Of a stretch of 64,000 bases of DNA, positions 1 to 64,000 are shown in pieces. Source of the stretch: Candidatus Micrarchaeota archaeon. Its GTDB lineage: Archaea > Micrarchaeota > Micrarchaeia > Anstonellales > JAHKLY01. The notes below the pieces were generated by a model. That model worked only from the letters and a program-made list of their open reading frames with translations. It did not search any database and was not told where the DNA came from. The number at the start of each line of letters is the position of its first letter. Position 1 is the first letter of the stretch. Where the stretch lies: positions 186,844-250,843 of the forward strand of contig JAHKLY010000001.1 in NCBI GenBank assembly GCA_020854825.1, given 5' to 3'. A program made the position numbers and the translations under genes.

Positions 1-151
1 TAGAAAATCTTGGTAAAATAAGAGTATCTTCTTTTAAGAATACAATAATATTAACACATCTAAAAGACATATCTAAATATTCAATTTCCTCTTTTCTTCC
101 CCACCCTATAACTGTATTTTTATTGTTTACTATTGTTAGCTCTTCTTCCAT
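1..151 (-). CDS. Partial CDS (N-terminal 50 aa, continues off the left edge), NUDIX-hydrolase-like
   Basis: Not in the ORF track because it runs off the edge. Reverse translation from ATG at 151 gives MEEELTIVNNKNTVIGWGRKEEIEYLDMSFRCVNIIVFLKEDTLILPRFS. This resembles the N-terminus of NUDIX/Idi-type hydrolases. Function is tentative. Confidence 0.4.
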   Translation of the reverse strand, partial: MEEELTIVNNKNTVIGWGRKEEIEYLDMSFRCVNIIVFLKEDTLILPRFS

Positions 152-282
152 ATTTATGTTTATTATAAATAATTATTTAAATTAATAGTTATATTACTTT
201 AACAAGGAGTATAAGAAGGACAACATATTTAACTAAATTCAAAGGCCCTTCTTTTAAAGAGGATTGCAGGAATTGTTTTTTA

Positions 283-297
283 TATGTATAAAAAACC
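283..297 (+). promoter_or_regulatory. Candidate TATA box for tRNA-Leu
   Basis: TATATGTATAAAAAA is centred about 26 nt upstream of the tRNA 5' end at 316, the usual archaeal TATA-to-start spacing. Confidence 0.35.
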
Positions 298-315
298 CAC
301 AGATCACATTCATTT

Positions 316-497
316 GCCGGGGTGGCGGAGGGGTCAAACGCGCTGGACTCAAGATCCTGTGGCTTAGTGCCTACGAGGGTTCAAACCTTTTTCTCTTTTA
401 AAAAAGAGAAAAACGTTTACGAAAAAGAGAAAACTGGTTGCCTAAAAATAATTTATTAGGAAAAATCCTGATAAATATGAAAATCCCTTCCCCGGCA
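316..497 (+). tRNA. tRNA-Leu(CAA) with one roughly 98-nt intron in the T-loop (about 386-483)
   Basis: Hand-folded. Acceptor GCCGGGG (316-322) pairs with CCCCGGC (490-496), discriminator A497. Anticodon arm is CTGGA/CTCAAGA/TCCTG with one U-U mismatch. Long variable arm is TGGCTTAGTGCCTAC. T-stem GAGGG (375-379) pairs with CCCTT (485-489). The T-loop TTCAAA...T is interrupted by the insert. No encoded CCA. Confidence 0.85.
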
Positions 498-577
498 TTT
501 TAATGCTCTTTAATCAGTATTTTAAAGTTTATGTCCTAAATTATAAATGTGATATTTATGTATTTATAGGTATTTTT

Positions 578-1696
578 ATGAAATTCGATGAAATTATAAA
601 CATAAATCCCATTGCTGAACTCTCAGTAACTCTATTTGATATTTTATTATTTTTAATAGTATTTGGGTTAATTTTAATTATATTAAATATCCTAATTCAA
701 ATTTACAAGAAATTAATGATACATATAACTGAAAAAACAAAAACGACTTTTGATAATAAATTATTAATGGGTACTCTTAGTCCTTTGAAGTATTTTAGTA
801 TAATTTTATCTTTGTTTATTGCGTGTTCACTCTTATTTCCAGATTTTATAAATTTTGAATTATACTCTTTAAAACAAGGAGGGATAACTGTAGGACATAT
901 GTTTTTAATTTTAAGCATATTCGGGTTTACGTATCTAATAAAATCAATAGTATATTCTGCTATAGATTGGTATAAAGATGAACTTTGTTTAAAGTCAAGA
1001 ATTAAATTTGATAGTCAAATGATACCTATCTTAAGAAAAGCAACTGCTGTTGTTATTTATTCAATAGGTATTATGATAGCATTAGATATTCTAGGTATAG
1101 AAATAGGTCCATTATTAGCAGGTTTAGGTATTGGGGGATTGGCAGTTGCATTGGCATTGCAAGATACACTATCTAATTTCTTTGCAGGATTATACATGAT
1201 AACTGATAAACCAATATCAAAAGGAGATTATATTTCTGTTGATAATCTAGCAGGGTATGTAGAAGAGATAAGTTGGAGGAATACAAAAATAAAATCTTGG
1301 GAAAATAATATTATAATTATACCAAACTCAACATTAAGTAAATCTACAATAATAAATTATACAAATCCACACAAATCAGTCATTCGTATTTTAAAAATAA
1401 GTGTTTCATATGATTCAGATCCAGATAAAGTGATCAAGGTATTAAAAAAGACTATAGATTCTGTTGGACAAAAAGATGATACGTTTGATAAAAGTATGCA
1501 ACCTATAGTTAAATTTTCAGAATTTATGGATTCAGCAATCGAATTCAAAATTATTTATAAATTAAATGATTATACTAAAAGGATAGCATTTGAAGACACA
1601 TTAAAATTAGAAGTTTTCAAAGCATTAAAGAAAAATAAAATAGAAATTCCATATCCTATTAGAATGGTATATATGAGAGATACAAAGAAGAGGTGA
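578..1696 (+). CDS. Small-conductance mechanosensitive channel (MscS family)
   Basis: MscS signature stretch GLGIGGLAVALALQDTLSNFFAGLYMITDKPISKGDYISV, preceded by TM helices. Start moved to ATG 578 because the track start at 503 lies only 6 nt after the tRNA 3' end. Confidence 0.85.
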   Translation: MKFDEIININPIAELSVTLFDILLFLIVFGLILIILNILIQIYKKLMIHITEKTKTTFDNKLLMGTLSPLKYFSIILSLFIACSLLFPDFINFELYSLKQGGITVGHMFLILSIFGFTYLIKSIVYSAIDWYKDELCLKSRIKFDSQMIPILRKATAVVIYSIGIMIALDILGIEIGPLLAGLGIGGLAVALALQDTLSNFFAGLYMITDKPISKGDYISVDNLAGYVEEISWRNTKIKSWENNIIIIPNSTLSKSTIINYTNPHKSVIRILKISVSYDSDPDKVIKVLKKTIDSVGQKDDTFDKSMQPIVKFSEFMDSAIEFKIIYKLNDYTKRIAFEDTLKLEVFKALKKNKIEIPYPIRMVYMRDTKKR

Positions 1697-1701
1697 AATA
1701 T

Positions 1702-2184
1702 ATGAGTAAAATAACAATAAATGCATTAATTGATGGGGGTTCAGCGACTGCAGGCCCTCCCTTAGGACCTTCCTTAGCCCCGATGGGAGTGAATATAGGA
1801 GAAGTTATAAATAAAATTAATGAAGCAACAAAAGAATTTAAAGGTATGAAACTGCCAGTTAAAGTAATAGTTGATAAAAATACAAAAACTTTTGAAATAG
1901 AAGTTGGATCACCACCAACTTCTGAATTGATTAAAAAAGCAGCAGGAATACAAAAAGGCAAAAAAGACAAAACTCAAGAAGTAGGAAATATTACGTTAGA
2001 AAAAGTAATAGAAATAGCAAGAAAGAAAAAAACAAAGGTATTAGGAAAGAGTTTAAAAAGTGCAACAAAAGAAGTATTAGGTAGTTGTATCTCTCTGGGA
2101 TTAAACTGTAATGGAAAAAACCCAAAAAAAGTAACAGAAGAGATAGATAAAGGCGAACATGATTCACTTTTTGGAGGGGAATAA
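1702..2184 (+). CDS. rpl11: 50S ribosomal protein L11 (uL11)
   Basis: INALIDGGSATAGPPLGPSLAPMGVNIGEVINKINEATKEFKG is the uL11 N-terminal signature. ATG 1702 is preceded by GGTGA (1692-1696). The track start at 1693 is a GTG inside that SD. Confidence 0.95.
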   Translation: MSKITINALIDGGSATAGPPLGPSLAPMGVNIGEVINKINEATKEFKGMKLPVKVIVDKNTKTFEIEVGSPPTSELIKKAAGIQKGKKDKTQEVGNITLEKVIEIARKKKTKVLGKSLKSATKEVLGSCISLGLNCNGKNPKKVTEEIDKGEHDSLFGGE

Positions 2185-3785
2185 TGAAGAAAATAATTTT
2201 TTTCATTTTTATTTTTTCTTTATTTTGTTTTGCAAATAATTTTGAATTAAGGTTACTTTCTAAAGTACAAACTAATTTAGAAATTCATAATAATACTCTT
2301 TATTTCGGATGTGAAAATGGAGATGTTTATTCATTAAATATAATAGATCAAGAAATAAATTGGAAGATAAACATAGGAAAAAAACCAGGAAGTAGTTTAA
2401 GTGTGTTAGATAATAATTTAATTATATATTCTGAAAATTCGGTATATTTGTTAAATCAAAACAAGGGGGCAATAGAAAATCAATATTCTTTTACTGAAGA
2501 TATTGCAGGCATAACTGTTGATACTGGACAAATATACATAACAACAAGATCGGGAGTATATGCTTTATCAAAAAATGCAGAAGTTAAATGGGACTTATTA
2601 ACGTTTGGACTTTATTCTACAAAAACAAAGCCCGTAATGGATGAATATTATATTTATTTTGGCATTAAAGATGAAATGTATGCATTAGACAAAAACCAAG
2701 GCGAAATAATATGGAAAGCCAAAACAAGTACTCCAATATATATTAAAGAAGGAAATTTGAGAGTTTTTGTAAGTACAGAAGATAATAAAATTAAAACTTT
2801 TGAGATAACAGAAGGAAGAGAAGTTTGGAATTATAAAGCAGGTGGCTGGATAACAGATATTGAAGAGGATAATGGAACTGTTTTTTTTATCTCAAATGAT
2901 TATTATATATATTCGGTTAATGCAGATAATGGAACTTTATTATGGAAAAAATTGATTGGTGATATGACTGATTTAGAGGTGAAAGAAAATATTTTATTGG
3001 TTGGGACAAAAGATAATAAGATTTATGGATTAAATAGAGAAACAGGAGAAGAAGGGTTTATTATACATACTTCTGATTGGCCAATGAATTTACTTATAAA
3101 AAATAATTTTGTGATTTATAGTACATTAGATAAAAAAGTAGCATATGCATATATTGATCATGTTTGTACTTTTAATTATCCTAGTAGAAGGTCAGTAGTT
3201 AGTTCAGCAGAATTCAAATTAAATGGTACAACATATTCAATTGATAATTCAATAACTAAAGTTCAAATTGGAATAAAAAAAGAGGACATAGGAGATTATA
3301 CTAATGCACAAGGAATAAATACTTGGACTGCATATGTTGATCCATATGAATTTACTGATGGCATTTTAGATATTGGTTGTGTATTATCACCTTATAGTGA
3401 TAGAGATCCAACAATTATGCAAGTGATAAAAACTCCCCAATCAACTTTAATTGAAGATATGAAAGTAACTTTTCCAGAACAAACTGAGTTACAGCAGAAC
3501 ATTCAAATTTATGCTTTAAACAAATATAATAGAACAATAAAAGGATTAACTGCGCTTTATGATAATAAAGAGTATGTAGCAGATTCTAATGGATATATAT
3601 CTCTATTCTTTAGTGAACCAGGATTAAAATTAATTGAGATTTCAAGAAAAGGGTATAAAACCCAGCAAATTCAAATACAAGCCGGAGACACCCCAGGCAC
3701 AGATGATTACACATTATATTATTTAGCAGGAATAATAATTCTCATTATAATAATCGTATTTTTAATTAAAAAGATAAAACAGTAA
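2184..3785 (+). CDS. Secreted, membrane-anchored PQQ-like (BamB-type) beta-propeller repeat protein
   Basis: N-terminal signal-like MKKIIFFIFIFSLFCFA. Repeated blades carry Y.L(N/D)...G(E)..WK motifs (YSLNIIDQEINWK, YALDKNQGEIIWK, ADNGTLLWK, LNRETGEEGF). C-terminal TM anchor is LAGIIILIIIIVFLIKKIKQ. Confidence 0.7.
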   Translation: MKKIIFFIFIFSLFCFANNFELRLLSKVQTNLEIHNNTLYFGCENGDVYSLNIIDQEINWKINIGKKPGSSLSVLDNNLIIYSENSVYLLNQNKGAIENQYSFTEDIAGITVDTGQIYITTRSGVYALSKNAEVKWDLLTFGLYSTKTKPVMDEYYIYFGIKDEMYALDKNQGEIIWKAKTSTPIYIKEGNLRVFVSTEDNKIKTFEITEGREVWNYKAGGWITDIEEDNGTVFFISNDYYIYSVNADNGTLLWKKLIGDMTDLEVKENILLVGTKDNKIYGLNRETGEEGFIIHTSDWPMNLLIKNNFVIYSTLDKKVAYAYIDHVCTFNYPSRRSVVSSAEFKLNGTTYSIDNSITKVQIGIKKEDIGDYTNAQGINTWTAYVDPYEFTDGILDIGCVLSPYSDRDPTIMQVIKTPQSTLIEDMKVTFPEQTELQQNIQIYALNKYNRTIKGLTALYDNKEYVADSNGYISLFFSEPGLKLIEISRKGYKTQQIQIQAGDTPGTDDYTLYYLAGIIILIIIIVFLIKKIKQ

Positions 3786-3852
3786 AACTACAAACCAGAC
3801 CTTGAAGTTTTACGTAAAACTCCAAACTAGACTTTGTAGTTTTACAAATATT
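3782..3852. repeat. 71-bp imperfect-palindromic repeat, copy 1
   Basis: GTAAAACTACAAACCAGACCTTGAAGTTTTACGTAAAACTCCAAACTAGACTTTGTAGTTTTACAAATATT recurs at 5129-5199 with 1 mismatch. Internally it is two roughly 32-bp units, each bounded by GTAAAAC...GTTTTAC. Confidence 0.9.
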
Positions 3853-3880
3853 TAAAAATATTACTGTATTAATAGTAATT

Positions 3881-5152
3881 ATGAATATTATAGAAATTGA
3901 ACATCAGAATCCCTGGTGGAATAATAAAAATTGGGTTAAAGAAGATTTACATTTAAACAAATATAAAAATTCACCTGTATCTCATGAATGGACTATGAAA
4001 CTTGAAAAAGGAGTTTGTGTGGTTTATGGGCCAAGACAAGTTGGAAAAACAACCTGGATTAAACAACAAATATCAAAACTTGAAAATGAAAATGTGCTTT
4101 ATATTGCATGTGATGGAATTCTTTCTACTAAGGAATTTAAGGATACACTAACACAAATTTTTGAATTAAAAGATTTTAAATATATTTTTTTAGATGAAAT
4201 AGCATATATTGATAATTGGGAACAAATAATAAAATATTTTATTGATCAAAAAAAATTTAAGGATAAGTATCTAGTCTTAACTGGTTCGTCTTCTATTAAC
4301 ATGTTAAAAAAAGCAGAAAGATTAACCGGACGTTTATCAAAGAAAAAAAGATTTCACCCCCTAACATTTAAAGAATTTGTGGATAATAAAATAAAAAATC
4401 CAACCACGGAACAATTATATCATCTTTTTAGAAGATATTTACTTCATGGTGGATTTTTAAAAGTGATTAATAAGTTTGAACAAGCTAATTTTATATCTGC
4501 TGATCTTTTAAGTGATTATAGTGGTGCGATAGATGGAGAATTGTCTAAAGCTCAGAGATCTCCTAGAATTTTTAATTACATTATTTCAAAACTAATAAGT
4601 GCATTAACAAATACTATTTCTTGGGCTAGTATATCAGAAAATGAAGTTTCACAACCTACTGTTAGTGAATATATTGAGATTAGTAAATTATTGATGTTTA
4701 ATGATTATATAGAAAATATTGAATCGTATCATAAATCATTTGTTAAAAATAAAAAAGTGTATTTTTTTGACCCTTTTTTATTTTGGATTGCTAGATACAG
4801 AATAGGGAAAAAAGAACCTATCGATGAAACAAATATTTTAAAGTATGAAAGCAAACTTGTTGAAAATGCAGTATTTTCAAATATTTCAACGTATTTAGAT
4901 GATAGAATAGAACTTCCAGATTTTGAAATAAGAGATTTTTTATTTTATTCAAAGACAAGAAAAGGAGAGATAGATTTTGTGATTAACAATCTTAAATTAG
5001 AAGTTAAATGGACTAAAGATATACGTAAAAAAGAAAAGGATGTTTTATATCTTACAAAAACCTCTCTAGCAAAAAATGAGGTCCCAGTATATTTGTTTTT
5101 ATATAATATAGACGAATATCTTAAAAATGTAAAACTCCAAACCAGACCTTGA
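3881..5152 (+). CDS. AAA+ ATPase of the AAA_14/DUF4143 type
   Basis: Walker A is VYGPRQVGKTTW and Walker B is IFLDEIAYIDNWEQ. C-terminal region is DUF4143-like. The last 8 codons (NVKLQTRP) are encoded by repeat copy 2. Confidence 0.8.
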   Translation: MNIIEIEHQNPWWNNKNWVKEDLHLNKYKNSPVSHEWTMKLEKGVCVVYGPRQVGKTTWIKQQISKLENENVLYIACDGILSTKEFKDTLTQIFELKDFKYIFLDEIAYIDNWEQIIKYFIDQKKFKDKYLVLTGSSSINMLKKAERLTGRLSKKKRFHPLTFKEFVDNKIKNPTTEQLYHLFRRYLLHGGFLKVINKFEQANFISADLLSDYSGAIDGELSKAQRSPRIFNYIISKLISALTNTISWASISENEVSQPTVSEYIEISKLLMFNDYIENIESYHKSFVKNKKVYFFDPFLFWIARYRIGKKEPIDETNILKYESKLVENAVFSNISTYLDDRIELPDFEIRDFLFYSKTRKGEIDFVINNLKLEVKWTKDIRKKEKDVLYLTKTSLAKNEVPVYLFLYNIDEYLKNVKLQTRP

Positions 5153-5199
5153 AGTTTTACGTAAAACTCCAAACTAGACTTTGTAGTTTTACAAATATT
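5129..5199. repeat. 71-bp imperfect-palindromic repeat, copy 2
   Basis: 70/71 identical to 3782-3852 (A to C at the ninth base). Overlaps the 3' end of the ATPase gene. Confidence 0.9.
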
Positions 5200-5298
5200 C
5201 AATATTTTAATGGAAAATGAGCAAAAAATAGGCAAAAATAATAGCGAAAAGTATATAAATGGGAAGAAAACATATATTTCACATAAGAGGTGAAAAAT

Positions 5299-5565
5299 AT
5301 GCACATAACTGTAAATTTTGAAGGATATATTGAAGATATTATAGAAAATGCAATTCAAAAAGGTCTTGCAAAAACTAAAACAGAAGCTCTTAGATTAGGT
5401 GTATTAGAATTAAACGATAGATATGGATTATTAAAAAACGATACAGAATTGTCTATGCTTAAAAAGAAATTAGAAACAATAGATAATCAAATAAATACAG
5501 GTAGATTAAGAGATGAAACTGAAGAAGATGCTAAAAAATATCCTGAATTATCCAAAGGTAATTAA
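5299..5565 (+). CDS. Ribbon-helix-helix (CopG/antitoxin-like) small protein
   Basis: MHITVNFEGYIEDIIENAIQKGLAKTKTEALRLGVLEL fits a beta-strand plus two helices RHH layout. ATG 5299 is preceded by GAGGTGA (5287-5293). The track start at 5290 is a GTG inside the SD. Confidence 0.55.
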   Translation: MHITVNFEGYIEDIIENAIQKGLAKTKTEALRLGVLELNDRYGLLKNDTELSMLKKKLETIDNQINTGRLRDETEEDAKKYPELSKGN

Positions 5566-5647
5566 ATGCAAAATGAAAAGTTTGTACGTATTTATTTTAT
5601 AGGTGATCACAAACAATATGAAAATGGTTAAAAAACCAAATATGAGT

Positions 5648-6061
5648 TTAAGATTTATTTTTAAGTATTTTATCTAATTTATCCCAATCTTTTCCTATAA
5701 CAATAGGTTGTAAAGCAATTAATTCTTCTCTATAATTTAAGTCTTTTGGTACTTCGTTTAGCAGAAAAATAGGTATTTTGTTATGAAATGCCAAAGCCAT
5801 TTCCATAAAAGCACTTCCACCAATATAATTTTTTATTCCATTTTTATCAAAATTAGCTACAAATATCGCATCTGATTCATCAATTTTAGAAAAATGATCT
5901 TCAATTAATCCATGCATCTTTTTTGTAAGTGCTGTTTCTTCTAAATGATGATGATCAACCATACTTGGTAAAAGTACTTCATATCCTGTTTCTTCAAGCG
6001 CTTTTTTAATTTCAGGTAATTTATCAAAAAATTTAGCGCTTGAACATAAAGTAATCTTCAT
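5648..6061 (-). CDS. Nucleoside 2-deoxyribosyltransferase-like (flavodoxin-like fold) protein
   Basis: MKITLCSSAKF...ESDAIFVANFDKNGIKNYIGGSAFMEMALAFHNKIPIFLL matches the pattern of the Nuc_deoxyrib_tr-like family. Start taken at ATG 6061. Confidence 0.4.
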   Translation of the reverse strand: MKITLCSSAKFFDKLPEIKKALEETGYEVLLPSMVDHHHLEETALTKKMHGLIEDHFSKIDESDAIFVANFDKNGIKNYIGGSAFMEMALAFHNKIPIFLLNEVPKDLNYREELIALQPIVIGKDWDKLDKILKNKS

Positions 6062-6113
6062 ATTATTATTTTTACACAAAACTATATATTAGTTTCTCTT
6101 AATATTTAAATTA

Positions 6114-6620
6114 ATGAAAATTGCAGTAACTTCAGAAAATAAACTTAAATTAAAAGCAGTTGAAAAGGTATATTCTGAAATTGGAATAAAACCCAAAATA
6201 ATTGGTTTTTCTGCTGATTCTAATGTTGGTGAGCAACCAGTAAATGAAACTACTCTTTTAGGTGCGAGAAATAGAATAAAATATATAAAACCAAAAACTA
6301 AAGGTTTTGATAGAATAATTTCTATTGAAAATGGGATATTTAGAGAAGATAATGCGTGGAGAGATAAAGCAGTAATTGTTTTATATAATTTAAAAACAAA
6401 AGAAGAATATATTGAATATTCAGATCATATTGTTTTTCCAGACCAATATGTGGATAAAGCACGTGAGATAGGTTTTGATAAAATAACTGTAAGTAAAGTG
6501 ATGTTTGATGAAGGGTATATATTAAATGCAAAAGACCCACATAAAACTATTTCTGGTATTTCAAGACAAGTTTATTTAGAAGATACTTTAAAAAAAATTA
6601 TAAAAAAAGAAGAAAAGTAA
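6114..6620 (+). CDS. Non-canonical purine NTP phosphatase (YjjX/DUF84 inosine/xanthosine triphosphatase family)
   Basis: MKIAVTSENKLKLKAVEKVY...SADSNVGEQPVNETTLLGARNRI follows the YjjX N-terminal pattern (T.N..K..A....F......V.SGV..QP....T..GA.NR). Confidence 0.7.
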   Translation: MKIAVTSENKLKLKAVEKVYSEIGIKPKIIGFSADSNVGEQPVNETTLLGARNRIKYIKPKTKGFDRIISIENGIFREDNAWRDKAVIVLYNLKTKEEYIEYSDHIVFPDQYVDKAREIGFDKITVSKVMFDEGYILNAKDPHKTISGISRQVYLEDTLKKIIKKEEK

Positions 6621-7070
6621 TTATTCTTCTTCTGCTTTTTTAATTACTTTTACTGTGTCTGCCTTGATAGTTACTGGTATTGGTACAGCTGCTTCTGTTA
6701 ATTCAACTGTTAATTCTTCCTTATTTTTATCAACACGCATTACTTTAGCTTTTTCACCTTTAAATGGCCCACTAATTACTTCAACAATATCATATTTATT
6801 TATTGACAATATTGGTGCCTTTGCAGCTTCAATTAACCCTTCAATTTCTCTAATTTCAATATTTTTAGATAATACTCCCCTAATGTGGGGCAATCCAAAT
6901 ATGGCTTTTCTTATATCTGCTTCATTTTCTGCTTCTATTATAATATATCCTCTTAAATCCTCAAATACAGCAATTACTTTTATTGGATGTTTTTCCTTTT
7001 TTATTTTTCTAAGTAACATATCTGCAACTACATGTTCTTGTCCAGTTGTAACTCTTGATGCATATAACAT
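6621..7070 (-). CDS. spt5: Transcription elongation factor Spt5 (NusG)
   Basis: NGN domain (MLYASRVTTGQEHVVADML...RGYIIIEAE) plus KOW motif (GPFKGEKAKVMRVDKNKEELTVEL). ATG 7070 follows GGTGA. The track start at 7079 is a GTG in the SD. Confidence 0.9.
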   Translation of the reverse strand: MLYASRVTTGQEHVVADMLLRKIKKEKHPIKVIAVFEDLRGYIIIEAENEADIRKAIFGLPHIRGVLSKNIEIREIEGLIEAAKAPILSINKYDIVEVISGPFKGEKAKVMRVDKNKEELTVELTEAAVPIPVTIKADTVKVIKKAEEE

Positions 7071-7079
7071 AAAATTCAC

Positions 7080-7250
7080 CTATGGTAAAACTTGAAAGAT
7101 TAACCAAATTATTAATCCAATTAATCCAACTATTAAAGTTCCGACACTTGTTACTATTGCTATTTGTTTAAATTCACTATATCTTGGTTTATAGAAAGTA
7201 TGAAATATTCTTCTTGATTGTCTTACAAAATTTACTAATCCACTTAACAT
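7080..7250 (-). CDS. secE: Preprotein translocase subunit SecE (Sec61 gamma), 56 aa
   Basis: Not in the ORF track because it is under 60 aa. Translation is MLSGLVNFVRQSRRIFHTFYKPRYSEFKQIAIVTSVGTLIVGLIGLIIWLIFQVLP, a basic N-terminus plus one TM helix. It sits in the conserved position between ftsZ and spt5. Confidence 0.85.
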   Translation of the reverse strand: MLSGLVNFVRQSRRIFHTFYKPRYSEFKQIAIVTSVGTLIVGLIGLIIWLIFQVLP

Positions 7251-7260
7251 AATTTCACCT

Positions 7261-8448
7261 TTATCCGACTAGATCTAAATCTAGTTCTTCTTCAACTGAT
7301 TTTTTTTCTAAATTTTCCAAAGTGTATTTTGGCATTTTAGTTCCAGCTACAACCACAAGTACTCTTAACGTTGATTTTTTAAGATTATCTTCAATTCTTG
7401 CCCCCCATATTATATGGGATGAAGGACTTATTCTATTTGAAACTTCTTTCATTATTATTTCTGCTTCTTTTAAAGACATGTCTTCCCCACCAACTACATT
7501 TATTAATGCCCTATCTGCTGTTGTTATATCTATATCTAATAGGGGAGAATTTAATGCAGTTTCAATTGCAATTATTGCTCTTTGGTCTGCTTTTGCTTCA
7601 ATAGAAGCTTCTCCTATGCCTATGACTGCGCAGCCTGCGTCTTTTAATATTGTTTTTAAATCTGCAAAATCTAAATTAACCATGCCCGGTTTTGTAATTA
7701 ATTCTGCAATTCCTTTAACTGCTCCTGCAAGTACTTCATCTGATACTTTGAATGCAGTATTTAAAGGCAAGTCTGGAGCTATGGTTAGTAATTTATCATT
7801 AGGTATTACTATTGTTGTATCTGCTTGTTTTTGTAATTTCTCTAATCCTTGTAATGCATTATGCATTCTTGTTCTTCCTTCTGAACTAAAAGGTAAAGTT
7901 ACAACAGCGATTGTTAAAGCACCTATTGCTTTTGCAGCTTGTGCTATAACTGGTAAACTTCCAGTACCTGTTCCTCCCCCTAAACCGCAGGTTACAAATA
8001 CTAAACTAGCATCACCCATTGCTGCTTTTATTTCATCCATAGATTCTTTTGCTGCATTCTCTCCAACTTCTGGATTACTGCCAGCACCTAATCCCTGAGT
8101 TAATTTTTTTCCCATTAAAATTTTTCGTTTAGCATGAGTTTTAACTAAATGTTGAACATCTGTATTTGTTGCAACTAAATTTACTCCTTGGATTCCTATT
8201 TCTGTTACTCTTGTTAAGGTGTTGCAACCACCTCCTCCTGCTCCAACTACATATACTTTTGGTTTACTTTCTTCTATGAATTTTAATAAATCTGCATCAT
8301 CTTCTGATCCTATTTGTACTCCTTGAGGTAACTGGCTTCTTATATTATTTTGGTTATAATTAGAAGGCTGTTCATTAGTAGGTAAAAATTTTGAATTTAT
8401 ATTATGTTTTTTAAGAATTTCTTCATAAGTTTTTGGTTCTTCTGTCAT
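7261..8448 (-). CDS. ftsZ: Cell division GTPase FtsZ
   Basis: VVGAGGGGCNTL, the tubulin signature GLGGGTGTGSLPVIA, and NTDVQHL. ATG 8448 gives MTEEPK...; the track start at 8457 is a GTG. Confidence 0.95.
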   Translation of the reverse strand: MTEEPKTYEEILKKHNINSKFLPTNEQPSNYNQNNIRSQLPQGVQIGSEDDADLLKFIEESKPKVYVVGAGGGGCNTLTRVTEIGIQGVNLVATNTDVQHLVKTHAKRKILMGKKLTQGLGAGSNPEVGENAAKESMDEIKAAMGDASLVFVTCGLGGGTGTGSLPVIAQAAKAIGALTIAVVTLPFSSEGRTRMHNALQGLEKLQKQADTTIVIPNDKLLTIAPDLPLNTAFKVSDEVLAGAVKGIAELITKPGMVNLDFADLKTILKDAGCAVIGIGEASIEAKADQRAIIAIETALNSPLLDIDITTADRALINVVGGEDMSLKEAEIIMKEVSNRISPSSHIIWGARIEDNLKKSTLRVLVVVAGTKMPKYTLENLEKKSVEEELDLDLVG

Positions 8449-8564
8449 TTTTTTCACTTCTCATTTTCAACCCAGTTAAAACTAGGCGCATTAATTGATT
8501 TATATATGGATAGAAAGGTTTTAAATTAGTTTGCTTAGTCTAAATTTTTTAAAATACAAAAATA

Positions 8565-9383
8565 TTAAACAAATAAATTGTACAAAGTGTATACTCCCAA
8601 TATTACTGTTATTATGCCTATTATTTTAACCAGCATTTGTTTATCCATTTTTTTAACAGTAATTGCACAAAATGGAACACTTGCTAATGCACCAATAGTT
8701 AGATACGGAGTTAAAGTCCAATCAATAACAGTTCCTAGAATAAAAAACATTATTATCCCCACTAAACATGTAACTGATTCTGCTAATGAAGTTATCCCAA
8801 TTGCACTTTTACTATCTACTCCTGTTAAAACCTGGCCACTTACCATAACTGGGCCATATCCTCCGCCTGACATTCCCTTATTAAATGCAGCTAAAATTCC
8901 TAACCCAGTAACTCGTTTCCAAGTAAATTTATGTTCTTTTTTCCTTCTCCACAAAATAATTAAGCCCATAGTGAGTACTAAAATACCGATATATAATTTA
9001 AGATAGAATTTAGGCATATTTACAGAAATTAAAACTGCAATTACAGCACCAACAACGCTACATGCAGCTAGTATCATAAATATTTTTGATGCTTGTGATT
9101 TAGGCAAGTATCCTAATTTTCCTAATTTCTTTACCATCTCATGTTCAGAATCATTTTTGAAATCAAAATGAACATTTCCAAATTCATGGTGTACAAATGC
9201 AGCAGCCATACCTGTTATAAATTCAGAAACTAAAATCGCAGGAACTATTTGTAATGGTTCAAAACCCATACCAAGTAGTAATGGAGTTAATGTTGTTCCA
9301 TACCCCATTCCGAATGTTGAGTCTATATATTCACAAATAAATGCAATTGTAAATATTCCAATACCAAACCATAATTCCATCAT
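8565..9383 (-). CDS. TauE/SafE-family anion (sulfite/sulfonate-type) permease
   Basis: Polytopic membrane protein. The N-terminal ICEYIDSTFGMGYGTTLTPLLL and the internal duplication pattern are typical of the TauE/SafE (DUF81) family. Confidence 0.65.
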   Translation of the reverse strand: MMELWFGIGIFTIAFICEYIDSTFGMGYGTTLTPLLLGMGFEPLQIVPAILVSEFITGMAAAFVHHEFGNVHFDFKNDSEHEMVKKLGKLGYLPKSQASKIFMILAACSVVGAVIAVLISVNMPKFYLKLYIGILVLTMGLIILWRRKKEHKFTWKRVTGLGILAAFNKGMSGGGYGPVMVSGQVLTGVDSKSAIGITSLAESVTCLVGIIMFFILGTVIDWTLTPYLTIGALASVPFCAITVKKMDKQMLVKIIGIITVILGVYTLYNLFV

Positions 9384-9473
9384 ATTTAATCTTTCCTATT
9401 TTTATTTAAATATCAGCCAATACACTACCAATAAAATACCAACATATTTAAAACTTGTGTCAATATAGTATAT

Positions 9474-9650
9474 ATGGAAAAATATGATAAGAATTTAATA
9501 GCAATAGAAGAATCAAGCGTTACTATAAAAGGGTACAGACATCGTACAACAATACCAAGTCGAATATTTAATTTCTTAGATTTAGATGATAAAGACAAAT
9601 TAAGATGGATTTTATTAAAAGATGGGACAATAATTATTAAAAAAATTTAA
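9474..9650 (+). CDS. AbrB/MazE/SpoVT-type DNA-binding protein, 58 aa
   Basis: Not in the ORF track. MEKYDKNLIAIEESSVTIKGYRHRTTIPSRIFNFLDLDDKDKLRWILLKDGTIIIKKI fits the swapped-hairpin pattern (...R..IP..i...l.l...d.l.......g.i.i). Confidence 0.6.
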   Translation: MEKYDKNLIAIEESSVTIKGYRHRTTIPSRIFNFLDLDDKDKLRWILLKDGTIIIKKI

Positions 9651-9660
9651 AGTAATCATT

Positions 9661-10371
9661 TTATTTTTCTTTGAATTCTTTAATCAATTTATATATTTCT
9701 ACTGGTTTTATGAATCCTAACTCTTTATTTATATTTAATGACCAAAATCCATGATCAGAATGATCTCCAAATCTACCAATTGCTTCCATTCCATGGTCTG
9801 ATAATATTAGTAGAATATCTGCTTTTTCTTCTGCTATTTTTGCAATTTCTTCCATTTCCTTGTATAGTATTTTCATTTTAGTTTCTAAACCAAAACTTAT
9901 ATGTCCCACCACATCTATTAAACCAAAATATCCCATTACAATTTCATAATCTCCATTTAATGCTTTTAGAAATTGTTCTTTATTTTGTTTATGATGTTCA
10001 AAAAGAGGTTTGTCAAATTCATCAACATCTATTTCTTTATTAAAGAATTTTTTTAATTGTTCTCTTTCTAATTCATGATATTTTATATCTTGTGTAAAAC
10101 CTGGAACATCTATTGCTAAATATTTATTAAACATTGAGAAAAATGTTTCTTCTGTTTTAAGTTTAAAATTCCACATTTCTTTATCTCCAATTTTTAATAT
10201 CTCTTCTTCTTTATTTTTCCCAGATAATATTGAGGACCACAAAACCATTGTTCTGGGTTCTGAATAGTCACTTAAATTTGTTTTTCCATATTTTAATTGT
10301 TTTAATTCTTTCATATCCCACTTTTCTACTAAATCATATTCTAATGCATCTATTGCTAAAATAACAATCAT
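9661..10371 (-). CDS. Alkaline-phosphatase-superfamily metalloenzyme (type I phosphodiesterase / nucleotide pyrophosphatase-like)
   Basis: Metal-ligand and nucleophile motifs appear in the expected order: AIDALEYD, EPRTMVLWSSILSG, IDVVGH, LSDHGM. The start abuts the cysN stop (10372). Confidence 0.6.
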   Translation of the reverse strand: MIVILAIDALEYDLVEKWDMKELKQLKYGKTNLSDYSEPRTMVLWSSILSGKNKEEEILKIGDKEMWNFKLKTEETFFSMFNKYLAIDVPGFTQDIKYHELEREQLKKFFNKEIDVDEFDKPLFEHHKQNKEQFLKALNGDYEIVMGYFGLIDVVGHISFGLETKMKILYKEMEEIAKIAEEKADILLILSDHGMEAIGRFGDHSDHGFWSLNINKELGFIKPVEIYKLIKEFKEK

Positions 10372-11616
10372 TTAATCACCATAAATATTTGTCAATATTC
10401 CACCTGCACAAATATCTTCGTTTTGAATTAAAACGAATCTCCCCAATTCTGGAGTAATATTAAAATCTTCAACTACTATGGGTTTATCTAATTTACATAT
10501 GATTTTAGCAACTTCTGTGTTTTCTATTTGTGTTTCGTCATTTCCAATACTTTCTAAAGATGAAGAATTCATTTTAGTTATAATTTTTTCTAATATGCAT
10601 TCTACTTCTTGTGTTGCTAATTTTAAAAAAATTCTTTCTCCTTTTTTGAAAGGTGTTTTACTCATCCAAAAAATATTGCCTTGTAATGTGTTAATAATTT
10701 TAGGTAAGTTTTCTCCTTTTTTACATATTACAGAACCTCTTTCAGTGAATATTGGTTCTGTTGTTGTTATACCTATACTTATCCCTGCTTCTACTACATC
10801 TCTTTGTCTATTAAATTCTTCAATTGATTTAACAATTGTTTCTGTATATTCAGGTAAAAGTATTATTTCATCATTTTTCTTAATTTTTCCAGATTCAATT
10901 CTACCTGCTAATATTCTTCTTTCATCAAATTTATATACGTCTTGAATTGGTAATCTTAGTGCTTTTTCTTCCATAATATCTGTGTCTTTAAAGGTATCTA
11001 ATGCTTCTAAAACTGTTAACCCTTCATACCAACCAATATTTTTACTTTTATTTGCAATATTATCTCCTTCCATTGCAGATATAGGAATAATAAAAGAAGG
11101 ATAAATATTTAATCTAGATAAAAATGATACTATCTCCTTTTTAATTTCTTCAAATTTTTCTTTTTTATATTCTACTAAATCCATTTTGTTTATTACAACA
11201 ATTACTTGTTTTAATCCTAAAAGTCCTAAAATATATGAATGTCTTTTAGTTTGTTCTTGAACTCCTTCTTTTGCATCTACAATAAGAATTGCTGATTCAG
11301 CTAAACTCGCACCAGTTATCATATTTTTCAAAAATTCTTTATGGCCTGGAGCATCAATAATAACATATTCTTTTTTTTGTGTTTTAAAAAATATTTGTGT
11401 TGTATCTATAGTTATATTTTGTTCTCTCTCTTCCTGTAGATGGTCAAGAAGATAAGCAAATTCTAAGGGCTTCCCCATCATTTCACAAGTTTTTTTAAGT
11501 TCATCCATTTTTCCTTCCGGAAGCGAGTTTGTGTCATAAAGTAATCTTCCGATAAGCGTTGACTTGCCATGATCCACATGGCCGACAATTACAAAATTAA
11601 ATTGTTCTTTACCCAT
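10372..11616 (-). CDS. cysN: Sulfate adenylyltransferase subunit 1-like GTPase (CysN/EF-1alpha family)
   Basis: G1 is [25 protein letters not shown] is CysN-like. G3 is DAPGH and G4 is NKMD. Lies in an operon with cysD. ATG 11616 follows GAGGTGA, 1 nt after the HIT stop. Confidence 0.8.
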
Positions 11617-11617
11617 C

Positions 11618-12064
11618 TCATTCACCTCTAATTTTATTCGCAATGCTTTGCAGTTCTATTCCACTTGGCTTTAATCTTTCAAAATCAGAACTCCTGTCCA
11701 AAACCACTTTTGACTTTTCCCCGTCCCATAACCTATCCCCCTCTTTTCTTGGGATTATGTGGACATGAAAATGGTCAATGCTTTGGGAAGCCCATTTTCC
11801 ACTAGAGTTTGCTATAGTTATATCACAATCCAGTTTTTCTTTTAATTTTTTTGAAATATCCCTTTGTAGCAACCCCAAATCTTTAGCTTCGTCATCATTT
11901 AATTCCATAAATGTGCTCACATGCCTTTTTGAGCATATTATGGTGTGGCCTTCAGTTATTGGATTTGCGTCCAAAAAAACCAAGAAATGTGTTGATTCAG
12001 ATATTATCTCTGGTTTTATGTTTCCGCTTACTATTCTACAAAAAACACAGTCCATGATGCCCAC
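11618..12064 (-). CDS. HIT-family (histidine triad) nucleotide hydrolase/transferase
   Basis: [10 protein letters not shown]-terminal motif and histidine triad DHFHVHIIP. An alternative ATG start lies at 12055. Confidence 0.85.
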
Positions 12065-12862
12065 CTACATATACCCGAGCATCCTAAGCTTCTGCATCAT
12101 GTAAGCCTGCTCCTTGTCCTGCGCTCTGCCTGACCGTTCGGCAGTGTTCGTTGTCTCAAGCTCATGTATTATCTTGTCAATCGTGTCCGCATCTGAATCA
12201 ATTGGGTTGCAGCAGGTATGGCACCCAATTGACCTGTATCTTTTTCCATTTTTTGCAAAATATAAATCCGTCATTGGAATATTTTCTCTTTTTATATATT
12301 TCCAAATATCAATTTCTCTCCAATGTAACATTGGATGTACTCGTAAATGTATTTCTTCCTTTGCCTTAGTTTTATATTGATCCCATAGCTCAGGAGGTTG
12401 ATTTTTATAATCCCATTTAAAATTAGTGTCTCTTGGTGAAAAAACTCTTTCTTTTGCCCTTATTCCATGTTCGTCTCTCCTAATTCCCAGCAAGAGTGCT
12501 TTAAATTTTTTTTCATCTATAAAATTTTTCAATGCAATTGTTTTAAGTTGAGTACAGCATTCTAGTTTACTTATGGGCCCCATTCCTTTATCCAACGCTT
12601 TTTGATTTTTAGCGATTAGCAAGTTTAAATCCCATTCTTTTGCATAATTTTCTCTAAATTCATAAATTTCTTTGAATTTATATCCAGTATCTATATGGAC
12701 TACTGGAAAAGGTACATGCCCAAAAAATGTTTTTCTACATAACCATAATAAGGTAGTAGAATCTTTACCTATTGACCACAGCATAGCTATATTTTTGTAT
12801 TGCTTGTACGCTTCTCTAATAATATAAATACTTCTTGATTCTAATTCATCCAAATGCTCCAT
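12065..12862 (-). CDS. cysD: Sulfate adenylyltransferase subunit 2 (CysD, PAPS-reductase/ATP-PPase fold)
   Basis: LDELESRSIYIIREAYKQYKNIAMLWSIGKDSTTLLWL carries the SxGKDS PP-loop and matches the CysD N-terminus. Lies adjacent to the CysN-like GTPase. Confidence 0.85.
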   Translation of the reverse strand: MEHLDELESRSIYIIREAYKQYKNIAMLWSIGKDSTTLLWLCRKTFFGHVPFPVVHIDTGYKFKEIYEFRENYAKEWDLNLLIAKNQKALDKGMGPISKLECCTQLKTIALKNFIDEKKFKALLLGIRRDEHGIRAKERVFSPRDTNFKWDYKNQPPELWDQYKTKAKEEIHLRVHPMLHWREIDIWKYIKRENIPMTDLYFAKNGKRYRSIGCHTCCNPIDSDADTIDKIIHELETTNTAERSGRAQDKEQAYMMQKLRMLGYM

Positions 12863-12873
12863 TTAATCACCAA

Positions 12874-13110
12874 TTAATCCATATACCCTAGTGCCTTTAA
12901 TCTATTTTTTATTTTTTCTTCATCTTCTTCATTAAAAGCCTCAGGCATTTCTTCTTTCTCATCTTTATTTTTTTCAGCTATTATTTCTCTCAGAATATAA
13001 ATAACGTATGAACTCACAGATGTAAAACCAGTTCCTTTAATTCTTTGCTCTACTTTTTTAAAAAGAGGAGTAGGTATTGATATTGTTGTGTGTTTTTTAG
13101 TTTCTGACAT
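12874..13110 (-). CDS. Ribbon-helix-helix (CopG-family) regulator, first gene of the cys-like operon
   Basis: TTISIPTPLFKKVEQRIKGTGFTSVSSYVIYILREII is an RHH fold pattern. An acidic linker follows, then a C-terminal RLKALGYMD tail. Confidence 0.6.
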   Translation of the reverse strand: MSETKKHTTISIPTPLFKKVEQRIKGTGFTSVSSYVIYILREIIAEKNKDEKEEMPEAFNEEDEEKIKNRLKALGYMD

Positions 13111-13126
13111 CTAATCATCTCCAAAA

Positions 13127-13159
13127 TTATAAGTCGTAATTAAATATAATTACTTATAA
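13127..13159. promoter_or_regulatory. Imperfect 33-bp palindrome upstream of the RHH gene (candidate operator/promoter)
   Basis: TTATAAGT (13127-13134) and ACTTATAA (13152-13159) are perfect inverted repeats. Nested GTAATT/AATTAC pairs lie at 13136-13141 and 13148-13153. The element lies 17-49 bp upstream of the start at 13110. Confidence 0.35.
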
Positions 13160-13236
13160 AAAGTATATACTTAATATTTATAATAGTTTTTATTTTTAAA
13201 TATATACAAAAACCTTAAAAATGTAAAACCACTTAT

Positions 13237-13935
13237 TTGTTTGTGTATTTAGAAAAGCAAGGAGATTTAGCAATTATTAAAGATATAAATCCACTATATT
13301 TTAGATTATATAATCTACTGCCAAATGGTAAATATGTTATTGAAGAAGCAGAAAAATTAAATTTAAGATTAGGAATTAATAATGTATTTTTTGAATATTA
13401 TAAACCATTAAATAAATTTACAATAACTGGAAGAGTTATTTATAGAGGAAAAGTTATAGAACCAGTACCTTTAGTTAAAGATTGGGCATATACATTTTTT
13501 ATATTAAATAATAAAGATATAAAACTGAGAAAATATAATGAAATTATTCCAAGAAGACGATCACAAATACATTTAGCAATAGAAGCAGGACCTAGATTGA
13601 TAGTTGATGAGAATATAACTGAAGGGTTAAATAATACATTCCGTTCTTCAAAAATTTGTATTGGTTGGGATAAAAATCAAAGAATTATGGTAGCAGCAAC
13701 AGAAGGAAAAGTTAGTTTAAATGAATTTGCAGAACAAATCCAAGATCAAGGTTTTATATATGCCTTAAATTTGGATGGTGGTGGATCAACATCTTTATAT
13801 TATAATGAAAATGGTGTAAAGTTAAGAATAATTGGAAAATCTTCTTATGGATATGATAAAATAAAATTTGAACAGAACGAATATGGTAGAAAAGTCCCGT
13901 ATATGGTAGGTATTCCAAAATTTATAGATAAGTAA
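13237..13935 (+). CDS. Phosphodiester glycosidase (NAGPA/DUF2233-like) family protein
   Basis: HLAIEAGPRLIVD...ICIGWDKNQRIMVAATEGKVSLNEFAEQIQDQGFIYALNLDGGGSTSLY matches the NAGPA-domain core (R.a.G......l.........G.t...la.....lG...AlNLDGGGS). Confidence 0.6.
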   Translation: MFVYLEKQGDLAIIKDINPLYFRLYNLLPNGKYVIEEAEKLNLRLGINNVFFEYYKPLNKFTITGRVIYRGKVIEPVPLVKDWAYTFFILNNKDIKLRKYNEIIPRRRSQIHLAIEAGPRLIVDENITEGLNNTFRSSKICIGWDKNQRIMVAATEGKVSLNEFAEQIQDQGFIYALNLDGGGSTSLYYNENGVKLRIIGKSSYGYDKIKFEQNEYGRKVPYMVGIPKFIDK

Positions 13936-13974
13936 TTACGTTATATTTATAAATCTCATTCTAATAACCAATTT

Positions 13975-14901
13975 ATGAATAAAAAATCATCTAAAATATG
14001 TAAAGATATTAAATCACTTAAAATACAAGGAGCACATAGAGTTGCAAGAGAAGGTTTTAAGGCTTTCATAATTGAAATGACTTCTTTTAAAAATTCAAAT
14101 CAAAAAACATTTCAAAAACATGCTAAAACAACAGCATATATTATAACAAATCTTAGAGCAACTTCTCCAATGCTTGATAATTATTTAGAAGACGCATTAG
14201 ATTCAATAAATTATTTAATAAAAAAGAAAAAACCAATTCATGTGATCCAAAATTATTTAAATATACGATTAGAAGAAGTATTAGATGAATTAAAAAATAA
14301 CAGGAATAAATTAGTGGTTTTTGGATCTGATTTAGTTGAAAATGGGGATATAATTTTAACTCATTGTCATTCTACTTCTGTAATAAATTCATTAATTTTA
14401 GCTAAAAAACAAGGAAAAAAATTTAAAGTATATAATACTGAATCAAGGCCAAAGTATCAAGGACATGACACTGCAAAAGAATTAGCACATATTAAAATAG
14501 ATATTACTATGAGTGTAGATTCAAATATTGGAAATATAATCGAAAAAGTAAATAAAATATTTATAGGTGCAGACGCAGTAGATAAAAATGGAAATTTAGC
14601 AAATAAAATTGGAAGTAAAACAATAGCAGAATTAGCAAAAAACAGAAAGAAAGTGAGTATTTATTCATTTACAGAATTGTATAAATATGATAAAAGAAAA
14701 AAAATAGAAATAGAGCAAAGAGATCCAAAAGAAGTTGCTGATCCAAAAGAATTCAAAGGAGTTAAAATATTAAATCCTGCTTTTGATATTATTCAACATT
14801 CATATTTAAATGGAATAGTTACAGAAATAGGATTATTAACACCAAAACAGTTTGTACAAAAAGCACAAAATAAAATAAGATTAAAACCTTCAATTATTTA
14901 A
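13975..14901 (+). CDS. Ribose-1,5-bisphosphate isomerase (eIF-2B alpha/beta/delta-like, e2b2 family)
   Basis: ILTHCHSTSVINSL...VYNTESRPKYQGHDTAKEL...IFIGADAVDKNGNLANKIGS is the eIF-2B-related isomerase core. Lies immediately upstream of the AMP phosphorylase gene. Confidence 0.8.
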   Translation: MNKKSSKICKDIKSLKIQGAHRVAREGFKAFIIEMTSFKNSNQKTFQKHAKTTAYIITNLRATSPMLDNYLEDALDSINYLIKKKKPIHVIQNYLNIRLEEVLDELKNNRNKLVVFGSDLVENGDIILTHCHSTSVINSLILAKKQGKKFKVYNTESRPKYQGHDTAKELAHIKIDITMSVDSNIGNIIEKVNKIFIGADAVDKNGNLANKIGSKTIAELAKNRKKVSIYSFTELYKYDKRKKIEIEQRDPKEVADPKEFKGVKILNPAFDIIQHSYLNGIVTEIGLLTPKQFVQKAQNKIRLKPSII

Positions 14902-14911
14902 GGTGATATAA

Positions 14912-16522
14912 ATGGGAAATAGATCAAAATTAAAACCTAAAAAAATATCTAAAAAAGAGGAGATGACCGATAATCATAAAAAAAATGGATATTCAAAATT
15001 ATTAGGAATTAAAGGATTATCTGCTAAAGCAAAAATTTTTGATATTTTAGCAGGAGGAAAAATTGCATTTCTAAATACCCAAGAGGCAATGGAAAATGAT
15101 ATTTATCCTGCATACAGAGGAGTTTTGAAAAAAGGAAATAAAGAATTGGTAGTGATGTTTGATTTAACAGAAAATTTAGTTAAAAAAGGAGAAATTGGAT
15201 TATTTGCAGAAGTTGAAAAAGAATTAAAAGCAAAAGAAGGGGAGCAGATAATTATTAAACATTTAGAAAGACCTGCCTCTATTGATTATATTAGAAAAAA
15301 ATTAGATGGTAAATTTTTAGAAGATAAAGAAATGAATGTTATTATAAAAGATTTAATGGATAATCGGTTAAGTCAAGTTGAACTAGCGGCATTTGTAAGT
15401 GCGATGTATATTAGAGGAGTTAATTATGAGGAGACTGTTTCATTAGCAAATAGTATTGTAAATTCAGGAGATACATTAAATTTACACAAAAAACCAATTT
15501 TAGACAAACATTGTGTTGGGGGAGTTGCGGGAAATAGAACAACAATGATTGTTGTACCAATAATTGCAGCAGCAGGATGTTATATCCCAAAGTCTTCTTC
15601 AAGGGCGATAACAAGTGCAGCAGGAACAGCAGATACAATGGAAGTTTTAGCACCTGTGGATATTCAGATGGATGAATTGAAAAGAATAGTACTTAAAACA
15701 AAAGGGGCTATTGTTTGGGGAGGGGGAATGAATTTAGCAGCAGCTGACGACAAATTAATTAAAATACGGCATCCTTTGAGTTTGGATCCAAAAGGAGTAG
15801 TGCTTGCAAGTGTTTTATCTAAGAAAAAAGCAGTTAATGCCACTCACGTAATAATAGATATCCCCATTGGAAGAGGTGCAAAATTCCAAGACATGGATGT
15901 AGCAAAAGATTTGGCAAATGATTTTATAAATATAGGAAAAAAATTAGGTATGAAGATAGAAGCAGTAATAACTGATGGTAGTGATCCGATAGGGAATGGT
16001 ATTGGTCCTGCATTAGAATGTAAAGATGTATTAGAAGTATTAGAGGGAAAAGGACCTTATGATTTAAGAGAAAAATCTTGTGCATTGGCTGGAGGATTAT
16101 TAGAATTAGCAGGTAAAGCACCAAAAGGAAGAGGAATGGCAATTGCTGAGGATTTAATAAATAATGAAAAAGCATTAAAGAAGTTTAGGGAGATAATAGG
16201 AGAACAAGGAGGAAACCCAAGAATTAAAATAGATGAATTACCTATTGGTGAATATATATATCAAGTAAAAGCAGAAAAATCTGGAAGAATAGGGCATGTT
16301 GATAGTAAAATTTTATCAAAAATAGCAAGAGCTGCAGGTTCTCCAAAAGATATAGGTGCAGGCATAGTTTTACATCGTGAGGCAGGAGACAAAGTTAGAA
16401 AAGGAGAAGTGATATTAAGTGTTTATTCTGAAAGTGAAACAAAAATAGAATTTGCGATTAAAGCATTAGAAGCATTGAATCCAATAGAATTAGAGCAATA
16501 TCTACTTAAGAGTGTTAGATAG
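14912..16522 (+). CDS. deoA: AMP phosphorylase (thymidine-phosphorylase family with N-terminal extension)
   Basis: Length is about 536 aa with an N-terminal extra domain. Core motifs are DKHCVGGVAGNRTTMIVVPIIAAAG and SSRAITSAAGTADTMEVLA. Paired with the R15P isomerase gene. Confidence 0.85.
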   Translation: MGNRSKLKPKKISKKEEMTDNHKKNGYSKLLGIKGLSAKAKIFDILAGGKIAFLNTQEAMENDIYPAYRGVLKKGNKELVVMFDLTENLVKKGEIGLFAEVEKELKAKEGEQIIIKHLERPASIDYIRKKLDGKFLEDKEMNVIIKDLMDNRLSQVELAAFVSAMYIRGVNYEETVSLANSIVNSGDTLNLHKKPILDKHCVGGVAGNRTTMIVVPIIAAAGCYIPKSSSRAITSAAGTADTMEVLAPVDIQMDELKRIVLKTKGAIVWGGGMNLAAADDKLIKIRHPLSLDPKGVVLASVLSKKKAVNATHVIIDIPIGRGAKFQDMDVAKDLANDFINIGKKLGMKIEAVITDGSDPIGNGIGPALECKDVLEVLEGKGPYDLREKSCALAGGLLELAGKAPKGRGMAIAEDLINNEKALKKFREIIGEQGGNPRIKIDELPIGEYIYQVKAEKSGRIGHVDSKILSKIARAAGSPKDIGAGIVLHREAGDKVRKGEVILSVYSESETKIEFAIKALEALNPIELEQYLLKSVR

Positions 16523-16553
16523 TAATAAAAAGGTCGACAGTCTAATAAATATA

Positions 16554-17264
16554 ATGGAATTATTATCAAATAATAACTTAAAAATATTATTCTGTTTCAT
16601 TTTATTATTTTCATCAATTTATGCAATAGATGATATATTCACTAAAGAATTTTATTCAAAAGGAACAGAGATGATATATTCCACCACAAGGATTGTAGAA
16701 CAAAATCCATATTGTCTTATGGGGTTAATGGGTTACTGTAATCTTGAAGAAGTAAAGGTAGTTCAATATATTAGGAATCAAAAATTATATCTGCCCTTTC
16801 CAAAAGAAGCATTAGAAATAAAAAGGGGAATTGGTCAATATAGTTTATATAGTTATGAAGATTATGTATTAATGAACTATTTGTCTGATGCAGATTTAAA
16901 ATCAAGTAAAGATATGAATTCAATTGAGGAGATTTATTTAAAAACAATAGAAGTATCTTATAAAGAACATTTAAACTGTAAAGAATCTGCTTCTTTATTT
17001 AAAATATTGTATCTAAACTCACAATTAATAAATCACAAACAGAACTATACTCTTTTAAAGATTTACACATATGATAATGTATATACTGCTCATAGATTTA
17101 ATGCTCTAAAAAATGAGAATGGGTATTATATCTTAGATCCTTTGTCTTGTACTGTTGGATCATTTGAATATTGCGTATATTCACATACAAGGAGATTCTA
17201 TGATGATCCAAGTTCAATCTTGTACAGGGGAAAGGTATACAGGGTAGAAGAATATATAAGGTGA
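16554..17264 (+). CDS. Hypothetical secreted/membrane-anchored protein
   Basis: Start taken at ATG 16554 (MELLSNNNLKILFCFILLFSSIYA is signal-like). No family recognised. A Cys...His...Asp arrangement (CLMGLMGYC ... YTAHRF ... YYILDP) faintly recalls transglutaminase-like folds. Confidence 0.45.
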   Translation: MELLSNNNLKILFCFILLFSSIYAIDDIFTKEFYSKGTEMIYSTTRIVEQNPYCLMGLMGYCNLEEVKVVQYIRNQKLYLPFPKEALEIKRGIGQYSLYSYEDYVLMNYLSDADLKSSKDMNSIEEIYLKTIEVSYKEHLNCKESASLFKILYLNSQLINHKQNYTLLKIYTYDNVYTAHRFNALKNENGYYILDPLSCTVGSFEYCVYSHTRRFYDDPSSILYRGKVYRVEEYIR

Positions 17265-17271
17265 TTTATTT

Positions 17272-17559
17272 ATGACAAAAATGAAAGATTTATCCCCAGG
17301 TTCTAATGCAACTTTGGAAGGAGAAATAATTGAAAAAGAAGAAGCAAGAGAAGTTATTACTAAATTTGGTAAAAAAACAAGAGTAGCCAGCGCTAAATTA
17401 AAATGTGAAGATGGAGAGATAAAAATGACTCTTTGGGAAGACGACGTAGACAAAGTTAAAGAAGGAGATAAAATAAAAATTGAAGATGGATGGGTAACAG
17501 AATTTAGAGGAGAATTACAAATTTCAACTGGAAAAAATGGTAAAATTTCAGTTAAATAA
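17272..17559 (+). CDS. Small OB-fold nucleic-acid-binding (SSB/RPA-like) protein
   Basis: 95 aa. ATLEGEIIEKEEAREVITKFGKKTRVASAKLKCEDGEIKMTLWEDDVDKVKEGDKIKIEDGWVTEFRGELQISTGKNGKI fits the single OB-fold pattern of short archaeal SSBs. Confidence 0.65.
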   Translation: MTKMKDLSPGSNATLEGEIIEKEEAREVITKFGKKTRVASAKLKCEDGEIKMTLWEDDVDKVKEGDKIKIEDGWVTEFRGELQISTGKNGKISVK

Positions 17560-17561
17560 TT

Positions 17562-20327
17562 TTAATTTGGGGTTAAATGGTTTATTATACTAAAAACATC
17601 AAAACCAACTCCAAAATCCCATTCTCCTAATTGGTTTAATCCAAGATTAATTGAAAGGGGCCCAGAACTAACCCCAAGATTCCCACTAAATGAACCTATT
17701 CTTTGTTTTATTCCTGTTTGTAGATTAATTCTAAATTTAAAAGAAGTAAAATTGTTACCAGTATTAAAATATAAATTAGTGTTTGCCACTAATGAATTAG
17801 TTCCAGTTGTTAAATCTAAATTACCATATGTATTTAAATTATGTGAGTGCATTAAAGATAAGTTATATTCATTACCTCCATACCAGGTTAATTTTAGTTC
17901 TGAATCATATGGCAAAGTAGTAGTTATATACGGGTCTAATCTAATTGCATACTCTTCCTCTACGTAATTAAATGTTGGACTAATTTCAATTCCAACTCCC
18001 AATTTAAGATCATCTTTGAAATTATATGATATATTTGTTTCTCCATAAACTCCTATTAATCTATTAGATATAGATTTGATATTTGAGAGTATTTTTTTAT
18101 CAGCAACATTAACATCTACTCTTAATGTTTTTGAACCTTTTAGAAGTTTTTCAGTGTCTAATACATTATAAGAACCAAATAATAAATTATTCATTTCAAA
18201 ATTTCCAATTCTTGGTGAAGATTCAATAAATATATATGGAGATATTCCAAAACTATGTTTAGAAATACTTAAATTTACTGCATTTATTGGATTATAATTT
18301 AAATCTAATTTATAAAAGGAAGTTCCAACATGTGCACTAAAATTTCTTCCGTAATTTAAATTTAAATTTAAAATTTCCCCAGTAACATTAATTCCTTTTG
18401 AAGAATAATCTACTGCACCTATTCCTCCTCTCCAAATACCTTTATCACCAAATAGTTCGTTCCTAGGAGCATATGTTTTAATTGAATATGCCATTGTTTG
18501 AGAAAATTCTCTTGCTATTTTATCAATTATTTCTTGTATATTTATATTTTCAAAAAAGCTTAACTTTTGTAATTTTGATATACTTTCTTTTCTTTCTAAT
18601 ATATCAAAAAGTAATTTAATTTCAGTTCCATCTGTTTTAATCCCATTTGGAAATAATTTATATAATTCTCCAAAAATTGCCTTTTCTTCACCCTCTTTTA
18701 AAACTGTCATAATTTTATCAAAATGAATTTCTCCTTTAAACGTTTTATTAGATAAAGAATTAATTATTAAATATTTATTTTTTAATATATCTGTCCATTC
18801 TAGTTCTGGTCCAAAATAGATATCAATACCTCCATTTTTTGAATATATATGTGTGCCTTTTCCTTCTTCACCCATTACTCTTTCTCCTTTGCCTGATTTT
18901 TGAATTGGTTTAGAGGATTCTATAAATAAATCTAAATTATTTATTTCAATCCCAAGGTAGGATATATTTAATATTCCATTTATGGTTATTTTTCTTAAAT
19001 TATCTTCTGTTTCTATGATTTCTCTACCTGCATTTTTTAAATTAATTGTAAATTCATTACCTTCTATTGGAAAAACAAGATCTAAATCTAAATTTCTTAT
19101 TTTTATATCTGGTGAATTGAATATATTTTTTATTTGAGTTAATGTATTTAATTCATTATTTTTTAATATTTCACTAATTAATGTTAATACTTCATCATTT
19201 TCTACTACATCCACATCAAAGCTTATCTTTCCCCTTCCACCATCACTTAAAATAATATTATTAGAAGATACTTTAATATACTCAGATATATCACTTCCTT
19301 CACCAGGAATTTCAGTAATAATTATATCTCCGAAAGATGTTTCGGATCTTAATTCTCCTTGTTCATCATAGAACCTATTCTGTTCCATATTAATATGGGC
19401 AGCAGCATTTGATATTTCAAAAGTTAAGTCTGAGTATATAATAAAAGTTCCAACCCCTTCAATTGTAAAAAATATTGTATCTCCTTCAGAAGGTTTAGGG
19501 ATAAAATGATTTATTGAATTATTATCATTATTAGTTATAGTTATTTTTAAACCCGTTTCCTCTTTTTTTATTTTTATTACATCTCCTTCTTTATGTAAAA
19601 TCAATTCATCATTACCTACATCAAAAATATGATTTTCTAAATTTAATCGCATTTCAATATTTAAAATACCTATCATTTCTTCCTCATTAAATAAACTATA
19701 CAGATCAAAAGTATTTAAAAAAGAATTACTTTCCTTAATTAAAGATGCCTCTTTATTTTGAGATATATATTGCCCCATAGATCTTTTTTCAACTGGTGTA
19801 TGGGTTTTATAATAGTCTCTTTTTGTATATGTTGATTCAGAAATGTTTATGTCTCTCTGTACTATAGTAGGGACATATTCTTCTAATTTAGAAGATTTTT
19901 GAAAAGTAGATATTCCCTGTTTCTTGTATTCCCCAAGTTCTTTTAATCCTTCATTTCCTTTTGAATATACAACTATAAATGCGTATTCTTTATCTTTAAT
20001 TGTTTCTAAACCTGCAACATAATCCAAAACACCATATTTTTTCATTGAATCATAAACACCCATAAATCTTGAATTAACATATGTTTTCATTCTTCTTTCC
20101 AATTCTTCTTTTAATTCAGGATGTTTTTCTAGATGTTCATTTGATAAATCTAAAAGTCCTGAATTTCCTCCACTTATCCATTCAAATCTTTCTCTATTAA
20201 TTATACTTCTATTCTCAATTGACCATTTTAACATAGTATCTTCAATCTCTTTTCTATTACCCATTATAGTATGTGCTGTGAGTTCTTCAAGTTCCTGATC
20301 TTTTAATTGTAACTGGGATATAAACAT
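17562..20327 (-). CDS. Large hypothetical protein (921 aa) with a beta-strand-rich C-terminal third
   Basis: Long uninterrupted ORF. No N-terminal signal peptide is visible. The last roughly 300 aa are G/N/S/Y/T-rich with alternating hydrophobic residues (for example LKLTWYGGNEYNLSLMHSHNL, FTSFKFRINLQTG). Confidence 0.7.
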   Translation of the reverse strand: MFISQLQLKDQELEELTAHTIMGNRKEIEDTMLKWSIENRSIINRERFEWISGGNSGLLDLSNEHLEKHPELKEELERRMKTYVNSRFMGVYDSMKKYGVLDYVAGLETIKDKEYAFIVVYSKGNEGLKELGEYKKQGISTFQKSSKLEEYVPTIVQRDINISESTYTKRDYYKTHTPVEKRSMGQYISQNKEASLIKESNSFLNTFDLYSLFNEEEMIGILNIEMRLNLENHIFDVGNDELILHKEGDVIKIKKEETGLKITITNNDNNSINHFIPKPSEGDTIFFTIEGVGTFIIYSDLTFEISNAAAHINMEQNRFYDEQGELRSETSFGDIIITEIPGEGSDISEYIKVSSNNIILSDGGRGKISFDVDVVENDEVLTLISEILKNNELNTLTQIKNIFNSPDIKIRNLDLDLVFPIEGNEFTINLKNAGREIIETEDNLRKITINGILNISYLGIEINNLDLFIESSKPIQKSGKGERVMGEEGKGTHIYSKNGGIDIYFGPELEWTDILKNKYLIINSLSNKTFKGEIHFDKIMTVLKEGEEKAIFGELYKLFPNGIKTDGTEIKLLFDILERKESISKLQKLSFFENINIQEIIDKIAREFSQTMAYSIKTYAPRNELFGDKGIWRGGIGAVDYSSKGINVTGEILNLNLNYGRNFSAHVGTSFYKLDLNYNPINAVNLSISKHSFGISPYIFIESSPRIGNFEMNNLLFGSYNVLDTEKLLKGSKTLRVDVNVADKKILSNIKSISNRLIGVYGETNISYNFKDDLKLGVGIEISPTFNYVEEEYAIRLDPYITTTLPYDSELKLTWYGGNEYNLSLMHSHNLNTYGNLDLTTGTNSLVANTNLYFNTGNNFTSFKFRINLQTGIKQRIGSFSGNLGVSSGPLSINLGLNQLGEWDFGVGFDVFSIINHLTPN

Positions 20328-20387
20328 AATTAAAAAAGGTAGTTTTACCTTTATAAATGTTCTTTATATTAAGGTTTAGGTGGTTAA

Positions 20388-20864
20388 ATGACTATTTTAT
20401 CAAAAAATGCAATCAAAGAATATATGAAAAAAGGTAAAATTAAATTTGAGCCAAATATCAAAGAATCTCAAATTGATAAATCATCAGTTGATTTAACATT
20501 AGATAGTATTTTTTGGGTGTTTAAAGATAAATATATTAATTCTAAAAAACCAATATGTTTAGATAATATAAGTTATACACAAGTTTTTAAAAAAGTGAAA
20601 AAAGATTTCATAATTTTAAAAAGTCAAGAAATGTGTTTAGGTATAACAAAAGAAAAAATACTCATTGATAAAGATATTGCAGGTAGATTAGAAGGTAGAA
20701 GTAGGTATGCACGTATGGGATTAACAGTTCATATTACAAGTTCTATCCACCATCCTGGGTCTAAAAATGCAATAGTATTAGAAATTGTGAACGTAGCACC
20801 CTTTCCTATAAAATTAAGTAAAGGTATGCATGTTTCACAAATAGTTTTTCATAAAGTAGAATGA
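20388..20864 (+). CDS. dcd: dCTP deaminase (dUTPase superfamily)
   Basis: SVDLTLD, GRLEGRSRYARMGL and AIVLEIVNVAPFPIKLSKGMHVSQIVF are the standard dCTP deaminase/dUTPase-fold motifs. Confidence 0.85.
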   Translation: MTILSKNAIKEYMKKGKIKFEPNIKESQIDKSSVDLTLDSIFWVFKDKYINSKKPICLDNISYTQVFKKVKKDFIILKSQEMCLGITKEKILIDKDIAGRLEGRSRYARMGLTVHITSSIHHPGSKNAIVLEIVNVAPFPIKLSKGMHVSQIVFHKVE

Positions 20865-20941
20865 CATTTTTAAGAAGTTAATCCTATTGTTTTATATGTT
20901 TTTCTTTTGAAATAAGAGTATTAAGGAATATTGGTTTTTAT

Positions 20942-21496
20942 ATGATTGAAATTAGAATACACGGTAGAGGAGGACAGGGAGCAGTAACTGCAGCTGAATT
21001 ATTAGCAATAGCAGTTGGCTTTAAAGGTAAATCTTCACAAAGTTTTCCTTATTTCGGAGTAGAAAGAAGAGGGGCTCCAGTTCAAGCATATTGTAGAATA
21101 GATGATAAACCTATAAGAGTGCATCAGAATGTTTATACTCCTGATTATATAGTTGTTTTAGATCCAACTTTAATCGATTCAATTGATGTTTGTGAAGGAT
21201 TAAAAAAAGAAGGGACAGTAATAGTGAATACACATTTATCTTCTGAACAATGCAAAAAAAAATTAAAATCTAAACAAGTTGGAGAAGTTTACACAGTTGA
21301 TGCAACATCAATTGCATTAGAAAAAATTGGTAAACCAATTGTAAATACTGCTATGTTAGGCGCATTTGTTAATTTAGTAGACTGGGTTGATTCTCAATGT
21401 TTAGAAAAAGCAGTCAATGAATTTTTTGATGATAAAAATATGGCAGATAAAAATATAGCTGCCTTTAAAGGTTGTTGTGAAATAGTTAAGGTGTAA
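20942..21496 (+). CDS. porG: Pyruvate/2-oxoacid:ferredoxin oxidoreductase, gamma subunit
   Basis: IRIHGRGGQGAVTAAELLA...ERRGAPV is the gamma-subunit signature. First gene of the porGDAB order. Confidence 0.9.
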   Translation: MIEIRIHGRGGQGAVTAAELLAIAVGFKGKSSQSFPYFGVERRGAPVQAYCRIDDKPIRVHQNVYTPDYIVVLDPTLIDSIDVCEGLKKEGTVIVNTHLSSEQCKKKLKSKQVGEVYTVDATSIALEKIGKPIVNTAMLGAFVNLVDWVDSQCLEKAVNEFFDDKNMADKNIAAFKGCCEIVKV

Positions 21497-21498
21497 AA

Positions 21499-21786
21499 AT
21501 GGCGCAAAAAAAAGACAAAACAAAAGAAATAAAGGTCCCAAAAGTTCCTCATTCAAAATGTGATACTGCTAAAGAAAATAAAACAGGATCATGGAGAGAT
21601 CAAAGACCTTCGATAGATTTATCAAAGTGTATTAAATGCGCACAATGCGCATTACATTGCCCAGATGGCGCTATTGAAGTAGATGAAACTGGTGCGCATA
21701 TAAATTATGATTATTGTAAAGGATGTTTGATTTGTGAAAGAATCTGTCCTGTTAAATGTATAACACACAAAAAAGAGGAAAAATAA
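21499..21786 (+). CDS. porD: Pyruvate:ferredoxin oxidoreductase, delta subunit (2x[4Fe-4S])
   Basis: Two cluster motifs: CIKCAQCALHCP and CKGCLICERICP. Confidence 0.9.
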   Translation: MAQKKDKTKEIKVPKVPHSKCDTAKENKTGSWRDQRPSIDLSKCIKCAQCALHCPDGAIEVDETGAHINYDYCKGCLICERICPVKCITHKKEEK

Positions 21787-21800
21787 AGAGGTAGAATTAA

Positions 21801-22049
21801 ATGAAGATAACAGATAAAAAATTATTATATATTGGATTAATCCCAGTAGTATTTTTGCTTCTTGCCACAATATTAGTCTTAATAGCTATATTTTCTCCAT
21901 TATTTGGATTACAAGAAAATGAGTTTATTTTAATATTAACTCCAATTTCATTTTTATTAATGTTGGGAGGAACAATTACCTCTCCATTATTTATAATTGT
22001 ATTAATAAGAATATATGATCATTTTAAAAATAAAAGTAAAGGTAGATAA
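21801..22049 (+). CDS. Small two-TM membrane protein inserted between porD and porA
   Basis: 82-aa ORF with two clear hydrophobic helices. Its stop lies 1 nt before the porA ATG. No family recognised. Confidence 0.5.
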   Translation: MKITDKKLLYIGLIPVVFLLLATILVLIAIFSPLFGLQENEFILILTPISFLLMLGGTITSPLFIIVLIRIYDHFKNKSKGR

Positions 22050-22050
22050 A

Positions 22051-23187
22051 ATGGTAAAAACATTAGAAGGAAGTCATGCGATTGCAGATATGATAGTTAA
22101 TTGTGAAGCAGATGTATTAGCTTGCTATCCAATAACTCCATCTACACATATTGCTGAAAAATTACAAAAATATTATGCAGATGGTAAAATACCAGAGTAT
22201 ATAACAGTAGAACAAGAATTTTCAGCAATTTCAGCATTAGCAGGCGCAAGCGCAACAGGTGCGAGAACATTTACAACTACTTCATCACAAGGTGTAGCAT
22301 TAATGCATGAAGTTTTATATGCAGTAGCGGGAATGAGATTGCCAATTGTTATGTGTGTTGCAAATAGATCATTAAATTCTCCTTTAGGAATTTGGTGTGA
22401 TCATCAAGACATAATACCAGAAAGAGATTCAGGATGGATAATTTTAATGTGTGAAAGTAATCAAGAAGCAGTTGATACATTACCTCAAGCATATAAATTA
22501 GCAGAATCTTTATTATTACCAGTAATGGTTTGTATTGATGGATTTTATTTAACTCATGCAGTTGAACAGATAGATGTTCCATCAAAAGAGATTGTTCAAA
22601 AGTTTTTACCAAAATTCAAACCAGAATTTAAATTAGATACAAATAATCCAATTACATTAGGAATTTATTCAACTCCACAATATTTACAAGATTTTAGAGA
22701 AGATCTTGCTAATGATGTTGATAATGCAAGAGAGCCAATTAAAAAAACAGAAGAAGAATTTAGTAAGATAATTAATAGAAATTATGGGAATGGATTAATT
22801 GAAAATTATAAATGCGATGATGCTGAAAGAATTATTATTGCAATGAGTTCATTTTGTGGAAATGTAAAAGAAGCAATTGATGAACTAAGAGATAAAGGTG
22901 AAAAAGTTGGTTTATTAAGAATTAAATCCTATAGGCCATTTCCATATAAAGATGTTCAAGAAATATTAAAAAATAAAAAACATGTTGGAGTATTTGACAG
23001 AGCAACAACATTAGGAGGACATCCTCCATTGTATACAGATGTATTAGCAGCTATTTATGATTCAGATCAAAAAGTTCCTATTTCTTCATTTATTGGAGGA
23101 TTAGGAGGAAAAGATGTAACAGTTGAAACAGCTAAAAATATATTTGAAGATTTAAAAGAAAATAAAATAAAAAGGAAATTTGTTTAA
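22051..23187 (+). CDS. porA: Pyruvate:ferredoxin oxidoreductase, alpha subunit
   Basis: MVKTLEGSHAIADMIVNCEADVLACYPITPSTHI is the canonical alpha N-terminus. Start set at ATG 22051; the track start at 22015 overlaps the previous ORF. Confidence 0.9.
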   Translation: MVKTLEGSHAIADMIVNCEADVLACYPITPSTHIAEKLQKYYADGKIPEYITVEQEFSAISALAGASATGARTFTTTSSQGVALMHEVLYAVAGMRLPIVMCVANRSLNSPLGIWCDHQDIIPERDSGWIILMCESNQEAVDTLPQAYKLAESLLLPVMVCIDGFYLTHAVEQIDVPSKEIVQKFLPKFKPEFKLDTNNPITLGIYSTPQYLQDFREDLANDVDNAREPIKKTEEEFSKIINRNYGNGLIENYKCDDAERIIIAMSSFCGNVKEAIDELRDKGEKVGLLRIKSYRPFPYKDVQEILKNKKHVGVFDRATTLGGHPPLYTDVLAAIYDSDQKVPISSFIGGLGGKDVTVETAKNIFEDLKENKIKRKFV

Positions 23188-23196
23188 GGTGAAAAA

Positions 23197-24066
23197 ATGG
23201 TAGTATTTAAAAGAGAAGACGATATTTTTACATCAGGACATACTGCTTGTGCAGGATGCGGTGCAGCTTTAGCTATTAGAACAATAATGCGTGCAATAGG
23301 TAAAGACTGTATAGTTGTTAATACAACATCATGTTCTGAAATATTCTCAGTATGTTTTCCAAGAAGTGCATGGAAAGTTCCTTATATTCATGTTACTTTT
23401 GAAAATGGAGCTTCAGTAGCTTCAGGTGTTTCAAGAGCATTAAAAGCCCAAGGAAATGATCATACAAAAGTTGTTGTTATTGCAGGAGATGGCGGAACAG
23501 CAGATATTGGATTTGGAGCAGTATCAGGTTCATGGGAAAGAAACGAAGATATCCTATATATTATGTATAATAATGGTGCTTATGAGAATACGGGCATACA
23601 AAGAAGTTCACAAACACCCCAATATGCATGGTCAACTACCTCACAAATAGGAGAAGAAGTTAGAGGAAAACAAGAACCAATAAAACCTATGGTTAAAATC
23701 GCAGCAGCACACGGAATTCCCTATGCTGCATCAGCAAGCACAGGATATTTAATTGATTTAGAAAATAAAGTTAAAAAAGCACTTAATATTAAAGGCTCAA
23801 GATTTATTGATGTTTTATCTCCTTGTGTTCCAGGTTGGAAATATGATCCTCAATTAACAGTTGAATTAGCTAAACTAGCTGTTGAAACAGGATTATGGAA
23901 ATTAAATGAAATAGAAAATGGAGATATTAATAACGAAAAAATTACAGTACAACCTTCTTTTAAACCAGTTGAAGAGTATTTAAAATTACAAGGCAGATTC
24001 AAACATTTAACTCCTGATGAAATCAAAATAATCCAAGCGCGTGTAAATAAAGATTGGGGAAGATAA
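23197..24066 (+). CDS. porB: Pyruvate:ferredoxin oxidoreductase, beta subunit (TPP-binding)
   Basis: GHTACAGCG, and GDGGTADIGFG...NNGAYENTG, which is the TPP-binding motif. Confidence 0.9.
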   Translation: MVVFKREDDIFTSGHTACAGCGAALAIRTIMRAIGKDCIVVNTTSCSEIFSVCFPRSAWKVPYIHVTFENGASVASGVSRALKAQGNDHTKVVVIAGDGGTADIGFGAVSGSWERNEDILYIMYNNGAYENTGIQRSSQTPQYAWSTTSQIGEEVRGKQEPIKPMVKIAAAHGIPYAASASTGYLIDLENKVKKALNIKGSRFIDVLSPCVPGWKYDPQLTVELAKLAVETGLWKLNEIENGDINNEKITVQPSFKPVEEYLKLQGRFKHLTPDEIKIIQARVNKDWGR

Positions 24067-24073
24067 GTAGTTA

Positions 24074-24517
24074 TTATTTTAATTTGAATTCAGAATTTAA
24101 TAGTATATCTTGGAAATTATTTCTTAGGTGGGATTTTATAGTATCAGGGACTTTAATTGTTCCATTTTTTCTAAATTGTTCTGTCCACATATCTAAAAAA
24201 TTCATTGATTGTTCAATTCTTTGATCCCATTCTTCTCTTGGAATGTCAAAAAATATAAATATAGATTTTGTAATTTTCTTTAATTCTTCTAATCGTTCTT
24301 CTGTTGAATCTAATGAAAATATTTTACAAAAGGCGTCAATATTTATTTTAGGTAAGTCTTCTTCAGTAATTAATTTACAATATTCAAACTTAGTATTTGT
24401 TTTTAATTCACCAACAATTGAAGAACTAATTTGCGTTTCGTGTTGTATAACTTTCACTACAAATTCTTTTCTACCTATTTGTATTGCATCATAAGTTATT
24501 TTATAGTTACTACACAT
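24074..24517 (-). CDS. Hypothetical protein (147 aa)
   Basis: Clean ORF filling the gap between porB and infB. No motif recognised. Confidence 0.45.
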   Translation of the reverse strand: MCSNYKITYDAIQIGRKEFVVKVIQHETQISSSIVGELKTNTKFEYCKLITEEDLPKINIDAFCKIFSLDSTEERLEELKKITKSIFIFFDIPREEWDQRIEQSMNFLDMWTEQFRKNGTIKVPDTIKSHLRNNFQDILLNSEFKLK

Positions 24518-24593
24518 AAATATATTAGTACTAACAATTGTTTATAAATGTTTCTTTTAACATTTAAAATCTTTTCAAAAAGTAAAAGATAGT

Positions 24594-26348
24594 TTAAAAT
24601 ATTTTCATAACAGTTAGATCAGTTATTTCTTTTAAAAGTTTTTTTTCATCTTCTGTTAAATCATCCGAAAAATTCGTTTTTATTATACGTGCTGTTTCTC
24701 TATTTATGTTAGTATATAAAATATCTTCTTCATTAAAGTCTTTCCCTGCAATTGGTTTTTCCATTGAAACAGCAACTTGCATTCCTTTTAAAGCTTCTTT
24801 AACACTTTCTCCTTTGTTTTGTATTGCTTTTATTTCTCCTAATAATTCTCCTTTAGAGTTTATTATTTTAAATCCTGTTTTTATTTTTCCTCCTAAAATT
24901 TCCACACCAAAAACCGCAGGTTTACTAACTCTGAAAATATGATTTCTTAAAATTTGTATTTTAGCTGGCCAAATTAATCCTTTCATTACTAGTTCTTTAT
25001 CTCTTTGTTTTTCTTTTTCAACCCAGTCTTTATATTTATCGATTAAATCATAAACTATATTACTTTCAAAAATAATTATTTCATCTTCTTTTGCATATTC
25101 TTTTGCATCTTCATTTATTGAAACATTAAATCCTAAAACAGCTCCTAAATATTTATCCATATTTTTCACAGCTTTTGCTCCTATTATATCAGTTTTTGTT
25201 ATTTTGCCTATTCCTGCTTGTTTTATATTTATGTTTTCTCCTTTTAACATTTTTATTAAAGCTTCTGTTGAACCTAAAGTATCAGTTTTAACTATTACTC
25301 CTGCACCTTCTGATTCAAATAAAACTTTTTTTAATTGTTCTTCAATTTCTTTTGTTTGTTTTTCTTCATTTTCAAGTATCAAGAAAGGAGATCCAGGTAT
25401 TGCATCTTCTAAATCTGGTGCAAATATTTTAAATCCAGATGCAGCGTGAACTTCGTCAACATAAATAAATTTGTCTTTAATATTTTGTCCTGGCAAAGTT
25501 GGTTTTAGAATTCCCCTTATTTTTGTTTTTTTAACTCCTTTTAATGTCCCAAATAAAAAATCATCTCCTTTTTTTACTGTTCCGTCGTATATTATTACAT
25601 CAATAGTTGTTCCTAATCCTTTTTCTTCTTTAACTTCTAAGATTGAGCCTTTACCTTTTCCTTTAACTTCAATGTTTAAGTTTTTTTCCAAGTATTTCTG
25701 GCTTATGCCTGAAATGTATAATAATAATTCTGCTAATCCTTCTCCTGTTTTGGCGCTCATGGGAACTATTAATATTTGTTTTGTCATTTCTTGTATTCTG
25801 TCAAATCTTTCAGTATCAAATCCATACTCATACATTTTTCCGACTACTTCATAAATTTTATTATCTAATAGTTCTTTTGTATATTCTGATTGCTGTTTTA
25901 AACTGTCCATAAAACAAAAACTAGTTTTAGAAGTCCATCCTTGTAATAAATCTATCTTATTTGCTGCTATTATAAAAGGAGTTTTATTTTGTTTTAATAT
26001 TTTTATACTTTCAATTGTTTGTGGCTGTATTCCTTGATTAATATCAATAACTAGGACAGCTAAATCCGCTAAACTTCCCCCACGTTCTCTTAAAGATGTA
26101 AAAGCTTCATGTCCTGGTGTGTCTATGAATAAAATTCCAGGTAATTTAATTTCTAAGTTCATTTTTTCTAATTGATTTTTACAAATAGTTAATAAAACTT
26201 CTTTTGGGACTTCACTTGCAGATGTATGTTGTGTGATCGCGCCAGCTTCTTTTGAAGCTACTACTGTATTTCTAATTTTATCCAAAATAGAAGTTTTTCC
26301 ATGATCTACATGACCCACGAATACACAGATACTTTGTCTTAATGCCAT
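24594..26348 (-). CDS. infB: Translation initiation factor aIF5B (IF-2)
   Basis: [28 protein letters not shown] and NKIDL. Length and domain order are typical of aIF5B. Confidence 0.95.
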   Translation of the reverse strand: MALRQSICVFVGHVDHGKTSILDKIRNTVVASKEAGAITQHTSASEVPKEVLLTICKNQLEKMNLEIKLPGILFIDTPGHEAFTSLRERGGSLADLAVLVIDINQGIQPQTIESIKILKQNKTPFIIAANKIDLLQGWTSKTSFCFMDSLKQQSEYTKELLDNKIYEVVGKMYEYGFDTERFDRIQEMTKQILIVPMSAKTGEGLAELLLYISGISQKYLEKNLNIEVKGKGKGSILEVKEEKGLGTTIDVIIYDGTVKKGDDFLFGTLKGVKKTKIRGILKPTLPGQNIKDKFIYVDEVHAASGFKIFAPDLEDAIPGSPFLILENEEKQTKEIEEQLKKVLFESEGAGVIVKTDTLGSTEALIKMLKGENINIKQAGIGKITKTDIIGAKAVKNMDKYLGAVLGFNVSINEDAKEYAKEDEIIIFESNIVYDLIDKYKDWVEKEKQRDKELVMKGLIWPAKIQILRNHIFRVSKPAVFGVEILGGKIKTGFKIINSKGELLGEIKAIQNKGESVKEALKGMQVAVSMEKPIAGKDFNEEDILYTNINRETARIIKTNFSDDLTEDEKKLLKEITDLTVMKIF

Positions 26349-26527
26349 TTTAATTACCTGAATTACTCATTAATAATAGTCATTAATTAATAAATTTTAT
26401 ATTAAAGTTTTAATATCAAAGAATATTTAAGCATTAGTCTTTGAATTTAAGTACTATATGAGTTTTTAATACTCTTAATGCATAATTTCTTGAATTAACG
26501 ATTTTTTATTTATGTGTTTTTATCCGT

Positions 26528-27778
26528 TTAAATTATTGAATAGAAAATATGGAAAGGCATTTTTATTATATCTTCTTTTTTGATTATGTCTACTCCTTCA
26601 TATATGATTATTTTATATAATTTGGTATTTATTTCTTTAAATTGTTTAAATGTTTTATTTTTTGAACCAATTTCAATAAGATATTCGTCAAAAACAAAAT
26701 CAATAGTTTCATGATAGAATATTTTTTCAAAATTAGCTACAAATATATCTTCTCTCATAGTTCCTTTTAGTTCAGATTCTGGTATTGACATTTTTTTTGT
26801 ATATAATTCACGTATTATAGGTATTGTAAAATAATATTTCCATTGTTTTCTTGCTACTGTTTTTCCTTTTTTATAAGGATAAACACGTTTTATTATTTCA
26901 ACTTTTTCTAACAAATCTAACATTTCAGAGACAACACTTTTTGATATTCCTAAATCTTTTGCTATTGTTTCGTAACTGGTTTTTGTAGATACAGAAAGGA
27001 TCAAAATAAGTCGTTCAAATTTAGATAAAGTTGAAGTTTCAATATTTCTAATTTTTGCAATATCTGAAAAAATTGCTTTTTCTACAAGATCTGCTAATGT
27101 TGATTTATCATTTTCAAGAAGGTATGGAGAATTAGTTTGTATATATTCATTAATAAGTTTTAATATATCCCATTCTTTAAGTTTATTTTGGATATAAATA
27201 TCATAATGCATTGAGCTTCTTAATAGGTCTTCTGTATTTAATTTGAATTTATCCAGTAATATGTTATATTTTAAATATATAAATTCTCTAAAACTTAACA
27301 TAGGTATTGATATGTAGATTGCTCTTCGTGCTAATAATTTTTTTGATTCTAAAAGATTAATTGAAGAAGAGCCACTTATATAAAATAACATTTTAGGATA
27401 TTTATCATATGCTATTTTTATTTGTTCATCCCAATTAGAAATAGCATTTATTTCATCTAAAAAAATTACTGCATTTTGACCTATAATTCTTTCTGTTTCT
27501 TTTATCGCATCTAAGATATTTATTCTTAAAATAGATAGTTCTTCTCCGTGCAAATATATTCTATTATCTTCATTTGTTTCAAGATATTTTTGGAACATTA
27601 AAGTTGTTTTTCCACTTCCTCTCATACCATATAAAATAATCATTCTTCCCTTGAGTTCATTATATATAAACCGTTTTTTATATTCTTTGTATGATTGGCT
27701 TGTTTTTTCATATTCTAATTTAGAATTTCTAATGAATTGTGTAATATTTGGTTTTTCCATATAATTAGTTTGATTCAT
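26528..27778 (-). CDS. AAA+ ATPase of the AAA_14/DUF4143 type (second paralogue)
   Basis: Walker A is LYGMRGSGKTTL and Walker B is IFLDEINAISNWDEQ. A wHTH-like stretch SYETIAKDLGISKSVVSEMLDLLEKVEIIKRV is present. Start trimmed to ATG 27778 (or 27760) because the track N-terminus is translated from the upstream repeats. Confidence 0.75.
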   Translation of the reverse strand: MNQTNYMEKPNITQFIRNSKLEYEKTSQSYKEYKKRFIYNELKGRMIILYGMRGSGKTTLMFQKYLETNEDNRIYLHGEELSILRINILDAIKETERIIGQNAVIFLDEINAISNWDEQIKIAYDKYPKMLFYISGSSSINLLESKKLLARRAIYISIPMLSFREFIYLKYNILLDKFKLNTEDLLRSSMHYDIYIQNKLKEWDILKLINEYIQTNSPYLLENDKSTLADLVEKAIFSDIAKIRNIETSTLSKFERLILILSVSTKTSYETIAKDLGISKSVVSEMLDLLEKVEIIKRVYPYKKGKTVARKQWKYYFTIPIIRELYTKKMSIPESELKGTMREDIFVANFEKIFYHETIDFVFDEYLIEIGSKNKTFKQFKEINTKLYKIIIYEGVDIIKKEDIIKMPFHIFYSII

Positions 27779-27793
27779 TAGGTATTTAAATGT

Positions 27794-27845
27794 TTGTTCT
27801 TTTGAACGAACAAAAGTAGTTGTTTTTGTTCTTTTGAACGAACAA
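27794..27845. repeat. 52-bp unit containing two 20-bp palindromic boxes TTGTTCTTTTGAACGAACAA (copy 1)
   Basis: Boxes at 27794-27813 and 27826-27845. The whole unit repeats at 27876-27927 with 1 mismatch. Lies directly upstream of the ATPase gene. Confidence 0.85.
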
Positions 27846-27875
27846 TTAATCAAAAAATAGATAAAATAAACTTAT

Positions 27876-27927
27876 TTGTTCTTTTGAACGAACAAAAGTA
27901 GTTATTTTTGTTCTTTTGAACGAACAA
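27876..27927. repeat. 52-bp unit containing two 20-bp palindromic boxes (copy 2)
   Basis: Boxes at 27876-27895 and 27908-27927. Unit-to-unit spacing is 82 bp. Confidence 0.85.
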
Positions 27928-27956
27928 ATTTTCTATTAAACCAGTTTAAGTACAGA

Positions 27957-28309
27957 CTAAGATAATTTAATTGTTTTATCTATTTTCACTAAAATTGCGC
28001 CTTTAGAAGGAAGACTTTTATTCCCGGGCATATTTTTTACAAAATCTTTCCATTTTCCTTGCTCAAAATACTGCGCTTTACCAATTAATTTAATGCCTTC
28101 TTCTCCTTTTTAAACAGCTAGACAAACATTAGTATTTTCTTTTATGTTTTTTTTGTTTGTACCATAAAATTATCAGTTATTATTAATTCATTATCTGAAA
28201 TAACTCTAACTTCAGCTACTGCAATAACATTAGGATTTCCATGTTTATCTGCAGTTGCAAATGCTAATGGGTTTTTTTCAATCAATTTTTTTTGATCAGA
28301 GTTTATCAT
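27957..28309 (-). pseudogene. Disrupted pyridoxamine-5'-phosphate-oxidase-like (FMN-binding split-barrel) gene
   Basis: Frame 1 gives MINSDQKKLIEKNPLAFATADKHGNPNVIAVAEVRVISDNELIITDNFMVQTKKT*. After a frameshift in an A8 run (T8 at 28147-28154 on the + strand) the reading continues NIKENTNVCLAV*KGEEGIKLIGKAQYFEQGKWKDFVKNMPGNKSLPSKGAILVKIDKTIKLS*. That is one frameshift plus one in-frame TAA. Confidence 0.65.
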
Positions 28310-28314
28310 TTTTA

Positions 28315-29619
28315 TCACTCATAATAAACTATTCTTTTGCCAATTCCCCATTTTTTAATTGCAGCGCCTAATTCTTTGTGTTCTTTTGCATATTCTAAAA
28401 TATCTTGTTTTTTCATAAATGAATCTATTGCTTGGCGCATTGCTTTAGCGCCTGATCTAACTCCATTTGGGTGGCCTGCAACTCCTCCGCCTGCTTGTAA
28501 AAATAGGTCGGTTCCGCCCCTGTTTATTGTTTCAGGTATAACTCCTGGATATAATCCACCTGAAGAAACAGGCATTACATATTTAATGTTATGCCAATTT
28601 TGTTCTAAAACATGTTCTTTATCATTTTCATCTATTCTTTTTTTAACTAATGCGTCTCGTATGTTCAATTCTTCTTTATATTCACTTCTCATTTTTCCCA
28701 TCCCAAATGTTCCAATATGTAATGAATCAGAGCCGATTAATCTGGCTATTTTTGCAACAGCAAGCATTGTCATCCCATTTCTTGGATTATGTGTAAACAT
28801 CCCATGTCCTGCTCTATGTGCATGAACTATTAGATTAGGGTGATGATTTCTCAAAGTTTCAAATCCTGCCCATCCGCATGTTAAAATATCTATCATAGTT
28901 ATTCTTCCTCCATGATCATTTATAAATTGTGCCCTTCTTAGCATTTCATTAGATTCAGCAGACACATTGCAAACATATAATTTTTTCTCTCCTGTTTCAC
29001 TTTCTACTTTATCTCTCATTTCTAAAGTTCTTATTACTCTTTCTTCAAATTTATTAAATTTCATATCTGTTAAGTTTTCATCATCTTTTACTAAATCTAA
29101 TCCTCCACTCCATGCTTCATATGCATATTGTGCGTGTCCTTTAGCAGTTCTTCCAACTTTTGGTTTTACAATTGTACCACAAAAAGGTCTTTTTTTGATT
29201 TTAGCAATTTTTCTTATACCTTCAATTCCATGTTCTGGTCCTTTAAATGATTTTATGATATCTTTTGGAAATGAAATATCTAATAATCTTAAGTTTTTCA
29301 ATTCTTTCATTCCAAAAATATTTCCTGCTATTGCACTCATTATTTGTGACATATTTCCAGTTTCAAATAATCCAGAAGGATAAGCAATTTTTATTGTTTT
29401 ATCTTTTGTATTAATATAAAATATATGTGGAGTTATTTTTTTTCTTAATGCTGGTGAAATACCCCCAACATCTGTCCATGTTCCGATTGATGATTCAGCA
29501 GTTATGTGTTCTGCTGCTTCTTTCAAAGTTAATTGTTTTTTTAATTTCCCTGGCTCAACATAAAATTTGCATATTAAATCATTTTCTTTTGGTTTGTATT
29601 TTAAATTTGTAAAGCCCAT
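28315..29619 (-). CDS. rbcL: Ribulose-1,5-bisphosphate carboxylase, form III large subunit
   Basis: GTWTDV, CGTIVKPKVGRTAKGHAQYAYEAWSGGLDLVKDDENL (with the carbamylated-Lys KDDE motif), HAHRAGHG and SSGG. No small-subunit gene is nearby. ATG 29619 follows AGGTGA. Confidence 0.9.
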   Translation of the reverse strand: MGFTNLKYKPKENDLICKFYVEPGKLKKQLTLKEAAEHITAESSIGTWTDVGGISPALRKKITPHIFYINTKDKTIKIAYPSGLFETGNMSQIMSAIAGNIFGMKELKNLRLLDISFPKDIIKSFKGPEHGIEGIRKIAKIKKRPFCGTIVKPKVGRTAKGHAQYAYEAWSGGLDLVKDDENLTDMKFNKFEERVIRTLEMRDKVESETGEKKLYVCNVSAESNEMLRRAQFINDHGGRITMIDILTCGWAGFETLRNHHPNLIVHAHRAGHGMFTHNPRNGMTMLAVAKIARLIGSDSLHIGTFGMGKMRSEYKEELNIRDALVKKRIDENDKEHVLEQNWHNIKYVMPVSSGGLYPGVIPETINRGGTDLFLQAGGGVAGHPNGVRSGAKAMRQAIDSFMKKQDILEYAKEHKELGAAIKKWGIGKRIVYYE

Positions 29620-29711
29620 AAATATCACCTTAGTAATATATTTTATTAAGCTTTTTATTAGTTTGTGTTTGTTTTAAATAGAAATATAAATATATTACTT
29701 AAAATTAAATT

Positions 29712-31034
29712 GTGGAAATTACTTTTTATGGTGGAGCGCAGGAAGTTGGAAGAAGTTGTATTAATGTTCTTTCTAAAACAAAACAAATAATGCTTGACTG
29801 CGGCATAAAATTAGGGGATCCGATTGAATATCCAATAATTCCTAAAAAAGATTTTAAACGCATTAAATATATTGTTCCTACTCATACACATCTAGACCAT
29901 ATAGGATATTTACCTCACATTATACAAAGGTCAAAAAGTGCTAAGATTTATGCTACAAAACCAACAAGGGATCTAATGCAGTTATTATTATCTGATTATC
30001 AAAGACTACAAGAAAAAAAAGAGTTTTCAACAAAAGATGTTGAAAAAGTTTTAGAAAAAACACAACAAGTAGAATATAAAGAAAAAATAAAATCAAAAGG
30101 AATGTTTTCCTTCATTTTATATAATTCTGGACATATTTTGGGGGGAGCAATGGTTAAAGTAGAGGATAAATGTGATTTATTATATACTGGTGATTTAAAT
30201 TTAAGAGAAACAAAAATAACTGAAGGTGCTCAACTAGGAATTAAAGCAAAAAATTTAATTTTAGAATCAACTTATGGGGGAAAAACTGATAAATTACCTT
30301 CTTTAAAAATAGCATCTCAAAATTTAATTGAATCAATTAAAGAAACTTTAATTGCAGGAGGGTATGTTTTAATTCCAACATTTGCTGTTGGGAGAGGACA
30401 AAACATAATGATGGTTATTGAAAGTTATATGAGATCTGGAGCTTTACCTAAGGTGCCTATTTACACAGATGGCATGGTGAATAGGGCAAATAGGATTTAT
30501 AGGCATAATGTTATTTATGCAAAAGAAGAAATTAAAATGAGAATTTTAATGAGTGATGAAGATCCATTCAAAAGTCCTTTTTATAAAATACCACAAACAA
30601 GAGATAGAAGTGATGTTTTATCAGAACCTTGTATTATTTTATCAACATCTGGTATGCTAACTGGTGGCCCAGTTTTAACTTATTTACAAAAATTAATTGA
30701 AGATCCTAAAAATAAATTGATTATTGTTGGTTATCAAGTAGACGGTTCATTAGGTAGAAAATTGATAGATGGGGAAAAATATGTTGAGTTAGGACATGGA
30801 GAAGATAAAAAAGAATATGAAGTTAGAATGAAAGTTGAAACTGTTCCATTTTCAGGACATTCTGATCATGATGAATTAGTTAAATTCACTAAATCTATTA
30901 AAGGATTAAAAAAAGTATTTTTAATGCATGGTGAACCAAGAAAAATTGATGAGTTAGCGCAGGATATTCAAAAACATCTTAAACAAGTTGAAATAATAAT
31001 TCCAAAAAATGAAGAATCATTTAAAATTGATTAA
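29712..31034 (+). CDS. Beta-CASP family metallo-beta-lactamase RNase (aCPSF2/RNase J-like, no KH domains)
   Basis: GGAQEVGRSC and HTHLDHIGYLP (the HxHxDH motif). Later beta-CASP motifs include SGHSDHDEL and LMHGEP. Confidence 0.8.
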   Translation: MEITFYGGAQEVGRSCINVLSKTKQIMLDCGIKLGDPIEYPIIPKKDFKRIKYIVPTHTHLDHIGYLPHIIQRSKSAKIYATKPTRDLMQLLLSDYQRLQEKKEFSTKDVEKVLEKTQQVEYKEKIKSKGMFSFILYNSGHILGGAMVKVEDKCDLLYTGDLNLRETKITEGAQLGIKAKNLILESTYGGKTDKLPSLKIASQNLIESIKETLIAGGYVLIPTFAVGRGQNIMMVIESYMRSGALPKVPIYTDGMVNRANRIYRHNVIYAKEEIKMRILMSDEDPFKSPFYKIPQTRDRSDVLSEPCIILSTSGMLTGGPVLTYLQKLIEDPKNKLIIVGYQVDGSLGRKLIDGEKYVELGHGEDKKEYEVRMKVETVPFSGHSDHDELVKFTKSIKGLKKVFLMHGEPRKIDELAQDIQKHLKQVEIIIPKNEESFKID

Positions 31035-32430
31035 ATAAGATATCACAAAAGATCCATTCAGCACTTAATCCTAAACTTGAATTTCCTTCTCCTGCTGAAC
31101 CTAATATTCCAAATTTTAAATGTTCATTTCCAGCAGAAATTGATCCAAAGTATCTATTGTCTCTTGTTTGTAAAACTAAATCTACCTCAAATTTATCTTT
31201 ATTTCCAATAGTTAAATCAGTTCTAATAACAGGACTTAAAACATAATATGTATATTTGGGATTTTTTTCTATTTTTCCATTTGCTCCGATTTGGATTGTT
31301 AATATTTCTGGAAATTGTAAAAATACTGTTGCCCCTCCATGGATTTCTTCCCAGTTTGTAATAGTTATGAATTTGCTATCTGCATACATAGTTCCTAATC
31401 CCAGAAAGTATTTTCCATTTCCAAAATTGGCATTTTGAAAAACTAATTTAAAACCTAATTCTCCTCTTGATCTTGGTTTTATTTTTATTTTTTCAGTATC
31501 TTCTTTATAGTTTATTGTTTCGTCTCTATCTCTGTATTTTAAATTTTGATCTAATCCTGCAATAGCTGTAAAATATGTTTGCAAAGGAGTTATTTCAAAT
31601 TGAAATTCACCTCTTAAATTTGTACATATAGTTGTTCCTATAAATTCATTTATAATATCTTTAAATATTATATTTTCAGAAATTGGTTTGTAAATTGTTA
31701 TTCCTGCATCTAAAGTTGCTTTTTCAAAAACTATTCCTTTATATTTTGGTTTTGAACCATCTGGACATAATGCTTCTGGATTTATTGTTCCTCTTAGAAA
31801 ATATGAATTTGTTGGTTGCATAATAATGTCTGATTTTTCCTCGTTTATTGTTATAATTAAAGAAGAAACTAAAGGTTCTATCCCAAGATTATGGATTCTT
31901 TCACCAGTAACTGGATCTCTTCCAAATATTTCTAAAAATGCTTGTCTCATGTTTATTTCATTATTACTTAATTTATTTATTATTTGGTTAGCTTGATTAA
32001 CATAGATATTATCTATTCTAGATAATAAAGGAATAATTCCTTTTTGTATTTCTAATATAAAATTATTTTTGATATTTAAATTATTTGCAAAAAAAACATA
32101 ATTGGCTGAATAACTTGCCATATTTTTTGAAGAATTTAGCAAATTATCTATTAAGGGCCCTACAAAACTATTCAAATCAGAACCAACCCCAACAAATTCA
32201 ATACCTTCTGTTAATTCTAATATGTTTTCTTTATTTTGTCCTCTGTCATTCAATTCAATATCTAATTTTTTAATATCTACTTGAGAACTTGAAGTATTTG
32301 AATAATACGAATTATTTATATATTGTGCATTAGTAGTTTTGGGCATTATTCCTTTTAATAATGCAAAACCCATTCCAGTATACAACATAATGTTTCCAAT
32401 AATCTTTATAGTTTTATTTTTAAGTTTCAT
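31021..32430 (-). CDS. Secreted hypothetical protein (469 aa) consisting essentially of the FGRDP/beta-rich module
   Basis: Signal-like N-terminus (IIGNIMLYTGMGFALLKGIMPKTTNAQ). FLEIFGRDPVTGERIH lies at aa 165-180. The C-terminal roughly 250 aa have amphipathic beta-strand periodicity and end ...WIFCDILFNQF. Confidence 0.75.
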   Translation of the reverse strand: MKLKNKTIKIIGNIMLYTGMGFALLKGIMPKTTNAQYINNSYYSNTSSSQVDIKKLDIELNDRGQNKENILELTEGIEFVGVGSDLNSFVGPLIDNLLNSSKNMASYSANYVFFANNLNIKNNFILEIQKGIIPLLSRIDNIYVNQANQIINKLSNNEINMRQAFLEIFGRDPVTGERIHNLGIEPLVSSLIITINEEKSDIIMQPTNSYFLRGTINPEALCPDGSKPKYKGIVFEKATLDAGITIYKPISENIIFKDIINEFIGTTICTNLRGEFQFEITPLQTYFTAIAGLDQNLKYRDRDETINYKEDTEKIKIKPRSRGELGFKLVFQNANFGNGKYFLGLGTMYADSKFITITNWEEIHGGATVFLQFPEILTIQIGANGKIEKNPKYTYYVLSPVIRTDLTIGNKDKFEVDLVLQTRDNRYFGSISAGNEHLKFGILGSAGEGNSSLGLSAEWIFCDILFNQF

Positions 32431-32500
32431 GTATTATTTAGTGTCTTTTTGAGTATATAAATGTTTTGATAAAATTAAAAAAGGAAAAAACAGTTTAATT

Positions 32501-34978
32501 TTACAAATAATCTGGGCAATACCATACGAACCCACAGGTTACTGTACATTCGGCTTCTTCATACATAGGAATTCCTGTTGGATCAGTCCAATTAGCAAAT
32601 ATGGTGTAAGTACTTCGGTATGAATCTGCACCACAGTTCCATTTTATTCGTTTAATATAATTAGGAGGAATTCTTGTTGATTCACTAATAGGGAAATAAT
32701 TAGGAATTACACTCCCCTCCCAATTTACTCCACCTACATTTATAATTATCTCATCACCATTATATAAAACTCCCCATTCTCCCTCTGCACTTCCTCCTTC
32801 TTCAATTTCTAAATCTGTGCAAAAGACATCTATGTCTACGGGTTCTGGAGGGACACATTCTAATAGTATATTTACACAATTATCATCTTCTCTTGATTCC
32901 ATTACATTAAATCTTGAGTCAGCACAGATAGTAAGAATATGGTCTTCTTCTTCCTCTATTAAATATGAATATTCATGTGTTACACTTGAAAAAGGAGCAG
33001 TTAATGCAGTTGCAAAATCTATACATGTTCCCCAAGTATCTCCAAAAGGTCTTCCTGTATTCGGGGCTCTATGTGGTGCATGTAAAGGTAGATTTGGATT
33101 ATTAGTATTAGGTAATGGAGGAACTGAATAATCTGTATTATCTAATTCATACCCATCTACTCTTCTTAATACAACATTTGTCCAGCTTGAATTTTCAGAA
33201 CAAATTCCATTTGAATAAGTGCTAATGTTAATCGTCTGTGTTTCATTTACAATACAAGGACCCCTAAATAAAATTAATGGCCCCACATGTATTTCTTCTA
33301 CGTCAGCCCTAACTCGTAAGTTAGTTTGAGACTCACAAACAATAGTTAAATTTCCACAATTATTATTTTCGTTTATTTCCTTTACTTTATTGTAAACATC
33401 AGCACACACAGTAAAGGTAATATTCATATTAACTCCTACTGGACAAGTAAATTCATTAGTATTAATTTGACTTTGTCTGGGATTTAAATTAGGAACTTCA
33501 TAATAAGCAGGCATAAAATAATGAGGTACATCTGATCTTAATATAGTGGTGGATGTATTTTCAGTGTTTAATGAACCAATATTTGAAGTATTTATGTTAA
33601 TTAAAACAAGGTCTCTTTCTCTTGCATATATAATCCCATTGCCTAAAGGACTCGTTAAACTTGCAATTAAATCAGGTCCTTGAATAATAGGAACTTCAAC
33701 TTCCCATTCATTTATCGGGTCATTACAATAAGGGGAAGTAGTATCAAAATATAATATGAAATTTATTTCGTCTCCAGGAGTATATGTTAAAGAAGCTTCT
33801 AATGTTCCTTCAACTATAAATAAAAATTCACCTGGTCCTGAACCTGGAGGAGTAATTTCTATATTATAAGGAGTATCTGGAGTAAAAATAAAGTCATGAT
33901 TATTTGGTATTATGTTTGTAATATTAAATGGCATAGTAGTTCTATTTAAGAATAAATGAATTATTACATTTTGTGTTTCTCCTGGATTTATGACAATTGG
34001 AGAGCTTCCACTTCCATCAGTCACATACACATTATTAATTTCAATTTGTGGATCTGCAACTATAAATTGATAATTTAATGTTTCACTAGGATTAAACCTG
34101 AACAAATTATCTATACAATTTGTTGATCCTTGACTAGGAAGACAATACTTTGTTATAACTGAGTATCTACTATTTGTACATAATTGTCCATCTGCATATC
34201 TTTTAGAAAAATATAAACATTTAACTTCATCAAGATTAATATCAATAACATGTGTACCAATTTCAGAAACTGTAAATGAATTTGAGTAATCTTCTATTGG
34301 GCCATTATAAAACAAAGCCCCATCAATATAAACTTTAAGATTTCCTTGGCAAATTAAACTTACATTTACGCCAGAATTAGGATAATTTATTGTTTCATCT
34401 TGTTTTGGATAAAATCTTACATTTGTTAATTGATTTAAAAAATCATTAAAAGAATTATAATAACAGCCGCTTGAAGTGGGATATACATCTGCAAAACATC
34501 CTTCACTAGTAGAATAATATCTGTTAATTCCTTCTTGATCAAAAACAATTTTTAAATTATTTGTGGTTCCTGGGGGAGCACAACAGCTACCTGGGGCAGA
34601 AGGATTACAACCCATTCCTTGTATTCCATTTAAATCTATATGTGCAGACATTCCTAAATACATTTGATTTGTTTGGATATTTTCATTTAGATTAACATCT
34701 ATATTAACTTCACCCGCACATATAACTGCATTAATAGGTAAATCACTAGGTTCATCACCAGAAAGAACAGTAGAACTAGTAGATATTATTTCGCTCATAT
34801 ATACTTGAAAAGGATTTGTTTGAATATATGTGTGAGGTCCTGATACTGGAGGAGGGCCCGGGTTTCTAATTTGATATAATTTTATTTGAGGAAAATTAAA
34901 ATTTTCAGATTCAACCGCAAAAATATTGCTAATTAAAACTAATGTTAAAATTATCACAACTGTTTTATTTACTTTCAT
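32501..34978 (-). CDS. Secreted cysteine-rich protein (825 aa) with CARDB-like repeats
   Basis: Signal peptide is MKVNKTVVIILTLVLISNIFAVES. There are many Cys residues. Repeat endings VKEINENNNCGNLTIVCE and ESREDDNCVNILLECVP look like the E.NE.NN ends of CARDB/Ig-like adhesion domains. Confidence 0.7.
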   Translation of the reverse strand: MKVNKTVVIILTLVLISNIFAVESENFNFPQIKLYQIRNPGPPPVSGPHTYIQTNPFQVYMSEIISTSSTVLSGDEPSDLPINAVICAGEVNIDVNLNENIQTNQMYLGMSAHIDLNGIQGMGCNPSAPGSCCAPPGTTNNLKIVFDQEGINRYYSTSEGCFADVYPTSSGCYYNSFNDFLNQLTNVRFYPKQDETINYPNSGVNVSLICQGNLKVYIDGALFYNGPIEDYSNSFTVSEIGTHVIDINLDEVKCLYFSKRYADGQLCTNSRYSVITKYCLPSQGSTNCIDNLFRFNPSETLNYQFIVADPQIEINNVYVTDGSGSSPIVINPGETQNVIIHLFLNRTTMPFNITNIIPNNHDFIFTPDTPYNIEITPPGSGPGEFLFIVEGTLEASLTYTPGDEINFILYFDTTSPYCNDPINEWEVEVPIIQGPDLIASLTSPLGNGIIYARERDLVLININTSNIGSLNTENTSTTILRSDVPHYFMPAYYEVPNLNPRQSQINTNEFTCPVGVNMNITFTVCADVYNKVKEINENNNCGNLTIVCESQTNLRVRADVEEIHVGPLILFRGPCIVNETQTINISTYSNGICSENSSWTNVVLRRVDGYELDNTDYSVPPLPNTNNPNLPLHAPHRAPNTGRPFGDTWGTCIDFATALTAPFSSVTHEYSYLIEEEEDHILTICADSRFNVMESREDDNCVNILLECVPPEPVDIDVFCTDLEIEEGGSAEGEWGVLYNGDEIIINVGGVNWEGSVIPNYFPISESTRIPPNYIKRIKWNCGADSYRSTYTIFANWTDPTGIPMYEEAECTVTCGFVWYCPDYL

Positions 34979-34984
34979 ATATAT

Positions 34985-37900
34985 CTACCTCAATATTTCT
35001 ATTCCTATTCCCCATTGGTTTATTGGGTCTTCTTCTTTTATTATGGAATTTTTAAATTCTCCTCTTAATCTAATTTCGAAGGATTCTCTTCCTATATTTA
35101 TTTTTCTTGTTATACTTACTCCTAATGTGCCAGTTGCACCCAATCCCAGTATATGTCTTTGATTAATCTCTTCTCTATTATAAACAGCTAATGCACTTGC
35201 ATCTGCCCCAATTCCCCAGTTTTTACCTATTGGAACATCAATATTTAAATTCATATTTGGAGACATAGTTAAATATCCACCACCTGCAAGTACTCCTTCA
35301 GGAGTTGTATATTCTAAATGTGTTCCTATGCCAATTTTAATATTATTATTATTTTTTATTGGATTAATTAAAATCATTCCCCCTCCATATAATCTTTCAA
35401 TATTTTTTTCATCGTAGAATTTTACTCCTCCATATATTGCAGTTTTATCTAAAAGTTTTCCAAAAATGGATTCAGATTTAGTTAAGGGTTGGACAACAGC
35501 ACCTATTCCATATCTTATTTTTTTTTCTATTTCTTTTTCATTATTTAATATAGATTCTAAATCTAGATCTGATAATATTTCTTCTCTTAGTGCTTTTAAT
35601 GTAAGTATAGTCTTTAAAGGAACTATATGAAATCCCATTTCTGCTATTGCTCTTGTAGTTAATGCTTTTTCTGAAAAATTAGTTATTTCTTTTATATCAT
35701 CTCTAGTCACAATAATTTCTCCACTTTCTCCGAGTATTTCTGCTGCATATTCAGTAGTTTCAAAACCCGCTTTAAAACTATAAAAATTTATTCCGTTTTC
35801 AGAATATAGTGATTTTATAGTTTTTGTAGAAAACATTGCACCATATGTGTATGACGGGACCACACGAATATTAACTCTAGATCTAGCTTTTCCAACCATT
35901 GCACCAGAAATAATTTCAAATCTTCCTTCACTTACTGGATCTCCGGAGATTGGGTCTCTACCAAATAATAGTTTATATGCTTCATCAATTGTAATTCTGT
36001 TTGCAGTTAAATCAGTAAGTACTTCATCTAACATACCTTCATAATCTGTGTAAGGGTCTGATCTATCTATATCCTTAATCAAAGGTCGTAGATACTCTTC
36101 TATATTCGCAATAAAATTAGTTTTTAAATTATTGTAGGCAATTGTTCCTCCGAATTGATCATATGTAGATAAGTTAGCAACAATTGTAATGTTTTCTAAT
36201 CCTTCTTTTAAATAATTCGCAGTTTCTTGATAAGAATTTAGATCAGCTCCCGTTTCTAATTGAGGAACAGTAAAAGCAACTAAAACGTTTTGTATCTCTG
36301 AAGGCATGTTAACTTCCGGCATTTCTGTTATTTTTTCTCTTGAACCTATTATTATTTTTCCAACTAATGTAGGATTATCTGCAGGTTCCATTAATCTGAT
36401 ATACTCATGTTCAAATGGAAGTGCATATATTTTATATTCAGTTGATGATCCTTCTTCAGGAACTTCTCCTATATTTCTTGCATCTAATGTGTAATCAATT
36501 TTTCCATCTTCTCCTGCTTTTGTTATTTCACAAGAAACTATTTTCCCTTCAGAATTTACTACATAAAGATAAATCCATGAATTTTTTGCTTCTTCGTCTT
36601 TAATTTTATTTTCATTTAATTTATTATTTTTATCTGTACTAAAAAATGTTCCTCCATAAAATATTTGAGTATTAAATTGTAGATTAAATGAATTATCTGT
36701 CAAATCATCTATAATTAATGTTTGTCGCCCATCTCTTGTTTGTCTTCTTTGGAATAATAATTGAACTGTTACTAAATTTTCTTCTTTTAAAGTTGTTAAA
36801 TCTCCAGTTATAACTCCTTCACGTTTGTCTAATATAACATTTGATTTACCAACAGATAATTGTAGTTTTGTAACTCCTTGTGTTAATTTATCAAAATCAA
36901 ATTCAGGGACATAAAACCCATTTGCCCCAAGAGATTCTAAAGAGTTCTTTAATTTTTGTCCTTCTGGTTTTGTCCAAAAATCCCATTCTTTCCAAGTGCA
37001 GATTAAGGAGTAATTTAATCCTAATCTTCCGCCCGCAGCAGTATACATTAAGAAGAACATTCTCTCATCTTTCATATTTTCAAGTGAATTCCTAATATCT
37101 CTTTTTGTTATATTTGGATTTAATTGTTTATTTATGTCTTCAGAAGATCTGACTATATATATCCAAGCTAAATCTGTCATTTTATCTAATATTTCTCTTG
37201 ATTCTTCTTTTCCTTCTAAAACAAGATTCCTCATTTTTTCCATTGTCCATCCTTTTGAATCAGCAAATTTTTCTAGTTCTCCAAGAAGTTTTTCTGCATT
37301 TATATATGCATTAATGTGGTTTTTGATAGGGTATTTTATAAAATCTCCCATTTTTCCTTCTTTTGTCATTATTTCATTAAATTCAGTGGAGCTTATTTTG
37401 TGGTCTCCATATCTATTACTAACACCATAGGTTAAACCACACAATATGAATGCCAATTTATACTGTTCTTGTAGATAATTAGGTATTGAAGAATAAGAAA
37501 CTATATTTGGATTATTATAATAAGATTGGATAGCAGTTTTTAGATTATTATCCATGAAACTCAATTTATAAATATCTTGTAATGTTAAGTTTTCTTTATT
37601 TGCTAGTACATACAATTCTTGTAATCTTGAATTTGATTCACCAAATGTATTTTTTAATTCCAATGCAATTAAAATATTTGGAAGATTGATAAAACCTTTG
37701 GTAACTATATCTATCATTTCAGTTGTGGGGTTTCTCCAATCTACATCTGTTGTTATTCTTAAATCTTCTAAAGATTCGACGATTAATGGATGTAACGTAT
37801 TCATACCTATCATCCATCGTCTAAAATTACTATCCTTTGTAAATTGGTTAAAAAATAAATCTTTATTTTCATTGTTTATTCTTAAGTCTAAAGTTAATTC

Positions 37901-38890
37901 TCCTTGTTCATTTTTGGTGATTTCATATTTGATCATATTTGTACCATAGTATATATCTGCATATCTTATTAAATCAAAAACAATTCCATTTCTAAATTGT
38001 TTAAGATAATCTTCAAAATCAAATGTTGTTTGATTTGGATTACCAATATTTACGAGATATATCTTATCTTCAATTGAAATCTCGGTTTTATTTATTTGTT
38101 CATACGTTTTTCCTTGTATATTTTCATAAGAACTTCCAATAATTCCAGCAGTTTTTGAAGCATTAAATGATACATTAGATAATGTTCCATCTCCAAAATC
38201 ATACCCACTTATAATTGCATCTAAGCTGACTTTACCCTCTAGTGCTGAATTTAAAATATCAATAATAGGCATATTTGTAACTAAACTTGGTTCTGTTTTA
38301 CTAGGAACAATTCCAGTTAATTTTTCGTGGGTTACAAAACCCCTATCAAAAAATTGATCATATAATTTATCAATCTGTATTATATTATCTTTTTGTTGTG
38401 CATCAAATTCTTTTTTTTTACCTTGGATAATTATAGAGGTATGGTAGGTTCTCAGAAATTCTTCTTGTATTTTATTTGTTTTGATAGTTCTTGTTTCTTT
38501 ATGGATTGCATTAAATCTACTTCCAGGATTTATTTGTGTTTGTAAAAGAGTGTATACAATTCTCTGTGCTTCAATTTCTAATGATTCAGAAGTATTTTCT
38601 AAGGCAGTTTTAATATCTTTTTTTAATGCGTCATTATTTCTAATAAAATTTTGGTTTTCAAAAAAATTCATCAAAATATCTATTTTTGATTCAATTGTTG
38701 AATGCTGATTTCCCATACCATAATCACCTTCATAATTATTATAATTATCTCTCTTTAAAAAAGTATTTAATAGTTCCTTTTCAATTAAAGGTTGGGCAAA
38801 ACTCAATGTGCTTTGAAAAAGCATAGCTCCAGCTGCTAGTTTTATAGTAAAATTTCTAAATTTTTGATTTTTAAAAAAGTGCTTTTTCAT
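34985..38890 (-). CDS. Giant secreted hypothetical protein (1301 aa) with a C-terminal FGRDP/beta-rich module
   Basis: Signal-like IKLAAGAMLFQSTLSFAQP. There is a roughly 890-aa N-terminal region of unrecognised type. YKLLFGRDPISGDPVSEG lies at aa 972-989. The G/N/I-rich beta tail ends ...NQWGIGIEILR. Confidence 0.8.
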   Translation of the reverse strand: MKKHFFKNQKFRNFTIKLAAGAMLFQSTLSFAQPLIEKELLNTFLKRDNYNNYEGDYGMGNQHSTIESKIDILMNFFENQNFIRNNDALKKDIKTALENTSESLEIEAQRIVYTLLQTQINPGSRFNAIHKETRTIKTNKIQEEFLRTYHTSIIIQGKKKEFDAQQKDNIIQIDKLYDQFFDRGFVTHEKLTGIVPSKTEPSLVTNMPIIDILNSALEGKVSLDAIISGYDFGDGTLSNVSFNASKTAGIIGSSYENIQGKTYEQINKTEISIEDKIYLVNIGNPNQTTFDFEDYLKQFRNGIVFDLIRYADIYYGTNMIKYEITKNEQGELTLDLRINNENKDLFFNQFTKDSNFRRWMIGMNTLHPLIVESLEDLRITTDVDWRNPTTEMIDIVTKGFINLPNILIALELKNTFGESNSRLQELYVLANKENLTLQDIYKLSFMDNNLKTAIQSYYNNPNIVSYSSIPNYLQEQYKLAFILCGLTYGVSNRYGDHKISSTEFNEIMTKEGKMGDFIKYPIKNHINAYINAEKLLGELEKFADSKGWTMEKMRNLVLEGKEESREILDKMTDLAWIYIVRSSEDINKQLNPNITKRDIRNSLENMKDERMFFLMYTAAGGRLGLNYSLICTWKEWDFWTKPEGQKLKNSLESLGANGFYVPEFDFDKLTQGVTKLQLSVGKSNVILDKREGVITGDLTTLKEENLVTVQLLFQRRQTRDGRQTLIIDDLTDNSFNLQFNTQIFYGGTFFSTDKNNKLNENKIKDEEAKNSWIYLYVVNSEGKIVSCEITKAGEDGKIDYTLDARNIGEVPEEGSSTEYKIYALPFEHEYIRLMEPADNPTLVGKIIIGSREKITEMPEVNMPSEIQNVLVAFTVPQLETGADLNSYQETANYLKEGLENITIVANLSTYDQFGGTIAYNNLKTNFIANIEEYLRPLIKDIDRSDPYTDYEGMLDEVLTDLTANRITIDEAYKLLFGRDPISGDPVSEGRFEIISGAMVGKARSRVNIRVVPSYTYGAMFSTKTIKSLYSENGINFYSFKAGFETTEYAAEILGESGEIIVTRDDIKEITNFSEKALTTRAIAEMGFHIVPLKTILTLKALREEILSDLDLESILNNEKEIEKKIRYGIGAVVQPLTKSESIFGKLLDKTAIYGGVKFYDEKNIERLYGGGMILINPIKNNNNIKIGIGTHLEYTTPEGVLAGGGYLTMSPNMNLNIDVPIGKNWGIGADASALAVYNREEINQRHILGLGATGTLGVSITRKINIGRESFEIRLRGEFKNSIIKEEDPINQWGIGIEILR

Positions 38891-39031
38891 ACTTAATATT
38901 TGTTAAGAAGTATATAAAAATGTTTATGAATTTGTAATTATATTCATTTGTAATTGGTTTAAATTTTAAACTAACCTTTATAAAGTTTATTTTAGTAGAT
39001 TGTTTATAAAACTTATTAAAATAGAGGTGAT

Positions 39032-39721
39032 ATGGTGGTAGATACTTCAATCATTATGACTGAATTAGCAACAAAATTCGGTGCAAATGCATTAAACGTG
39101 ATTTATGCTATCCTTTGGGTAATAGTAGGATTATTAATAGCTAAAATTATTGGAATTGCATTAAGACATGCATTTGAAAAGTTAGGAATAGAAAGAAAAA
39201 TTAAAGAAAAGCGATTACATAATGCATTATTAGGATTTACAATAACAGGAACAATAGCATTCTTATTTGAATTAGCAGTATTTATTGTATTCCTAGGTTT
39301 TGCAGCAGAAACATTGAATGTATTATTCTTTACAAATCTAGTTCTTACTTCAATAGAATGGATTAGAATGATTGGAATGGCAATAATAATAATTTTCATA
39401 GGTATGTTTGTAGGGGAATTATTAAGCAATAAAGTTGAAAGTAGTAAAATTGCATTTTCCAATTGGTGGAGTATTGCATTAGAAGTCTTTATTGTTTATA
39501 TAACAATAATAATGGCATTAGGAGTATTTGTAGATCCAAGCACAAATACAAGAGTTTTTGAAGGAGCGATTAATCTATTGATTTATTCATTTACAATAGC
39601 AATTGCAGCAGTATTTATTGCAGTAGGATTAGGAATGGGAATTGCAATAGGTCTTGGAGGCCAAGATATTGTTAAATCTGTTTTGAAAAAGAAACAGACC
39701 GATATTGAAAAACTTTTCTAA
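39032..39721 (+). CDS. Integral membrane protein (about 6 TM), hypothetical
   Basis: Hydrophobic throughout. ATG 39032 is preceded by GAGGTGA. Transcribed divergently from the giant-protein operon. Confidence 0.6.
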   Translation: MVVDTSIIMTELATKFGANALNVIYAILWVIVGLLIAKIIGIALRHAFEKLGIERKIKEKRLHNALLGFTITGTIAFLFELAVFIVFLGFAAETLNVLFFTNLVLTSIEWIRMIGMAIIIIFIGMFVGELLSNKVESSKIAFSNWWSIALEVFIVYITIIMALGVFVDPSTNTRVFEGAINLLIYSFTIAIAAVFIAVGLGMGIAIGLGGQDIVKSVLKKKQTDIEKLF

Positions 39722-39745
39722 GTTTTCTTCTTTTTTTATTTTTAT
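39722..39745 (+). terminator. T-rich tract after the membrane-protein gene (archaeal-type terminator candidate)
   Basis: GTTTTCTTCTTTTTTTATTTTTAT lies directly after the stop codon. Confidence 0.35.
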
Positions 39746-39864
39746 GAATCTTTCTTTTTGGTTGAGCTTTTGACATCTTTGATGTCAAATTTTTAAACAT
39801 TTTTCAAATGTTTAAAAGCTTTTACTTTCTTTTCTAAAGAAAGAAAAAGGTTAAAAGTAAAAAA

Positions 39865-40061
39865 TGGACCTGGGGGGAATTGTTCTGCGAATCAAAATTG
39901 AAGTCAAAATTCTTCGAATTTTGAGATCCTTTTTGAACGCGTTGCGTTCAAAATCTCAACGCTTCGCGTTGAACCCCCGGCCTCCTGCATTCCCGAGTCC
40001 TTTCTTTTCCCTAAAAGAAAGGCTATGCCAAGCAGGCGCGCTACCGCTGCGCCACAGGCCC
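39865..40061 (-). tRNA. tRNA-Ala(GGC) with two introns (canonical 37/38, about 36 nt; T-loop, about 89 nt)
   Basis: Reverse complement reads GGGCCTG-TG-GCGC-AGCGGTA-GCGC-G-CCTGC-TTGGCA[intron]T-GCAGG-AGGCC-GGGGG-TTCAA[intron]TT-CCCCC-CAGGTCC-A. The G3:U70 alanine identity pair is present. The 97-aa track ORF 39864..40157 is an artefact of this locus. Confidence 0.85.
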
Positions 40062-40082
40062 ATATCAATATTATTCTTAGTT

Positions 40083-40092
40083 TATTTTAAAA
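40083..40092 (-). promoter_or_regulatory. Candidate TATA box for tRNA-Ala
   Basis: The minus strand reads CTTTTAAAATAAA, 22-31 nt upstream of the tRNA 5' end (40061). Confidence 0.3.
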
Positions 40093-40117
40093 GATTAACT
40101 TATAATTTTAAATTCAA

Positions 40118-40425
40118 TTACAAGCACACCAAACTTTTTTCATCTTTTCTTGAATAGTATTTATACATTGAGTTATTAGCAGATTCAATAGTTTTATGTC
40201 CTTTTTCATATTTTTTGAGATCATAATTTTCATAAGCTTCTTCAAAAGTTTTGAATTTATCCAGTTCAATAGCATCTACTTTTAGACTTTCTTTATTTTC
40301 CGGGCTTCTATAGAAAACAATAGTTATTTTATATTTAGATTCTGCCTTTTTTCATCAAAAAGCCATATTTCTATTTTTTTATCACCTTTCCTTATCTGCT
40401 CAAATGGAATAGGATTAAGATGCAT
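40118..40425 (-). pseudogene. Frameshifted ASCH-domain (PUA-like) gene
   Basis: Frame A gives MHLNPIPFEQIRKGDKKIEIWLFDEKRQNLNIK*. Frame B continues ESKYKITIVFYRSPENKESLKVDAIELDKFKTFEEAYENYDLKKYEKGHKTIESANNSMYKYYSRKDEKSLVCL*. The frames join at an A6 run (GATGAAAAAAGG). Total length is 308 nt, not a multiple of 3. Confidence 0.55.
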
Positions 40426-40467
40426 TATGTGTTGTATTTCAATTACCTAATTAGAATAAAAAGAAAG

Positions 40468-40698
40468 TTATGAAGGAGAAATGTAAACTACAGAATCTCC
40501 TCTTAATAATATTGTTCCAAATCCTTTCTGAACTTCACCATCTTTTAAAAATTCAGCTTTTTCTAAAACAATATTCATGTGTATATCATAAGATACCATC
40601 ACTCCTCTAAATTCAACATGACCTTTTAAACCAATAACCACTGTGTTGTTTAATGCTGTGTTTAAAACATCAAATGGTCTTCTTTTTTGTTCCTCCAT
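40468..40698 (-). CDS. Sm-like (LSm/SmAP) RNA-binding protein
   Basis: Sm1 and Sm2 motifs: VVIGLKGHVEFRGVMVSYDIHMNIVLEKAE ... ILLRGDSVVYISP. Confidence 0.9.
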   Translation of the reverse strand: MEEQKRRPFDVLNTALNNTVVIGLKGHVEFRGVMVSYDIHMNIVLEKAEFLKDGEVQKGFGTILLRGDSVVYISPS

Positions 40699-40761
40699 TT
40701 AATCACCTCTAAAAAAACAAAAGTTTTCTTATTATTAATTTTTATGTAAAACAATTTAAAC

Positions 40762-41220
40762 TTATAGGTTATCCATTTTGATTACAGTATCAGCAGTATT
40801 TTTTAATGCGATACTAAATCCAGGCTCTCCTCCTATTACAATTGTTTCTTTTCCATGTTCTTTTGCTTTAACTAAAACAGGCCTGAAATCTGTATCTCTT
40901 GTCATTAATGCAATAACATCAATATGTGGATTAAATATTTGTTCAATGGCCTCACATGCCATAGTTACATCTACATCTCCAGAAGTTATTACTGGTTGAT
41001 ATCCTTGATTAATCATTGCTTCAATTAATTTATCTGATGCATATTGGTCAAGAAATACCTTTCCTATTTTAATTTTTCCATATTTCTTTAATTCTTTTTT
41101 TAATGCGTCTAAATCTAAATGCATATCTTTTCTTATAACATTTGGACCGTCTATAAAAAGAGCAATATTTTTATCATTTTTCTTTTTAAGTAAATGTCCG
41201 ATCTTTTCTAGAACTGTCAT
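40762..41220 (-). CDS. NYN-domain (LabA/DUF88-like, PIN-related) protein
   Basis: [10 protein letters not shown] ... [14 protein letters not shown] ... [28 protein letters not shown] is the NYN/LabA pattern. Confidence 0.75.
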
Positions 41221-41232
41221 TATTATTACCTC

Positions 41233-41934
41233 CTATATATTGAAGAAATTTTTTGCATTTTCGTATGTTTTTTCTTCAACTTTTTCTTCTGAAACACCGA
41301 GGGCATCTGATATAATTGAAATACTTTTATAAATGTCAAATAAATTTTTGCCCAAATAAGGTGCATCAGTTTCTATTACTAGATTATGCAAGCCAACATC
41401 TTTTATTACTTTCTTTTTTAAGTCTGATTTAATTGGAGGAATTGAAATTAACATATTATGTTTAACTGCTTTTTTAGCAGAATCTCTATTACCAGAATAA
41501 CAATGCAATAGAACAGGTAATTCAAAATTTATCAATCGATCTATGACTTCATCTTCTGCTTTTCTTGAATGTATTAGAACTGGAAGTTTTAATTCTTCTG
41601 CTAAACACAACATTTTTTCAAAAACAATTTTTTCATTTTTTATTTGTTCTTTAGTTTTACCCCAATGATAATCTAATCCGATTTCTCCTATTGCTATTGG
41701 TTTTTGATGTTTTATAAATTCAATCCATTCATCAACGATTGTTAAATCATTTAAATCTAATACTGTATGTGGGGCAATACCTAATGCACAATATACGGAT
41801 TTATATATTTTACCTATTTCAACAGCCTTTTGATTAGCTTCGTGTGAATACCCACAGGTAACTGCAATTTGATTATTTATAAATTCTATTTTATTAAATT
41901 TATCTAAATGACAGTGTGTATCAAAAATAACCAT
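41233..41934 (-). CDS. tatD: TatD-family metal-dependent hydrolase/DNase
   Basis: MVIFDTHCHLD, IGEIGLDYHW, PVLIHSR, HCYSG and IETDAPYL. The track ORF extends to 42372, but that N-terminal 146 aa is low-complexity and antisense to the aIF5A gene. Confidence 0.85.
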   Translation of the reverse strand: MVIFDTHCHLDKFNKIEFINNQIAVTCGYSHEANQKAVEIGKIYKSVYCALGIAPHTVLDLNDLTIVDEWIEFIKHQKPIAIGEIGLDYHWGKTKEQIKNEKIVFEKMLCLAEELKLPVLIHSRKAEDEVIDRLINFELPVLLHCYSGNRDSAKKAVKHNMLISIPPIKSDLKKKVIKDVGLHNLVIETDAPYLGKNLFDIYKSISIISDALGVSEEKVEEKTYENAKNFFNI

Positions 41935-42007
41935 GCTAAAATAAGCAATCATTAACTTTATAAAGTCTAACCTATAATAAGATTTACTTATTCTTCTAGG
42001 TGATAAT

Positions 42008-42409
42008 ATGACAGGGGAAAAATTATATGTGGACTCAAAAAGTTTAAAAGTAGGAAAATACATGTTGATTGAAGACATCCCATGTAGGATAGTTAATATT
42101 GAAACTTCCAGACCAGGGAAACACGGGCATGCAAAAATGAGAATAACTGGAGTGGGAATATTTGATGGACAAAAAAAACAATGGCTTGGAGCAGGAGGAC
42201 ATGATGTTGAAGTTCCAATTATTACAAGGAGTAATGCACAAGTTGTTTCTGTATCTGGAAATAGTGCACAATTAATGGATGTTAAAACATATGAAATATT
42301 TGAATTGCCAATTCCAGAAGAAATGATGTCAGAGGCAGAAGCAGGAGCAGAAGCTGAATTATTAGAGGCCATGGGCAGAAAAACAATTCAAAGAATTAAG
42401 AAAGCATAG
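42008..42409 (+). CDS. eif5a: Translation initiation factor 5A (aIF5A)
   Basis: KVGKYMLIEDIPCRIVNIETSRPGKHGHAKMRITGVGIFDG contains the hypusine-loop motif PGKHG. Confidence 0.95.
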   Translation: MTGEKLYVDSKSLKVGKYMLIEDIPCRIVNIETSRPGKHGHAKMRITGVGIFDGQKKQWLGAGGHDVEVPIITRSNAQVVSVSGNSAQLMDVKTYEIFELPIPEEMMSEAEAGAEAELLEAMGRKTIQRIKKA

Positions 42410-42418
42410 GTGGGAGTT

Positions 42419-42724
42419 ATGGATATTAATATTAAAAATAAAAAAGAAAATAAATTGTTAAACAGAACAGAAGTAGAATTTGAAGTTAGTTATGAATCAT
42501 CAACCCCGAGTAGACAACAAGTTATACAAAAGTTAGCAGCATTATTAAAAGTAAAATCAAATTTAGTTATATTGAGTGAATTAAGAAGTGATTTTGGGAA
42601 CAAAAAAGCAAAAGCAAAAGCAAATATTTATGTTGATGAAGAGACAATGCAAGACATAGAAAGAGAGTATTTAATCAAAAGATCTCATAAGGAAGAATCT
42701 AAAAAAGAGGAAGCAAAAGAATGA
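42419..42724 (+). CDS. rps24e: 30S ribosomal protein S24e (eS24)
   Basis: NKLLNRTEVEFEVSYESSTPSRQQVIQKLAALLKV...VILSELRSDFGNKKAKAKANIY is the S24e pattern. ATG 42419 follows AGGTGGG. Confidence 0.9.
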   Translation: MDINIKNKKENKLLNRTEVEFEVSYESSTPSRQQVIQKLAALLKVKSNLVILSELRSDFGNKKAKAKANIYVDEETMQDIEREYLIKRSHKEESKKEEAKE

Positions 42725-42734
42725 GGTGTGATTA

Positions 42735-42914
42735 ATGGGTAAGAAAAAGAGAAAAGTAAAGAAAACTGGAAAAAAACCAAAAAAACCAGTTAAAAAAGAG
42801 ATTAAAACATACAAAAAAATAAAATCTTGTCCTAAATGTGGGCCTGGAGTTAAGTTAGCGGACCATAAAGATAGATTATCATGTGGAAAATGTGGATATT
42901 ACGAGAAAAAGTAA
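42735..42914 (+). CDS. rps27ae: 30S ribosomal protein S27ae (eS31), 59 aa
   Basis: Not in the ORF track. [59 protein letters not shown] has a basic N-terminus plus a C4 zinc ribbon. It sits in the conserved position after S24e. Confidence 0.9.
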
Positions 42915-43642
42915 ATGATATTCTCCTTATTTTATTATTTTCCTCCTTTTTATTAATTTTATTTACTCTTCCAGAAATTAATTCATATTCCTTTAATGAA
43001 TATATTATAGGTATTAGTATCATATTTTTATTATCATTATTTATTTTAAGCAAATATGGATTTAAACTTTGGTCAATAACTATGATTTTTTTTCTAATTT
43101 TTTCTTTAATAAGAGATAATATGATTTTATTAGCGCCTTCATTGATTTTTTTATGTTTTCCATTTTATTGGGAATCACAAAAAGGGAAAAAATATACAAA
43201 AGTACTATCTGAATATGGATTATATTTTAAAAACAAATTTTCTCTTTTAATTTATGGAATTGTTGGTTTTTTTGGCATTGTTTTTTTGGTTGTTTTAATT
43301 GGATTAGTATTTTATCTTTTTGGGCTGAATGATCAACAGAATGTTAAAGAAGTAGTTAAATCTTTACCTTTAATTTCTATTCCTTTAGCTATTATTCTTG
43401 CTCCATTAGCAGAAGAGATTTTTTTTAGGGGGTTTTTATATAAAAAAATAGGAATTTGGATATCTGCAGTAATTTTTGCATTATTACATTTTTCTTATGG
43501 ATCTATTGTTGAAATTGCTGTTGCTTTTGCAATTGCATTGTTTTTAACATATTTATTTATTAAAACAAAATCTTTATGGCCTTCAATAATCGCACACAGT
43601 CTTTTTAATTTATTTGCATTAGGAGTAATGTGGTTATTATGA
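42881..43642 (+). CDS. CPBP-family (CAAX-protease-like) intramembrane metalloprotease
   Basis: Motifs [16 protein letters not shown] and HSLFN appear in the canonical order. The start is uncertain (ATG 42881 or 42890); both overlap the S27ae 3' end. Confidence 0.8.
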
Positions 43643-44592
43643 ATGTTTTAGGAATAGAAAGCACAGCACATACATTGGGAATTGGATTATTTGATGGTAA
43701 AAACCTATTTCATTCTAAAGATATGTATAAACCAAAAAATGAAGGAATTATACCTAGAAAAGCAGCAGACCATCATTTAGAAGTTTTTAACTTTTTAATC
43801 GAAAATGTGTTAGATGAATCTAATTTAAATTTAAATAAAATAACTGGGATTGCGTTTTCACAAGGTCCAGGCATAGGACAAACATTACAATTTGGATGTT
43901 CATTAGCAAGATATTTGGCATTAAAATATAAAAAACCTTTAATTCCTGTTAATCATTGTCAAGCACATATTGAGATAGGTAAATGGAATTGTAATCTTAA
44001 AGATCCTTTAACAATTTATGTTTCTGGTGGAAATACGCAATTAATAATAGAAAGAAATAGTAAATACTATGTATTAGGTGAAACTTTAGATATTGGTATG
44101 GGTAATTTATTTGATACTTTTGGTAGAATAATGGGTTTGGAATTTGCTCATGGATCTGTTTTATCTGAAATGGCAGAAAAAGGAAAATATATAGATCTAC
44201 CATATTCAGTTAAAGGAATGAATATTGTTTTTGGTGGGTTGTTAACTGCTTCTAAAAAAGCACTTAAGAATCATAAGAAAGAAGATATTGTATATTCAAT
44301 GATGCATAATGCTTTTGCATCTTTAACAGAAGCTTCTGAAAGAGCGTTATGTTTAACACATAAACACGAAATTCTGCTTTGTGGAGGAGTTGCACAAAAT
44401 GTTATGTTTCAAAATATGCTTAAAAAAATGGCATATCTGCATGAGGTTAAATTTGCAGTTCCTAAGAATGAATATAATGCAGATAATGGAGCTATGATCG
44501 CATTATTAGGGCATAAACTATTAAAAAATAAAAAAACAATTCCAGTTAAAAATTCAGTGCCTAGACAAAGATGGCGTGTTGATAAAGAATAG
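43639..44592 (+). CDS. kae1: tRNA N6-adenosine threonylcarbamoyltransferase Kae1 (KEOPS), not fused to Bud32
   Basis: [32 protein letters not shown] and CGGVAQN. Confidence 0.9.
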   Translation: MNVLGIESTAHTLGIGLFDGKNLFHSKDMYKPKNEGIIPRKAADHHLEVFNFLIENVLDESNLNLNKITGIAFSQGPGIGQTLQFGCSLARYLALKYKKPLIPVNHCQAHIEIGKWNCNLKDPLTIYVSGGNTQLIIERNSKYYVLGETLDIGMGNLFDTFGRIMGLEFAHGSVLSEMAEKGKYIDLPYSVKGMNIVFGGLLTASKKALKNHKKEDIVYSMMHNAFASLTEASERALCLTHKHEILLCGGVAQNVMFQNMLKKMAYLHEVKFAVPKNEYNADNGAMIALLGHKLLKNKKTIPVKNSVPRQRWRVDKE

Positions 44593-44627
44593 TAAGCAAT
44601 AAATACTTTTTCTAATTAATCAAGTAT

Positions 44628-45254
44628 ATGACACAAAATATTTTAGCACAAATCGGAATCGGAGGGATAGGTAGTTTATTAAATGAAATAGAAAAAGCTA
44701 CATCTAATGAAATATTTTATTTATTTTTTTTAATCCTAGTAATTTCAATAGGTATGCTTATTATCTGGTATTTATATAGAAAATTAGCAAAAAGAGATAT
44801 GTTTGAATTAAAATTACATGCTAAAAATGGTGAAAAATTATCAATAGGAAAAGAATTATTTTCAACATTAGTTTATCTTTTTAAGTATGTATTATTATTT
44901 CCTTTGTTTGTTATGTTAATGTTTGTGCTAGTATCATTAGGATTTATATTTTTATCTTCTGGATTAGACCTTTCAACAGTTTTCTTTTTTTCAATCGCAT
45001 TAATCTGTGTAGTTAGATTATTAGCATATATTAAAGAAGATACAGCACAAGAAATTGCAAAATTAATCCCTTTTGCATTAGTGTCTTCGATTTTATTAAA
45101 TCCAAATCTTTCAGACGGGTATATATTTCCGGCTATGTCAGATATAGAACTAGGGTTAGCAGGCATATGGTATTATTTTATTTTTATTTTTGTGTTTGAA
45201 ATAAGTTTAAGGGTTATATATAGAATTACAAGTGTATTTAAGAGAAATGATTAA
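44628..45254 (+). CDS. Hypothetical membrane protein (208 aa)
   Basis: Four to five hydrophobic helices. No family recognised. Confidence 0.5.
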   Translation: MTQNILAQIGIGGIGSLLNEIEKATSNEIFYLFFLILVISIGMLIIWYLYRKLAKRDMFELKLHAKNGEKLSIGKELFSTLVYLFKYVLLFPLFVMLMFVLVSLGFIFLSSGLDLSTVFFFSIALICVVRLLAYIKEDTAQEIAKLIPFALVSSILLNPNLSDGYIFPAMSDIELGLAGIWYYFIFIFVFEISLRVIYRITSVFKRND

Positions 45255-45604
45255 TTTTCTCCTCCTTTAAATGCTTTTTTTCCTAATAATACTAATAAGA
45301 TTACACATATAATTCCAACAATTATTGATTGTTGAATGTCTTTAAATTGAGAATACCACATATATCCTAAGAAGACACCAAAACCTGTAAATACAATGGT
45401 TCTTAAATTATTGGCTAACCCTCCAGAGATATTTTTTTCTTTGAAAAATAAAAATGAAGCACCGAATACAAAAAGACCTATTCCTATTGAATAATATATT
45501 GGATCTGTTGGGTAATTATAATACCAAATATATCCTGCTCCAGAACCAATTAATAATGCAGCCAAAACCCGCCCAATTTTTACTAATTCTTTTGTAATTG
45601 CCAT
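45251..45604 (-). CDS. Hypothetical membrane protein (about 117 aa)
   Basis: Four TM helices. ATG 45604 lies 5 nt after GGTGA; the track start at 45616 is a TTG. Confidence 0.5.
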   Translation of the reverse strand: MAITKELVKIGRVLAALLIGSGAGYIWYYNYPTDPIYYSIGIGLFVFGASFLFFKEKNISGGLANNLRTIVFTGFGVFLGYMWYSQFKDIQQSIIVGIICVILLVLLGKKAFKGGEN

Positions 45605-45666
45605 TTTCGTCACCAATAATTTTAATGGATATATTTAAAAAGACAAATAATATAAAACTAATACAT

Positions 45667-45926
45667 CCCGCGGTAGCTCAAAGCTTTGAATTATTTTATT
45701 TTAAAGCGAGCAATGGTAGAGCGATCGGCTGTAACTTTTTTCTTTCTTTAAAAAGAAAGAAAAAAATTAACAAAAAAGAAAGAAACAAGTGGTCAAAGTA
45801 CGATGCACAATTTTGTGTTGGAAATCGCTCTGAAACCGATAGGTTGGGATTTCGAAACACTTTTTTCTGTTTTAAGAAAAAAGAGAACCCATACTAAAAA
45901 TATGGACGAAGATATCTCCCGCGGGA
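45667..45926 (+). tRNA. tRNA-Tyr(GTA) with three introns (D-loop about 31 nt, anticodon loop about 100 nt, T-loop about 55 nt)
   Basis: Reads CCCGCGG-TA-GCTC-AA[intron]..TGGTA-GAGC-G-ATCGG-CTGTAA[intron]A-CCGAT-AGGTT-GGGAT-TTCGAA[intron]T-ATCTC-CCGCGGG-A. The C1:G72 archaeal Tyr identity pair is present. The 99-aa track ORF 45598..45897 is an artefact. Confidence 0.8.
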
Positions 45927-45951
45927 TATTCTTTTTTATAAGGTAATCAGA

Positions 45952-46185
45952 ATGAATAAAGTAATTATTGCAGGATATAATTTAAATGGAAAATCAAAAA
46001 TATCAAAAGAGGTATTGGGCCGAGAAGTTTTTCAAGTACTATCCGGAAGATTTTGTTGTATTGGTATTGTAGAAAGTATTACTAAATCTAGGGGAGGGTT
46101 CAGAGTTCAATCACCAAAAAAAACATTATTTTTCTCAATTAATTCAATAAGTGATGGTTCAAAGGTCTATTCTGAACACAGATGA
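45952..46185 (+). CDS. Hypothetical small protein (77 aa)
   Basis: ORF only; no motif recognised. Weak call. Confidence 0.3.
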   Translation: MNKVIIAGYNLNGKSKISKEVLGREVFQVLSGRFCCIGIVESITKSRGGFRVQSPKKTLFFSINSISDGSKVYSEHR

Positions 46186-46213
46186 TTTAAATTTAACTAT
46201 ATTAATAATTATT

Positions 46214-46927
46214 ATGGATTTTTTTAATTTTTGGGATGTATCTAAAATAATAGGAGCAACAATAATTATTGGGTTTTTATTAATTTTAGTTTTATCAGTT
46301 ATTTCTTTATTTTTATTATCTAGATTTCATAAGAAAGGAAAAATAATTTTTCCGTATGTTATTTTAAGCATGGTGAGTACCTTAGAAGTTCCAATTGAAA
46401 GAATACTTAATTTCTTTCAAATAAAAGAAATTGATTTAGATTTAATAATAACTAAATTAAGAAATAAATTAAATAAAAAAGCTTTTTCTAAAGTTCCTTT
46501 AAATGAAAGAGCGATTTTTTTCCCTCAATGTTTAAGAAGTTTTGAATGCCCGGCAAGAACAGGGGAAGAAGGAATTTATTGTATAAATTGCAGAAAATGT
46601 GGCTTAGGACACATAATAAAAGAAGCAGAGCAATTAGGATATAGGGTGTTTATAGCACCAGGAAGTTCATTAGTTAAAAGGATGGTTAAACAATATAAAC
46701 CAAAAGCAGTTTTAGGTGTTGGATGTTCGATGGAAGTCAAAGAAGGAACTGCATTAATAGAATCTTATGGTATACCTGTCCAAGCGGTTTCATTATTAAG
46801 AGGAGGATGTGTAAATACAAGAATTGATTGTTTTGAATTATTAAAAACTATTTATTTAGGTGTTGATATATCAGAAAAAGAACTTAGAAAAAAAGCAGAA
46901 GAAGCAAATAAGTTTTGGAAAGATTAA
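46214..46927 (+). CDS. DUF116-family protein (membrane-anchored, Cys-rich)
   Basis: FFPQCLRSFECPARTGEEGIYCINCRKCGLGHI...GYRVFIAPGSSLVKRMV...PKAVLGVGCSMEV is the DUF116 pattern. Start taken at ATG 46214. Confidence 0.7.
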   Translation: MDFFNFWDVSKIIGATIIIGFLLILVLSVISLFLLSRFHKKGKIIFPYVILSMVSTLEVPIERILNFFQIKEIDLDLIITKLRNKLNKKAFSKVPLNERAIFFPQCLRSFECPARTGEEGIYCINCRKCGLGHIIKEAEQLGYRVFIAPGSSLVKRMVKQYKPKAVLGVGCSMEVKEGTALIESYGIPVQAVSLLRGGCVNTRIDCFELLKTIYLGVDISEKELRKKAEEANKFWKD

Positions 46928-47400
46928 ACAAAATTATTTGCAACAAATGTTCCAACTAAATGTGTTATTATGATTACTAAAACTGCAATTAATAAATGTT
47001 CTCCAATAACTTTCCAGGGATTTGATTTTCTTTTTTTTGCAATTTTATAACTTAAGATACTTAATACTGATAATCCCCAAATTATACTTATTATAATTGC
47101 AGTAGTGAGATCAAATATTATAATTGGTATAACAAATGTCAATGCAAAAAGTAATTTACATAAGAAAGTAGAGAGTGTAGATTCCCATACATGATTATCT
47201 TTATTTTGTTTATCAGATTCTTCAGATATGTGTATTCCTAATGCATCTGAAAATGAGTCAGCAATTGCAATTGTTAATATCCCTCCTAATACGACTAATT
47301 TAGAATGTGTTCCTGCACTAAGTCCAACCATTAATCCAAGAGTTGTAATAACTGCAGAAGTTAATCCAAAAGATAAACCTGTTTTAATAGATGATTTCAT
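46924..47400 (-). CDS. VIT1/CCC1-like (DUF125) membrane protein, short form
   Basis: GLSFGLTSAVITTLGLMVGLSAG...IAIADSFSDALGIHISEES followed by TM helices. Confidence 0.6.
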   Translation of the reverse strand: MKSSIKTGLSFGLTSAVITTLGLMVGLSAGTHSKLVVLGGILTIAIADSFSDALGIHISEESDKQNKDNHVWESTLSTFLCKLLFALTFVIPIIIFDLTTAIIISIIWGLSVLSILSYKIAKKRKSNPWKVIGEHLLIAVLVIIITHLVGTFVANNFV

Positions 47401-47489
47401 TCTTTAATATCAAAAGAGCAATATAAAATACTTTGCCCGGAAATCTACTCTCTAAAAACCCTTTTAAACTAAAAGACAGTAATAGTTAA

Positions 47490-50168
47490 ATGGCCAAATT
47501 ATTAGATATGCGCATAGAACGATTAATTACTGAGCGCTTTAAGGATTTAACTGAAATACAAAAAAAATCTTTTGAAGCAATACTTAATGAAAATAATACT
47601 TTAATAATAGCACCAACAGGACACGGAAAAACTTTAGCAGTTATGCTCCCAGTATTCCATAATATAATAGATACTGAAAATAAAGGTATTCAGGTATTAT
47701 ATATAACTCCATTAAAGGCTTTAAATAGAGATTTATTGGAAAGAATTGAATGGTGGTGTAATAAATTAGGTATTTCCCATGCAGTAAGGCATGGGGATAC
47801 ATCAATATCTGAAAGAGCAAAACAAACAAGAAAACCTCCAAAATTATTGATTGTAACTCCAGAAACATTTGGGGCAATATTAGCAGCACCAAGATTAGGT
47901 CAGGCGTTAAAGAATTGTAAGTATGTAATTATTGATGAAGTTCATAGTATTTGTGATAATAAAAGAGGCGCACAATTAAGTTTAGCACTTGAAAGATTAA
48001 AACAAAAAACAAATCCCCAGATAATAGGTCTAAGCGCAACTATAGGTTCTCCAGAAAGTATAGCAAAGTATTTATCCCCAAATAAAGAATGTCAGATAGT
48101 ATCATTAACTGAACCAAAAAAAACAGAAATTTTTGTAGAAAAACCAAAACCAGCTATAAATGTACCTAAAAATTTAGATTTAGATGCAGAGGCAGTTGGT
48201 AGATTATATAGAGTAAAAGAAATAATTGAAAAAGATAAAACCTTAATTTTTGTTAATACGCGCCAAGTAGCAGAAGCATTATCTTCTAGACTGCATTTAT
48301 TAAAAGTTAAAATAGGGATTCATCATGGTTCTTTAGCAAAACAAGTTAGATTGAGAGCTGAAAAAGATTTTAAAGCAAATCAAACAGAAGCACTTTTAGC
48401 TACGAGTTCTTTAGAATTAGGTATAGATATTGGAGATATCGAGAATGTGATACAGTATATGTCTCCAAGACAGGTTTCTCGGCTTATTCAAAGAATAGGG
48501 AGAAGCGGACATGGAATAAATAGAATTTCTAGAGGCCATATAATAGTTTCAGATATGTATGATACACTTGAATCTTTAGCAGTGTCATTACTTTTAAAAC
48601 AAGGAATCCAAGAAAAAAATAATATAGAATCTAAAGCAATAGATGTTATTGCACACCAATTAGTTGGACTTCTTTTAGAAAACGAACAAATTGAGTTAAT
48701 GAAAGCACATAAGATTTTAGAAAAAGCTGCAGCATATAATATTTCTTATGGGGAATTAGAAGAAGTTGCAGAGCAATTGAGCAAACAACGAATATTATAT
48801 TTAGATAAATCTGATAATACTTTGAAAAAATCTTTGAATACTAGAACTTATTATTATACTAGATTATCAACAATTCCAATAACTGTTCGCAGATTAGTTA
48901 AAGATATTGAATTAAATAAAGTTGTATCTACATTAGATGAAGCATTTGCTTCTTCCTTAGAAATTGGAGAAACATTTATTACAAAAGGACTTCCTTGGAG
49001 AATAGTTGAATTAACAGAAGAAGAAGTATTAGTAGAAGCAGGCGATGATTTTTCACTATCGTTACCAGATTGGGAAGGAGAACAAATCCCAGTACCATTT
49101 ATAGTTTCTCAAAAAGTAGGAGAGTTAATGGATTTATATTATAATAAAAAGATTTTAGAAATAAATAAATATATAAATTTTGTTGGAACTCTGGACTTAC
49201 CAGATGAAAAATGGTATCCAAAAAAAGATGAATTGATTATAGAATGTTTTGCAGATTTAATAGTTATACATTCATTATTTGGTACAAAAACAAATGAAAC
49301 AATTGGCAGATGTTTATCATATTTATTAACAATAAAACAAGGCACAAGCAATCAGTTAATAGTAGACCCTTATAGTATTATTATTAATACTTCCAAGGTT
49401 GTTAAATCACAAGAGATCAAAGATTTGATTGAAAATTTGGAAGATATAAGAGCATTAATAGAAAATTCTTTAGCTGACTCAAAGTTATTTTTATTTAAGT
49501 TTAATCATATTGCATATAATTTTGGATTAGTAAATCAAAAACAAGGAGTTTCAAAAAGAGCAGTCAAATATTTAACTCAAACACCGATTTATAAAGAAAC
49601 AATGCGGGTTTTACTTTCTGATTATTTTGATGTTCCAAATGCAATCAAAATTATTGAATTGGTAAAAGCAAATAAAATAATAATAAAATGCAAAAATCCA
49701 AAGGAATTAAGTGAATGGAGCAGGCAAGTTTTGACAAAAGTGCATGCAGGAGAATTAATGGCACCTATAGAGCCACACAGTGAAATAATGAAAGCGTTTG
49801 CAAAACACCTTTTAGAAAAACGCATTAAATTAATATGTTCAAATTGTAACAGACCGTTCTACATTAAAATAGATGATGCAGATGAAAAGATAAAATGTTT
49901 AAATTGTAAAGGGTCTGTTATTGGATATGCAGGATTTTTTAAAGACGGAAAATTAGTAGAAAAAAACAAAAAGTTTATAGATGAAAGTGCACCCCTTATA
50001 CAAGCATATGGTAAACGTGCATTAATTGCTTTAAGTGTTTATGGGATAGGACCAGAAACAGCAAGAAGAATATTACAAAAAATACATAAAGAAGAAGATC
50101 ATTTTTTCTATGATTTATTAGAAGCGCAAAAGAATTTTATAAAGAATAAAAAATACTGGCGCATGTAG
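47490..50168 (+). CDS. lhr: Lhr-type ATP-dependent DEAD/DEAH-box helicase
   Basis: APTGHGKT, DEVH, SAT and QRIGRSGH, plus a long Lhr-type C-terminal extension with a zinc ribbon CSNCNRPF...CLNCKG. Confidence 0.85.
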   Translation: MAKLLDMRIERLITERFKDLTEIQKKSFEAILNENNTLIIAPTGHGKTLAVMLPVFHNIIDTENKGIQVLYITPLKALNRDLLERIEWWCNKLGISHAVRHGDTSISERAKQTRKPPKLLIVTPETFGAILAAPRLGQALKNCKYVIIDEVHSICDNKRGAQLSLALERLKQKTNPQIIGLSATIGSPESIAKYLSPNKECQIVSLTEPKKTEIFVEKPKPAINVPKNLDLDAEAVGRLYRVKEIIEKDKTLIFVNTRQVAEALSSRLHLLKVKIGIHHGSLAKQVRLRAEKDFKANQTEALLATSSLELGIDIGDIENVIQYMSPRQVSRLIQRIGRSGHGINRISRGHIIVSDMYDTLESLAVSLLLKQGIQEKNNIESKAIDVIAHQLVGLLLENEQIELMKAHKILEKAAAYNISYGELEEVAEQLSKQRILYLDKSDNTLKKSLNTRTYYYTRLSTIPITVRRLVKDIELNKVVSTLDEAFASSLEIGETFITKGLPWRIVELTEEEVLVEAGDDFSLSLPDWEGEQIPVPFIVSQKVGELMDLYYNKKILEINKYINFVGTLDLPDEKWYPKKDELIIECFADLIVIHSLFGTKTNETIGRCLSYLLTIKQGTSNQLIVDPYSIIINTSKVVKSQEIKDLIENLEDIRALIENSLADSKLFLFKFNHIAYNFGLVNQKQGVSKRAVKYLTQTPIYKETMRVLLSDYFDVPNAIKIIELVKANKIIIKCKNPKELSEWSRQVLTKVHAGELMAPIEPHSEIMKAFAKHLLEKRIKLICSNCNRPFYIKIDDADEKIKCLNCKGSVIGYAGFFKDGKLVEKNKKFIDESAPLIQAYGKRALIALSVYGIGPETARRILQKIHKEEDHFFYDLLEAQKNFIKNKKYWRM

Positions 50169-50171
50169 GCC

Positions 50172-50202
50172 TTTTTCTTTCTTTTAAAAAAAGAAAGAAA
50201 AA
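50172..50202. terminator. Perfect 14-bp polypyrimidine/polypurine hairpin directly after the lhr stop
   Basis: TTTTTCTTTCTTTT-AAA-AAAAGAAAGAAAAA. It is also a member of the hairpin family seen in the tRNA introns. Confidence 0.4.
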
Positions 50203-50364
50203 CTCCTGGGAAAAAGAAAGAAAAAGAAAACAAGACAAAAAGAACAAAGAAAAGGCCTTAGGAAAACGGAGAATTTTCAAAAACTATTCTAGATTGAATA
50301 ATTCTAAACAGAATAGTTTCTTAAAAAGTGTTCATAAAACGTGAACGTAATTTATTATTCTGAT

Positions 50365-50404
50365 TTTCTTTCTTTCCCAAGGGTTTCTATCAAAAGAAAG
50401 AAAG
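50365..50404. terminator. Hairpin directly after the stop of the minus-strand gene 50407..51000
   Basis: TTTCTTTCTTT (50366-50376) pairs with AAAGAAAGAAA (50393-50403). Confidence 0.35.
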
Positions 50405-50406
50405 GC

Positions 50407-51000
50407 TTATTCTTTAAAATTAGTTGAAACGTTTATTAATTCTGCATTTCTTGTTAATTCTACAATATAATAAAAATCAGCAGTTTCTGAATTCCATTCA
50501 ACGATCCAATTATCTTGACTATTTGTAGGTGATTTAACATTAGATTTTGCGTTGAGATACTGGTCTAAATATTGTTTAACATTTTCTGTTCCCTCAATTG
50601 TGTGCGAAGCTATAATTGCCTCTTCATTAAATATTAAATAACAAATTGATTGTCCAACACAAATTTCGCAATTTTTAGTAATATAATCTGGAGGCTGAGT
50701 TACAAAACCTTGTTCAGGATAGTTATAATATAAATGAATTCTTTCAGGACAAGGAGAGGTAGGATTAACAGTAACTCTTGCTTTTAAAGTATAATATTTG
50801 CCCTTTCCTTCTTCTATCGGTTGATTTTCAGCAATAGAAATAATCTCAAATTCAGCAGTATTTCCATATTTTGCTTTTAAATCTTCTAATACGGATGTTT
50901 CTGCATCTTTTTCAGTAAGTGGTGAAGTCCAATTATATAAAAATAATAAGCAAACAGAAATTATTATTAATAATGATACTATCCACCCAATTGTATTCAT
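50407..51000 (-). CDS. Hypothetical membrane-anchored extracytoplasmic protein (197 aa)
   Basis: N-terminal TM helix is IGWIVSLLIIISVCLLFLY. Cys pairs are present (PCPERI, NCEICVGQSICY). No family recognised. Confidence 0.5.
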   Translation of the reverse strand: MNTIGWIVSLLIIISVCLLFLYNWTSPLTEKDAETSVLEDLKAKYGNTAEFEIISIAENQPIEEGKGKYYTLKARVTVNPTSPCPERIHLYYNYPEQGFVTQPPDYITKNCEICVGQSICYLIFNEEAIIASHTIEGTENVKQYLDQYLNAKSNVKSPTNSQDNWIVEWNSETADFYYIVELTRNAELINVSTNFKE

Positions 51001-51032
51001 AGTATCTCATTATGAAGAAAGAATTTAAATTC

Positions 51033-51572
51033 TTATCTATGTTTAAATTTCAAGTTTTTTTGATTGGCTCCATATTTTTTAAGAACCATACTGCTTGTTA
51101 AATTACATGTATCATCCATTTCAAATCCTAATTTTTTTACTAATTTTTCTATATCTTTAGGTTTTCCTTCAATTTCCATATATGCAGGTATTTTAGGGTG
51201 TTGGTCTAATTCAATTTTAACTTTTCCAAGAACATATGAAGTTCTTATTTTTTCACATTCATTAATACATTTTAAACCTATTTTTTTGAATATTTTTTTT
51301 GTACTTCCAAAATCACTTACTTTGGTTTCTGTTTCTTCCCTAACTTTGAATTTACCTTTGTTCTTTCGTTTAGTTTTATGTGTTATTTCTACAGTGTTTC
51401 CATATTTTCTTAGTCGTAAAATAGATTTACTTTTTGATATTTTTTGATCTTCAAAATCAAAGAAATTAATAGTTACTAACCCTTTATATGTTTGTTTTGC
51501 ACCTAATGTTTTAAGTTTAGATTTAATTGTGTTAATATTAATGTTTAATATCTTTATTTCTGTTTCATCCAT
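51033..51572 (-). CDS. CYTH-domain protein (class IV adenylate cyclase / triphosphatase family)
   Basis: N-terminal EIK motif (MDETEIKI), then SILRLRK...VEITHKTK...REETETKV...IELDQHPKIPAYMEIEG, typical of CYTH/CyaB. Confidence 0.75.
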   Translation of the reverse strand: MDETEIKILNININTIKSKLKTLGAKQTYKGLVTINFFDFEDQKISKSKSILRLRKYGNTVEITHKTKRKNKGKFKVREETETKVSDFGSTKKIFKKIGLKCINECEKIRTSYVLGKVKIELDQHPKIPAYMEIEGKPKDIEKLVKKLGFEMDDTCNLTSSMVLKKYGANQKNLKFKHR

Positions 51573-51597
51573 AAAAAAATATATATTCAAAATATTT

Positions 51598-52773
51598 TTA
51601 AATTAGTAGTAGAATAGAAGGAATAATTATAACCCCCATTACATGAACTCTTTTTGTTCCTAAAAACAAAGGTAAAGAACCAATAGCTGTACCTGCAACT
51701 AAAGTTGCAATTCCTAAGGGGCCAGAAATCACGATTATTAATATACTTAAATATAATATCAATGCAATATACAAATGTTGGGTATTAATTTCAAATAATT
51801 TTCCTAATTTTTTATAAATGAACAAAAGAAAAATTGCGGACAAACTTATAGATATTACAAATCCAAACATTAAAGGAAATAGGTTATTTAATGAAGGTTC
51901 AATTAATTGTGAGACATAAGATAAAGCACCAACTCTTGCCTTTCCAATTGTTTCTAAAGATGCAAAAGCAAAAATGATGTGGCTTACTGCGATTGAAGAA
52001 GTGAACACTAAATATTTTTTTGGGCACGCTAATAAAAGTGGAGATGCAAAAACAGCTAATTGTGCAGGTGTAGCTATACCTGGGAATAAATCTGCAATGA
52101 ACCCTAAAACAATTCCTGCTAATAAGGGAACCCAGAAATTAAATTCAATTTCTTCATCTTTTTGTTTTGGTATTTTTGGTTTTGACCATAAAGTTGCAAT
52201 TAACGTACTAAATGCAAACAACCCTGTAAAAATTGGAAATAAAGGCTCTCTTATAGGTGCATTTATTGTTAAAATTCCAAGGATTCCTGCTAAAATAAAG
52301 ATTGCACTTGCAAATATTATTTTTTTTATTTCTTTTTCTGATAATATCATAAATACAGAAGCAAATAGTAAAATAAAAATAAGATACGGAGAGATAATAT
52401 TAAAAGAAATAGGAAACAGAATTAACACAATTGGGAATAAACATAAAGATAAAAATATACTTATTAATGATGAAATAATTACTAATTTTATTGCACTCAA
52501 TCCATTGCCCTCTAGTACTAATTTTTGTCCAGGCAATACGGATATATATGTGGAATCCTCAGGAACTCCAAAAAATATTGCAGGGACAAAAGAGATTAAA
52601 GTATGGGATCCTAATCCTGCCATAATCACAAAACTTAAAAAACTAGGATCTAAATTAGTTTCCATTAATATTGCGCTTATTGTATTTGAATGGATTCCTG
52701 GAATAAATCCTGAAAAAGCTCCTAATAAAAACCCAATAATAATTGAGAATAATTTTTCAATCATGTTAATCAC
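51598..52773 (-). CDS. TctA-like (DUF112) polytopic membrane protein
   Basis: About 10 TM helices. GFIPGIHSNTISAIL near the N-terminus resembles DUF112/TctA. An alternative start ATG lies at 52764. Confidence 0.5.
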   Translation of the reverse strand: MINMIEKLFSIIIGFLLGAFSGFIPGIHSNTISAILMETNLDPSFLSFVIMAGLGSHTLISFVPAIFFGVPEDSTYISVLPGQKLVLEGNGLSAIKLVIISSLISIFLSLCLFPIVLILFPISFNIISPYLIFILLFASVFMILSEKEIKKIIFASAIFILAGILGILTINAPIREPLFPIFTGLFAFSTLIATLWSKPKIPKQKDEEIEFNFWVPLLAGIVLGFIADLFPGIATPAQLAVFASPLLLACPKKYLVFTSSIAVSHIIFAFASLETIGKARVGALSYVSQLIEPSLNNLFPLMFGFVISISLSAIFLLFIYKKLGKLFEINTQHLYIALILYLSILIIVISGPLGIATLVAGTAIGSLPLFLGTKRVHVMGVIIIPSILLLI

Positions 52774-52778
52774 AGTAA

Positions 52779-53270
52779 TTATGAGAAAGTTAATTCTTCA
52801 ATAATTTTAACTGGTAATCTAAATTCTATCTCTAATTTGTATTTGGTAAAACCTAAACACCCACATCCAAACTCATCTGTTTTTGAAAAGAGTCCTCCTA
52901 TTAATTGTATGCTGTTTTTTTCATCCCAAAGTTCTCTAATAAATTGGGCAACATTTAACCACCCAGTTCTAGAAGGTTGGGGATCATATTCTATAGTTGG
53001 AATGACAATGGGATTAGAAATATAAAATCTAGATATTTCTTCAAGTGTATTTAGAACACTGTCTTCCTCTTCAAGAATAATCAGATAATTTTTTAATTTT
53101 CTTAATGTTTCTTGTAATCCTAATTCATAGCTACGATTTTTTTCATCATTTTTTTTAAAAAAGAAAGGATGAACTGCTACAGTTACTCCTCTTTTTTCAG
53201 AAATTAGTTTATCGTAGTCTGTTGTTGAATATATCCCCTGTTTTAATTTATATATTTGATCAATTGACAT
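52779..53270 (-). CDS. Hypothetical protein (163 aa)
   Basis: Clean ORF in the operon with flanking minus-strand genes. No motif recognised. Confidence 0.45.
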   Translation of the reverse strand: MSIDQIYKLKQGIYSTTDYDKLISEKRGVTVAVHPFFFKKNDEKNRSYELGLQETLRKLKNYLIILEEEDSVLNTLEEISRFYISNPIVIPTIEYDPQPSRTGWLNVAQFIRELWDEKNSIQLIGGLFSKTDEFGCGCLGFTKYKLEIEFRLPVKIIEELTFS

Positions 53271-53328
53271 GATATATTTATTTTTTCTTAGTTTAAAAAC
53301 CTATTGTTTAATTAAATACCACGTATCT

Positions 53329-53685
53329 TTATGGATAAGTTATCTCATTTGCATAAACAGTAATTCCTTGATAATAGGATTTTGTTACTCCTATAACCTT
53401 TACAAAATCTTTTTCAGATAAAATTTTTAAAATTTCTAAATCATTTTGACATATAACAGTTAAACAATTACCATCACATATTCTTAATGAAACAGTTTTT
53501 TCATTAAATGTTATTTTTTCTATTGTTCCTTGAAATTCAATTAATGTATCTCTAGGAATTTTGTTAGTAGGTGTAGAATATAAAGAAATTTGAGTTGCAA
53601 TTGTAGTATTTATAAATATAAATAATAATACAATTGATAAAACAGCAATTGAAAGTGCTAATAATATAATTTTTTTATTATCCAT
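53329..53685 (-). CDS. Membrane-anchored OB-fold-like protein (118 aa)
   Basis: An N-terminal TM helix, followed by a segment resembling tRNA_anti-type OB folds (IEFQGTIEKITFNEKTVSLRICDGN...VKVIGVTKSYYQGITVYANEI). Confidence 0.4.
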   Translation of the reverse strand: MDNKKIILLALSIAVLSIVLLFIFINTTIATQISLYSTPTNKIPRDTLIEFQGTIEKITFNEKTVSLRICDGNCLTVICQNDLEILKILSEKDFVKVIGVTKSYYQGITVYANEITYP

Positions 53686-53689
53686 TTAA

Positions 53690-54073
53690 TCATCTTATTA
53701 GATTTTCAAAAAGCATTGTATTTTCAGCAATTTTCCAAGAGACACTATATCCTTTTGGAGTTTTATTTAGTAAATGTAAGGGTATAAATCTCCAGCCTTT
53801 TCTTGAAACTCTCCATGCTACCATCGTAGTAATTCCAGTTATTTCTTCCCATTTTTTTAATCCATTTATTTGATCTGGTTTTAAAGATAAAGAAGTAGTA
53901 TCCCAAGCTTTACATTCAAGTGCATATTGTTTTCCTTTTCTAAAAACTAGAATATCTGGAGATAATGAATTCCCTCCGGATCCGGCTGCGCGTATTACTT
54001 CAAAACCTTGTTCTGAAAACCATTTAATTAATTCTCTTTCAGCTCTTGCGCCTTTTCTATATTTGCTAACCAT
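53690..54073 (-). CDS. hjc: Holliday junction resolvase Hjc
   Basis: KGARAERELIKWFSEQGFEVIRAAGSGG....PDILVFRKGKQYALECKA is the archaeal Hjc E...D...EXK signature. Confidence 0.9.
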   Translation of the reverse strand: MVSKYRKGARAERELIKWFSEQGFEVIRAAGSGGNSLSPDILVFRKGKQYALECKAWDTTSLSLKPDQINGLKKWEEITGITTMVAWRVSRKGWRFIPLHLLNKTPKGYSVSWKIAENTMLFENLIR

Positions 54074-54176
54074 AATTTGATTTAAATTATGTAATTTTTA
54101 ATATTATCTATTCCACAAAAAGACTTAAAGGACAAAAGAAGAGCGCTTTTAAATATTATCATTTATAGTATTTAAC

Positions 54177-54722
54177 ATGGAAACGCAAATCAAAGTGGGA
54201 GACTGTATGACTAAGGGAATCTTAGTTTTATCAACTTCCAGTAATGCTAAAGAAGCAGCAGAAGTTATGACAAATGCTAATGTTGGTAGTGTTATAGTTA
54301 TGGATAAAGGAAAGGCAGTGGGTATAGTAACTGAAAGAGATATTGTTAGAAAAGTAGTAGGAACAAATAAAGATCCTGCTAAAATAAAATTAAACAAAAT
54401 AATGGGCCAACCTTTAAGAGTAATCAAAGCAGATACTTCAATTGGTGATGCTGCATTAGCAATGAGAAAATATAGAATAAAAAAACTTCCTGTTATTGAT
54501 AAAAAAGCAATGGTCATAGGAATGATTACTGAAACAGATATTATTAGTGCTTATCCAGGATTAGTAGATGTATTAATTGAAGTTGCTTTACAAAATAGAT
54601 TTACTGGCGGTGAAAGATTTAGTGGAGTTTGTGAACACTGCGGTGCGTATTCTGAACATTTAAAAAGAGTTGGTGGTTTTCTTCTTTGCAGTGAATGCAG
54701 AGAAAAGGATGAAATTGTATAA
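54177..54722 (+). CDS. CBS-domain pair protein with C-terminal zinc ribbon
   Basis: Two CBS repeats (VGSVIVMDKGKAVGIVTERDIVRKV; KKLPVIDKKAMVIGMITETDII) and CEHCG...CSEC. Confidence 0.8.
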   Translation: METQIKVGDCMTKGILVLSTSSNAKEAAEVMTNANVGSVIVMDKGKAVGIVTERDIVRKVVGTNKDPAKIKLNKIMGQPLRVIKADTSIGDAALAMRKYRIKKLPVIDKKAMVIGMITETDIISAYPGLVDVLIEVALQNRFTGGERFSGVCEHCGAYSEHLKRVGGFLLCSECREKDEIV

Positions 54723-54831
54723 AGATACATTTATAAATACAAAAAACCACAAGATAGATGTTAAAACATCAAAAAATTAATAAAATCACAACTTACTGCT
54801 CATTTATATCAAAAGCAGCAGAAAATAGTGA

Positions 54832-55101
54832 ATGTCAATGGAAATAGAAGCAAAAGTAATAACCAATGCAAAGAAAGATAATATACAAATGGAAAATGGC
54901 AAACTTAAAATACGAATAGGTGAACAGCCATTAAAAGGAAAAGCAAATAAAGCAATTGAGAAATTGATAAAACAAGAAATAGGGTTTACTGTGCAAATTA
55001 TTTCCGGGACAAAAGATCGCAATAAAGTATTGCAAATAGATTGCAGTGAGCAGGAGTTAGTGAACAAAATAGGTGATATAAATGGGAAAAACATACATTG
55101 A
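54832..55101 (+). CDS. DUF167 (YggU-like, UPF0235) protein
   Basis: KLKIRIGEQPLKGKANKAIEKLI...VQIISGTKDRNKVLQI matches the GKAN...G..sR.K pattern. Confidence 0.7.
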   Translation: MSMEIEAKVITNAKKDNIQMENGKLKIRIGEQPLKGKANKAIEKLIKQEIGFTVQIISGTKDRNKVLQIDCSEQELVNKIGDINGKNIH

Positions 55102-56332
55102 TACTTTGAAATATGTAGTTTATGCAGATTTAGAAATACGCGGGCTTGTTGAAAAGCCGGATGTTGTTGGTGCTATTTTTGGTCAAACAGAAGGATTACT
55201 TGGTGATGAATTAGATTTAAGAGACCTTCAAAAAAATGGAAGAATTGGAAGAATTGAAGTAGAATTAAATGCAAAATCAGGTAAGACTACAGGAAACATA
55301 AAATTACCATCAAGCTTAGATATGGTTGAAACTTGTATCTTAGCTGCAGCTTTAGAAACAGTTGATAGGGTAGGACCATGCGAAGCATTTATTAAAGTTG
55401 AAAAAGTTGAAGATACAAGAAATCTTAAAAGAAAAACAATTATTGATAGGGCAAAGAATTTACTTAGGAATTTACTCAATACTGAGATTCCTGAAAGTAA
55501 AGTTATTTCTGATACAGTTAGAAATGAAGTTAAAACCGCAGAGATAATTGAATATGGGAAAGACAGATTAGCAGCAGGACCAAATATTGATAAATTTGAT
55601 TCAATAATTCTTGTAGAAGGCAGAGCAGATGTATTAAATTTATTGAGAAGTGATATACCAAATGTTGTTGCTGTTGGTGGCGCAAAAATAAATGACACCA
55701 TTATAAAATTAGGAAGAGAAAAAGAATTAACTGTATTTTTAGATGGAGACAGAGGAGGAGACATAATATTAACTCAATTAAAAGAAGTACTTGAGATAGA
55801 TTTTGTCGCAAGAGCTCCAACTGGGAAAGAAGTAGAAGAATTAACAAGAAAAGAGATAATTAAAGCATTAAGAAATAAACTTCCAGTAGAACAAGTAGAT
55901 GCACACAAACCAAACGATACTAAAATGAATTATGAAAGAACAGAAGAAGAAATTAAAAAACCTATGCGGTCCTCAACGTCTTCCCAATCAAGGTCTTCAA
56001 AGATTACAACAACTCCAGTTAAAAAATTTGAAAAACCAGATTACAGTGATAAACCCCCAAAGGAATTAGAGGATAGTTTAAAGCATCTTGAAAATACTTT
56101 GAAAGCTAAATTCTATGACAAAACATATGCTCAGATAAAAGAATTACCTGTAAGAGATGTTATTAAAACATTAGAAAACGAAAAAGAAGTAGAAGCAGTA
56201 GTTTTTGATGGGATTGTAACACAAAGATTAGTTGATTTAGCAGAATCTCAAGGAGTTAAATATTTAATAGGGATAAAAGCAGGAAATATATTTAAAAAAC
56301 CAGAGAATTTAGTAATAATTACAAAGGATTAG
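55082..56332 (+). CDS. dnaG: Archaeal DnaG primase (Toprim domain)
   Basis: YVVYADLEIRGLVEKPDVVGAIFGQTEGLLGDELDLRDLQKNGRIGRIEV is the archaeal DnaG N-terminus. The Toprim motifs are ILVEGRADV...DGDRGG. Confidence 0.9.
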   Translation: MGKTYIDTLKYVVYADLEIRGLVEKPDVVGAIFGQTEGLLGDELDLRDLQKNGRIGRIEVELNAKSGKTTGNIKLPSSLDMVETCILAAALETVDRVGPCEAFIKVEKVEDTRNLKRKTIIDRAKNLLRNLLNTEIPESKVISDTVRNEVKTAEIIEYGKDRLAAGPNIDKFDSIILVEGRADVLNLLRSDIPNVVAVGGAKINDTIIKLGREKELTVFLDGDRGGDIILTQLKEVLEIDFVARAPTGKEVEELTRKEIIKALRNKLPVEQVDAHKPNDTKMNYERTEEEIKKPMRSSTSSQSRSSKITTTPVKKFEKPDYSDKPPKELEDSLKHLENTLKAKFYDKTYAQIKELPVRDVIKTLENEKEVEAVVFDGIVTQRLVDLAESQGVKYLIGIKAGNIFKKPENLVIITKD

Positions 56333-56378
56333 TTTCCTTTCCTTTTATTTTTTAAATATTCGTATTCTATATTATCAA

Positions 56379-57161
56379 ATGGATTTCTTAACTGCGATAA
56401 TTCTAGGTATAATTCAAGGAATAACTGAATGGCTACCTATAAGTTCTTCTGCGATGGTTACTTTAGCTGGAAAATTAATTTTTAATTTTAATTATTCAGA
56501 AGCATTAGGTAATGCGATTTGGCTGCATGGGGGTACTTCATTAGCAGCCATAATTTATTTTAGAAATGAAATAATCAATCTTTTCAAAAGCATTTATAAA
56601 AAAGATAGAAGCAAAGATTTATTGGTTTTTTTAAGTATAACAACACTTTTTAGTTTTATAATCGCAGGGATATTAAGTTTATTTTTATTTTCAATTCATA
56701 TTCCTGAAGTAATTTTTACATTATTTATTGGATTTTTTTTATTAATAATTGCGTTTTTACATAAAAATAGAAAAGAATCTAAAATAGAAGAAGCACTAAC
56801 AAAAACAAAAGCAACAGTGGTGGGGGTATTGCAAGGAGTATCAGTTTTACCTGGGATAAGTAGATCTGGAGTTACAGTTTCTGTGTTATTAATTCAAAAT
56901 TTTTCTTTGAAAAGTTCATTTAAATTAAGTTTTTTAATGAGTATCCCTGCAACATTAGGTGCATCTATTTTTCTTCCATTACTAAAACAAGATTTTGTTA
57001 TAACTGGGCCTTTAGTTTTAGGAGGAATTGTTGCATTTATAACTGGGTTGTTAACTATAAGAATGTTGATGACTTTTGCTGAAAAAGTTAATTTTTATAA
57101 AGCAACATTTATTTTAGGTTTAGTTGTTGTATTATTAGGTTTATTTCAATTGTTTTTCTGA
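56379..57161 (+). CDS. uppP: Undecaprenyl-diphosphate phosphatase (UppP/BacA)
   Basis: IQGITEWLPISSSAM and PGISRSGVTV are the two BacA signature motifs. Confidence 0.9.
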   Translation: MDFLTAIILGIIQGITEWLPISSSAMVTLAGKLIFNFNYSEALGNAIWLHGGTSLAAIIYFRNEIINLFKSIYKKDRSKDLLVFLSITTLFSFIIAGILSLFLFSIHIPEVIFTLFIGFFLLIIAFLHKNRKESKIEEALTKTKATVVGVLQGVSVLPGISRSGVTVSVLLIQNFSLKSSFKLSFLMSIPATLGASIFLPLLKQDFVITGPLVLGGIVAFITGLLTIRMLMTFAEKVNFYKATFILGLVVVLLGLFQLFF

Positions 57162-57202
57162 GTTTCAGAAGCTTTTTAAAGGGTGACTACCTTAATTAAT
57201 CT

Positions 57203-57661
57203 ATGTTGGTAATCCTTGTTGAGGGTAAAGGACCTAAAATACGTTCAAATAAATCGGATATAGTATTCAAATTATTGCGAGCATATTTTGGAAAATCGCT
57301 TGAAAAACATAAACTCGAATTAATATTAGAAAAATATAATAAAGGAATGTTAAAATCTTCTAAAAAATATAAGGTTGATAAATTAATATTAATAGTTAAT
57401 CCATTAGAATATGCAGAAGATGGTGCAACTTTTGAAATCATATTTGAAGGTAAGATGAATCTCAAAAAATTACTTGAAGAAGCATTTATTTTACAAGGAT
57501 TTAGAGACAATATAAAAGATCATTATAAAATGGATAAAATTAAAAAATTAATATTTACTACTGAAGTAAGGTTGCATATAGATTCGTTTGATGAAACGAA
57601 AATAAAAAAGAGTAGTTTAAGGGATATTAAAGAAGTCGCGATGACATATTATGATATTTAA
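57203..57661 (+). CDS. Hypothetical protein (152 aa)
   Basis: ORF only; Lys-rich; no motif recognised. Confidence 0.4.
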   Translation: MLVILVEGKGPKIRSNKSDIVFKLLRAYFGKSLEKHKLELILEKYNKGMLKSSKKYKVDKLILIVNPLEYAEDGATFEIIFEGKMNLKKLLEEAFILQGFRDNIKDHYKMDKIKKLIFTTEVRLHIDSFDETKIKKSSLRDIKEVAMTYYDI

Positions 57662-57670
57662 GTGATAAAT

Positions 57671-58198
57671 ATGGCATTTAAAAATGAGATCCAATTTAAA
57701 CATAAAAGTGATTCATATACATTAACTCAAGTAATTAATATGTTAAACTCATTAGGATATACTAGTGATAAGTTATCAAGAGATGAAAAAGCAGGCATAA
57801 TTTTAGGAGAAGGGATAAAAGAGATGATACAACAATTTAATAGAGATTTTGATATTAAAGATCAAAGTGGAAATTTAACTGATTTTGTTTTAAGTAAGAT
57901 TATAGAAGCAGGTAAAATAATTAAAGCACAAAGTCAATTAAAAACTTTAAATTATTTTAAAGGAGAACCAAATGGGATGTTAGATGAAGAAACAGAATTA
58001 GCTATAAATAAATTTAAAGTGGATAATAACATCTCAAAAATTGACGGGAAATTAGATAAAGAAACAATAAACTTATTAGATGAAAAAATAGATGTTTTAA
58101 TGTCTTTAAAAGGGTATGTTCCAGTTAAGATAGATAATTCTGAATTTACTAATTTTTATTATGTAGATCAAGATGGGACATTGACTGTTTCAAGATAA
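57671..58198 (+). CDS. Protein with peptidoglycan-binding-like (PG_binding_1-type) repeats
   Basis: QLKTLNYFKGEPNGMLDEETELAINKFKVDNNISKIDGKLDKETINLL follows L..L.y..g...G..d..T..Ai..F.......dG.ld..T...L. A weaker first repeat is MLNSLGYTSDKL...IQQFNRDF. No signal peptide is seen. Confidence 0.5.
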   Translation: MAFKNEIQFKHKSDSYTLTQVINMLNSLGYTSDKLSRDEKAGIILGEGIKEMIQQFNRDFDIKDQSGNLTDFVLSKIIEAGKIIKAQSQLKTLNYFKGEPNGMLDEETELAINKFKVDNNISKIDGKLDKETINLLDEKIDVLMSLKGYVPVKIDNSEFTNFYYVDQDGTLTVSR

Positions 58199-58199
58199 A

Positions 58200-58391
58200 T
58201 GGGCCCGCCCGGATTGTCAGCTTGCTGGTAAATTTTGTTTCTGCAATTCTTTTGAACCGGGGACCTTCTGCATTTTGAACTTTTTTTGGTGCAGCTTTTT
58301 AGGATGACCAAAAAAGGTGCGTCAAGCAGACGTCTTAACCATTATCCACTTTCTAATACTTTGATATTAAAAAGTTCTGGACCACGGGCCC
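58200..58391 (-). tRNA. tRNA-Val(GAC) with three introns (D-loop, anticodon loop, T-loop)
   Basis: Reverse complement reads GGGCCCG-TG-GTCC-AGA[intron]ATGGTTAA-GAC-G-TCTGC-TTGACGC[intron]-GCAGA-AGGTC-CCCGG-TTCAAA[intron]T-CCGGG-CGGGCCC-A. Exact intron borders are ambiguous by 1-2 nt. Confidence 0.8.
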
Positions 58392-58433
58392 TTTATAGAA
58401 ATATTTAAGTTGCATTACCTTTTTAAGAGTTGT

Positions 58434-59828
58434 TTATAATATTTCTCTGCCTGTTTGGTTCTTTTTAAAAGCAAAATCGCTCATTTCTGTTGAATACCAA
58501 TTAGAATGTTTGATGCTTAGTTGTTCTTCAATTGTTTTATTTTCTTCTATAGCTTTTTTAACATGTGTTTTATCTATTAGTTCTGCATCTTCAGAAACTG
58601 CAATATCTCCTGCCATTCTAATTATCCCATTAAGTATCCTAAATCTAAGTGAATATCCATTTTCATTATCAATTTTTTTAGCTAATTCTTTTGATTTTTC
58701 AATTATAATTTCTGCTGCGTCTAAATTCATATCTGGTATTTTTCCATCTTTTTTTATTTCTTGAGCAATGAATTGAAATAGTTTTTTCTTATTTTCTTCG
58801 TTTTCTTCCATAACTGTATCAAAAAGAATTTCATACCCTTGGCCTCGAATTCTGTTTCTTAATGCAGGAAGAATGTTAGGTAAATCATTAATATTTGCGG
58901 ATGCAATTAAAATAAAATCACAAGGCACATTTTCCACCTTTATTGATGCTCCTGAACTTGTTGGGTTTTTACTTGTAATTGAAAATTTTTTATCCTGCAT
59001 AGCAGTCAACAAATATCTTTGGATTTCTCCTAAGGATGATAATTCATCTAAATATAATACTCCTTCATGTGCTTCATGCACCGCGCCTGGTAGAACTCTT
59101 AAATAAGAAGGAGTACCAATTTTTTTATGATTTCCATAGGGATCATGTTGTATATCTCCTAAAAGTTCAGTTTCGCTTGCTCCAATTGCTTGTACAAACG
59201 GATTTCTATCTAATGGAATAAGTGTTTTTTCTTTTAACTTTAATTCTATTTCCTTTACTTTTTTTTCTTCTTTTTCCGTCAAGCTTAAAATTCTATTTCC
59301 TTCTCTTTTGAATATAATTCTTTCCTCCTTTCCATTTGTTATTCGTGTTGAATCAATACTGTCTTTTCTTGTTGTTTTTAACCCTAGGATGTCATGAGCT
59401 AGTTGGTATTTTTGAGCACCACAATATGGACAAACCCATTCTTCTGCGTTACTTAATTTTGAACATCTTTTACATTTAAATCCAAGCGCTTCAGATACAA
59501 AATAAGGAACATAAATAGGATCAATGTAAGTTCCCACTTTTTCTTTTTTCTTATTTTTTTTGATTTCTGTTATAGTTTTAATTTTTATTAATGGTTTGTT
59601 TTCGTTTTTTTCATTATGTGTAACTACTATCTCTTCTTTTGGTTTTGGTATTAGGTTAGAAATAGATTGTGCTATCATTGATTTACCTGTTCCGGGGGGG
59701 CCAATTAGTAATAAATGTCTTTTTTGCTTTACACAAATTTTTGCATAATTTACAGCTCTTTCTTGTCCAATAACTGTATCTATTGGATTTTTAGGAATCA
59801 AAATATCTTTAGTAGTTTCACAACCCAT
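58434..59828 (-). CDS. LonB-like AAA+ ATPase lacking the TM insertion and the protease domain
   Basis: VIGQERAVNYAKICVKQKRHLLLIGPPGTGKSM and PGAVHEAHEGVLYLDELSSL...LLTAMQDKKFSITSKNPTSSGASIKVENVPCDFILIASAN...ALRNRIRGQGYEI are LonB ATPase motifs. Between Walker A and Walker B lies a zinc ribbon (CKRCSK...CPYCG). The ORF ends after the lid domain. Start at ATG 59828. Confidence 0.7.
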   Translation of the reverse strand: MGCETTKDILIPKNPIDTVIGQERAVNYAKICVKQKRHLLLIGPPGTGKSMIAQSISNLIPKPKEEIVVTHNEKNENKPLIKIKTITEIKKNKKKEKVGTYIDPIYVPYFVSEALGFKCKRCSKLSNAEEWVCPYCGAQKYQLAHDILGLKTTRKDSIDSTRITNGKEERIIFKREGNRILSLTEKEEKKVKEIELKLKEKTLIPLDRNPFVQAIGASETELLGDIQHDPYGNHKKIGTPSYLRVLPGAVHEAHEGVLYLDELSSLGEIQRYLLTAMQDKKFSITSKNPTSSGASIKVENVPCDFILIASANINDLPNILPALRNRIRGQGYEILFDTVMEENEENKKKLFQFIAQEIKKDGKIPDMNLDAAEIIIEKSKELAKKIDNENGYSLRFRILNGIIRMAGDIAVSEDAELIDKTHVKKAIEENKTIEEQLSIKHSNWYSTEMSDFAFKKNQTGREIL

Positions 59829-59851
59829 ATTAAAATTACATAAAATAAGCT

Positions 59852-61105
59852 TTAAACACTTTCTCCTATTAAACAACTTTGAGTATAATCAGTAATTTTT
59901 ATTTTAAGAATTTTACCTATGTTTAAATTTTTAGTTTTAACTGCGATTTGTTTGTAATTAATATCTCTGCCTGTCCATGTTTTTTGTTTTTCTGTTATTA
60001 AAATTTCACAAATTTTATTTTTTTGTTGTTTGTTTTTTTCTAAAGATATATTACTAAATAATTCGCTGGTTTTTTTAGTTCTTTTTTTAATTATATGATT
60101 ATCCAACTGTTTCATATTTTTAGCAGGAGTTCCTGGTCTAGGAGTAAATCTTGAAATATTTAATACTTCAAATTTAAATTCTTTAATTAAATTTAATGTT
60201 TCTTGAAAATCTTTTTCTGTTTCAGTAGGAAAACCGATAATTACATCTGTTGCAATTGTCATATTGGGAATTTTTTTTTTAAATTTTTTCCATATTTTTT
60301 TATATTCCTGAAGGGTATAATATCTATTCATACTCTTTAGTATTTTATTACTCCCAGATTGTAAAGGAATGTGTAAAAATTTATACATTTTTTTATTTTT
60401 ATAAATTTCAATAAGTTCATCTAAAAAAGTATAAACATGATTTGGATTAATCATTCCTAATCTAATATAATAATCTCCTTTAATCTTTAAAATTTCATTC
60501 AATAGTTCAATTAGATTTGTGTTAATATCAATACCATAAGCACCAGTATCTTGTGCTGTTAATTGAATTTCTTTTGCCCCGTGTTTTACTGCTTTTTCAA
60601 CTTCTAATTTTATTTTTCTTATTGTATAACTTTTTAATTTTCCTCTTGCTAAATGTGTTTCACAATATGTACAATTTCCTAAACATCCTTCTGCAAGAGG
60701 AACTGATGCAATAATCCCCGAATAAATAGTTGGTAATTCAGATTTATCATATTTTTTGATATTGGTATATTTTTTTCCTTTTAATGCATTAGTGCATGCA
60801 GTATATATTTTAGAAATAGAACTTGTTGATAATATAGGGATATTTGGATATTTTTCTCTAATTAAAGGTTCTCTTAAATATAAACATCCTGTTAAAACAG
60901 CAGGTTTTTTTTCTTTGTATAAATCTTGTATTTTTTTTAAAATTCTATTTTCAGTTTGATGTTTAACAGTGCAAGAATTAAGTATTATTACGTTTGCATT
61001 TTTCTCATTAGTTTCTTTACAATTTTTAGAATTTAGGATTGCTCGCATTTTATTTGAATCTGTTTTATTTAACGTACATCCATAAGTGATTATATGATAT
61101 TTCAT
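59852..61105 (-). CDS. Radical-SAM methylthiotransferase, archaeal MiaB-like (e-MtaB/CDKAL1 type)
   Basis: UPF0004 domain (YHIITYGCTLNKTDS...NSCTV), radical-SAM CxxxCxxC (CLGNCTYCE) and a TRAM-like C-terminus. Start at ATG 61105. Confidence 0.85.
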   Translation of the reverse strand: MKYHIITYGCTLNKTDSNKMRAILNSKNCKETNEKNANVIILNSCTVKHQTENRILKKIQDLYKEKKPAVLTGCLYLREPLIREKYPNIPILSTSSISKIYTACTNALKGKKYTNIKKYDKSELPTIYSGIIASVPLAEGCLGNCTYCETHLARGKLKSYTIRKIKLEVEKAVKHGAKEIQLTAQDTGAYGIDINTNLIELLNEILKIKGDYYIRLGMINPNHVYTFLDELIEIYKNKKMYKFLHIPLQSGSNKILKSMNRYYTLQEYKKIWKKFKKKIPNMTIATDVIIGFPTETEKDFQETLNLIKEFKFEVLNISRFTPRPGTPAKNMKQLDNHIIKKRTKKTSELFSNISLEKNKQQKNKICEILITEKQKTWTGRDINYKQIAVKTKNLNIGKILKIKITDYTQSCLIGESV

Positions 61106-61128
61106 AATTAAAATAAGAAACACACAAT

Positions 61129-61551
61129 TTATATTAGTTGGTCAAATTCATGTAGGTCTGCATTTATTTTAGTAAATAATCTTTCTTTTTCTTCTTTTTC
61201 AAAATACCTATCAATTAATCTTCTAATATTAAAATAGATAAAATGTGCTAATGTGTCTCTTTTTACTTGTATATTTTCAGGCCATAAATTTGAATTTTCT
61301 GCAAAACAAGGAAAAACTTCATAAGCTAAATACTCTAATAATTGTTTTTTATATTCTAATCCTTCTGTTTTTTCTATTATTCTATCAATTTCTTCTAAAT
61401 TTTCTAAACCTTTAAAACAAAAGTCTTGAATTGTCTTGAATATCTCTTGTTTTTCAGGATCTCTAGTATTTGTTTTAGAGACAGGAAATTCAATGGTTCT
61501 TTTAATTCCCTTTTCTGTTAATTTTACAGGTAATACTTTTGGTGTTGGCAT
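61129..61551 (-). CDS. Hypothetical protein (140 aa)
   Basis: Trimmed to ATG 61551. The longer track ORF overlaps the divergent GGDEF gene start. No motif recognised. Confidence 0.4.
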   Translation of the reverse strand: MPTPKVLPVKLTEKGIKRTIEFPVSKTNTRDPEKQEIFKTIQDFCFKGLENLEEIDRIIEKTEGLEYKKQLLEYLAYEVFPCFAENSNLWPENIQVKRDTLAHFIYFNIRRLIDRYFEKEEKERLFTKINADLHEFDQLI

Positions 61552-61639
61552 GTTTATTTTGTGTTTTTCTGTCTTTATAAATGTTTTTATTGAATACTCA
61601 ACAGAAAGGTTTAAAAATGAAAAACACAGCAACTGATAC

Positions 61640-62701
61640 ATGCAAAAAGAAATACTTTCAACCTTACAAGCTTTAAAAAAAGCTTTAGAAACAAGTCCAG
61701 AAGATGTAGTGGTTGAATTATTAGAAATGGTTATAAAAACTACAAATGCAGACACAGCTAGATTATGGATTGAAGACCCTGAAAAAAGAGATTATGTTAA
61801 ATGTGTAGCAAGTGTTCCAATTGATTATGAAAAATGGAAAAAAATTAAAGAATTACGAGTAAGAAAATCTTTAAAAATTGTGAGTGATTCTTTGAAAAAT
61901 CCAGCAAAGGTTTATGAAAAATTGATCAATGGAAATTCAAAAACAAAAGATAGTTATGCTAAAGTAACAGAACAAAAAGGAGTAAATTTAGTATGTGGTA
62001 TTGAATTAGGAGGAAAACATAATACTGGATTAATAGCAATTGATTTTGGAGAAAAACAAGTTTCTAAACAAGAGTTGGTACATGCAAAAGAAGCATTAGA
62101 AACTTCAACTACTTTAATTGGTTTATTATTTACAAATGAGAATTGGTTGACGAATTTAGAAAAATTATCCAAAATGGATGAATTAACAAGAATATATAAT
62201 GTTAGAGAATATAGAACACAATTAGATAGTGAGATAAATAAAAGAAAAAAAGGAAAAGATAAAAGTCCATTATTTTTAGCTGAATTTGATATTGATGATT
62301 TTAAACAAATAAATGATAATTATGAAAGTCATGTTGTGGGAGATATAGTTTTAGAAAGATTAGGGAAAAGAATAACAAAATTTATTGATGATAATAATCT
62401 TTCTGAATTTATGCATGCATATAGGAGAGGAGGAGACGAATTTGCTATACTAATATGGGCTAAAAATAGAAATGAATGCAGAGATATTATATCAGAGTTA
62501 TTTAAAAATTTAACAAGGAATATGAGTATAAAAAGAGAAAAAGAAACATTAACCATTCCTATAAGTATAAGTATGGGTTGTGGTATGTTTGAAGATAGAT
62601 ATACTTCTCAAGATTTTAAAAATACAATTGATGCACGAGTATATTATGCTAAAAAAACAGGTAAAAATAAAATTATAGGTCAAAAAGAACACAATATTTA
62701 A
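61640..62701 (+). CDS. GAF-like sensor plus GGDEF-domain protein (diguanylate-cyclase-like)
   Basis: GGDEF-domain motifs appear in order: DELTRIYNVREY....LD, FDIDDFKQINDNY.SHVVGD, RRGGDEFAILI and YYAKKTGKN. The N-terminal roughly 170 aa are GAF-like (VIKTTNADTARLWIEDPEKRDYVKCVAS). There is no RxxD I-site. Confidence 0.8.
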   Translation: MQKEILSTLQALKKALETSPEDVVVELLEMVIKTTNADTARLWIEDPEKRDYVKCVASVPIDYEKWKKIKELRVRKSLKIVSDSLKNPAKVYEKLINGNSKTKDSYAKVTEQKGVNLVCGIELGGKHNTGLIAIDFGEKQVSKQELVHAKEALETSTTLIGLLFTNENWLTNLEKLSKMDELTRIYNVREYRTQLDSEINKRKKGKDKSPLFLAEFDIDDFKQINDNYESHVVGDIVLERLGKRITKFIDDNNLSEFMHAYRRGGDEFAILIWAKNRNECRDIISELFKNLTRNMSIKREKETLTIPISISMGCGMFEDRYTSQDFKNTIDARVYYAKKTGKNKIIGQKEHNI

Positions 62702-63159
62702 TAAGTACGTTTTAATGCTTTCATGACTTTTGTTATTTGTTTAAAAGAGGATTCAACTTTTTTGGTATACATTTCTTCAAGTGAAATATTTAATTCATTA
62801 TTTTCAGGTAAGGACCCGGTTATAAAATAATATTTTCTTTGTTTTGAATCAATTAGACCTTTATTTTTTAATTGTAATAAATGATATCTAACTGCTTTTG
62901 GATTTGGTTCTTCTTTTTTATTTTTTTCAAGTTCATCTAGTATGTTATGGATATCTGGATTTTTATTTTTAAAGTGGAAATGCAACAGAACTTCTAATAT
63001 ATCTAACATTAAAGTTCTTGTTTCATTTGGGGAGATTAATCCTAAAGATAATGCTAACCATCTAACCATCGCTTTTCTAGTTAGTAAAACATCTTGAGAA
63101 ATTTTAATATCTCTCAAAACAATTTCATCTTTTATTAATTCTGCTTCTGGAAATCCCAT
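62698..63159 (-). CDS. Winged-helix DNA-binding-like protein
   Basis: NPKAVRYHLLQLKNKGLIDSKQRKYYFITG looks like a recognition helix plus wing. Its stop codon overlaps the GGDEF gene stop (convergent). Start at ATG 63159. Confidence 0.45.
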   Translation of the reverse strand: MGFPEAELIKDEIVLRDIKISQDVLLTRKAMVRWLALSLGLISPNETRTLMLDILEVLLHFHFKNKNPDIHNILDELEKNKKEEPNPKAVRYHLLQLKNKGLIDSKQRKYYFITGSLPENNELNISLEEMYTKKVESSFKQITKVMKALKRTY

Positions 63160-63218
63160 AAAAACCAAAAATCTTTTTCCCTTAAGATATTTAAACTTAT
63201 TGTGAATAATTACAATTA

Positions 63219-63593
63219 ATGACTAATAAATTATTATCAATCAAAGCATCTTTTTTTCCGATTAGACTTATTGCATATACACAAAATGATGTTGAAATTG
63301 AAGTAACAATTCAAAATAATACCGAAGATATTTATTGGACAGAATGTGACGTAGAACTTCCAGAGGCTATTTCATTATCAAAAGATAAAAAATTAATAAA
63401 AGGAAGAAGCAGAGTAGGAATAGTTGGTCCTGATGCTAGTGTAACAAAGCGCATAAAGATATATGGTAGAGAAAGTTCTTATCCAGATCTTTATACCATA
63501 AAATTAACTGCATATGGTTTTGATCAGGAAGGAAAGATTCAAACCCATTCAAATAAAAGTGTTAAATTACGATGCGAAAAATTAGATCATTAA
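63219..63593 (+). CDS. Hypothetical protein (124 aa), beta-sandwich-like
   Basis: ORF only; no motif recognised. Confidence 0.4.
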   Translation: MTNKLLSIKASFFPIRLIAYTQNDVEIEVTIQNNTEDIYWTECDVELPEAISLSKDKKLIKGRSRVGIVGPDASVTKRIKIYGRESSYPDLYTIKLTAYGFDQEGKIQTHSNKSVKLRCEKLDH

Positions 63594-63607
63594 AAAGAGG
63601 TTGTTAA

Positions 63608-64000
63608 ATGGCAAAGAAAAATAAAAAAGTTTCAAACTCATTCATGATTTTAATATGTGTTTTCTTTTCAGTCTTCGTATTTTTATCATATTTATCGTTT
63701 ATTGACAATGTAAAAACAGAAATAGTAGAAAGTGAACTTATTGAAGGATCTAAAGAATATACTTGTAATTGTGAAACTTTATCCTTAGGTGCAGCAGTTA
63801 ATTTTTATTATAATTCTTCTTATTCTGGTCTTGCGTTAACTAATACGTTTTTATTTTATATTTTATTTATGGTTTTAGGATATTCCTGCTTTAGAGAAAA
63901 ATTAGATTATAAAACAACTTTAAAGTATGCAGGTTTAGGAGCAATTATTGCAGTTATATTGATTTCTATATACATGATAAATTTTGAAAATGTTTTGGTA
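63608..64000 (+). CDS. Partial CDS: hypothetical membrane protein (runs off the right edge)
   Basis: ATG 63608 gives MAKKNKKVSNSFMILICVFFSVFVFLSYL..., with further TM segments. The frame is open to the window end. Confidence 0.5.
   Translation, partial: MAKKNKKVSNSFMILICVFFSVFVFLSYLSFIDNVKTEIVESELIEGSKEYTCNCETLSLGAAVNFYYNSSYSGLALTNTFLFYILFMVLGYSCFREKLDYKTTLKYAGLGAIIAVILISIYMINFENVLV

Follow-up and report, generated by a model that had tools for sequence, protein, structure and literature searches.

What does an archaeon do with activated sulfate when its genome seems to hold neither the kinase nor the reductases that would normally receive it? The question is raised by a minus-strand operon in a 64,000-nucleotide stretch of a Candidatus Micrarchaeota genome (the window), in which genes resembling the ATP sulfurylase subunits CysD and CysN are interleaved with genes for an RHH-like protein, a HIT protein and AP236, a small phosphodiesterase-like protein.

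Gene order and the predicted sulfate-activating subunits

Direct reading of the open reading frames and junctions gave the order RHH, CysD, HIT, CysN and AP236 with 0-11 nt between neighbors (Table 1), which bore out the run of five abutting genes described in an earlier, sequence-only reading of this DNA. Between the RHH TAA and the CysD ATG at 12862 lie 11 nt, which include GGTGA. The reported adjacency of the CysD stop and HIT start holds for a candidate GTG at 12064, which touches the CysD TAG, but the ATG at 12055, which leaves a 9-nt gap containing GGTGG, is the better match to the N-termini of homologues (MDC[IV]FC). The other two junctions were as had been described: the HIT TGA (11618-11620) is separated by 1 nt from the CysN ATG at 11616, and the CysN TAA (10372-10374) is contiguous with the AP236 ATG at 10371. 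The 1-nt HIT/CysN junction suggests translational coupling, and AP236 would likewise be coupled to CysN. The internal junctions are spanned by contigs that were assembled independently from other sludge samples, and 55 loci of other genomes repeat this gene order, which is far beyond chance.

Table 1 Features of the operon and its surroundings in the window.
Feature	Coordinates	Strand	Remarks
RHH-like gene	12874..13110	-	78 aa
CysD	12065..12862	-	265 aa
HIT	11618..12055	-	145 aa; other possible start GTG 12064
CysN	10372..11616	-	414 aa
AP236	9661..10371	-	236 aa
TauE/SafE (TSUP) permease	8565..9383	-	PF01925 E 7.5e-31
Foreign-composition patch	11440..12862		GC and GC3 profiles
Inverted repeat	13127..13159		perfect 8-bp arms TTATAAGT(17)ACTTATAA

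CysD is predicted to be the catalytic PP-loop subunit of a heterodimeric ATP sulfurylase. Its PP-loop domain scored far above the curated cut-off (PF01507, 143.8 bits versus 22.5, E 7e-42), as did the match to NF003587 (352.4 bits versus 195), the SIGKDS motif is present, and the closeness to 1ZUN_A is marked (E 1.6e-61). CysN is the predicted GTPase subunit. It passed TIGR02034 (346.7 bits versus 336.1), matched PF00009 (E 2e-51) and scored far too low on the EF-1alpha models (314 versus 540 and 346 versus 502); the G1 (GHVDHGKST), G3 (DAPGH) and G4 (NKMD) motifs are present, the gene lies beside that of CysD, and family models found no fused APS kinase domain. The pair resembles bacterial CysD-CysN(-CysC) (E. 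coli cysDNC, Pseudomonas syringae PDB 1ZUN and NodP/NodQ) in joining a PP-loop CysD to an EF-1alpha-like GTPase, in its intact catalytic motifs and in the C-terminal ...GY tail of CysD. However, this CysD, a short archaeal form ending ...KLRMLGYM, is about 30-35 aa shorter, APS kinase is neither fused nor adjoining, the constant partner is an NPP-fold enzyme of minimal size, the operon is preceded by an RHH gene with a CysD-like tail, and the context in archaea is glycan rather than cysteine synthesis. We infer that sulfate is the substrate of CysDN and APS the working intermediate.

For the RHH label given earlier, the only backing of the fold was the AF2 monomer model (extended N-terminus, helices 14-24 and 32-52 and a tail helix; core pLDDT about 90 or more), whereas the profile search gave no Pfam match and a weak match to the NikR model (E 0.0096). 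The protein contains an acidic linker, and its C-terminal helix ends in ...RLKALGYMD. All 44 homologues from cassette loci end (K/R)L(K/R)xLGY[LIM], and L71, L74, G75 and Y76 are their only invariant columns. The protein is a probable autoregulator, by which the operon would control its own expression. The inverted repeat, 17-49 nt 5' of the RHH start, is a weak candidate for the operator, the surrounding DNA being AT-rich.

The permease placed just downstream in the sequence-only reading is present and belongs to the TSUP family (PF01925, 108 bits versus a cut-off of 32.6), but it lies 277 nt from the operon, and because a run of T and a convergent ORF of 58 aa lie in between, TauE is probably transcribed separately. 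A TauE homologue occupies the CysD-CysN slot in 10 of the 44 loci having both genes and also in the relative G013. TauE is probably a sulfate importer serving the cassette.

The genome containing the window (G000; 828 kb, 97.6% complete) had zero matches to PF01583, PF01077, PF00459, PF01747, PF00685, PF13469 or PF00884. The whole-genome search thus found no APS kinase, APS/PAPS reductase, sulfite reductase, CysQ, Sat, PAPS-type sulfotransferase or sulfatase, and the only PF01507 (PAPS_reduct-like) matches were CysD and MnmA. The profiles that would mark a cysDNC or assimilatory pathway (PF01583, PF01077) and those that would mark PAPS-dependent sulfation (PF00685, PF13469, PF00459) were therefore all without a match. 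Absences from MAGs are not proof. Nevertheless, since every downstream assimilation gene is missing from a genome this complete, the earlier judgment that this is not classical assimilation, for which a search for cysC, cysH, sir and sulfotransferases had been proposed, was upheld. Neither a family-I pyrophosphatase nor a large sulfatase-like transferase was found in the genome; AglB is present, and the cassette is not beside glycosyltransferases.

Sulfate assimilation by Methanothermococcus thermolithotrophicus is likewise archaeal, begins with sulfate activation and has an unusual phosphoesterase beside the activation genes. Its set consists of a Sat-type ATPS, APS kinase, PAPS reductase, a DHH PAP phosphatase and Fsr (PMC10322725). 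That route proceeds from a homo-oligomeric Sat via PAPS to sulfide, whereas those enzymes are missing from the window's genome.

Conservation of the cassette in archaea

The survey of archaeal gene neighborhoods that had been suggested was carried out, and the cassette RHH-CysD-[nothing, DUF2061, TauE, or DUF2061 plus HIT]-CysN-AP236 recurred in 55 loci of other genomes, four of which included HIT. These loci are spread over Methanoperedens, Methanosarcinales, Methanomassiliicoccales, Thermoplasmata, Hadarchaeota, Altiarchaeota and Woese-, Pace- and Aenigmatarchaeota. No partner of cysDN is more constant than AP236, which begins within 60 nt of CysN in 50 of 54 loci and hence, as had been proposed, is not a passenger.

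The cassette is usually located in glycan-biosynthesis islands, and a glycan-type neighbor was present at 28 of the 38 loci of at least 8 kb. By number of loci the neighbors were epimerase/dehydratase (16), Wzx flippase (15), UDP-glucose dehydrogenase (11), sugar nucleotidyltransferase (8), sulfatase (7) and PDE+SGSH_C (6); DegT, GT1/GT2/GT4, PGM and acetyltransferase genes also recurred. The earlier reading contained neither the glycan-island setting nor the broad conservation, and we found no description of the cassette in the literature searched.

Full-length APS kinase was found in about 10-11 of 50 cassette genomes, and thus PAPS routes may coexist with the cassette in roughly one-fifth of them. 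Sulfotransfer_3 (PF13469) occurred in only 2 of 49. The sulfatase family scored above cut-off in 33 of 49 genomes, and at least 12 of the 49 had no sulfatase-family protein.

AP236 and a proposed sulfation directly from APS

AP236 is predicted, from sequence and from an AF2 model (pLDDT 96.6), to be a minimal alkaline-phosphatase-superfamily enzyme closest to NPP. Its score on PF01663 (Phosphodiest), 19.3 bits, lies under the gathering threshold of 23, although the L007 homologue reached 26.5 bits and about three quarters of Atlas cluster members carry PF01663. The superfamily call made earlier for this gene withstood the low score by virtue of fold and active site: residues D8, T41, D153, H157, D192, H193 and H204 do not vary across 35 sequences, the closest structures were Xac NPP and ENPP7 (Z 17.9; rmsd 3.1 Å over 209 residues for Xac NPP), and the Foldseek neighbors were the ENPP family. 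AP236 has in common with NPPs (Xanthomonas NPP, PDB 2GSN/7MW8; ENPP1-7) the core alpha/beta fold, the two-metal site, the Thr nucleophile and the motifs D...T, DxxGH, SDHGM and GDH. It differs in being about 60% of their length, in having no signal peptide, and hence being cytoplasmic, and in its genetic tie to CysN. There are >1000 AP236 clusters, none of which carries a functional name.

Given this fold and setting, we hold with moderate confidence that the cassette supports PAPS-independent sulfation of surface glycans straight from APS; sulfation of cell-surface sugars is its most likely end use. TauE would bring in sulfate and CysD-CysN would convert ATP and sulfate to APS driven by GTP hydrolysis. 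The APS would then be consumed as such, with no PAPS step, by AP236 through its two-metal site and Thr41 nucleophile. AP236 most likely moves the sulfuryl group onto a lipid-linked or nucleotide-linked surface glycan, the presumed acceptor, and would do so itself or hand the group on to larger sulfatase-like transferases where these are present. By the established thermochemistry of the phosphosulfate anhydride, APS should be a chemically competent sulfuryl donor. Against sulfuryl transfer by AP236, NPPs attack phosphorus rather than sulfur, and such an attack on APS would give AMP plus sulfate, a futile cycle.

Agl30 (VNG1056C) and Agl31 (VNG1057C) of Hbt. salinarum offer a published precedent. 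Both are described as sulfatase-like and belong to the core superfamily of alkaline phosphatases, in which AP236 is also placed, and both have been expressed heterologously in Haloferax volcanii. They are N-glycan sulfotransferases encoded in an archaeal glycan cluster, for which glycan sulfation was shown genetically and PAPS is never mentioned (PMC11980604). Their closest solved structures, 6HHM and BT1596, align to the AP236 model with Z 14.4 and 13.6, a likeness drawn through shared superfamily and structural neighbors, not sequence. They differ from AP236 in that their closest solved chains have about 460 residues, whereas AP236 has 236, a Thr nucleophile and NPP as nearest relative (Z 17.9), and in that no cysDN linkage is reported for them.

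AP236 could instead be a helper hydrolase only, acting locally on pyrophosphate or as a nucleotide pyrophosphatase so as to pull the unfavorable CysDN reaction or to recycle AMP/APS, with sulfation left to sulfotransferases encoded elsewhere (of the Agl30/31 type or other). An NPP fold and Thr nucleophile are typical of phosphorus-acting hydrolases, the window's genome yielded no family-I pyrophosphatase, and sulfatase-family genes are common both in cassette genomes and in cassette neighborhoods. However, AP236 is retained even in large genomes that probably have ordinary pyrophosphatases, and bacterial CysDN is not known to require a dedicated helper of this sort. Moreover, in the cassette genomes without the sulfatase family, as in the window's genome, AP236 is the sole candidate user of APS besides HIT. 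A helper role would leave the cassette incomplete or host-dependent in the window's genome, where no such sulfotransferase was found. We regard it as unlikely, though deserving of serious consideration.

The HIT protein and the acquisition of the cassette

The HIT protein (PF01230, 61.8 bits, E 1e-16) belongs to the Hint/Fhit branch by its HFHVHII motif (HxHxH). The closest PDB sequences were 1Y23 and 2EO4, with Fhit (1e-16) ahead of Hint1 (1e-9). GalT gave only E 0.004, and a GalT/Apa-type phosphorylase, entertained earlier, was not supported, the motif not being HxHxQ. The phylogenetic placement called for in the sequence-only reading put the protein in a clade of its own on a long stem (SH-aLRT 99), together with the four HITs of other cassettes and P0002, a sequence without gene context. 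The clade has a private, invariant C-terminal segment (GDRLWxGxxSxxVLDRSSxFxRL) and makes up about 6 clusters at 50% identity among 1.84 billion representatives; its members with gene context are found only in five cysDN cassettes, all in DPANN genomes. The closest solved relatives, Fhit and bacterial Hit proteins, share the HIT fold, with invariant H97 and H99 that include the nucleophile. They differ from the window's HIT in its separate clade, in the roughly 35 residues of its private C-terminal segment and in its encoding in a cysDN operon.

The earlier placement of HIT as a core pathway step did not survive the survey: as HIT is missing from >90% of cassettes, it is not mechanistically required and is an accessory module. 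Fhit is an adenylylsulfate sulfohydrolase, and Hint4 and DcpS hydrolyze or phosphorolyze APS (PMC4613722 and its reference 11). Full-length APS kinase was found in none of the five HIT-bearing genomes. In the scheme of sulfation from APS, HIT would be a rare accessory AMP-X hydrolase/transferase of the Hint/Fhit type. It probably hydrolyzes or phosphorolyzes excess APS, or clears abortive adenylyl adducts, and would thereby safeguard a cell in which APS finds no other sink.

HIT was introduced by a recombination tract, the foreign-composition patch (GC3 0.2-0.5 versus a background of 0.145), which spans CysD and HIT and reaches about 60 codons into CysN. Both of its boundaries are bridged by contigs from other runs (X5 11223-11572, X6 11279-11767, X3 11485-13200 and X5 12596-12901). 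The cassette as a whole is self-contained and was acquired horizontally. In the sister genome G001 both the cassette and TauE are absent, the AMP phosphorylase and R15P isomerase genes are present and syntenic, flanking an insertion site without the cassette, and that site is occupied by GT2 and GT4 genes.

HIT might instead be a general housekeeping Hint that the recombination patch delivered into the variable cysD-cysN slot and that plays no part in the pathway. It is the sole HIT of its genome and could serve general nucleotide upkeep, it occurs in only 4 of the 55 other loci (in one of them upstream of CysD), and the slot also takes the unrelated DUF2061 and TauE. We find this doubtful, given that the cassette HITs form one strongly supported and very rare clade with a long stem and a private C-terminal segment. 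Moreover, this archaeal order can do without HIT, which the 98%-complete sister genome and 24 of 40 relatives lack, and its 1-nt junction with CysN points to coupled translation.

Activation of another oxyanion (selenate, molybdate, thiosulfate or a phosphate analogue), or formation of an adenylylated rather than sulfated product, seems improbable. The CysD clade does fall under the stricter equivalog cut-offs TIGR02039 (266 versus 396.6) and NF009214 (267 versus 413), and both NPP and HIT enzymes handle adenylyl groups. However, the closeness of CysD to 1ZUN_A, the TSUP/TauE permeases and sulfatase-family genes that recur in or beside the cassette, and the well-documented sulfated glycans of archaea make sulfate the likelier substrate.

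Ordinary assimilatory sulfate reduction, with the gaps filled by unrecognized enzymes or by a host cell, is very improbable. An assimilatory role has been assigned to CysDN in ANME and Methanoperedens (PMC6286981), some cassette genomes have APS kinase, and a CysH-fold paralogue lies near the cassette at L120 and L138. Against this reading stand the failure to find reductase, sulfite reductase or kinase in the near-complete 828-kb genome, the location of cassettes in glycan islands rather than beside cysteine-synthesis genes, and the habitat, a sludge that is probably sulfidic, where assimilation from sulfate should be needless.

Finally, an APS-turnover or adenylyl-transfer cycle feeding AMP/ADP into the neighboring AMP phosphorylase/R15P isomerase/RuBisCO salvage route is scarcely credible: the genes adjoin in the window and HIT enzymes can turn APS into AMP or ADP, but neither the genes of that route nor the NAGPA gene are at any other cassette locus, in G001 those genes are syntenic without the cassette, the adjacency thus lends the link no support, and spending ATP and GTP on APS merely to obtain AMP would be an energy loss. 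What stands of the sequence-only reading, by computation, is a non-assimilatory operon with an integral phosphodiesterase-like gene and a cassette-bound HIT clade, shorn of the RuBisCO link, the core role of HIT and the GalT/Apa type. If sulfation proceeds directly from APS, a tiny symbiont-type archaeon would have tied sulfate activation to a miniature phosphatase-fold enzyme that replaces the usual kinase and reductase.

Gene order and conservation of the cassette

Read from the sequence, the cassette consists of five tightly packed genes (9661-13110, minus strand) encoding an RHH-like protein, CysD, a HIT protein, CysN and AP236, a 236-residue NPP-like member of the alkaline phosphatase superfamily. 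A GTG does abut the CysD stop codon (at 12064), as the sequence-only reading had it, and the ATG that follows is best taken as the HIT start, a placement backed by the N-termini of homologues. A T-run and a small convergent ORF separate the operon from TauE. This ORF has the look of an AbrB/MazE/PrlF-type small DNA-binding protein, and the 57-aa minus strand ORF overlapping it is unlikely to be real. An Rfam search of 8400-13400 gave no match.

Features of the cassette region, with GC3 of the cassette genes (background for ORFs of at least 250 aa, 0.145 +/- 0.04)
Feature	Coordinates	Strand	GC3	Remarks
RHH-like protein, 78 aa	12874-13110	-	0.15	No Pfam match
CysD	12065-12862	-	0.30; 3' end 0.43-0.53	ATG 11 nt past RHH stop, GGTGA ahead of ATG; family assignment firm
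HIT	ATG 12055	-	0.32	Start best placed 9 nt past CysD stop; family assignment firm
CysN	10372-11616	-	First ~60 codons 0.27-0.37; past codon ~60 0.03-0.13	ATG 1 nt past HIT stop; short form without kinase domain; family assignment firm
AP236, 236 aa	9661-10371	-	0.14	ATG abuts CysN stop; 19.3 bits versus Pfam cut-off of 23
58-aa ORF	9474-9650	+		PF15937 E 4.8e-5, PF04014 E 0.003, each under its cut-off
TauE	8565-9383	-		277 nt beyond operon; family assignment firm
NAGPA-family phosphodiester glycosidase	13237-13935	+		Divergent from cassette; PF09992 E 1.5e-18

A search with an AP236 alignment against one genome per species gave 55 loci. The hosts were Methanoperedens, other Methanosarcinales, Methanomassiliicoccales, Thermoplasmata, Hadarchaeota, Methanofastidiosum, Altiarchaeota and archaea of the Woese-, Pace-, Aenigmat- and Diapherotrites-types, together with a few bins labelled bacterial. 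The order RHH-CysD-x-CysN-AP236 was found in nearly all 55 loci, often with a second RHH gene after AP236, and CysN and AP236 were separated by at most 60 nt in 50 of 54 loci. Among the 44 loci having both cysD and cysN, the slot between these genes was empty in 21, held DUF2061 in 10, TauE in 10 and DUF2061 plus HIT in three; in a fourth HIT-bearing locus (L135) the HIT gene lies directly upstream of CysD. The arrangement most similar overall, from an Aenigmatarchaeota MAG (L007/L111), is RHH-CysD-DUF2061-HIT-CysN-AP, with identities to the window proteins of 71% (CysD), 46% (HIT), 56% (CysN) and 51% (AP236). The cassette is conserved, and its core partner is AP236 rather than HIT. The sequence-only reading had named as a ground for refutation that the HIT and phosphodiesterase genes be unrelated passengers; this falls for AP236, which is kept close to cysDN, and may still hold for HIT, found in only four of the 55 other loci. 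The tallies include two loci from genomes flagged as unpublished, L088 (genome G042) and L118 (genome G071), which together give three of the 44 RHH tails, L118 also giving one row in each of alignments A5 and A6; no conclusion hangs on them.

Several loci depart from the common form. A relative (G013) has PDE469-CysD-TauE-CysN, with the contig ending inside CysN. In L100 (4484-6595) and L132 (4670-6697) the CysD match falls in two in-frame-looking pieces 1.1-1.3 kb apart, which could reflect an intein or an element inserted within cysD. L120 (1828-2361, minus strand) and L138 (2750-3364, minus strand) encode a second, distant paralogue of the PAPS-reductase fold, 24-27% identical to CysD, whose gene lies on the opposite strand, immediately before the cassette and next to genes for a sulfatase-family protein and an ABC ATPase.

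Sulfur genes, glycan neighbors and AP236

The window's genome comprises 828 kb in 7 contigs (~28% GC, 97.6% complete), and the best 50 relatives of its FtsZ, at 60-72% identity, are all labelled Micrarchaeota. Whole-genome family searches found no APS kinase, sulfite reductase, CysQ-type phosphatase or Sat, and no Sulfotransfer_1, Sulfotransfer_3 or sulfatase protein. By these searches the earlier proposal of sulfate activation lacking downstream assimilation genes is true genome-wide. Family-I inorganic pyrophosphatase, searched for as PF00719 only, was not found in this 97.6% complete genome. Two weak matches proved unrelated: the only other PAPS_reduct match (contig 2) is the tRNA thiolase MnmA and the only other Phosphodiest match (contig 3) is the cofactor-independent phosphoglycerate mutase. 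In a relative of the same order (L005; genome G004, contig 123) a more distant CysD (41% identical) is preceded by an Inositol_P/CysQ-type phosphatase and faces a gene with weak sulfotransferase matches; hence the window's order also contains a PAPS-style arrangement. Elsewhere, full-length APS kinase was found in only about 10-11 of 50 cassette genomes and Sulfotransfer_3 in 2 of 49, and sulfatase-family proteins scored above cut-off in 33 of 49.

Flanking ORFs of the cassette loci were clustered and the cluster representatives were scanned against Pfam. The recurrent neighbors were NAD-dependent epimerase/dehydratases (16 loci), Wzx-type flippases (15), UDP-glucose/GDP-mannose dehydrogenases (11), sugar nucleotidyltransferases (8), sulfatase-family proteins (7) and a large Phosphodiest+SGSH_C protein (6), accompanied by DegT aminotransferases, GT1/GT2/GT4 glycosyltransferases, phosphoglucomutase, hexapeptide acetyltransferases and GFO/IDH/MocA oxidoreductases. 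Among the 38 loci spanning 8 kb or more, 28 had a glycan-type neighbor (26 of 36 when L088 and L118 are left out). The window cassette adjoins genes for AMP phosphorylase, R15P isomerase and the NAGPA-type glycosidase; the sequence-only reading had offered, as one of two options, a feed of AMP/ADP from the operon into the RuBisCO salvage route, and none of these three genes was found in any of the other cassette loci. The NAGPA gene is kept with the flank in G001, a sister genome of the same genus, and not with the cassette.

AP236 was modeled with very high confidence (pLDDT 96.6). Foldseek placed ENPP-family enzymes on top, and exhaustive structural comparison gave Z scores of 17.9 for Xac NPP and ENPP7, 16.5-16.8 for alkaline phosphatases, 16.1 for phosphoglycerate mutase and at most 15.6 for sulfatases. 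Residues invariant in 35 AP236 sequences include D8, T41, D153, H157, D192, H193 and H204, which, from motif comparison with ENPP7 and phosphoglycerate mutase and from the known layout of NPP active sites, we take to be two metal sites and the threonine nucleophile. As AP236 begins directly with the first core strand, it lacks a signal peptide and is cytoplasmic. The family comprises more than 1000 clusters at 90% identity, which their sources name only as "hypothetical", "alkaline phosphatase family" or "type I phosphodiesterase"; no mention of this small enzyme was found in the literature searched. Our preferred guess is that AP236 transfers the sulfuryl group of APS, because it is the only invariant partner of CysDN and because it is the only alkaline-phosphatase-fold candidate in the window's genome and in at least a dozen others. 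AP236 may instead be a helper or recycling enzyme that hydrolyzes at phosphorus, which is the chemistry of its nearest relatives.

HIT, RHH and the acquired tract

The window HIT protein, the only one in its genome, has an HxHxH motif of the hydrolase type. Closest to it among solved structures are Fhit and the Hit proteins of bacteria and archaea, with Hint1, Ap4A phosphorylase and GalT ranking behind. In a quick tree of 85 HIT proteins it formed one clade (SH-aLRT 99, stem 0.77) with the four HITs of other cassettes and P0002, its closest homologue (76% identical), which lies on a 1370-bp contig and is placed in the cassette clade by its sequence alone. An invariant C-terminal segment, DRLW...S..(V/I).D..S.F.R(L), marks the clade and is absent from other HITs; among 1.84 billion representatives searched by profile, only about six clusters bear it. 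Among the 80 loci listed from a metagenome scan with the clade alignment there were generic HITs only, and CysD, CysN, AP236 and the DRLW signature were found in none. The four other HIT-bearing cassettes come from MAGs of 0.8-1.1 Mb labelled Woesearchaeota or Aenigmatarchaeota, and in none of these genomes was full-length APS kinase found. Two members deviate at the active site: P0134, of the cassette-type clade, has GY for GH, HFHFN for HxHxH and a short N-terminus and may be an inactive copy, and the L135 HIT has tyrosine in place of the first histidine of the triad.

Fhit hydrolyzes APS and passes its adenylyl group to ammonia, and Hint4 and DcpS hydrolyze or phosphorolyze APS (PMC4613722). 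We favor for the cassette HIT a role as an APS-directed safety valve or in adduct repair. HIT may also be a passenger in the cassette. In the order as a whole, HIT genes are dispensable, being present in 16 of 40 relatives and absent from the sister genome.

In the RHH model an extended N-terminus leads into two helices (core pLDDT about 90), which are followed by an acidic linker predicted to be disordered and then by a helix at the C-terminus. All 44 RHH homologues end in (K/R)L(K/R)xLGY[LIM], an ending shared with CysD (KLRALGYM in 26 of 45 sequences), and the four invariant columns of the RHH family all lie inside this tail. Bacterial CysD proteins likewise end in ...GY. Complex prediction of CysN with RHH gave an ipSAE of 0.00 in both runs and is neutral on docking of the LGY tail to CysN.

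CysD was found in only 3 of 41 genomes of the window's own order. The match between the sister genome G001 (98% complete) and the window runs at 84% as far as the ftsZ end (8547) and picks up again at the NAGPA gene (13204), from there on at 78-79%; the intervening 8548-13203, from TauE to RHH, has no counterpart in G001. In G001 ftsZ is followed by GT2 and GT4 glycosyltransferase genes (L223 4746-5999, contig 23), and the position therefore seems to be a surface-glycan locus that varies within the genus. Within the cassette, GC3 is a mosaic (see the table) in which both boundaries are crossed, with zero or one difference, by contigs of other sludge-metagenome runs; these contigs being independent, the mosaic is genuine rather than the product of chimeric assembly. 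It is most simply read as an older RHH-CysD-CysN-AP236 cassette into which a CysD-HIT-CysN' tract recombined from a donor richer in GC. A comparison of the loci gave no candidate for this donor, none being markedly closer in the patch than elsewhere; within the patch the CysD C-terminus reached at best 75-81% identity and the CysN N-terminus 72-75%. A separate contig seen in two sludge samples, X1 (3950 nt) and X5, shares exact 23-25-nt words with the window at the cysN 5' end (11564-11588) and in cysD (12705-12727), spaced 772 nt apart versus 1116 in the window, and in run X5 the sequence continuing from both words is GC-rich. From these 23-25-nt matches, the contig may carry a related cassette from the same community that is richer in GC and lacks HIT.

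Proposed sulfation of surface glycans

The evidence fits a cassette that activates sulfate for PAPS-free sulfation of surface glycans. Our fuller proposal, which we hold as possible and on balance unlikely, is that many archaea carry out PAPS-independent surface sulfation in which AP236 would consume APS right where CysDN forms it, acting as a sulfuryl transferase or sulfo-relay via a covalent sulfo-threonine. In some DPANN archaea a dedicated HIT would proofread, either destroying surplus APS or de-adenylylating the transferase after attack on phosphorus instead of sulfur. To our knowledge, sulfuryl transfer via sulfo-threonine is not a known chemistry of the NPP fold.

Sulfated archaeal N-glycans have been known for nearly fifty years. 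The Halobacterium N-glycan sulfotransferases Agl30 and Agl31, identified only in 2025, are sulfatase-like proteins of the AP236 superfamily; their deletion abolishes sulfation, their expression in Haloferax creates it, and the paper makes no mention of PAPS, of the name of the sulfate donor or of its supply (PMC11980604). The superfamily is common to both, whereas Agl30 and Agl31 are sulfatase-like and AP236 is nearest to NPPs. Haloferax Agl7 is also required to sulfate a dolichol-phosphate-linked hexose (PMC3892788). An earlier genomic study, which reports cysDN in methanogens, interpreted the archaeal genes as assimilatory (PMC6286981).

What the window newly contributes is a rare HIT clade, a GC3 recombination patch confirmed by independent contigs, insertion boundaries drawn against the sister genome and the finding that all other APS-using enzymes are absent from the whole genome. 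The cassette, carried by methanogens, methane oxidizers (Methanoperedens) and many DPANN lineages, is a compact and testable candidate for sulfate supply that does without a kinase and combines a putative sulfate permease with CysDN and a minimal enzyme of the phosphatase fold. The HIT version in an 828-kb genome is its most stripped-down form, and as its six genes seem to make up the entire system, it is a good starting point for reconstitution. If APS is indeed used directly, it would be a second biological sulfation currency beside PAPS, the alkaline phosphatase superfamily would gain a new reaction type, and cysDN tallies from metagenomes, at present booked as a matter of routine under "assimilatory sulfate reduction", would have to be reinterpreted.

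Follow-up and report, generated by a model that had tools for sequence, protein, structure and literature searches.

Membrane beta-barrels count as a hallmark of bacterial outer membranes and of organelles descended from them; to our knowledge archaea do not make them, and we know of no archaeal insertase of the Omp85/BAM type. The ways in which DPANN symbionts hold on to a host and draw material from it are not yet settled. Here we analysed a trio of minus-strand genes, encoding P1 (1301 aa), P2 (825 aa) and P3 (469 aa) according to the ORF list, in a 64-kb stretch of Micrarchaeota DNA (64,000 nucleotides, hereafter the window). The genes, their conservation, a shared module, the rarity of its family and a predicted fold are what this analysis shows.

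In type Va autotransporters such as EspP and Ag43, a signal is followed by a large passenger, an alpha-helical linker and a C-terminal barrel of ~300 aa, and P1 is predicted to share this order; the EspP beta-domain is moreover among the best structural neighbours of the C-terminal module of P1. However, this module matches neither PF03797 nor an OMP family by sequence, 13 strands are predicted in it instead of 12, and its linker is a four-helix unit, whereas that of the autotransporters is one pore-spanning helix. In addition, P1 belongs to an archaeon without known outer membrane or BAM, and in every case a CARDB gene and a second barrel gene, one without a passenger, are found with it. The monomeric 12-14-stranded channels OmpG, CymA and KdgM/NanC give the best Foldseek matches of the module and have long antiparallel strands and short turns in common with its predicted fold, the strand faces of the module being amphipathic. 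Nevertheless, sequence identity to them, at 9-12%, does not rise above noise, none of the porin families is matched, and the helical N-terminal extension of the module is missing from these porins.

Archaeal S-layers (SlaA/SlaB; the Micrarchaeota SLP) likewise pair a large secreted acidic protein with a smaller partner of ~470 aa, and the trio would also resemble them in its cell-envelope location and, as strong TATA-like boxes suggest, in high expression. In contrast to S-layer proteins, the trio has no S_layer_N/S_layer_C (PF05123/PF05124) match, P3 lacks the C-terminal TM helix and the coiled coil of SlaB (Sulfolobales), and the predicted fold of the module is a barrel, not a set of Ig-like domains. 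PF05123, the family that defines the S-layer protein of Micrarchaeum harzensis (bioRxiv 10.1101/2021.04.28.441871), does not occur in the trio. P2 resembles the CARDB surface proteins of archaea and bacteria in having CARDB repeats above the Pfam threshold and a signal peptide, but its N-terminal ~300 aa and its Cys-rich C-terminus match nothing, and its position is fixed between two barrel-module genes.

The three genes and their conservation

Re-deriving the ORFs returned the sizes, strand, order and gaps of the trio exactly as the preliminary description had given them, with 6 bp between P1 and P2 and 70 bp between P2 and P3. The archaeal surroundings that it had reported were likewise confirmed by annotation of the window's ORFs (aIF5B, aEF1A, form III RuBisCO, Kae1 and others). 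No Omp85 or POTRA proteins were found among the ORFs scanned in the 64-kb window; a PQQ_2 match at 2184..3785 represents a generic beta-propeller.

By inspection, all three proteins begin with the signal-like segments that had been claimed for them, composed of a K-rich n-region, a hydrophobic core and small residues before likely cleavage sites (between SFA and Q, IFA and V, and TNA and Q); a strict hydrophobicity cut was passed by the N-terminus of P2 only. No C-terminal TM anchor is present in P1, P2 or P3, nor any hydrophobic segment outside the N-termini. P1 (34985..38890, minus strand; 148 kDa, pI 5.2, few Cys) consists of a signal-like N-terminus, an N-terminal region of ~830 aa and the C-terminal module. 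Its signal-like segment (aa 1-33, 38792..38890, minus strand), read by inspection as MKKHFFKNQKFRNFTIKLAAGAMLFQSTLSFA with QP following the cleavage site, is kept in the orthologues P0005 and P0006, and the distant P1 orthologue has no signal peptide. The putative passenger region, delimited by alignment (aa 34-859, 36314..38791, minus strand), contains the invariant motifs GSSYEN, FRRW, LSFMD, GGRLGLxYS and GFYVP and has no Pfam or PDB match.

P2 (32501..34978, minus strand) has a signal peptide, 27 Cys, CARDB repeats and a pI of 4.25. Its best CARDB match (Pfam PF07705; aa 453-541, 33356..33622, minus strand) reaches 43.4 bits (E 4.2e-11) against a gathering cut-off of 22.7, and the distant orthologue of P2, a full-length homologue (E 1e-31), scores 56.6 bits. 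This remained, as previously stated, the sole known domain in the trio: searches of Pfam, NCBIfam, PHROG and PDB sequences gave nothing else, and profile and sequence searches with P1 returned no family match.

The preliminary description had considered the three genes as one operon. For P1 and P2 this holds in so far as they look co-transcribed and coupled, given the 6-bp gap and an SD-like GAGGT (34987..34991, minus strand) that precedes the P2 start by 8-10 nt, still inside the end of the P1 gene, and is kept in the related loci L001 and L002, with GGGGT in L003. P3, however, is probably transcribed separately. T-runs directly after the P2 stop (32470..32493, minus strand), present also in L001, L002 and L003, may serve as an archaeal terminator, and a conserved TATA-like box, CATTTATATAC, lies 23-33 nt upstream of the P3 start (32453..32463, minus strand). 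A similar box, CATTTTTATATAC, precedes the P1 start by 20-32 nt (38910..38922, minus strand) and is identical in L001 and L002; the pattern common to both boxes is found 3 times in the window, where 0.32 occurrences would be expected. Judging from these signals, the trio probably forms two transcription units.

Orthologues of the trio are syntenic and 63-77% identical (66-67% for P1) in two other assemblies, and their dN/dS of 0.25-0.43 is three to four times that of the neighbouring RuBisCO (0.09-0.12); together these values indicate real genes. The gene trio was found in a distant lineage labelled Micrarchaeota as well, where the order of the three genes is retained at ~20-25% identity (the full-length P1 homologue P0008 is 25% identical) in a different neighbourhood, which speaks for a functional unit. 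When 1.84 billion representative proteins were scanned exhaustively with HMMER, the module turned up in only this one other lineage. At E<=1e-3 only four proteins matched, two of which are the window's own and one of which looks spurious, in line with the earlier view of an unrecognised family. On the sequence evidence, the family of the P1/P3 module is narrow and confined to Micrarchaeota-type genomes. The trio comprises fast-evolving genes for probable surface proteins of a tiny, symbiotic-type Micrarchaeota archaeon.

The shared module and its predicted fold

P3 (31021..32430, minus strand) has a signal-like N-terminus and, behind it, nothing but the module (aa ~51-469). As judged by sequence comparison, the C-terminus of P1 and nearly the whole of P3 are one and the same module, a relation that was absent from the preliminary description: aa 880-1301 of P1 are homologous to aa 82-469 of P3 over ~420 aa (BLASTP E 8e-13), and the module HMM matched exactly two genes per locus. 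In the distant lineage the two copies show 80% nucleotide identity over 1185 bp, which fits gene conversion or selection keeping the copies compatible. Both tails are beta-rich and high in G/N/Y/T, as had been described. The terminal aromatic residue that had been taken as a hallmark of outer-membrane barrels is found in P3 (...LFNQF) and in the distant orthologues of both module proteins (...KLEIEF), but not in the two closest P3 orthologues (...LFN); P1 ends in ...EILR.

AlphaFold2, run on a module alignment of 7 sequences from 3 clades, gave one best model (pLDDT 71.6, pTM 0.57) with a four-helix linker and 13 long beta-strands, the strands being of 11-22 residues and the turns of 2-5. In P1 the four predicted helices occupy aa 882-976 (35963..36247, minus strand), with block-mean pLDDT of 74-92, and end in the motif A-[YF]-x-x-[IL]-F-[GN]-x-D-P-x-x-G, invariant in the alignments; the predicted barrel follows at aa 1005-1300 (34991..35878, minus strand). 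All 50 best Foldseek PDB matches of this model are bacterial outer-membrane barrels, among them OmpG (2iwv_A; E 4e-4, prob 1.00, TM 0.54 over 308 columns), the EspP autotransporter beta-domain (8qn4_F; TM 0.50, rmsd 6.0), KdgM, CymA, TamA, FhaC, BamA and LptD, and in a viral structure library only phage-borne OMP barrels resemble it. Most predicted strands have one face without charged residues, conserved across the three clades. The barrel-like character proposed earlier for the tails is therefore supported by the best model, but the other four of the five models reached only 58.7-35.5, all below 60, and a separate model of P3, in which helices are again predicted in the part equivalent to the P1 linker, is unusable (pLDDT 37).

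The density of amphipathic 10-residue strands is 9 in P1 and 8 in P3, compared with 6-9 in 8 E. coli OMP/autotransporter controls, at most 5 in 119 E. coli negatives, and 5 in P2, 9 in orf921 and <=4 in the remaining ORFs of the window. This index is not barrel-specific, since it is high also in the Ig-like and beta-helix passengers yeeJ and yfaL. Eight module sequences gave no match to Pfam/NCBIfam OMP or autotransporter families even at E<=10. Of the three outcomes that the preliminary description had named as refuting its view, none was seen: AlphaFold2 and Foldseek pointed to outer-membrane barrels only and to no beta-sandwich or beta-helix fold, no characterised adhesin or S-layer family was matched, and related genomes do contain the trio. 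The one model of usable confidence predicts that the module folds as a closed up-and-down beta-barrel, not as a beta-sandwich or beta-helix.

Possible functions of the trio

With a probability of roughly 45%, we consider the trio to be a lineage-restricted cell-envelope set of a Micrarchaeota-type (DPANN) archaeon, whose products would form an autotransporter-like apparatus that inserts into a membrane and acts at the surface or in host contact; export, membrane insertion, co-assembly and a role in host contact are what we infer. P1 and P3 would be exported by Sec, and their common C-terminal module would form a porin-like barrel of 12-14 strands behind a four-helix linker, with the hydrophobic outer face of the barrel embedded in a lipid membrane. 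The target would most plausibly be the membrane of the partner or host cell, or the archaeon's own outer envelope layer if the lineage has one; a cultivated Micrarchaeon has a single membrane and an S-layer (bioRxiv 10.1101/2021.04.28.441871). With its barrel in a membrane, P1 would have the layout of a bacterial autotransporter (signal, ~830-aa passenger, helical linker and C-terminal barrel) and display its N-terminal region on the cell surface. P3 might duplicate the anchor or channel without a passenger, probably co-assembling with P1, and the Cys-rich, anchorless P2, a CARDB (Ig-like) protein translationally coupled to P1, might act as an attached adhesin or scaffold. Exposed surface proteins would fit the signal-like N-termini, the cysteines and CARDB repeats of P2, the acidic pI and the high dN/dS. 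Counting against a barrel apparatus are the single confident model of five, the lack of any sequence match to OMP families, the lack of a known archaeal BAM-type insertase, the single membrane of the cultivated Micrarchaeon, the distant P1 without signal peptide and the terminal aromatic that is not conserved.

The module might instead be a non-membrane, beta-rich structural domain, such as a component of a surface-layer lattice or sheath or a helix-capped soluble barrel, its porin-like closure being an AlphaFold artefact from a shallow alignment of amphipathic hairpins. We regard this as rather unlikely, although S-layer proteins are the usual envelope material of archaea, P1 is S-layer-like in bulk, pLDDT is only 45-73 in the C-terminal half of the barrel even in the best model, the weak remaining models and the P3 model point the same way, amphipathic alternation is equally expected in sandwiches, and the strand index is high also in Ig-like and beta-helix passengers. 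S_layer_N/C or other family matches are missing, strands of 11-22 residues with turns of 2-5 are atypical for sandwiches, and sandwiches, solenoids and S-layer proteins are all absent from the 50 best structural neighbours.

DPANN archaea are generally without lipid synthesis, and a lipid-auxotrophic symbiont could use the module as an AsmA/TamB- or Lpt-like sheet with a hydrophobic groove that binds or transfers host lipids. The conserved hydrophobic face of the strands and the presence of LptD and TamA among the structural neighbours would agree with this; yet both align via their closed barrels and not via beta-taco or jellyroll domains, the module matches none of the AsmA, TamB and Lpt profiles, and a repeating five-strand unit is not apparent, which makes lipid transfer improbable. 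It is very improbable that the trio is carried by a virus or other mobile element, as genes for structural or host-recognition proteins, instead of belonging to the envelope of the cell itself. Archaeal viruses and mobile elements often encode CARDB and large orphan proteins, the trio evolves fast and AAA_14 ATPases lie near it in both lineages; however, its G+C of ~28-30% equals that of the rest of the window, so that it forms no compositional island, the same housekeeping genes flank it on both sides in three genomes, neither PHROGs nor IMG/VR contigs contain a relative, and no integrase or repeat boundaries were seen.

Returning to the membrane-inserting apparatus, its extension to the group is more tentative: some Micrarchaeota might make genuine transmembrane beta-barrels without bacterial sequence relatives, secreted without BAM and inserting into the host or into a second, outer membrane of their own. 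Barrels in the host membrane could then, if this doubtful step is granted, act as an anchor or as a conduit for the uptake of metabolites or lipids.

If this is true, archaea would have gained their first known example of a porin or autotransporter-like system, and the membrane beta-barrel would either have arisen independently or have diverged at extreme depth. The family offers concrete, clonable candidates, with an autotransporter-like layout, a predicted porin fold and a CARDB adhesin-like companion. Should the barrel prove a modelling artefact, the trio would still represent a new and very narrow family of surface proteins; a confirmed barrel would bear on whether some DPANN lineages are diderm, on how barrels are inserted without BAM and on the physical coupling of symbiont and host.

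Organization and transcription of the three genes

The three minus-strand ORFs of the preliminary description were found again at 34985..38890 (P1, 1301 aa), 32501..34978 (P2, 825 aa) and 31021..32430 (P3, 469 aa), separated by gaps of 6 and 70 bp. As had been claimed, all three proteins begin with segments that, by inspection, resemble Sec signals; a C-terminal hydrophobic anchor was found in none of P1, P2 or P3. P2 contains 27 cysteines and has a pI of 4.25. Orthologs of 63-77% identity, with order and flanking genes unchanged, are present in two other assemblies, the NCBI contig NPIE01002073.1 (L001) and a Logan contig of SRR13427962 (L002). The kept neighbors are an upstream 228-aa membrane protein and, downstream, a convergent beta-CASP nuclease and RuBisCO. 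The dN/dS values of the trio (0.25-0.43, versus 0.09-0.12 for the adjacent RuBisCO) indicate fast-evolving proteins under purifying selection and, together with the syntenic orthologs, show P1-P3 to be real genes.

The surroundings are archaeal, as stated before, and include aIF5B, aEF1A, Kae1, form III RuBisCO, AMP phosphorylase, R15P isomerase and FtsZ. The G+C content of the trio (27-30%) is the same as everywhere else in the window. A POR subunit with at least 90% identity to that of the window bears the label 'Candidatus Micrarchaeia archaeon', so that the source is most likely a DPANN archaeon of the Micrarchaeota type. Base composition, synteny and the absence of bacterial relatives speak against a recent transfer from bacteria. 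The R15P isomerase (IF-2B family), the AMP phosphorylase-like protein and the form III RuBisCO (13975..16522, plus strand; 28315..29628, minus strand) make up a complete AMP-salvage set of the kind typical of DPANN. The aIF5B gene of L001 (16030..19392, 1120 aa) is interrupted by an intein that includes a LAGLIDADG endonuclease; the copy in the window (24594..26348, 584 aa) is without intein.

P2 starts 6 bp past the P1 stop, with a conserved GAGGT upstream of its start. T-runs lie 3' of P2, followed by the box CATTTATATAC 23-33 nt ahead of the P3 ATG, and the box CATTTTTATATAC stands at the same distance from the P1 start; both promoter-like boxes are kept in L001 and L002. In the 64 kb there are three such boxes, where 0.32 would be expected. 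A third copy of CATTTATATAC (5251..5261, minus strand) is intergenic, with no obvious downstream gene on that strand. Because of the short gap, the GAGGT motif, the T-runs and the separate boxes, we read the locus as two putative units, a transcript of P1 and P2 and a P3 with a promoter of its own, the two promoters being alike. Leaderless first genes followed by SD-led internal genes are a typical archaeal pattern. Of the operon of three genes proposed earlier, the coupling of P1 and P2 is retained; P3, with its own conserved box, is probably a unit apart.

A shared C-terminal module in a narrow family

We were able to add to the earlier observations that P1 and P3 share a C-terminal module. 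P1 aa 880-1301 are homologous to P3 aa 82-469 (BLASTP E 8e-13, 25% identity) and the similarity extends to both C-termini in the multiple alignment, so that P3 corresponds to the P1 module alone, preceded only by the signal-like segment and about 50 residues. The invariant motif A-[YF]-x-x-[IL]-F-[GN]-x-D-P-x-x-G marks the junction of the helical and the beta-rich parts. A profile of the module detects exactly two genes per locus and has no other match in the window.

The trio is found in the same order in L001, L002 and a distant Micrarchaeota-labelled lineage (JGI contigs L003-L005), where a gene of the P0008 type, described below, is followed by the genes of two proteins. One is a CARDB protein of 823 aa that is homologous to P2 from end to end (E 1e-31), the Cys pattern at the terminus included, and the other a signal-bearing 656-aa protein with the module. 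The neighborhood there differs from that in the window, with AAA_14 upstream and S6e, RIO1 and CDC48 downstream; judged by order and homology, the trio is a conserved unit. The 3' ends of distant genes 1 and 3 (L003, 1919..5695 and 8285..10255) are alike in DNA, the module copies sharing 80% DNA identity over 1185 bp and 85-95% protein identity across the helical part. The two copies in the window lineage share only about 24% protein identity, and this difference points to gene conversion in the distant lineage or to a re-duplication there in recent times. The three clades of the module lie at about equal distances from one another (18-26% identity). Two copies, kept in all loci and kept alike in one lineage, would be expected of parts that cooperate or that contact one partner.

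Searches of Pfam, NCBIfam and PHROGs with P1-P3 found no family except CARDB in P2, in agreement with the first reading of the sequence, and CARDB alone was matched by the distant orthologs in Pfam and PHROGs. PDB sequence and profile searches returned nothing meaningful. Among the OMP, autotransporter, S-layer and AsmA/TamB families, to which the trio had been proposed for comparison, no sequence match was obtained, CARDB being the sole family membership found. Word-indexed searches of 5.8 billion clusters retrieved no proteins other than those of the window and of the two close genomes. When the module profile was run in a filter-only HMMER scan against 1.84 billion representatives at 50% identity, four proteins matched, namely two of the window, P0007 and P0008. 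The sole true relative added in this way is P0008 (1258 aa, E 1.3e-6), which aligns end to end with P1 at 25% identity; its 90% cluster includes MCD6279382.1, labelled 'Candidatus Micrarchaeota archaeon', and the GTDB representative MAG AUK049 carries a partial copy of a P0008-type gene. P0007 (1628 aa) has repeats and a C-terminus that resembles a tail fibre, and its ten matches (E 1.5e-8) fall on profile positions 54-117, the N-terminal linker part; we judged them probably compositional, owing to N/E/I-rich repeats. Scans of metagenome and genome contigs turned up only two, L006, identical with L001, and L007, a partial contig of Micrarchaeota, and no relatives were found in the IMG/VR viral contigs. 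A description of the family was not found in the literature searched (archaeal beta-barrels; assembly and run accessions). Within these searches, the trio family is new, very narrow and limited to Micrarchaeota-labelled genomes.

Predicted fold of the module

AlphaFold2 on P3 with six sequences reached a pLDDT of 37, with only the helical part moderately confident, and the Foldseek matches of this model were noise. For P1 aa 860-1301, a seven-row alignment including the distant ortholog and leaving out gene 3 of L003 yielded a best model with pLDDT 71.6 and pTM 0.57, the other four having pLDDT 58.7, 43.8, 43.3 and 35.5. The best model contains four helices (aa 882-976, pLDDT 74-92) and 13 strands of 11-22 residues (aa 1005-1300, pLDDT mostly 55-88) with connections of mostly 2-10 residues. 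The top 50 Foldseek matches of this one model in the PDB are bacterial outer-membrane barrels only, led by OmpG (E 4e-4, prob 1.00, TM 0.54 on target) and including the EspP autotransporter beta-domain (TM 0.50, rmsd 6.0), ScrY, OpcA, KdgM, CymA, TamA, FhaC and BamA. Matches in the viral library were weak, and all were phage-borne OMP barrels. When the predicted strands are projected onto the family alignment, most have one charge-free face rich in L/I/V/F/Y/W and an opposite polar face, a pattern kept in all three module clades. The barrel-like tails proposed earlier are favored by the best P1 model, the four others and the P3 model being of low confidence; on balance, we consider it more likely than not that the module folds as a closed barrel.

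A home-made strand-density index (amphipathic 10-residue strands, calibrated on E. coli K-12 in four regions of 50 kb each) gave 6-9 for eight OMP and autotransporter positives and at most 5 for 119 negatives without multiple TM helices. In the window it reaches 9 for P1, 8 for P3 and 5 for P2, every other ORF except orf921 scoring at most 4. Since Ig-like and beta-helix passengers also score, the index shows OMP-like strand density and is not counted as evidence for a barrel specifically. The 921-aa orphan orf921 (17562..20327, minus strand), which has no family match and is without signal peptide, has the joint-highest value (9), its C-terminal ~280 aa consisting of G/N/Y/S-rich alternating strands. 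It was ruled out as a carrier of the module for want of homology, and may be another barrel-tailed protein.

A candidate autotransporter-like surface system

Four helices cannot fill a barrel of 13-14 strands, so the lumen of the predicted barrel is probably aqueous and its hydrophobic face probably turned outward; on geometric grounds, this face would then lie buried, either in lipid or at a protein interface. We propose, with a probability of about 0.45 for the explanation as a whole, that the trio forms an autotransporter-like surface system, in which P1 would consist of a signal, a passenger, a helical linker and a barrel, P3 would be a barrel without passenger, and P2, a CARDB protein that lacks an anchor and is coupled to P1, might act as adhesin or scaffold. 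The likeness of P1 to autotransporters, and of the module to 12-14-stranded porins, is one of architecture and predicted fold only. A discordant fact is that the distant P1 ortholog is without signal peptide, its reading frame having no upstream extension.

It is possible, though less likely, that the module is a non-membrane beta-rich structural domain and that the shallow alignment produced the barrel as an artefact; the low pLDDT of most models stands on this side, the outer-membrane barrel matches on the other. A lipid-transfer groove appears improbable. That the trio is the cargo of a mobile element is hardly credible, as both base composition and synteny argue against it.

The PQQ-type beta-propeller protein (2184..3785, plus strand; Pfam PQQ_2, whose description names BamB) was dismissed as a sign of a BAM machine, being a generic propeller only. 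AAA_14/DUF4143 ATPase genes occur in the window (3881..5152, plus strand; 26528..27853, minus strand) and directly upstream of the distant trio (L003, 325..1686, minus strand), a recurrence that may be coincidence. The window also encodes a GGDEF (diguanylate cyclase) protein (61640..62701, plus strand; Pfam E 2.1e-24); c-di-GMP signalling is unusual among archaea.

In the cultivated Micrarchaeon, the envelope consists of a single membrane and an S-layer built from a PF05123 protein (bioRxiv 10.1101/2021.04.28.441871), a domain that the trio lacks; older work cited in the same preprint had read ARMAN envelopes as double membranes. A possible OMP relative has been mentioned in passing for Altiarchaeales (PMC12228718). 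It seems to us less likely than not, though a real possibility, that with this trio a genuine membrane beta-barrel system has been met in archaea for the first time. Returning to the autotransporter-like system, insertion of its barrels into a host membrane is hypothetical and would be attractive for a symbiont.
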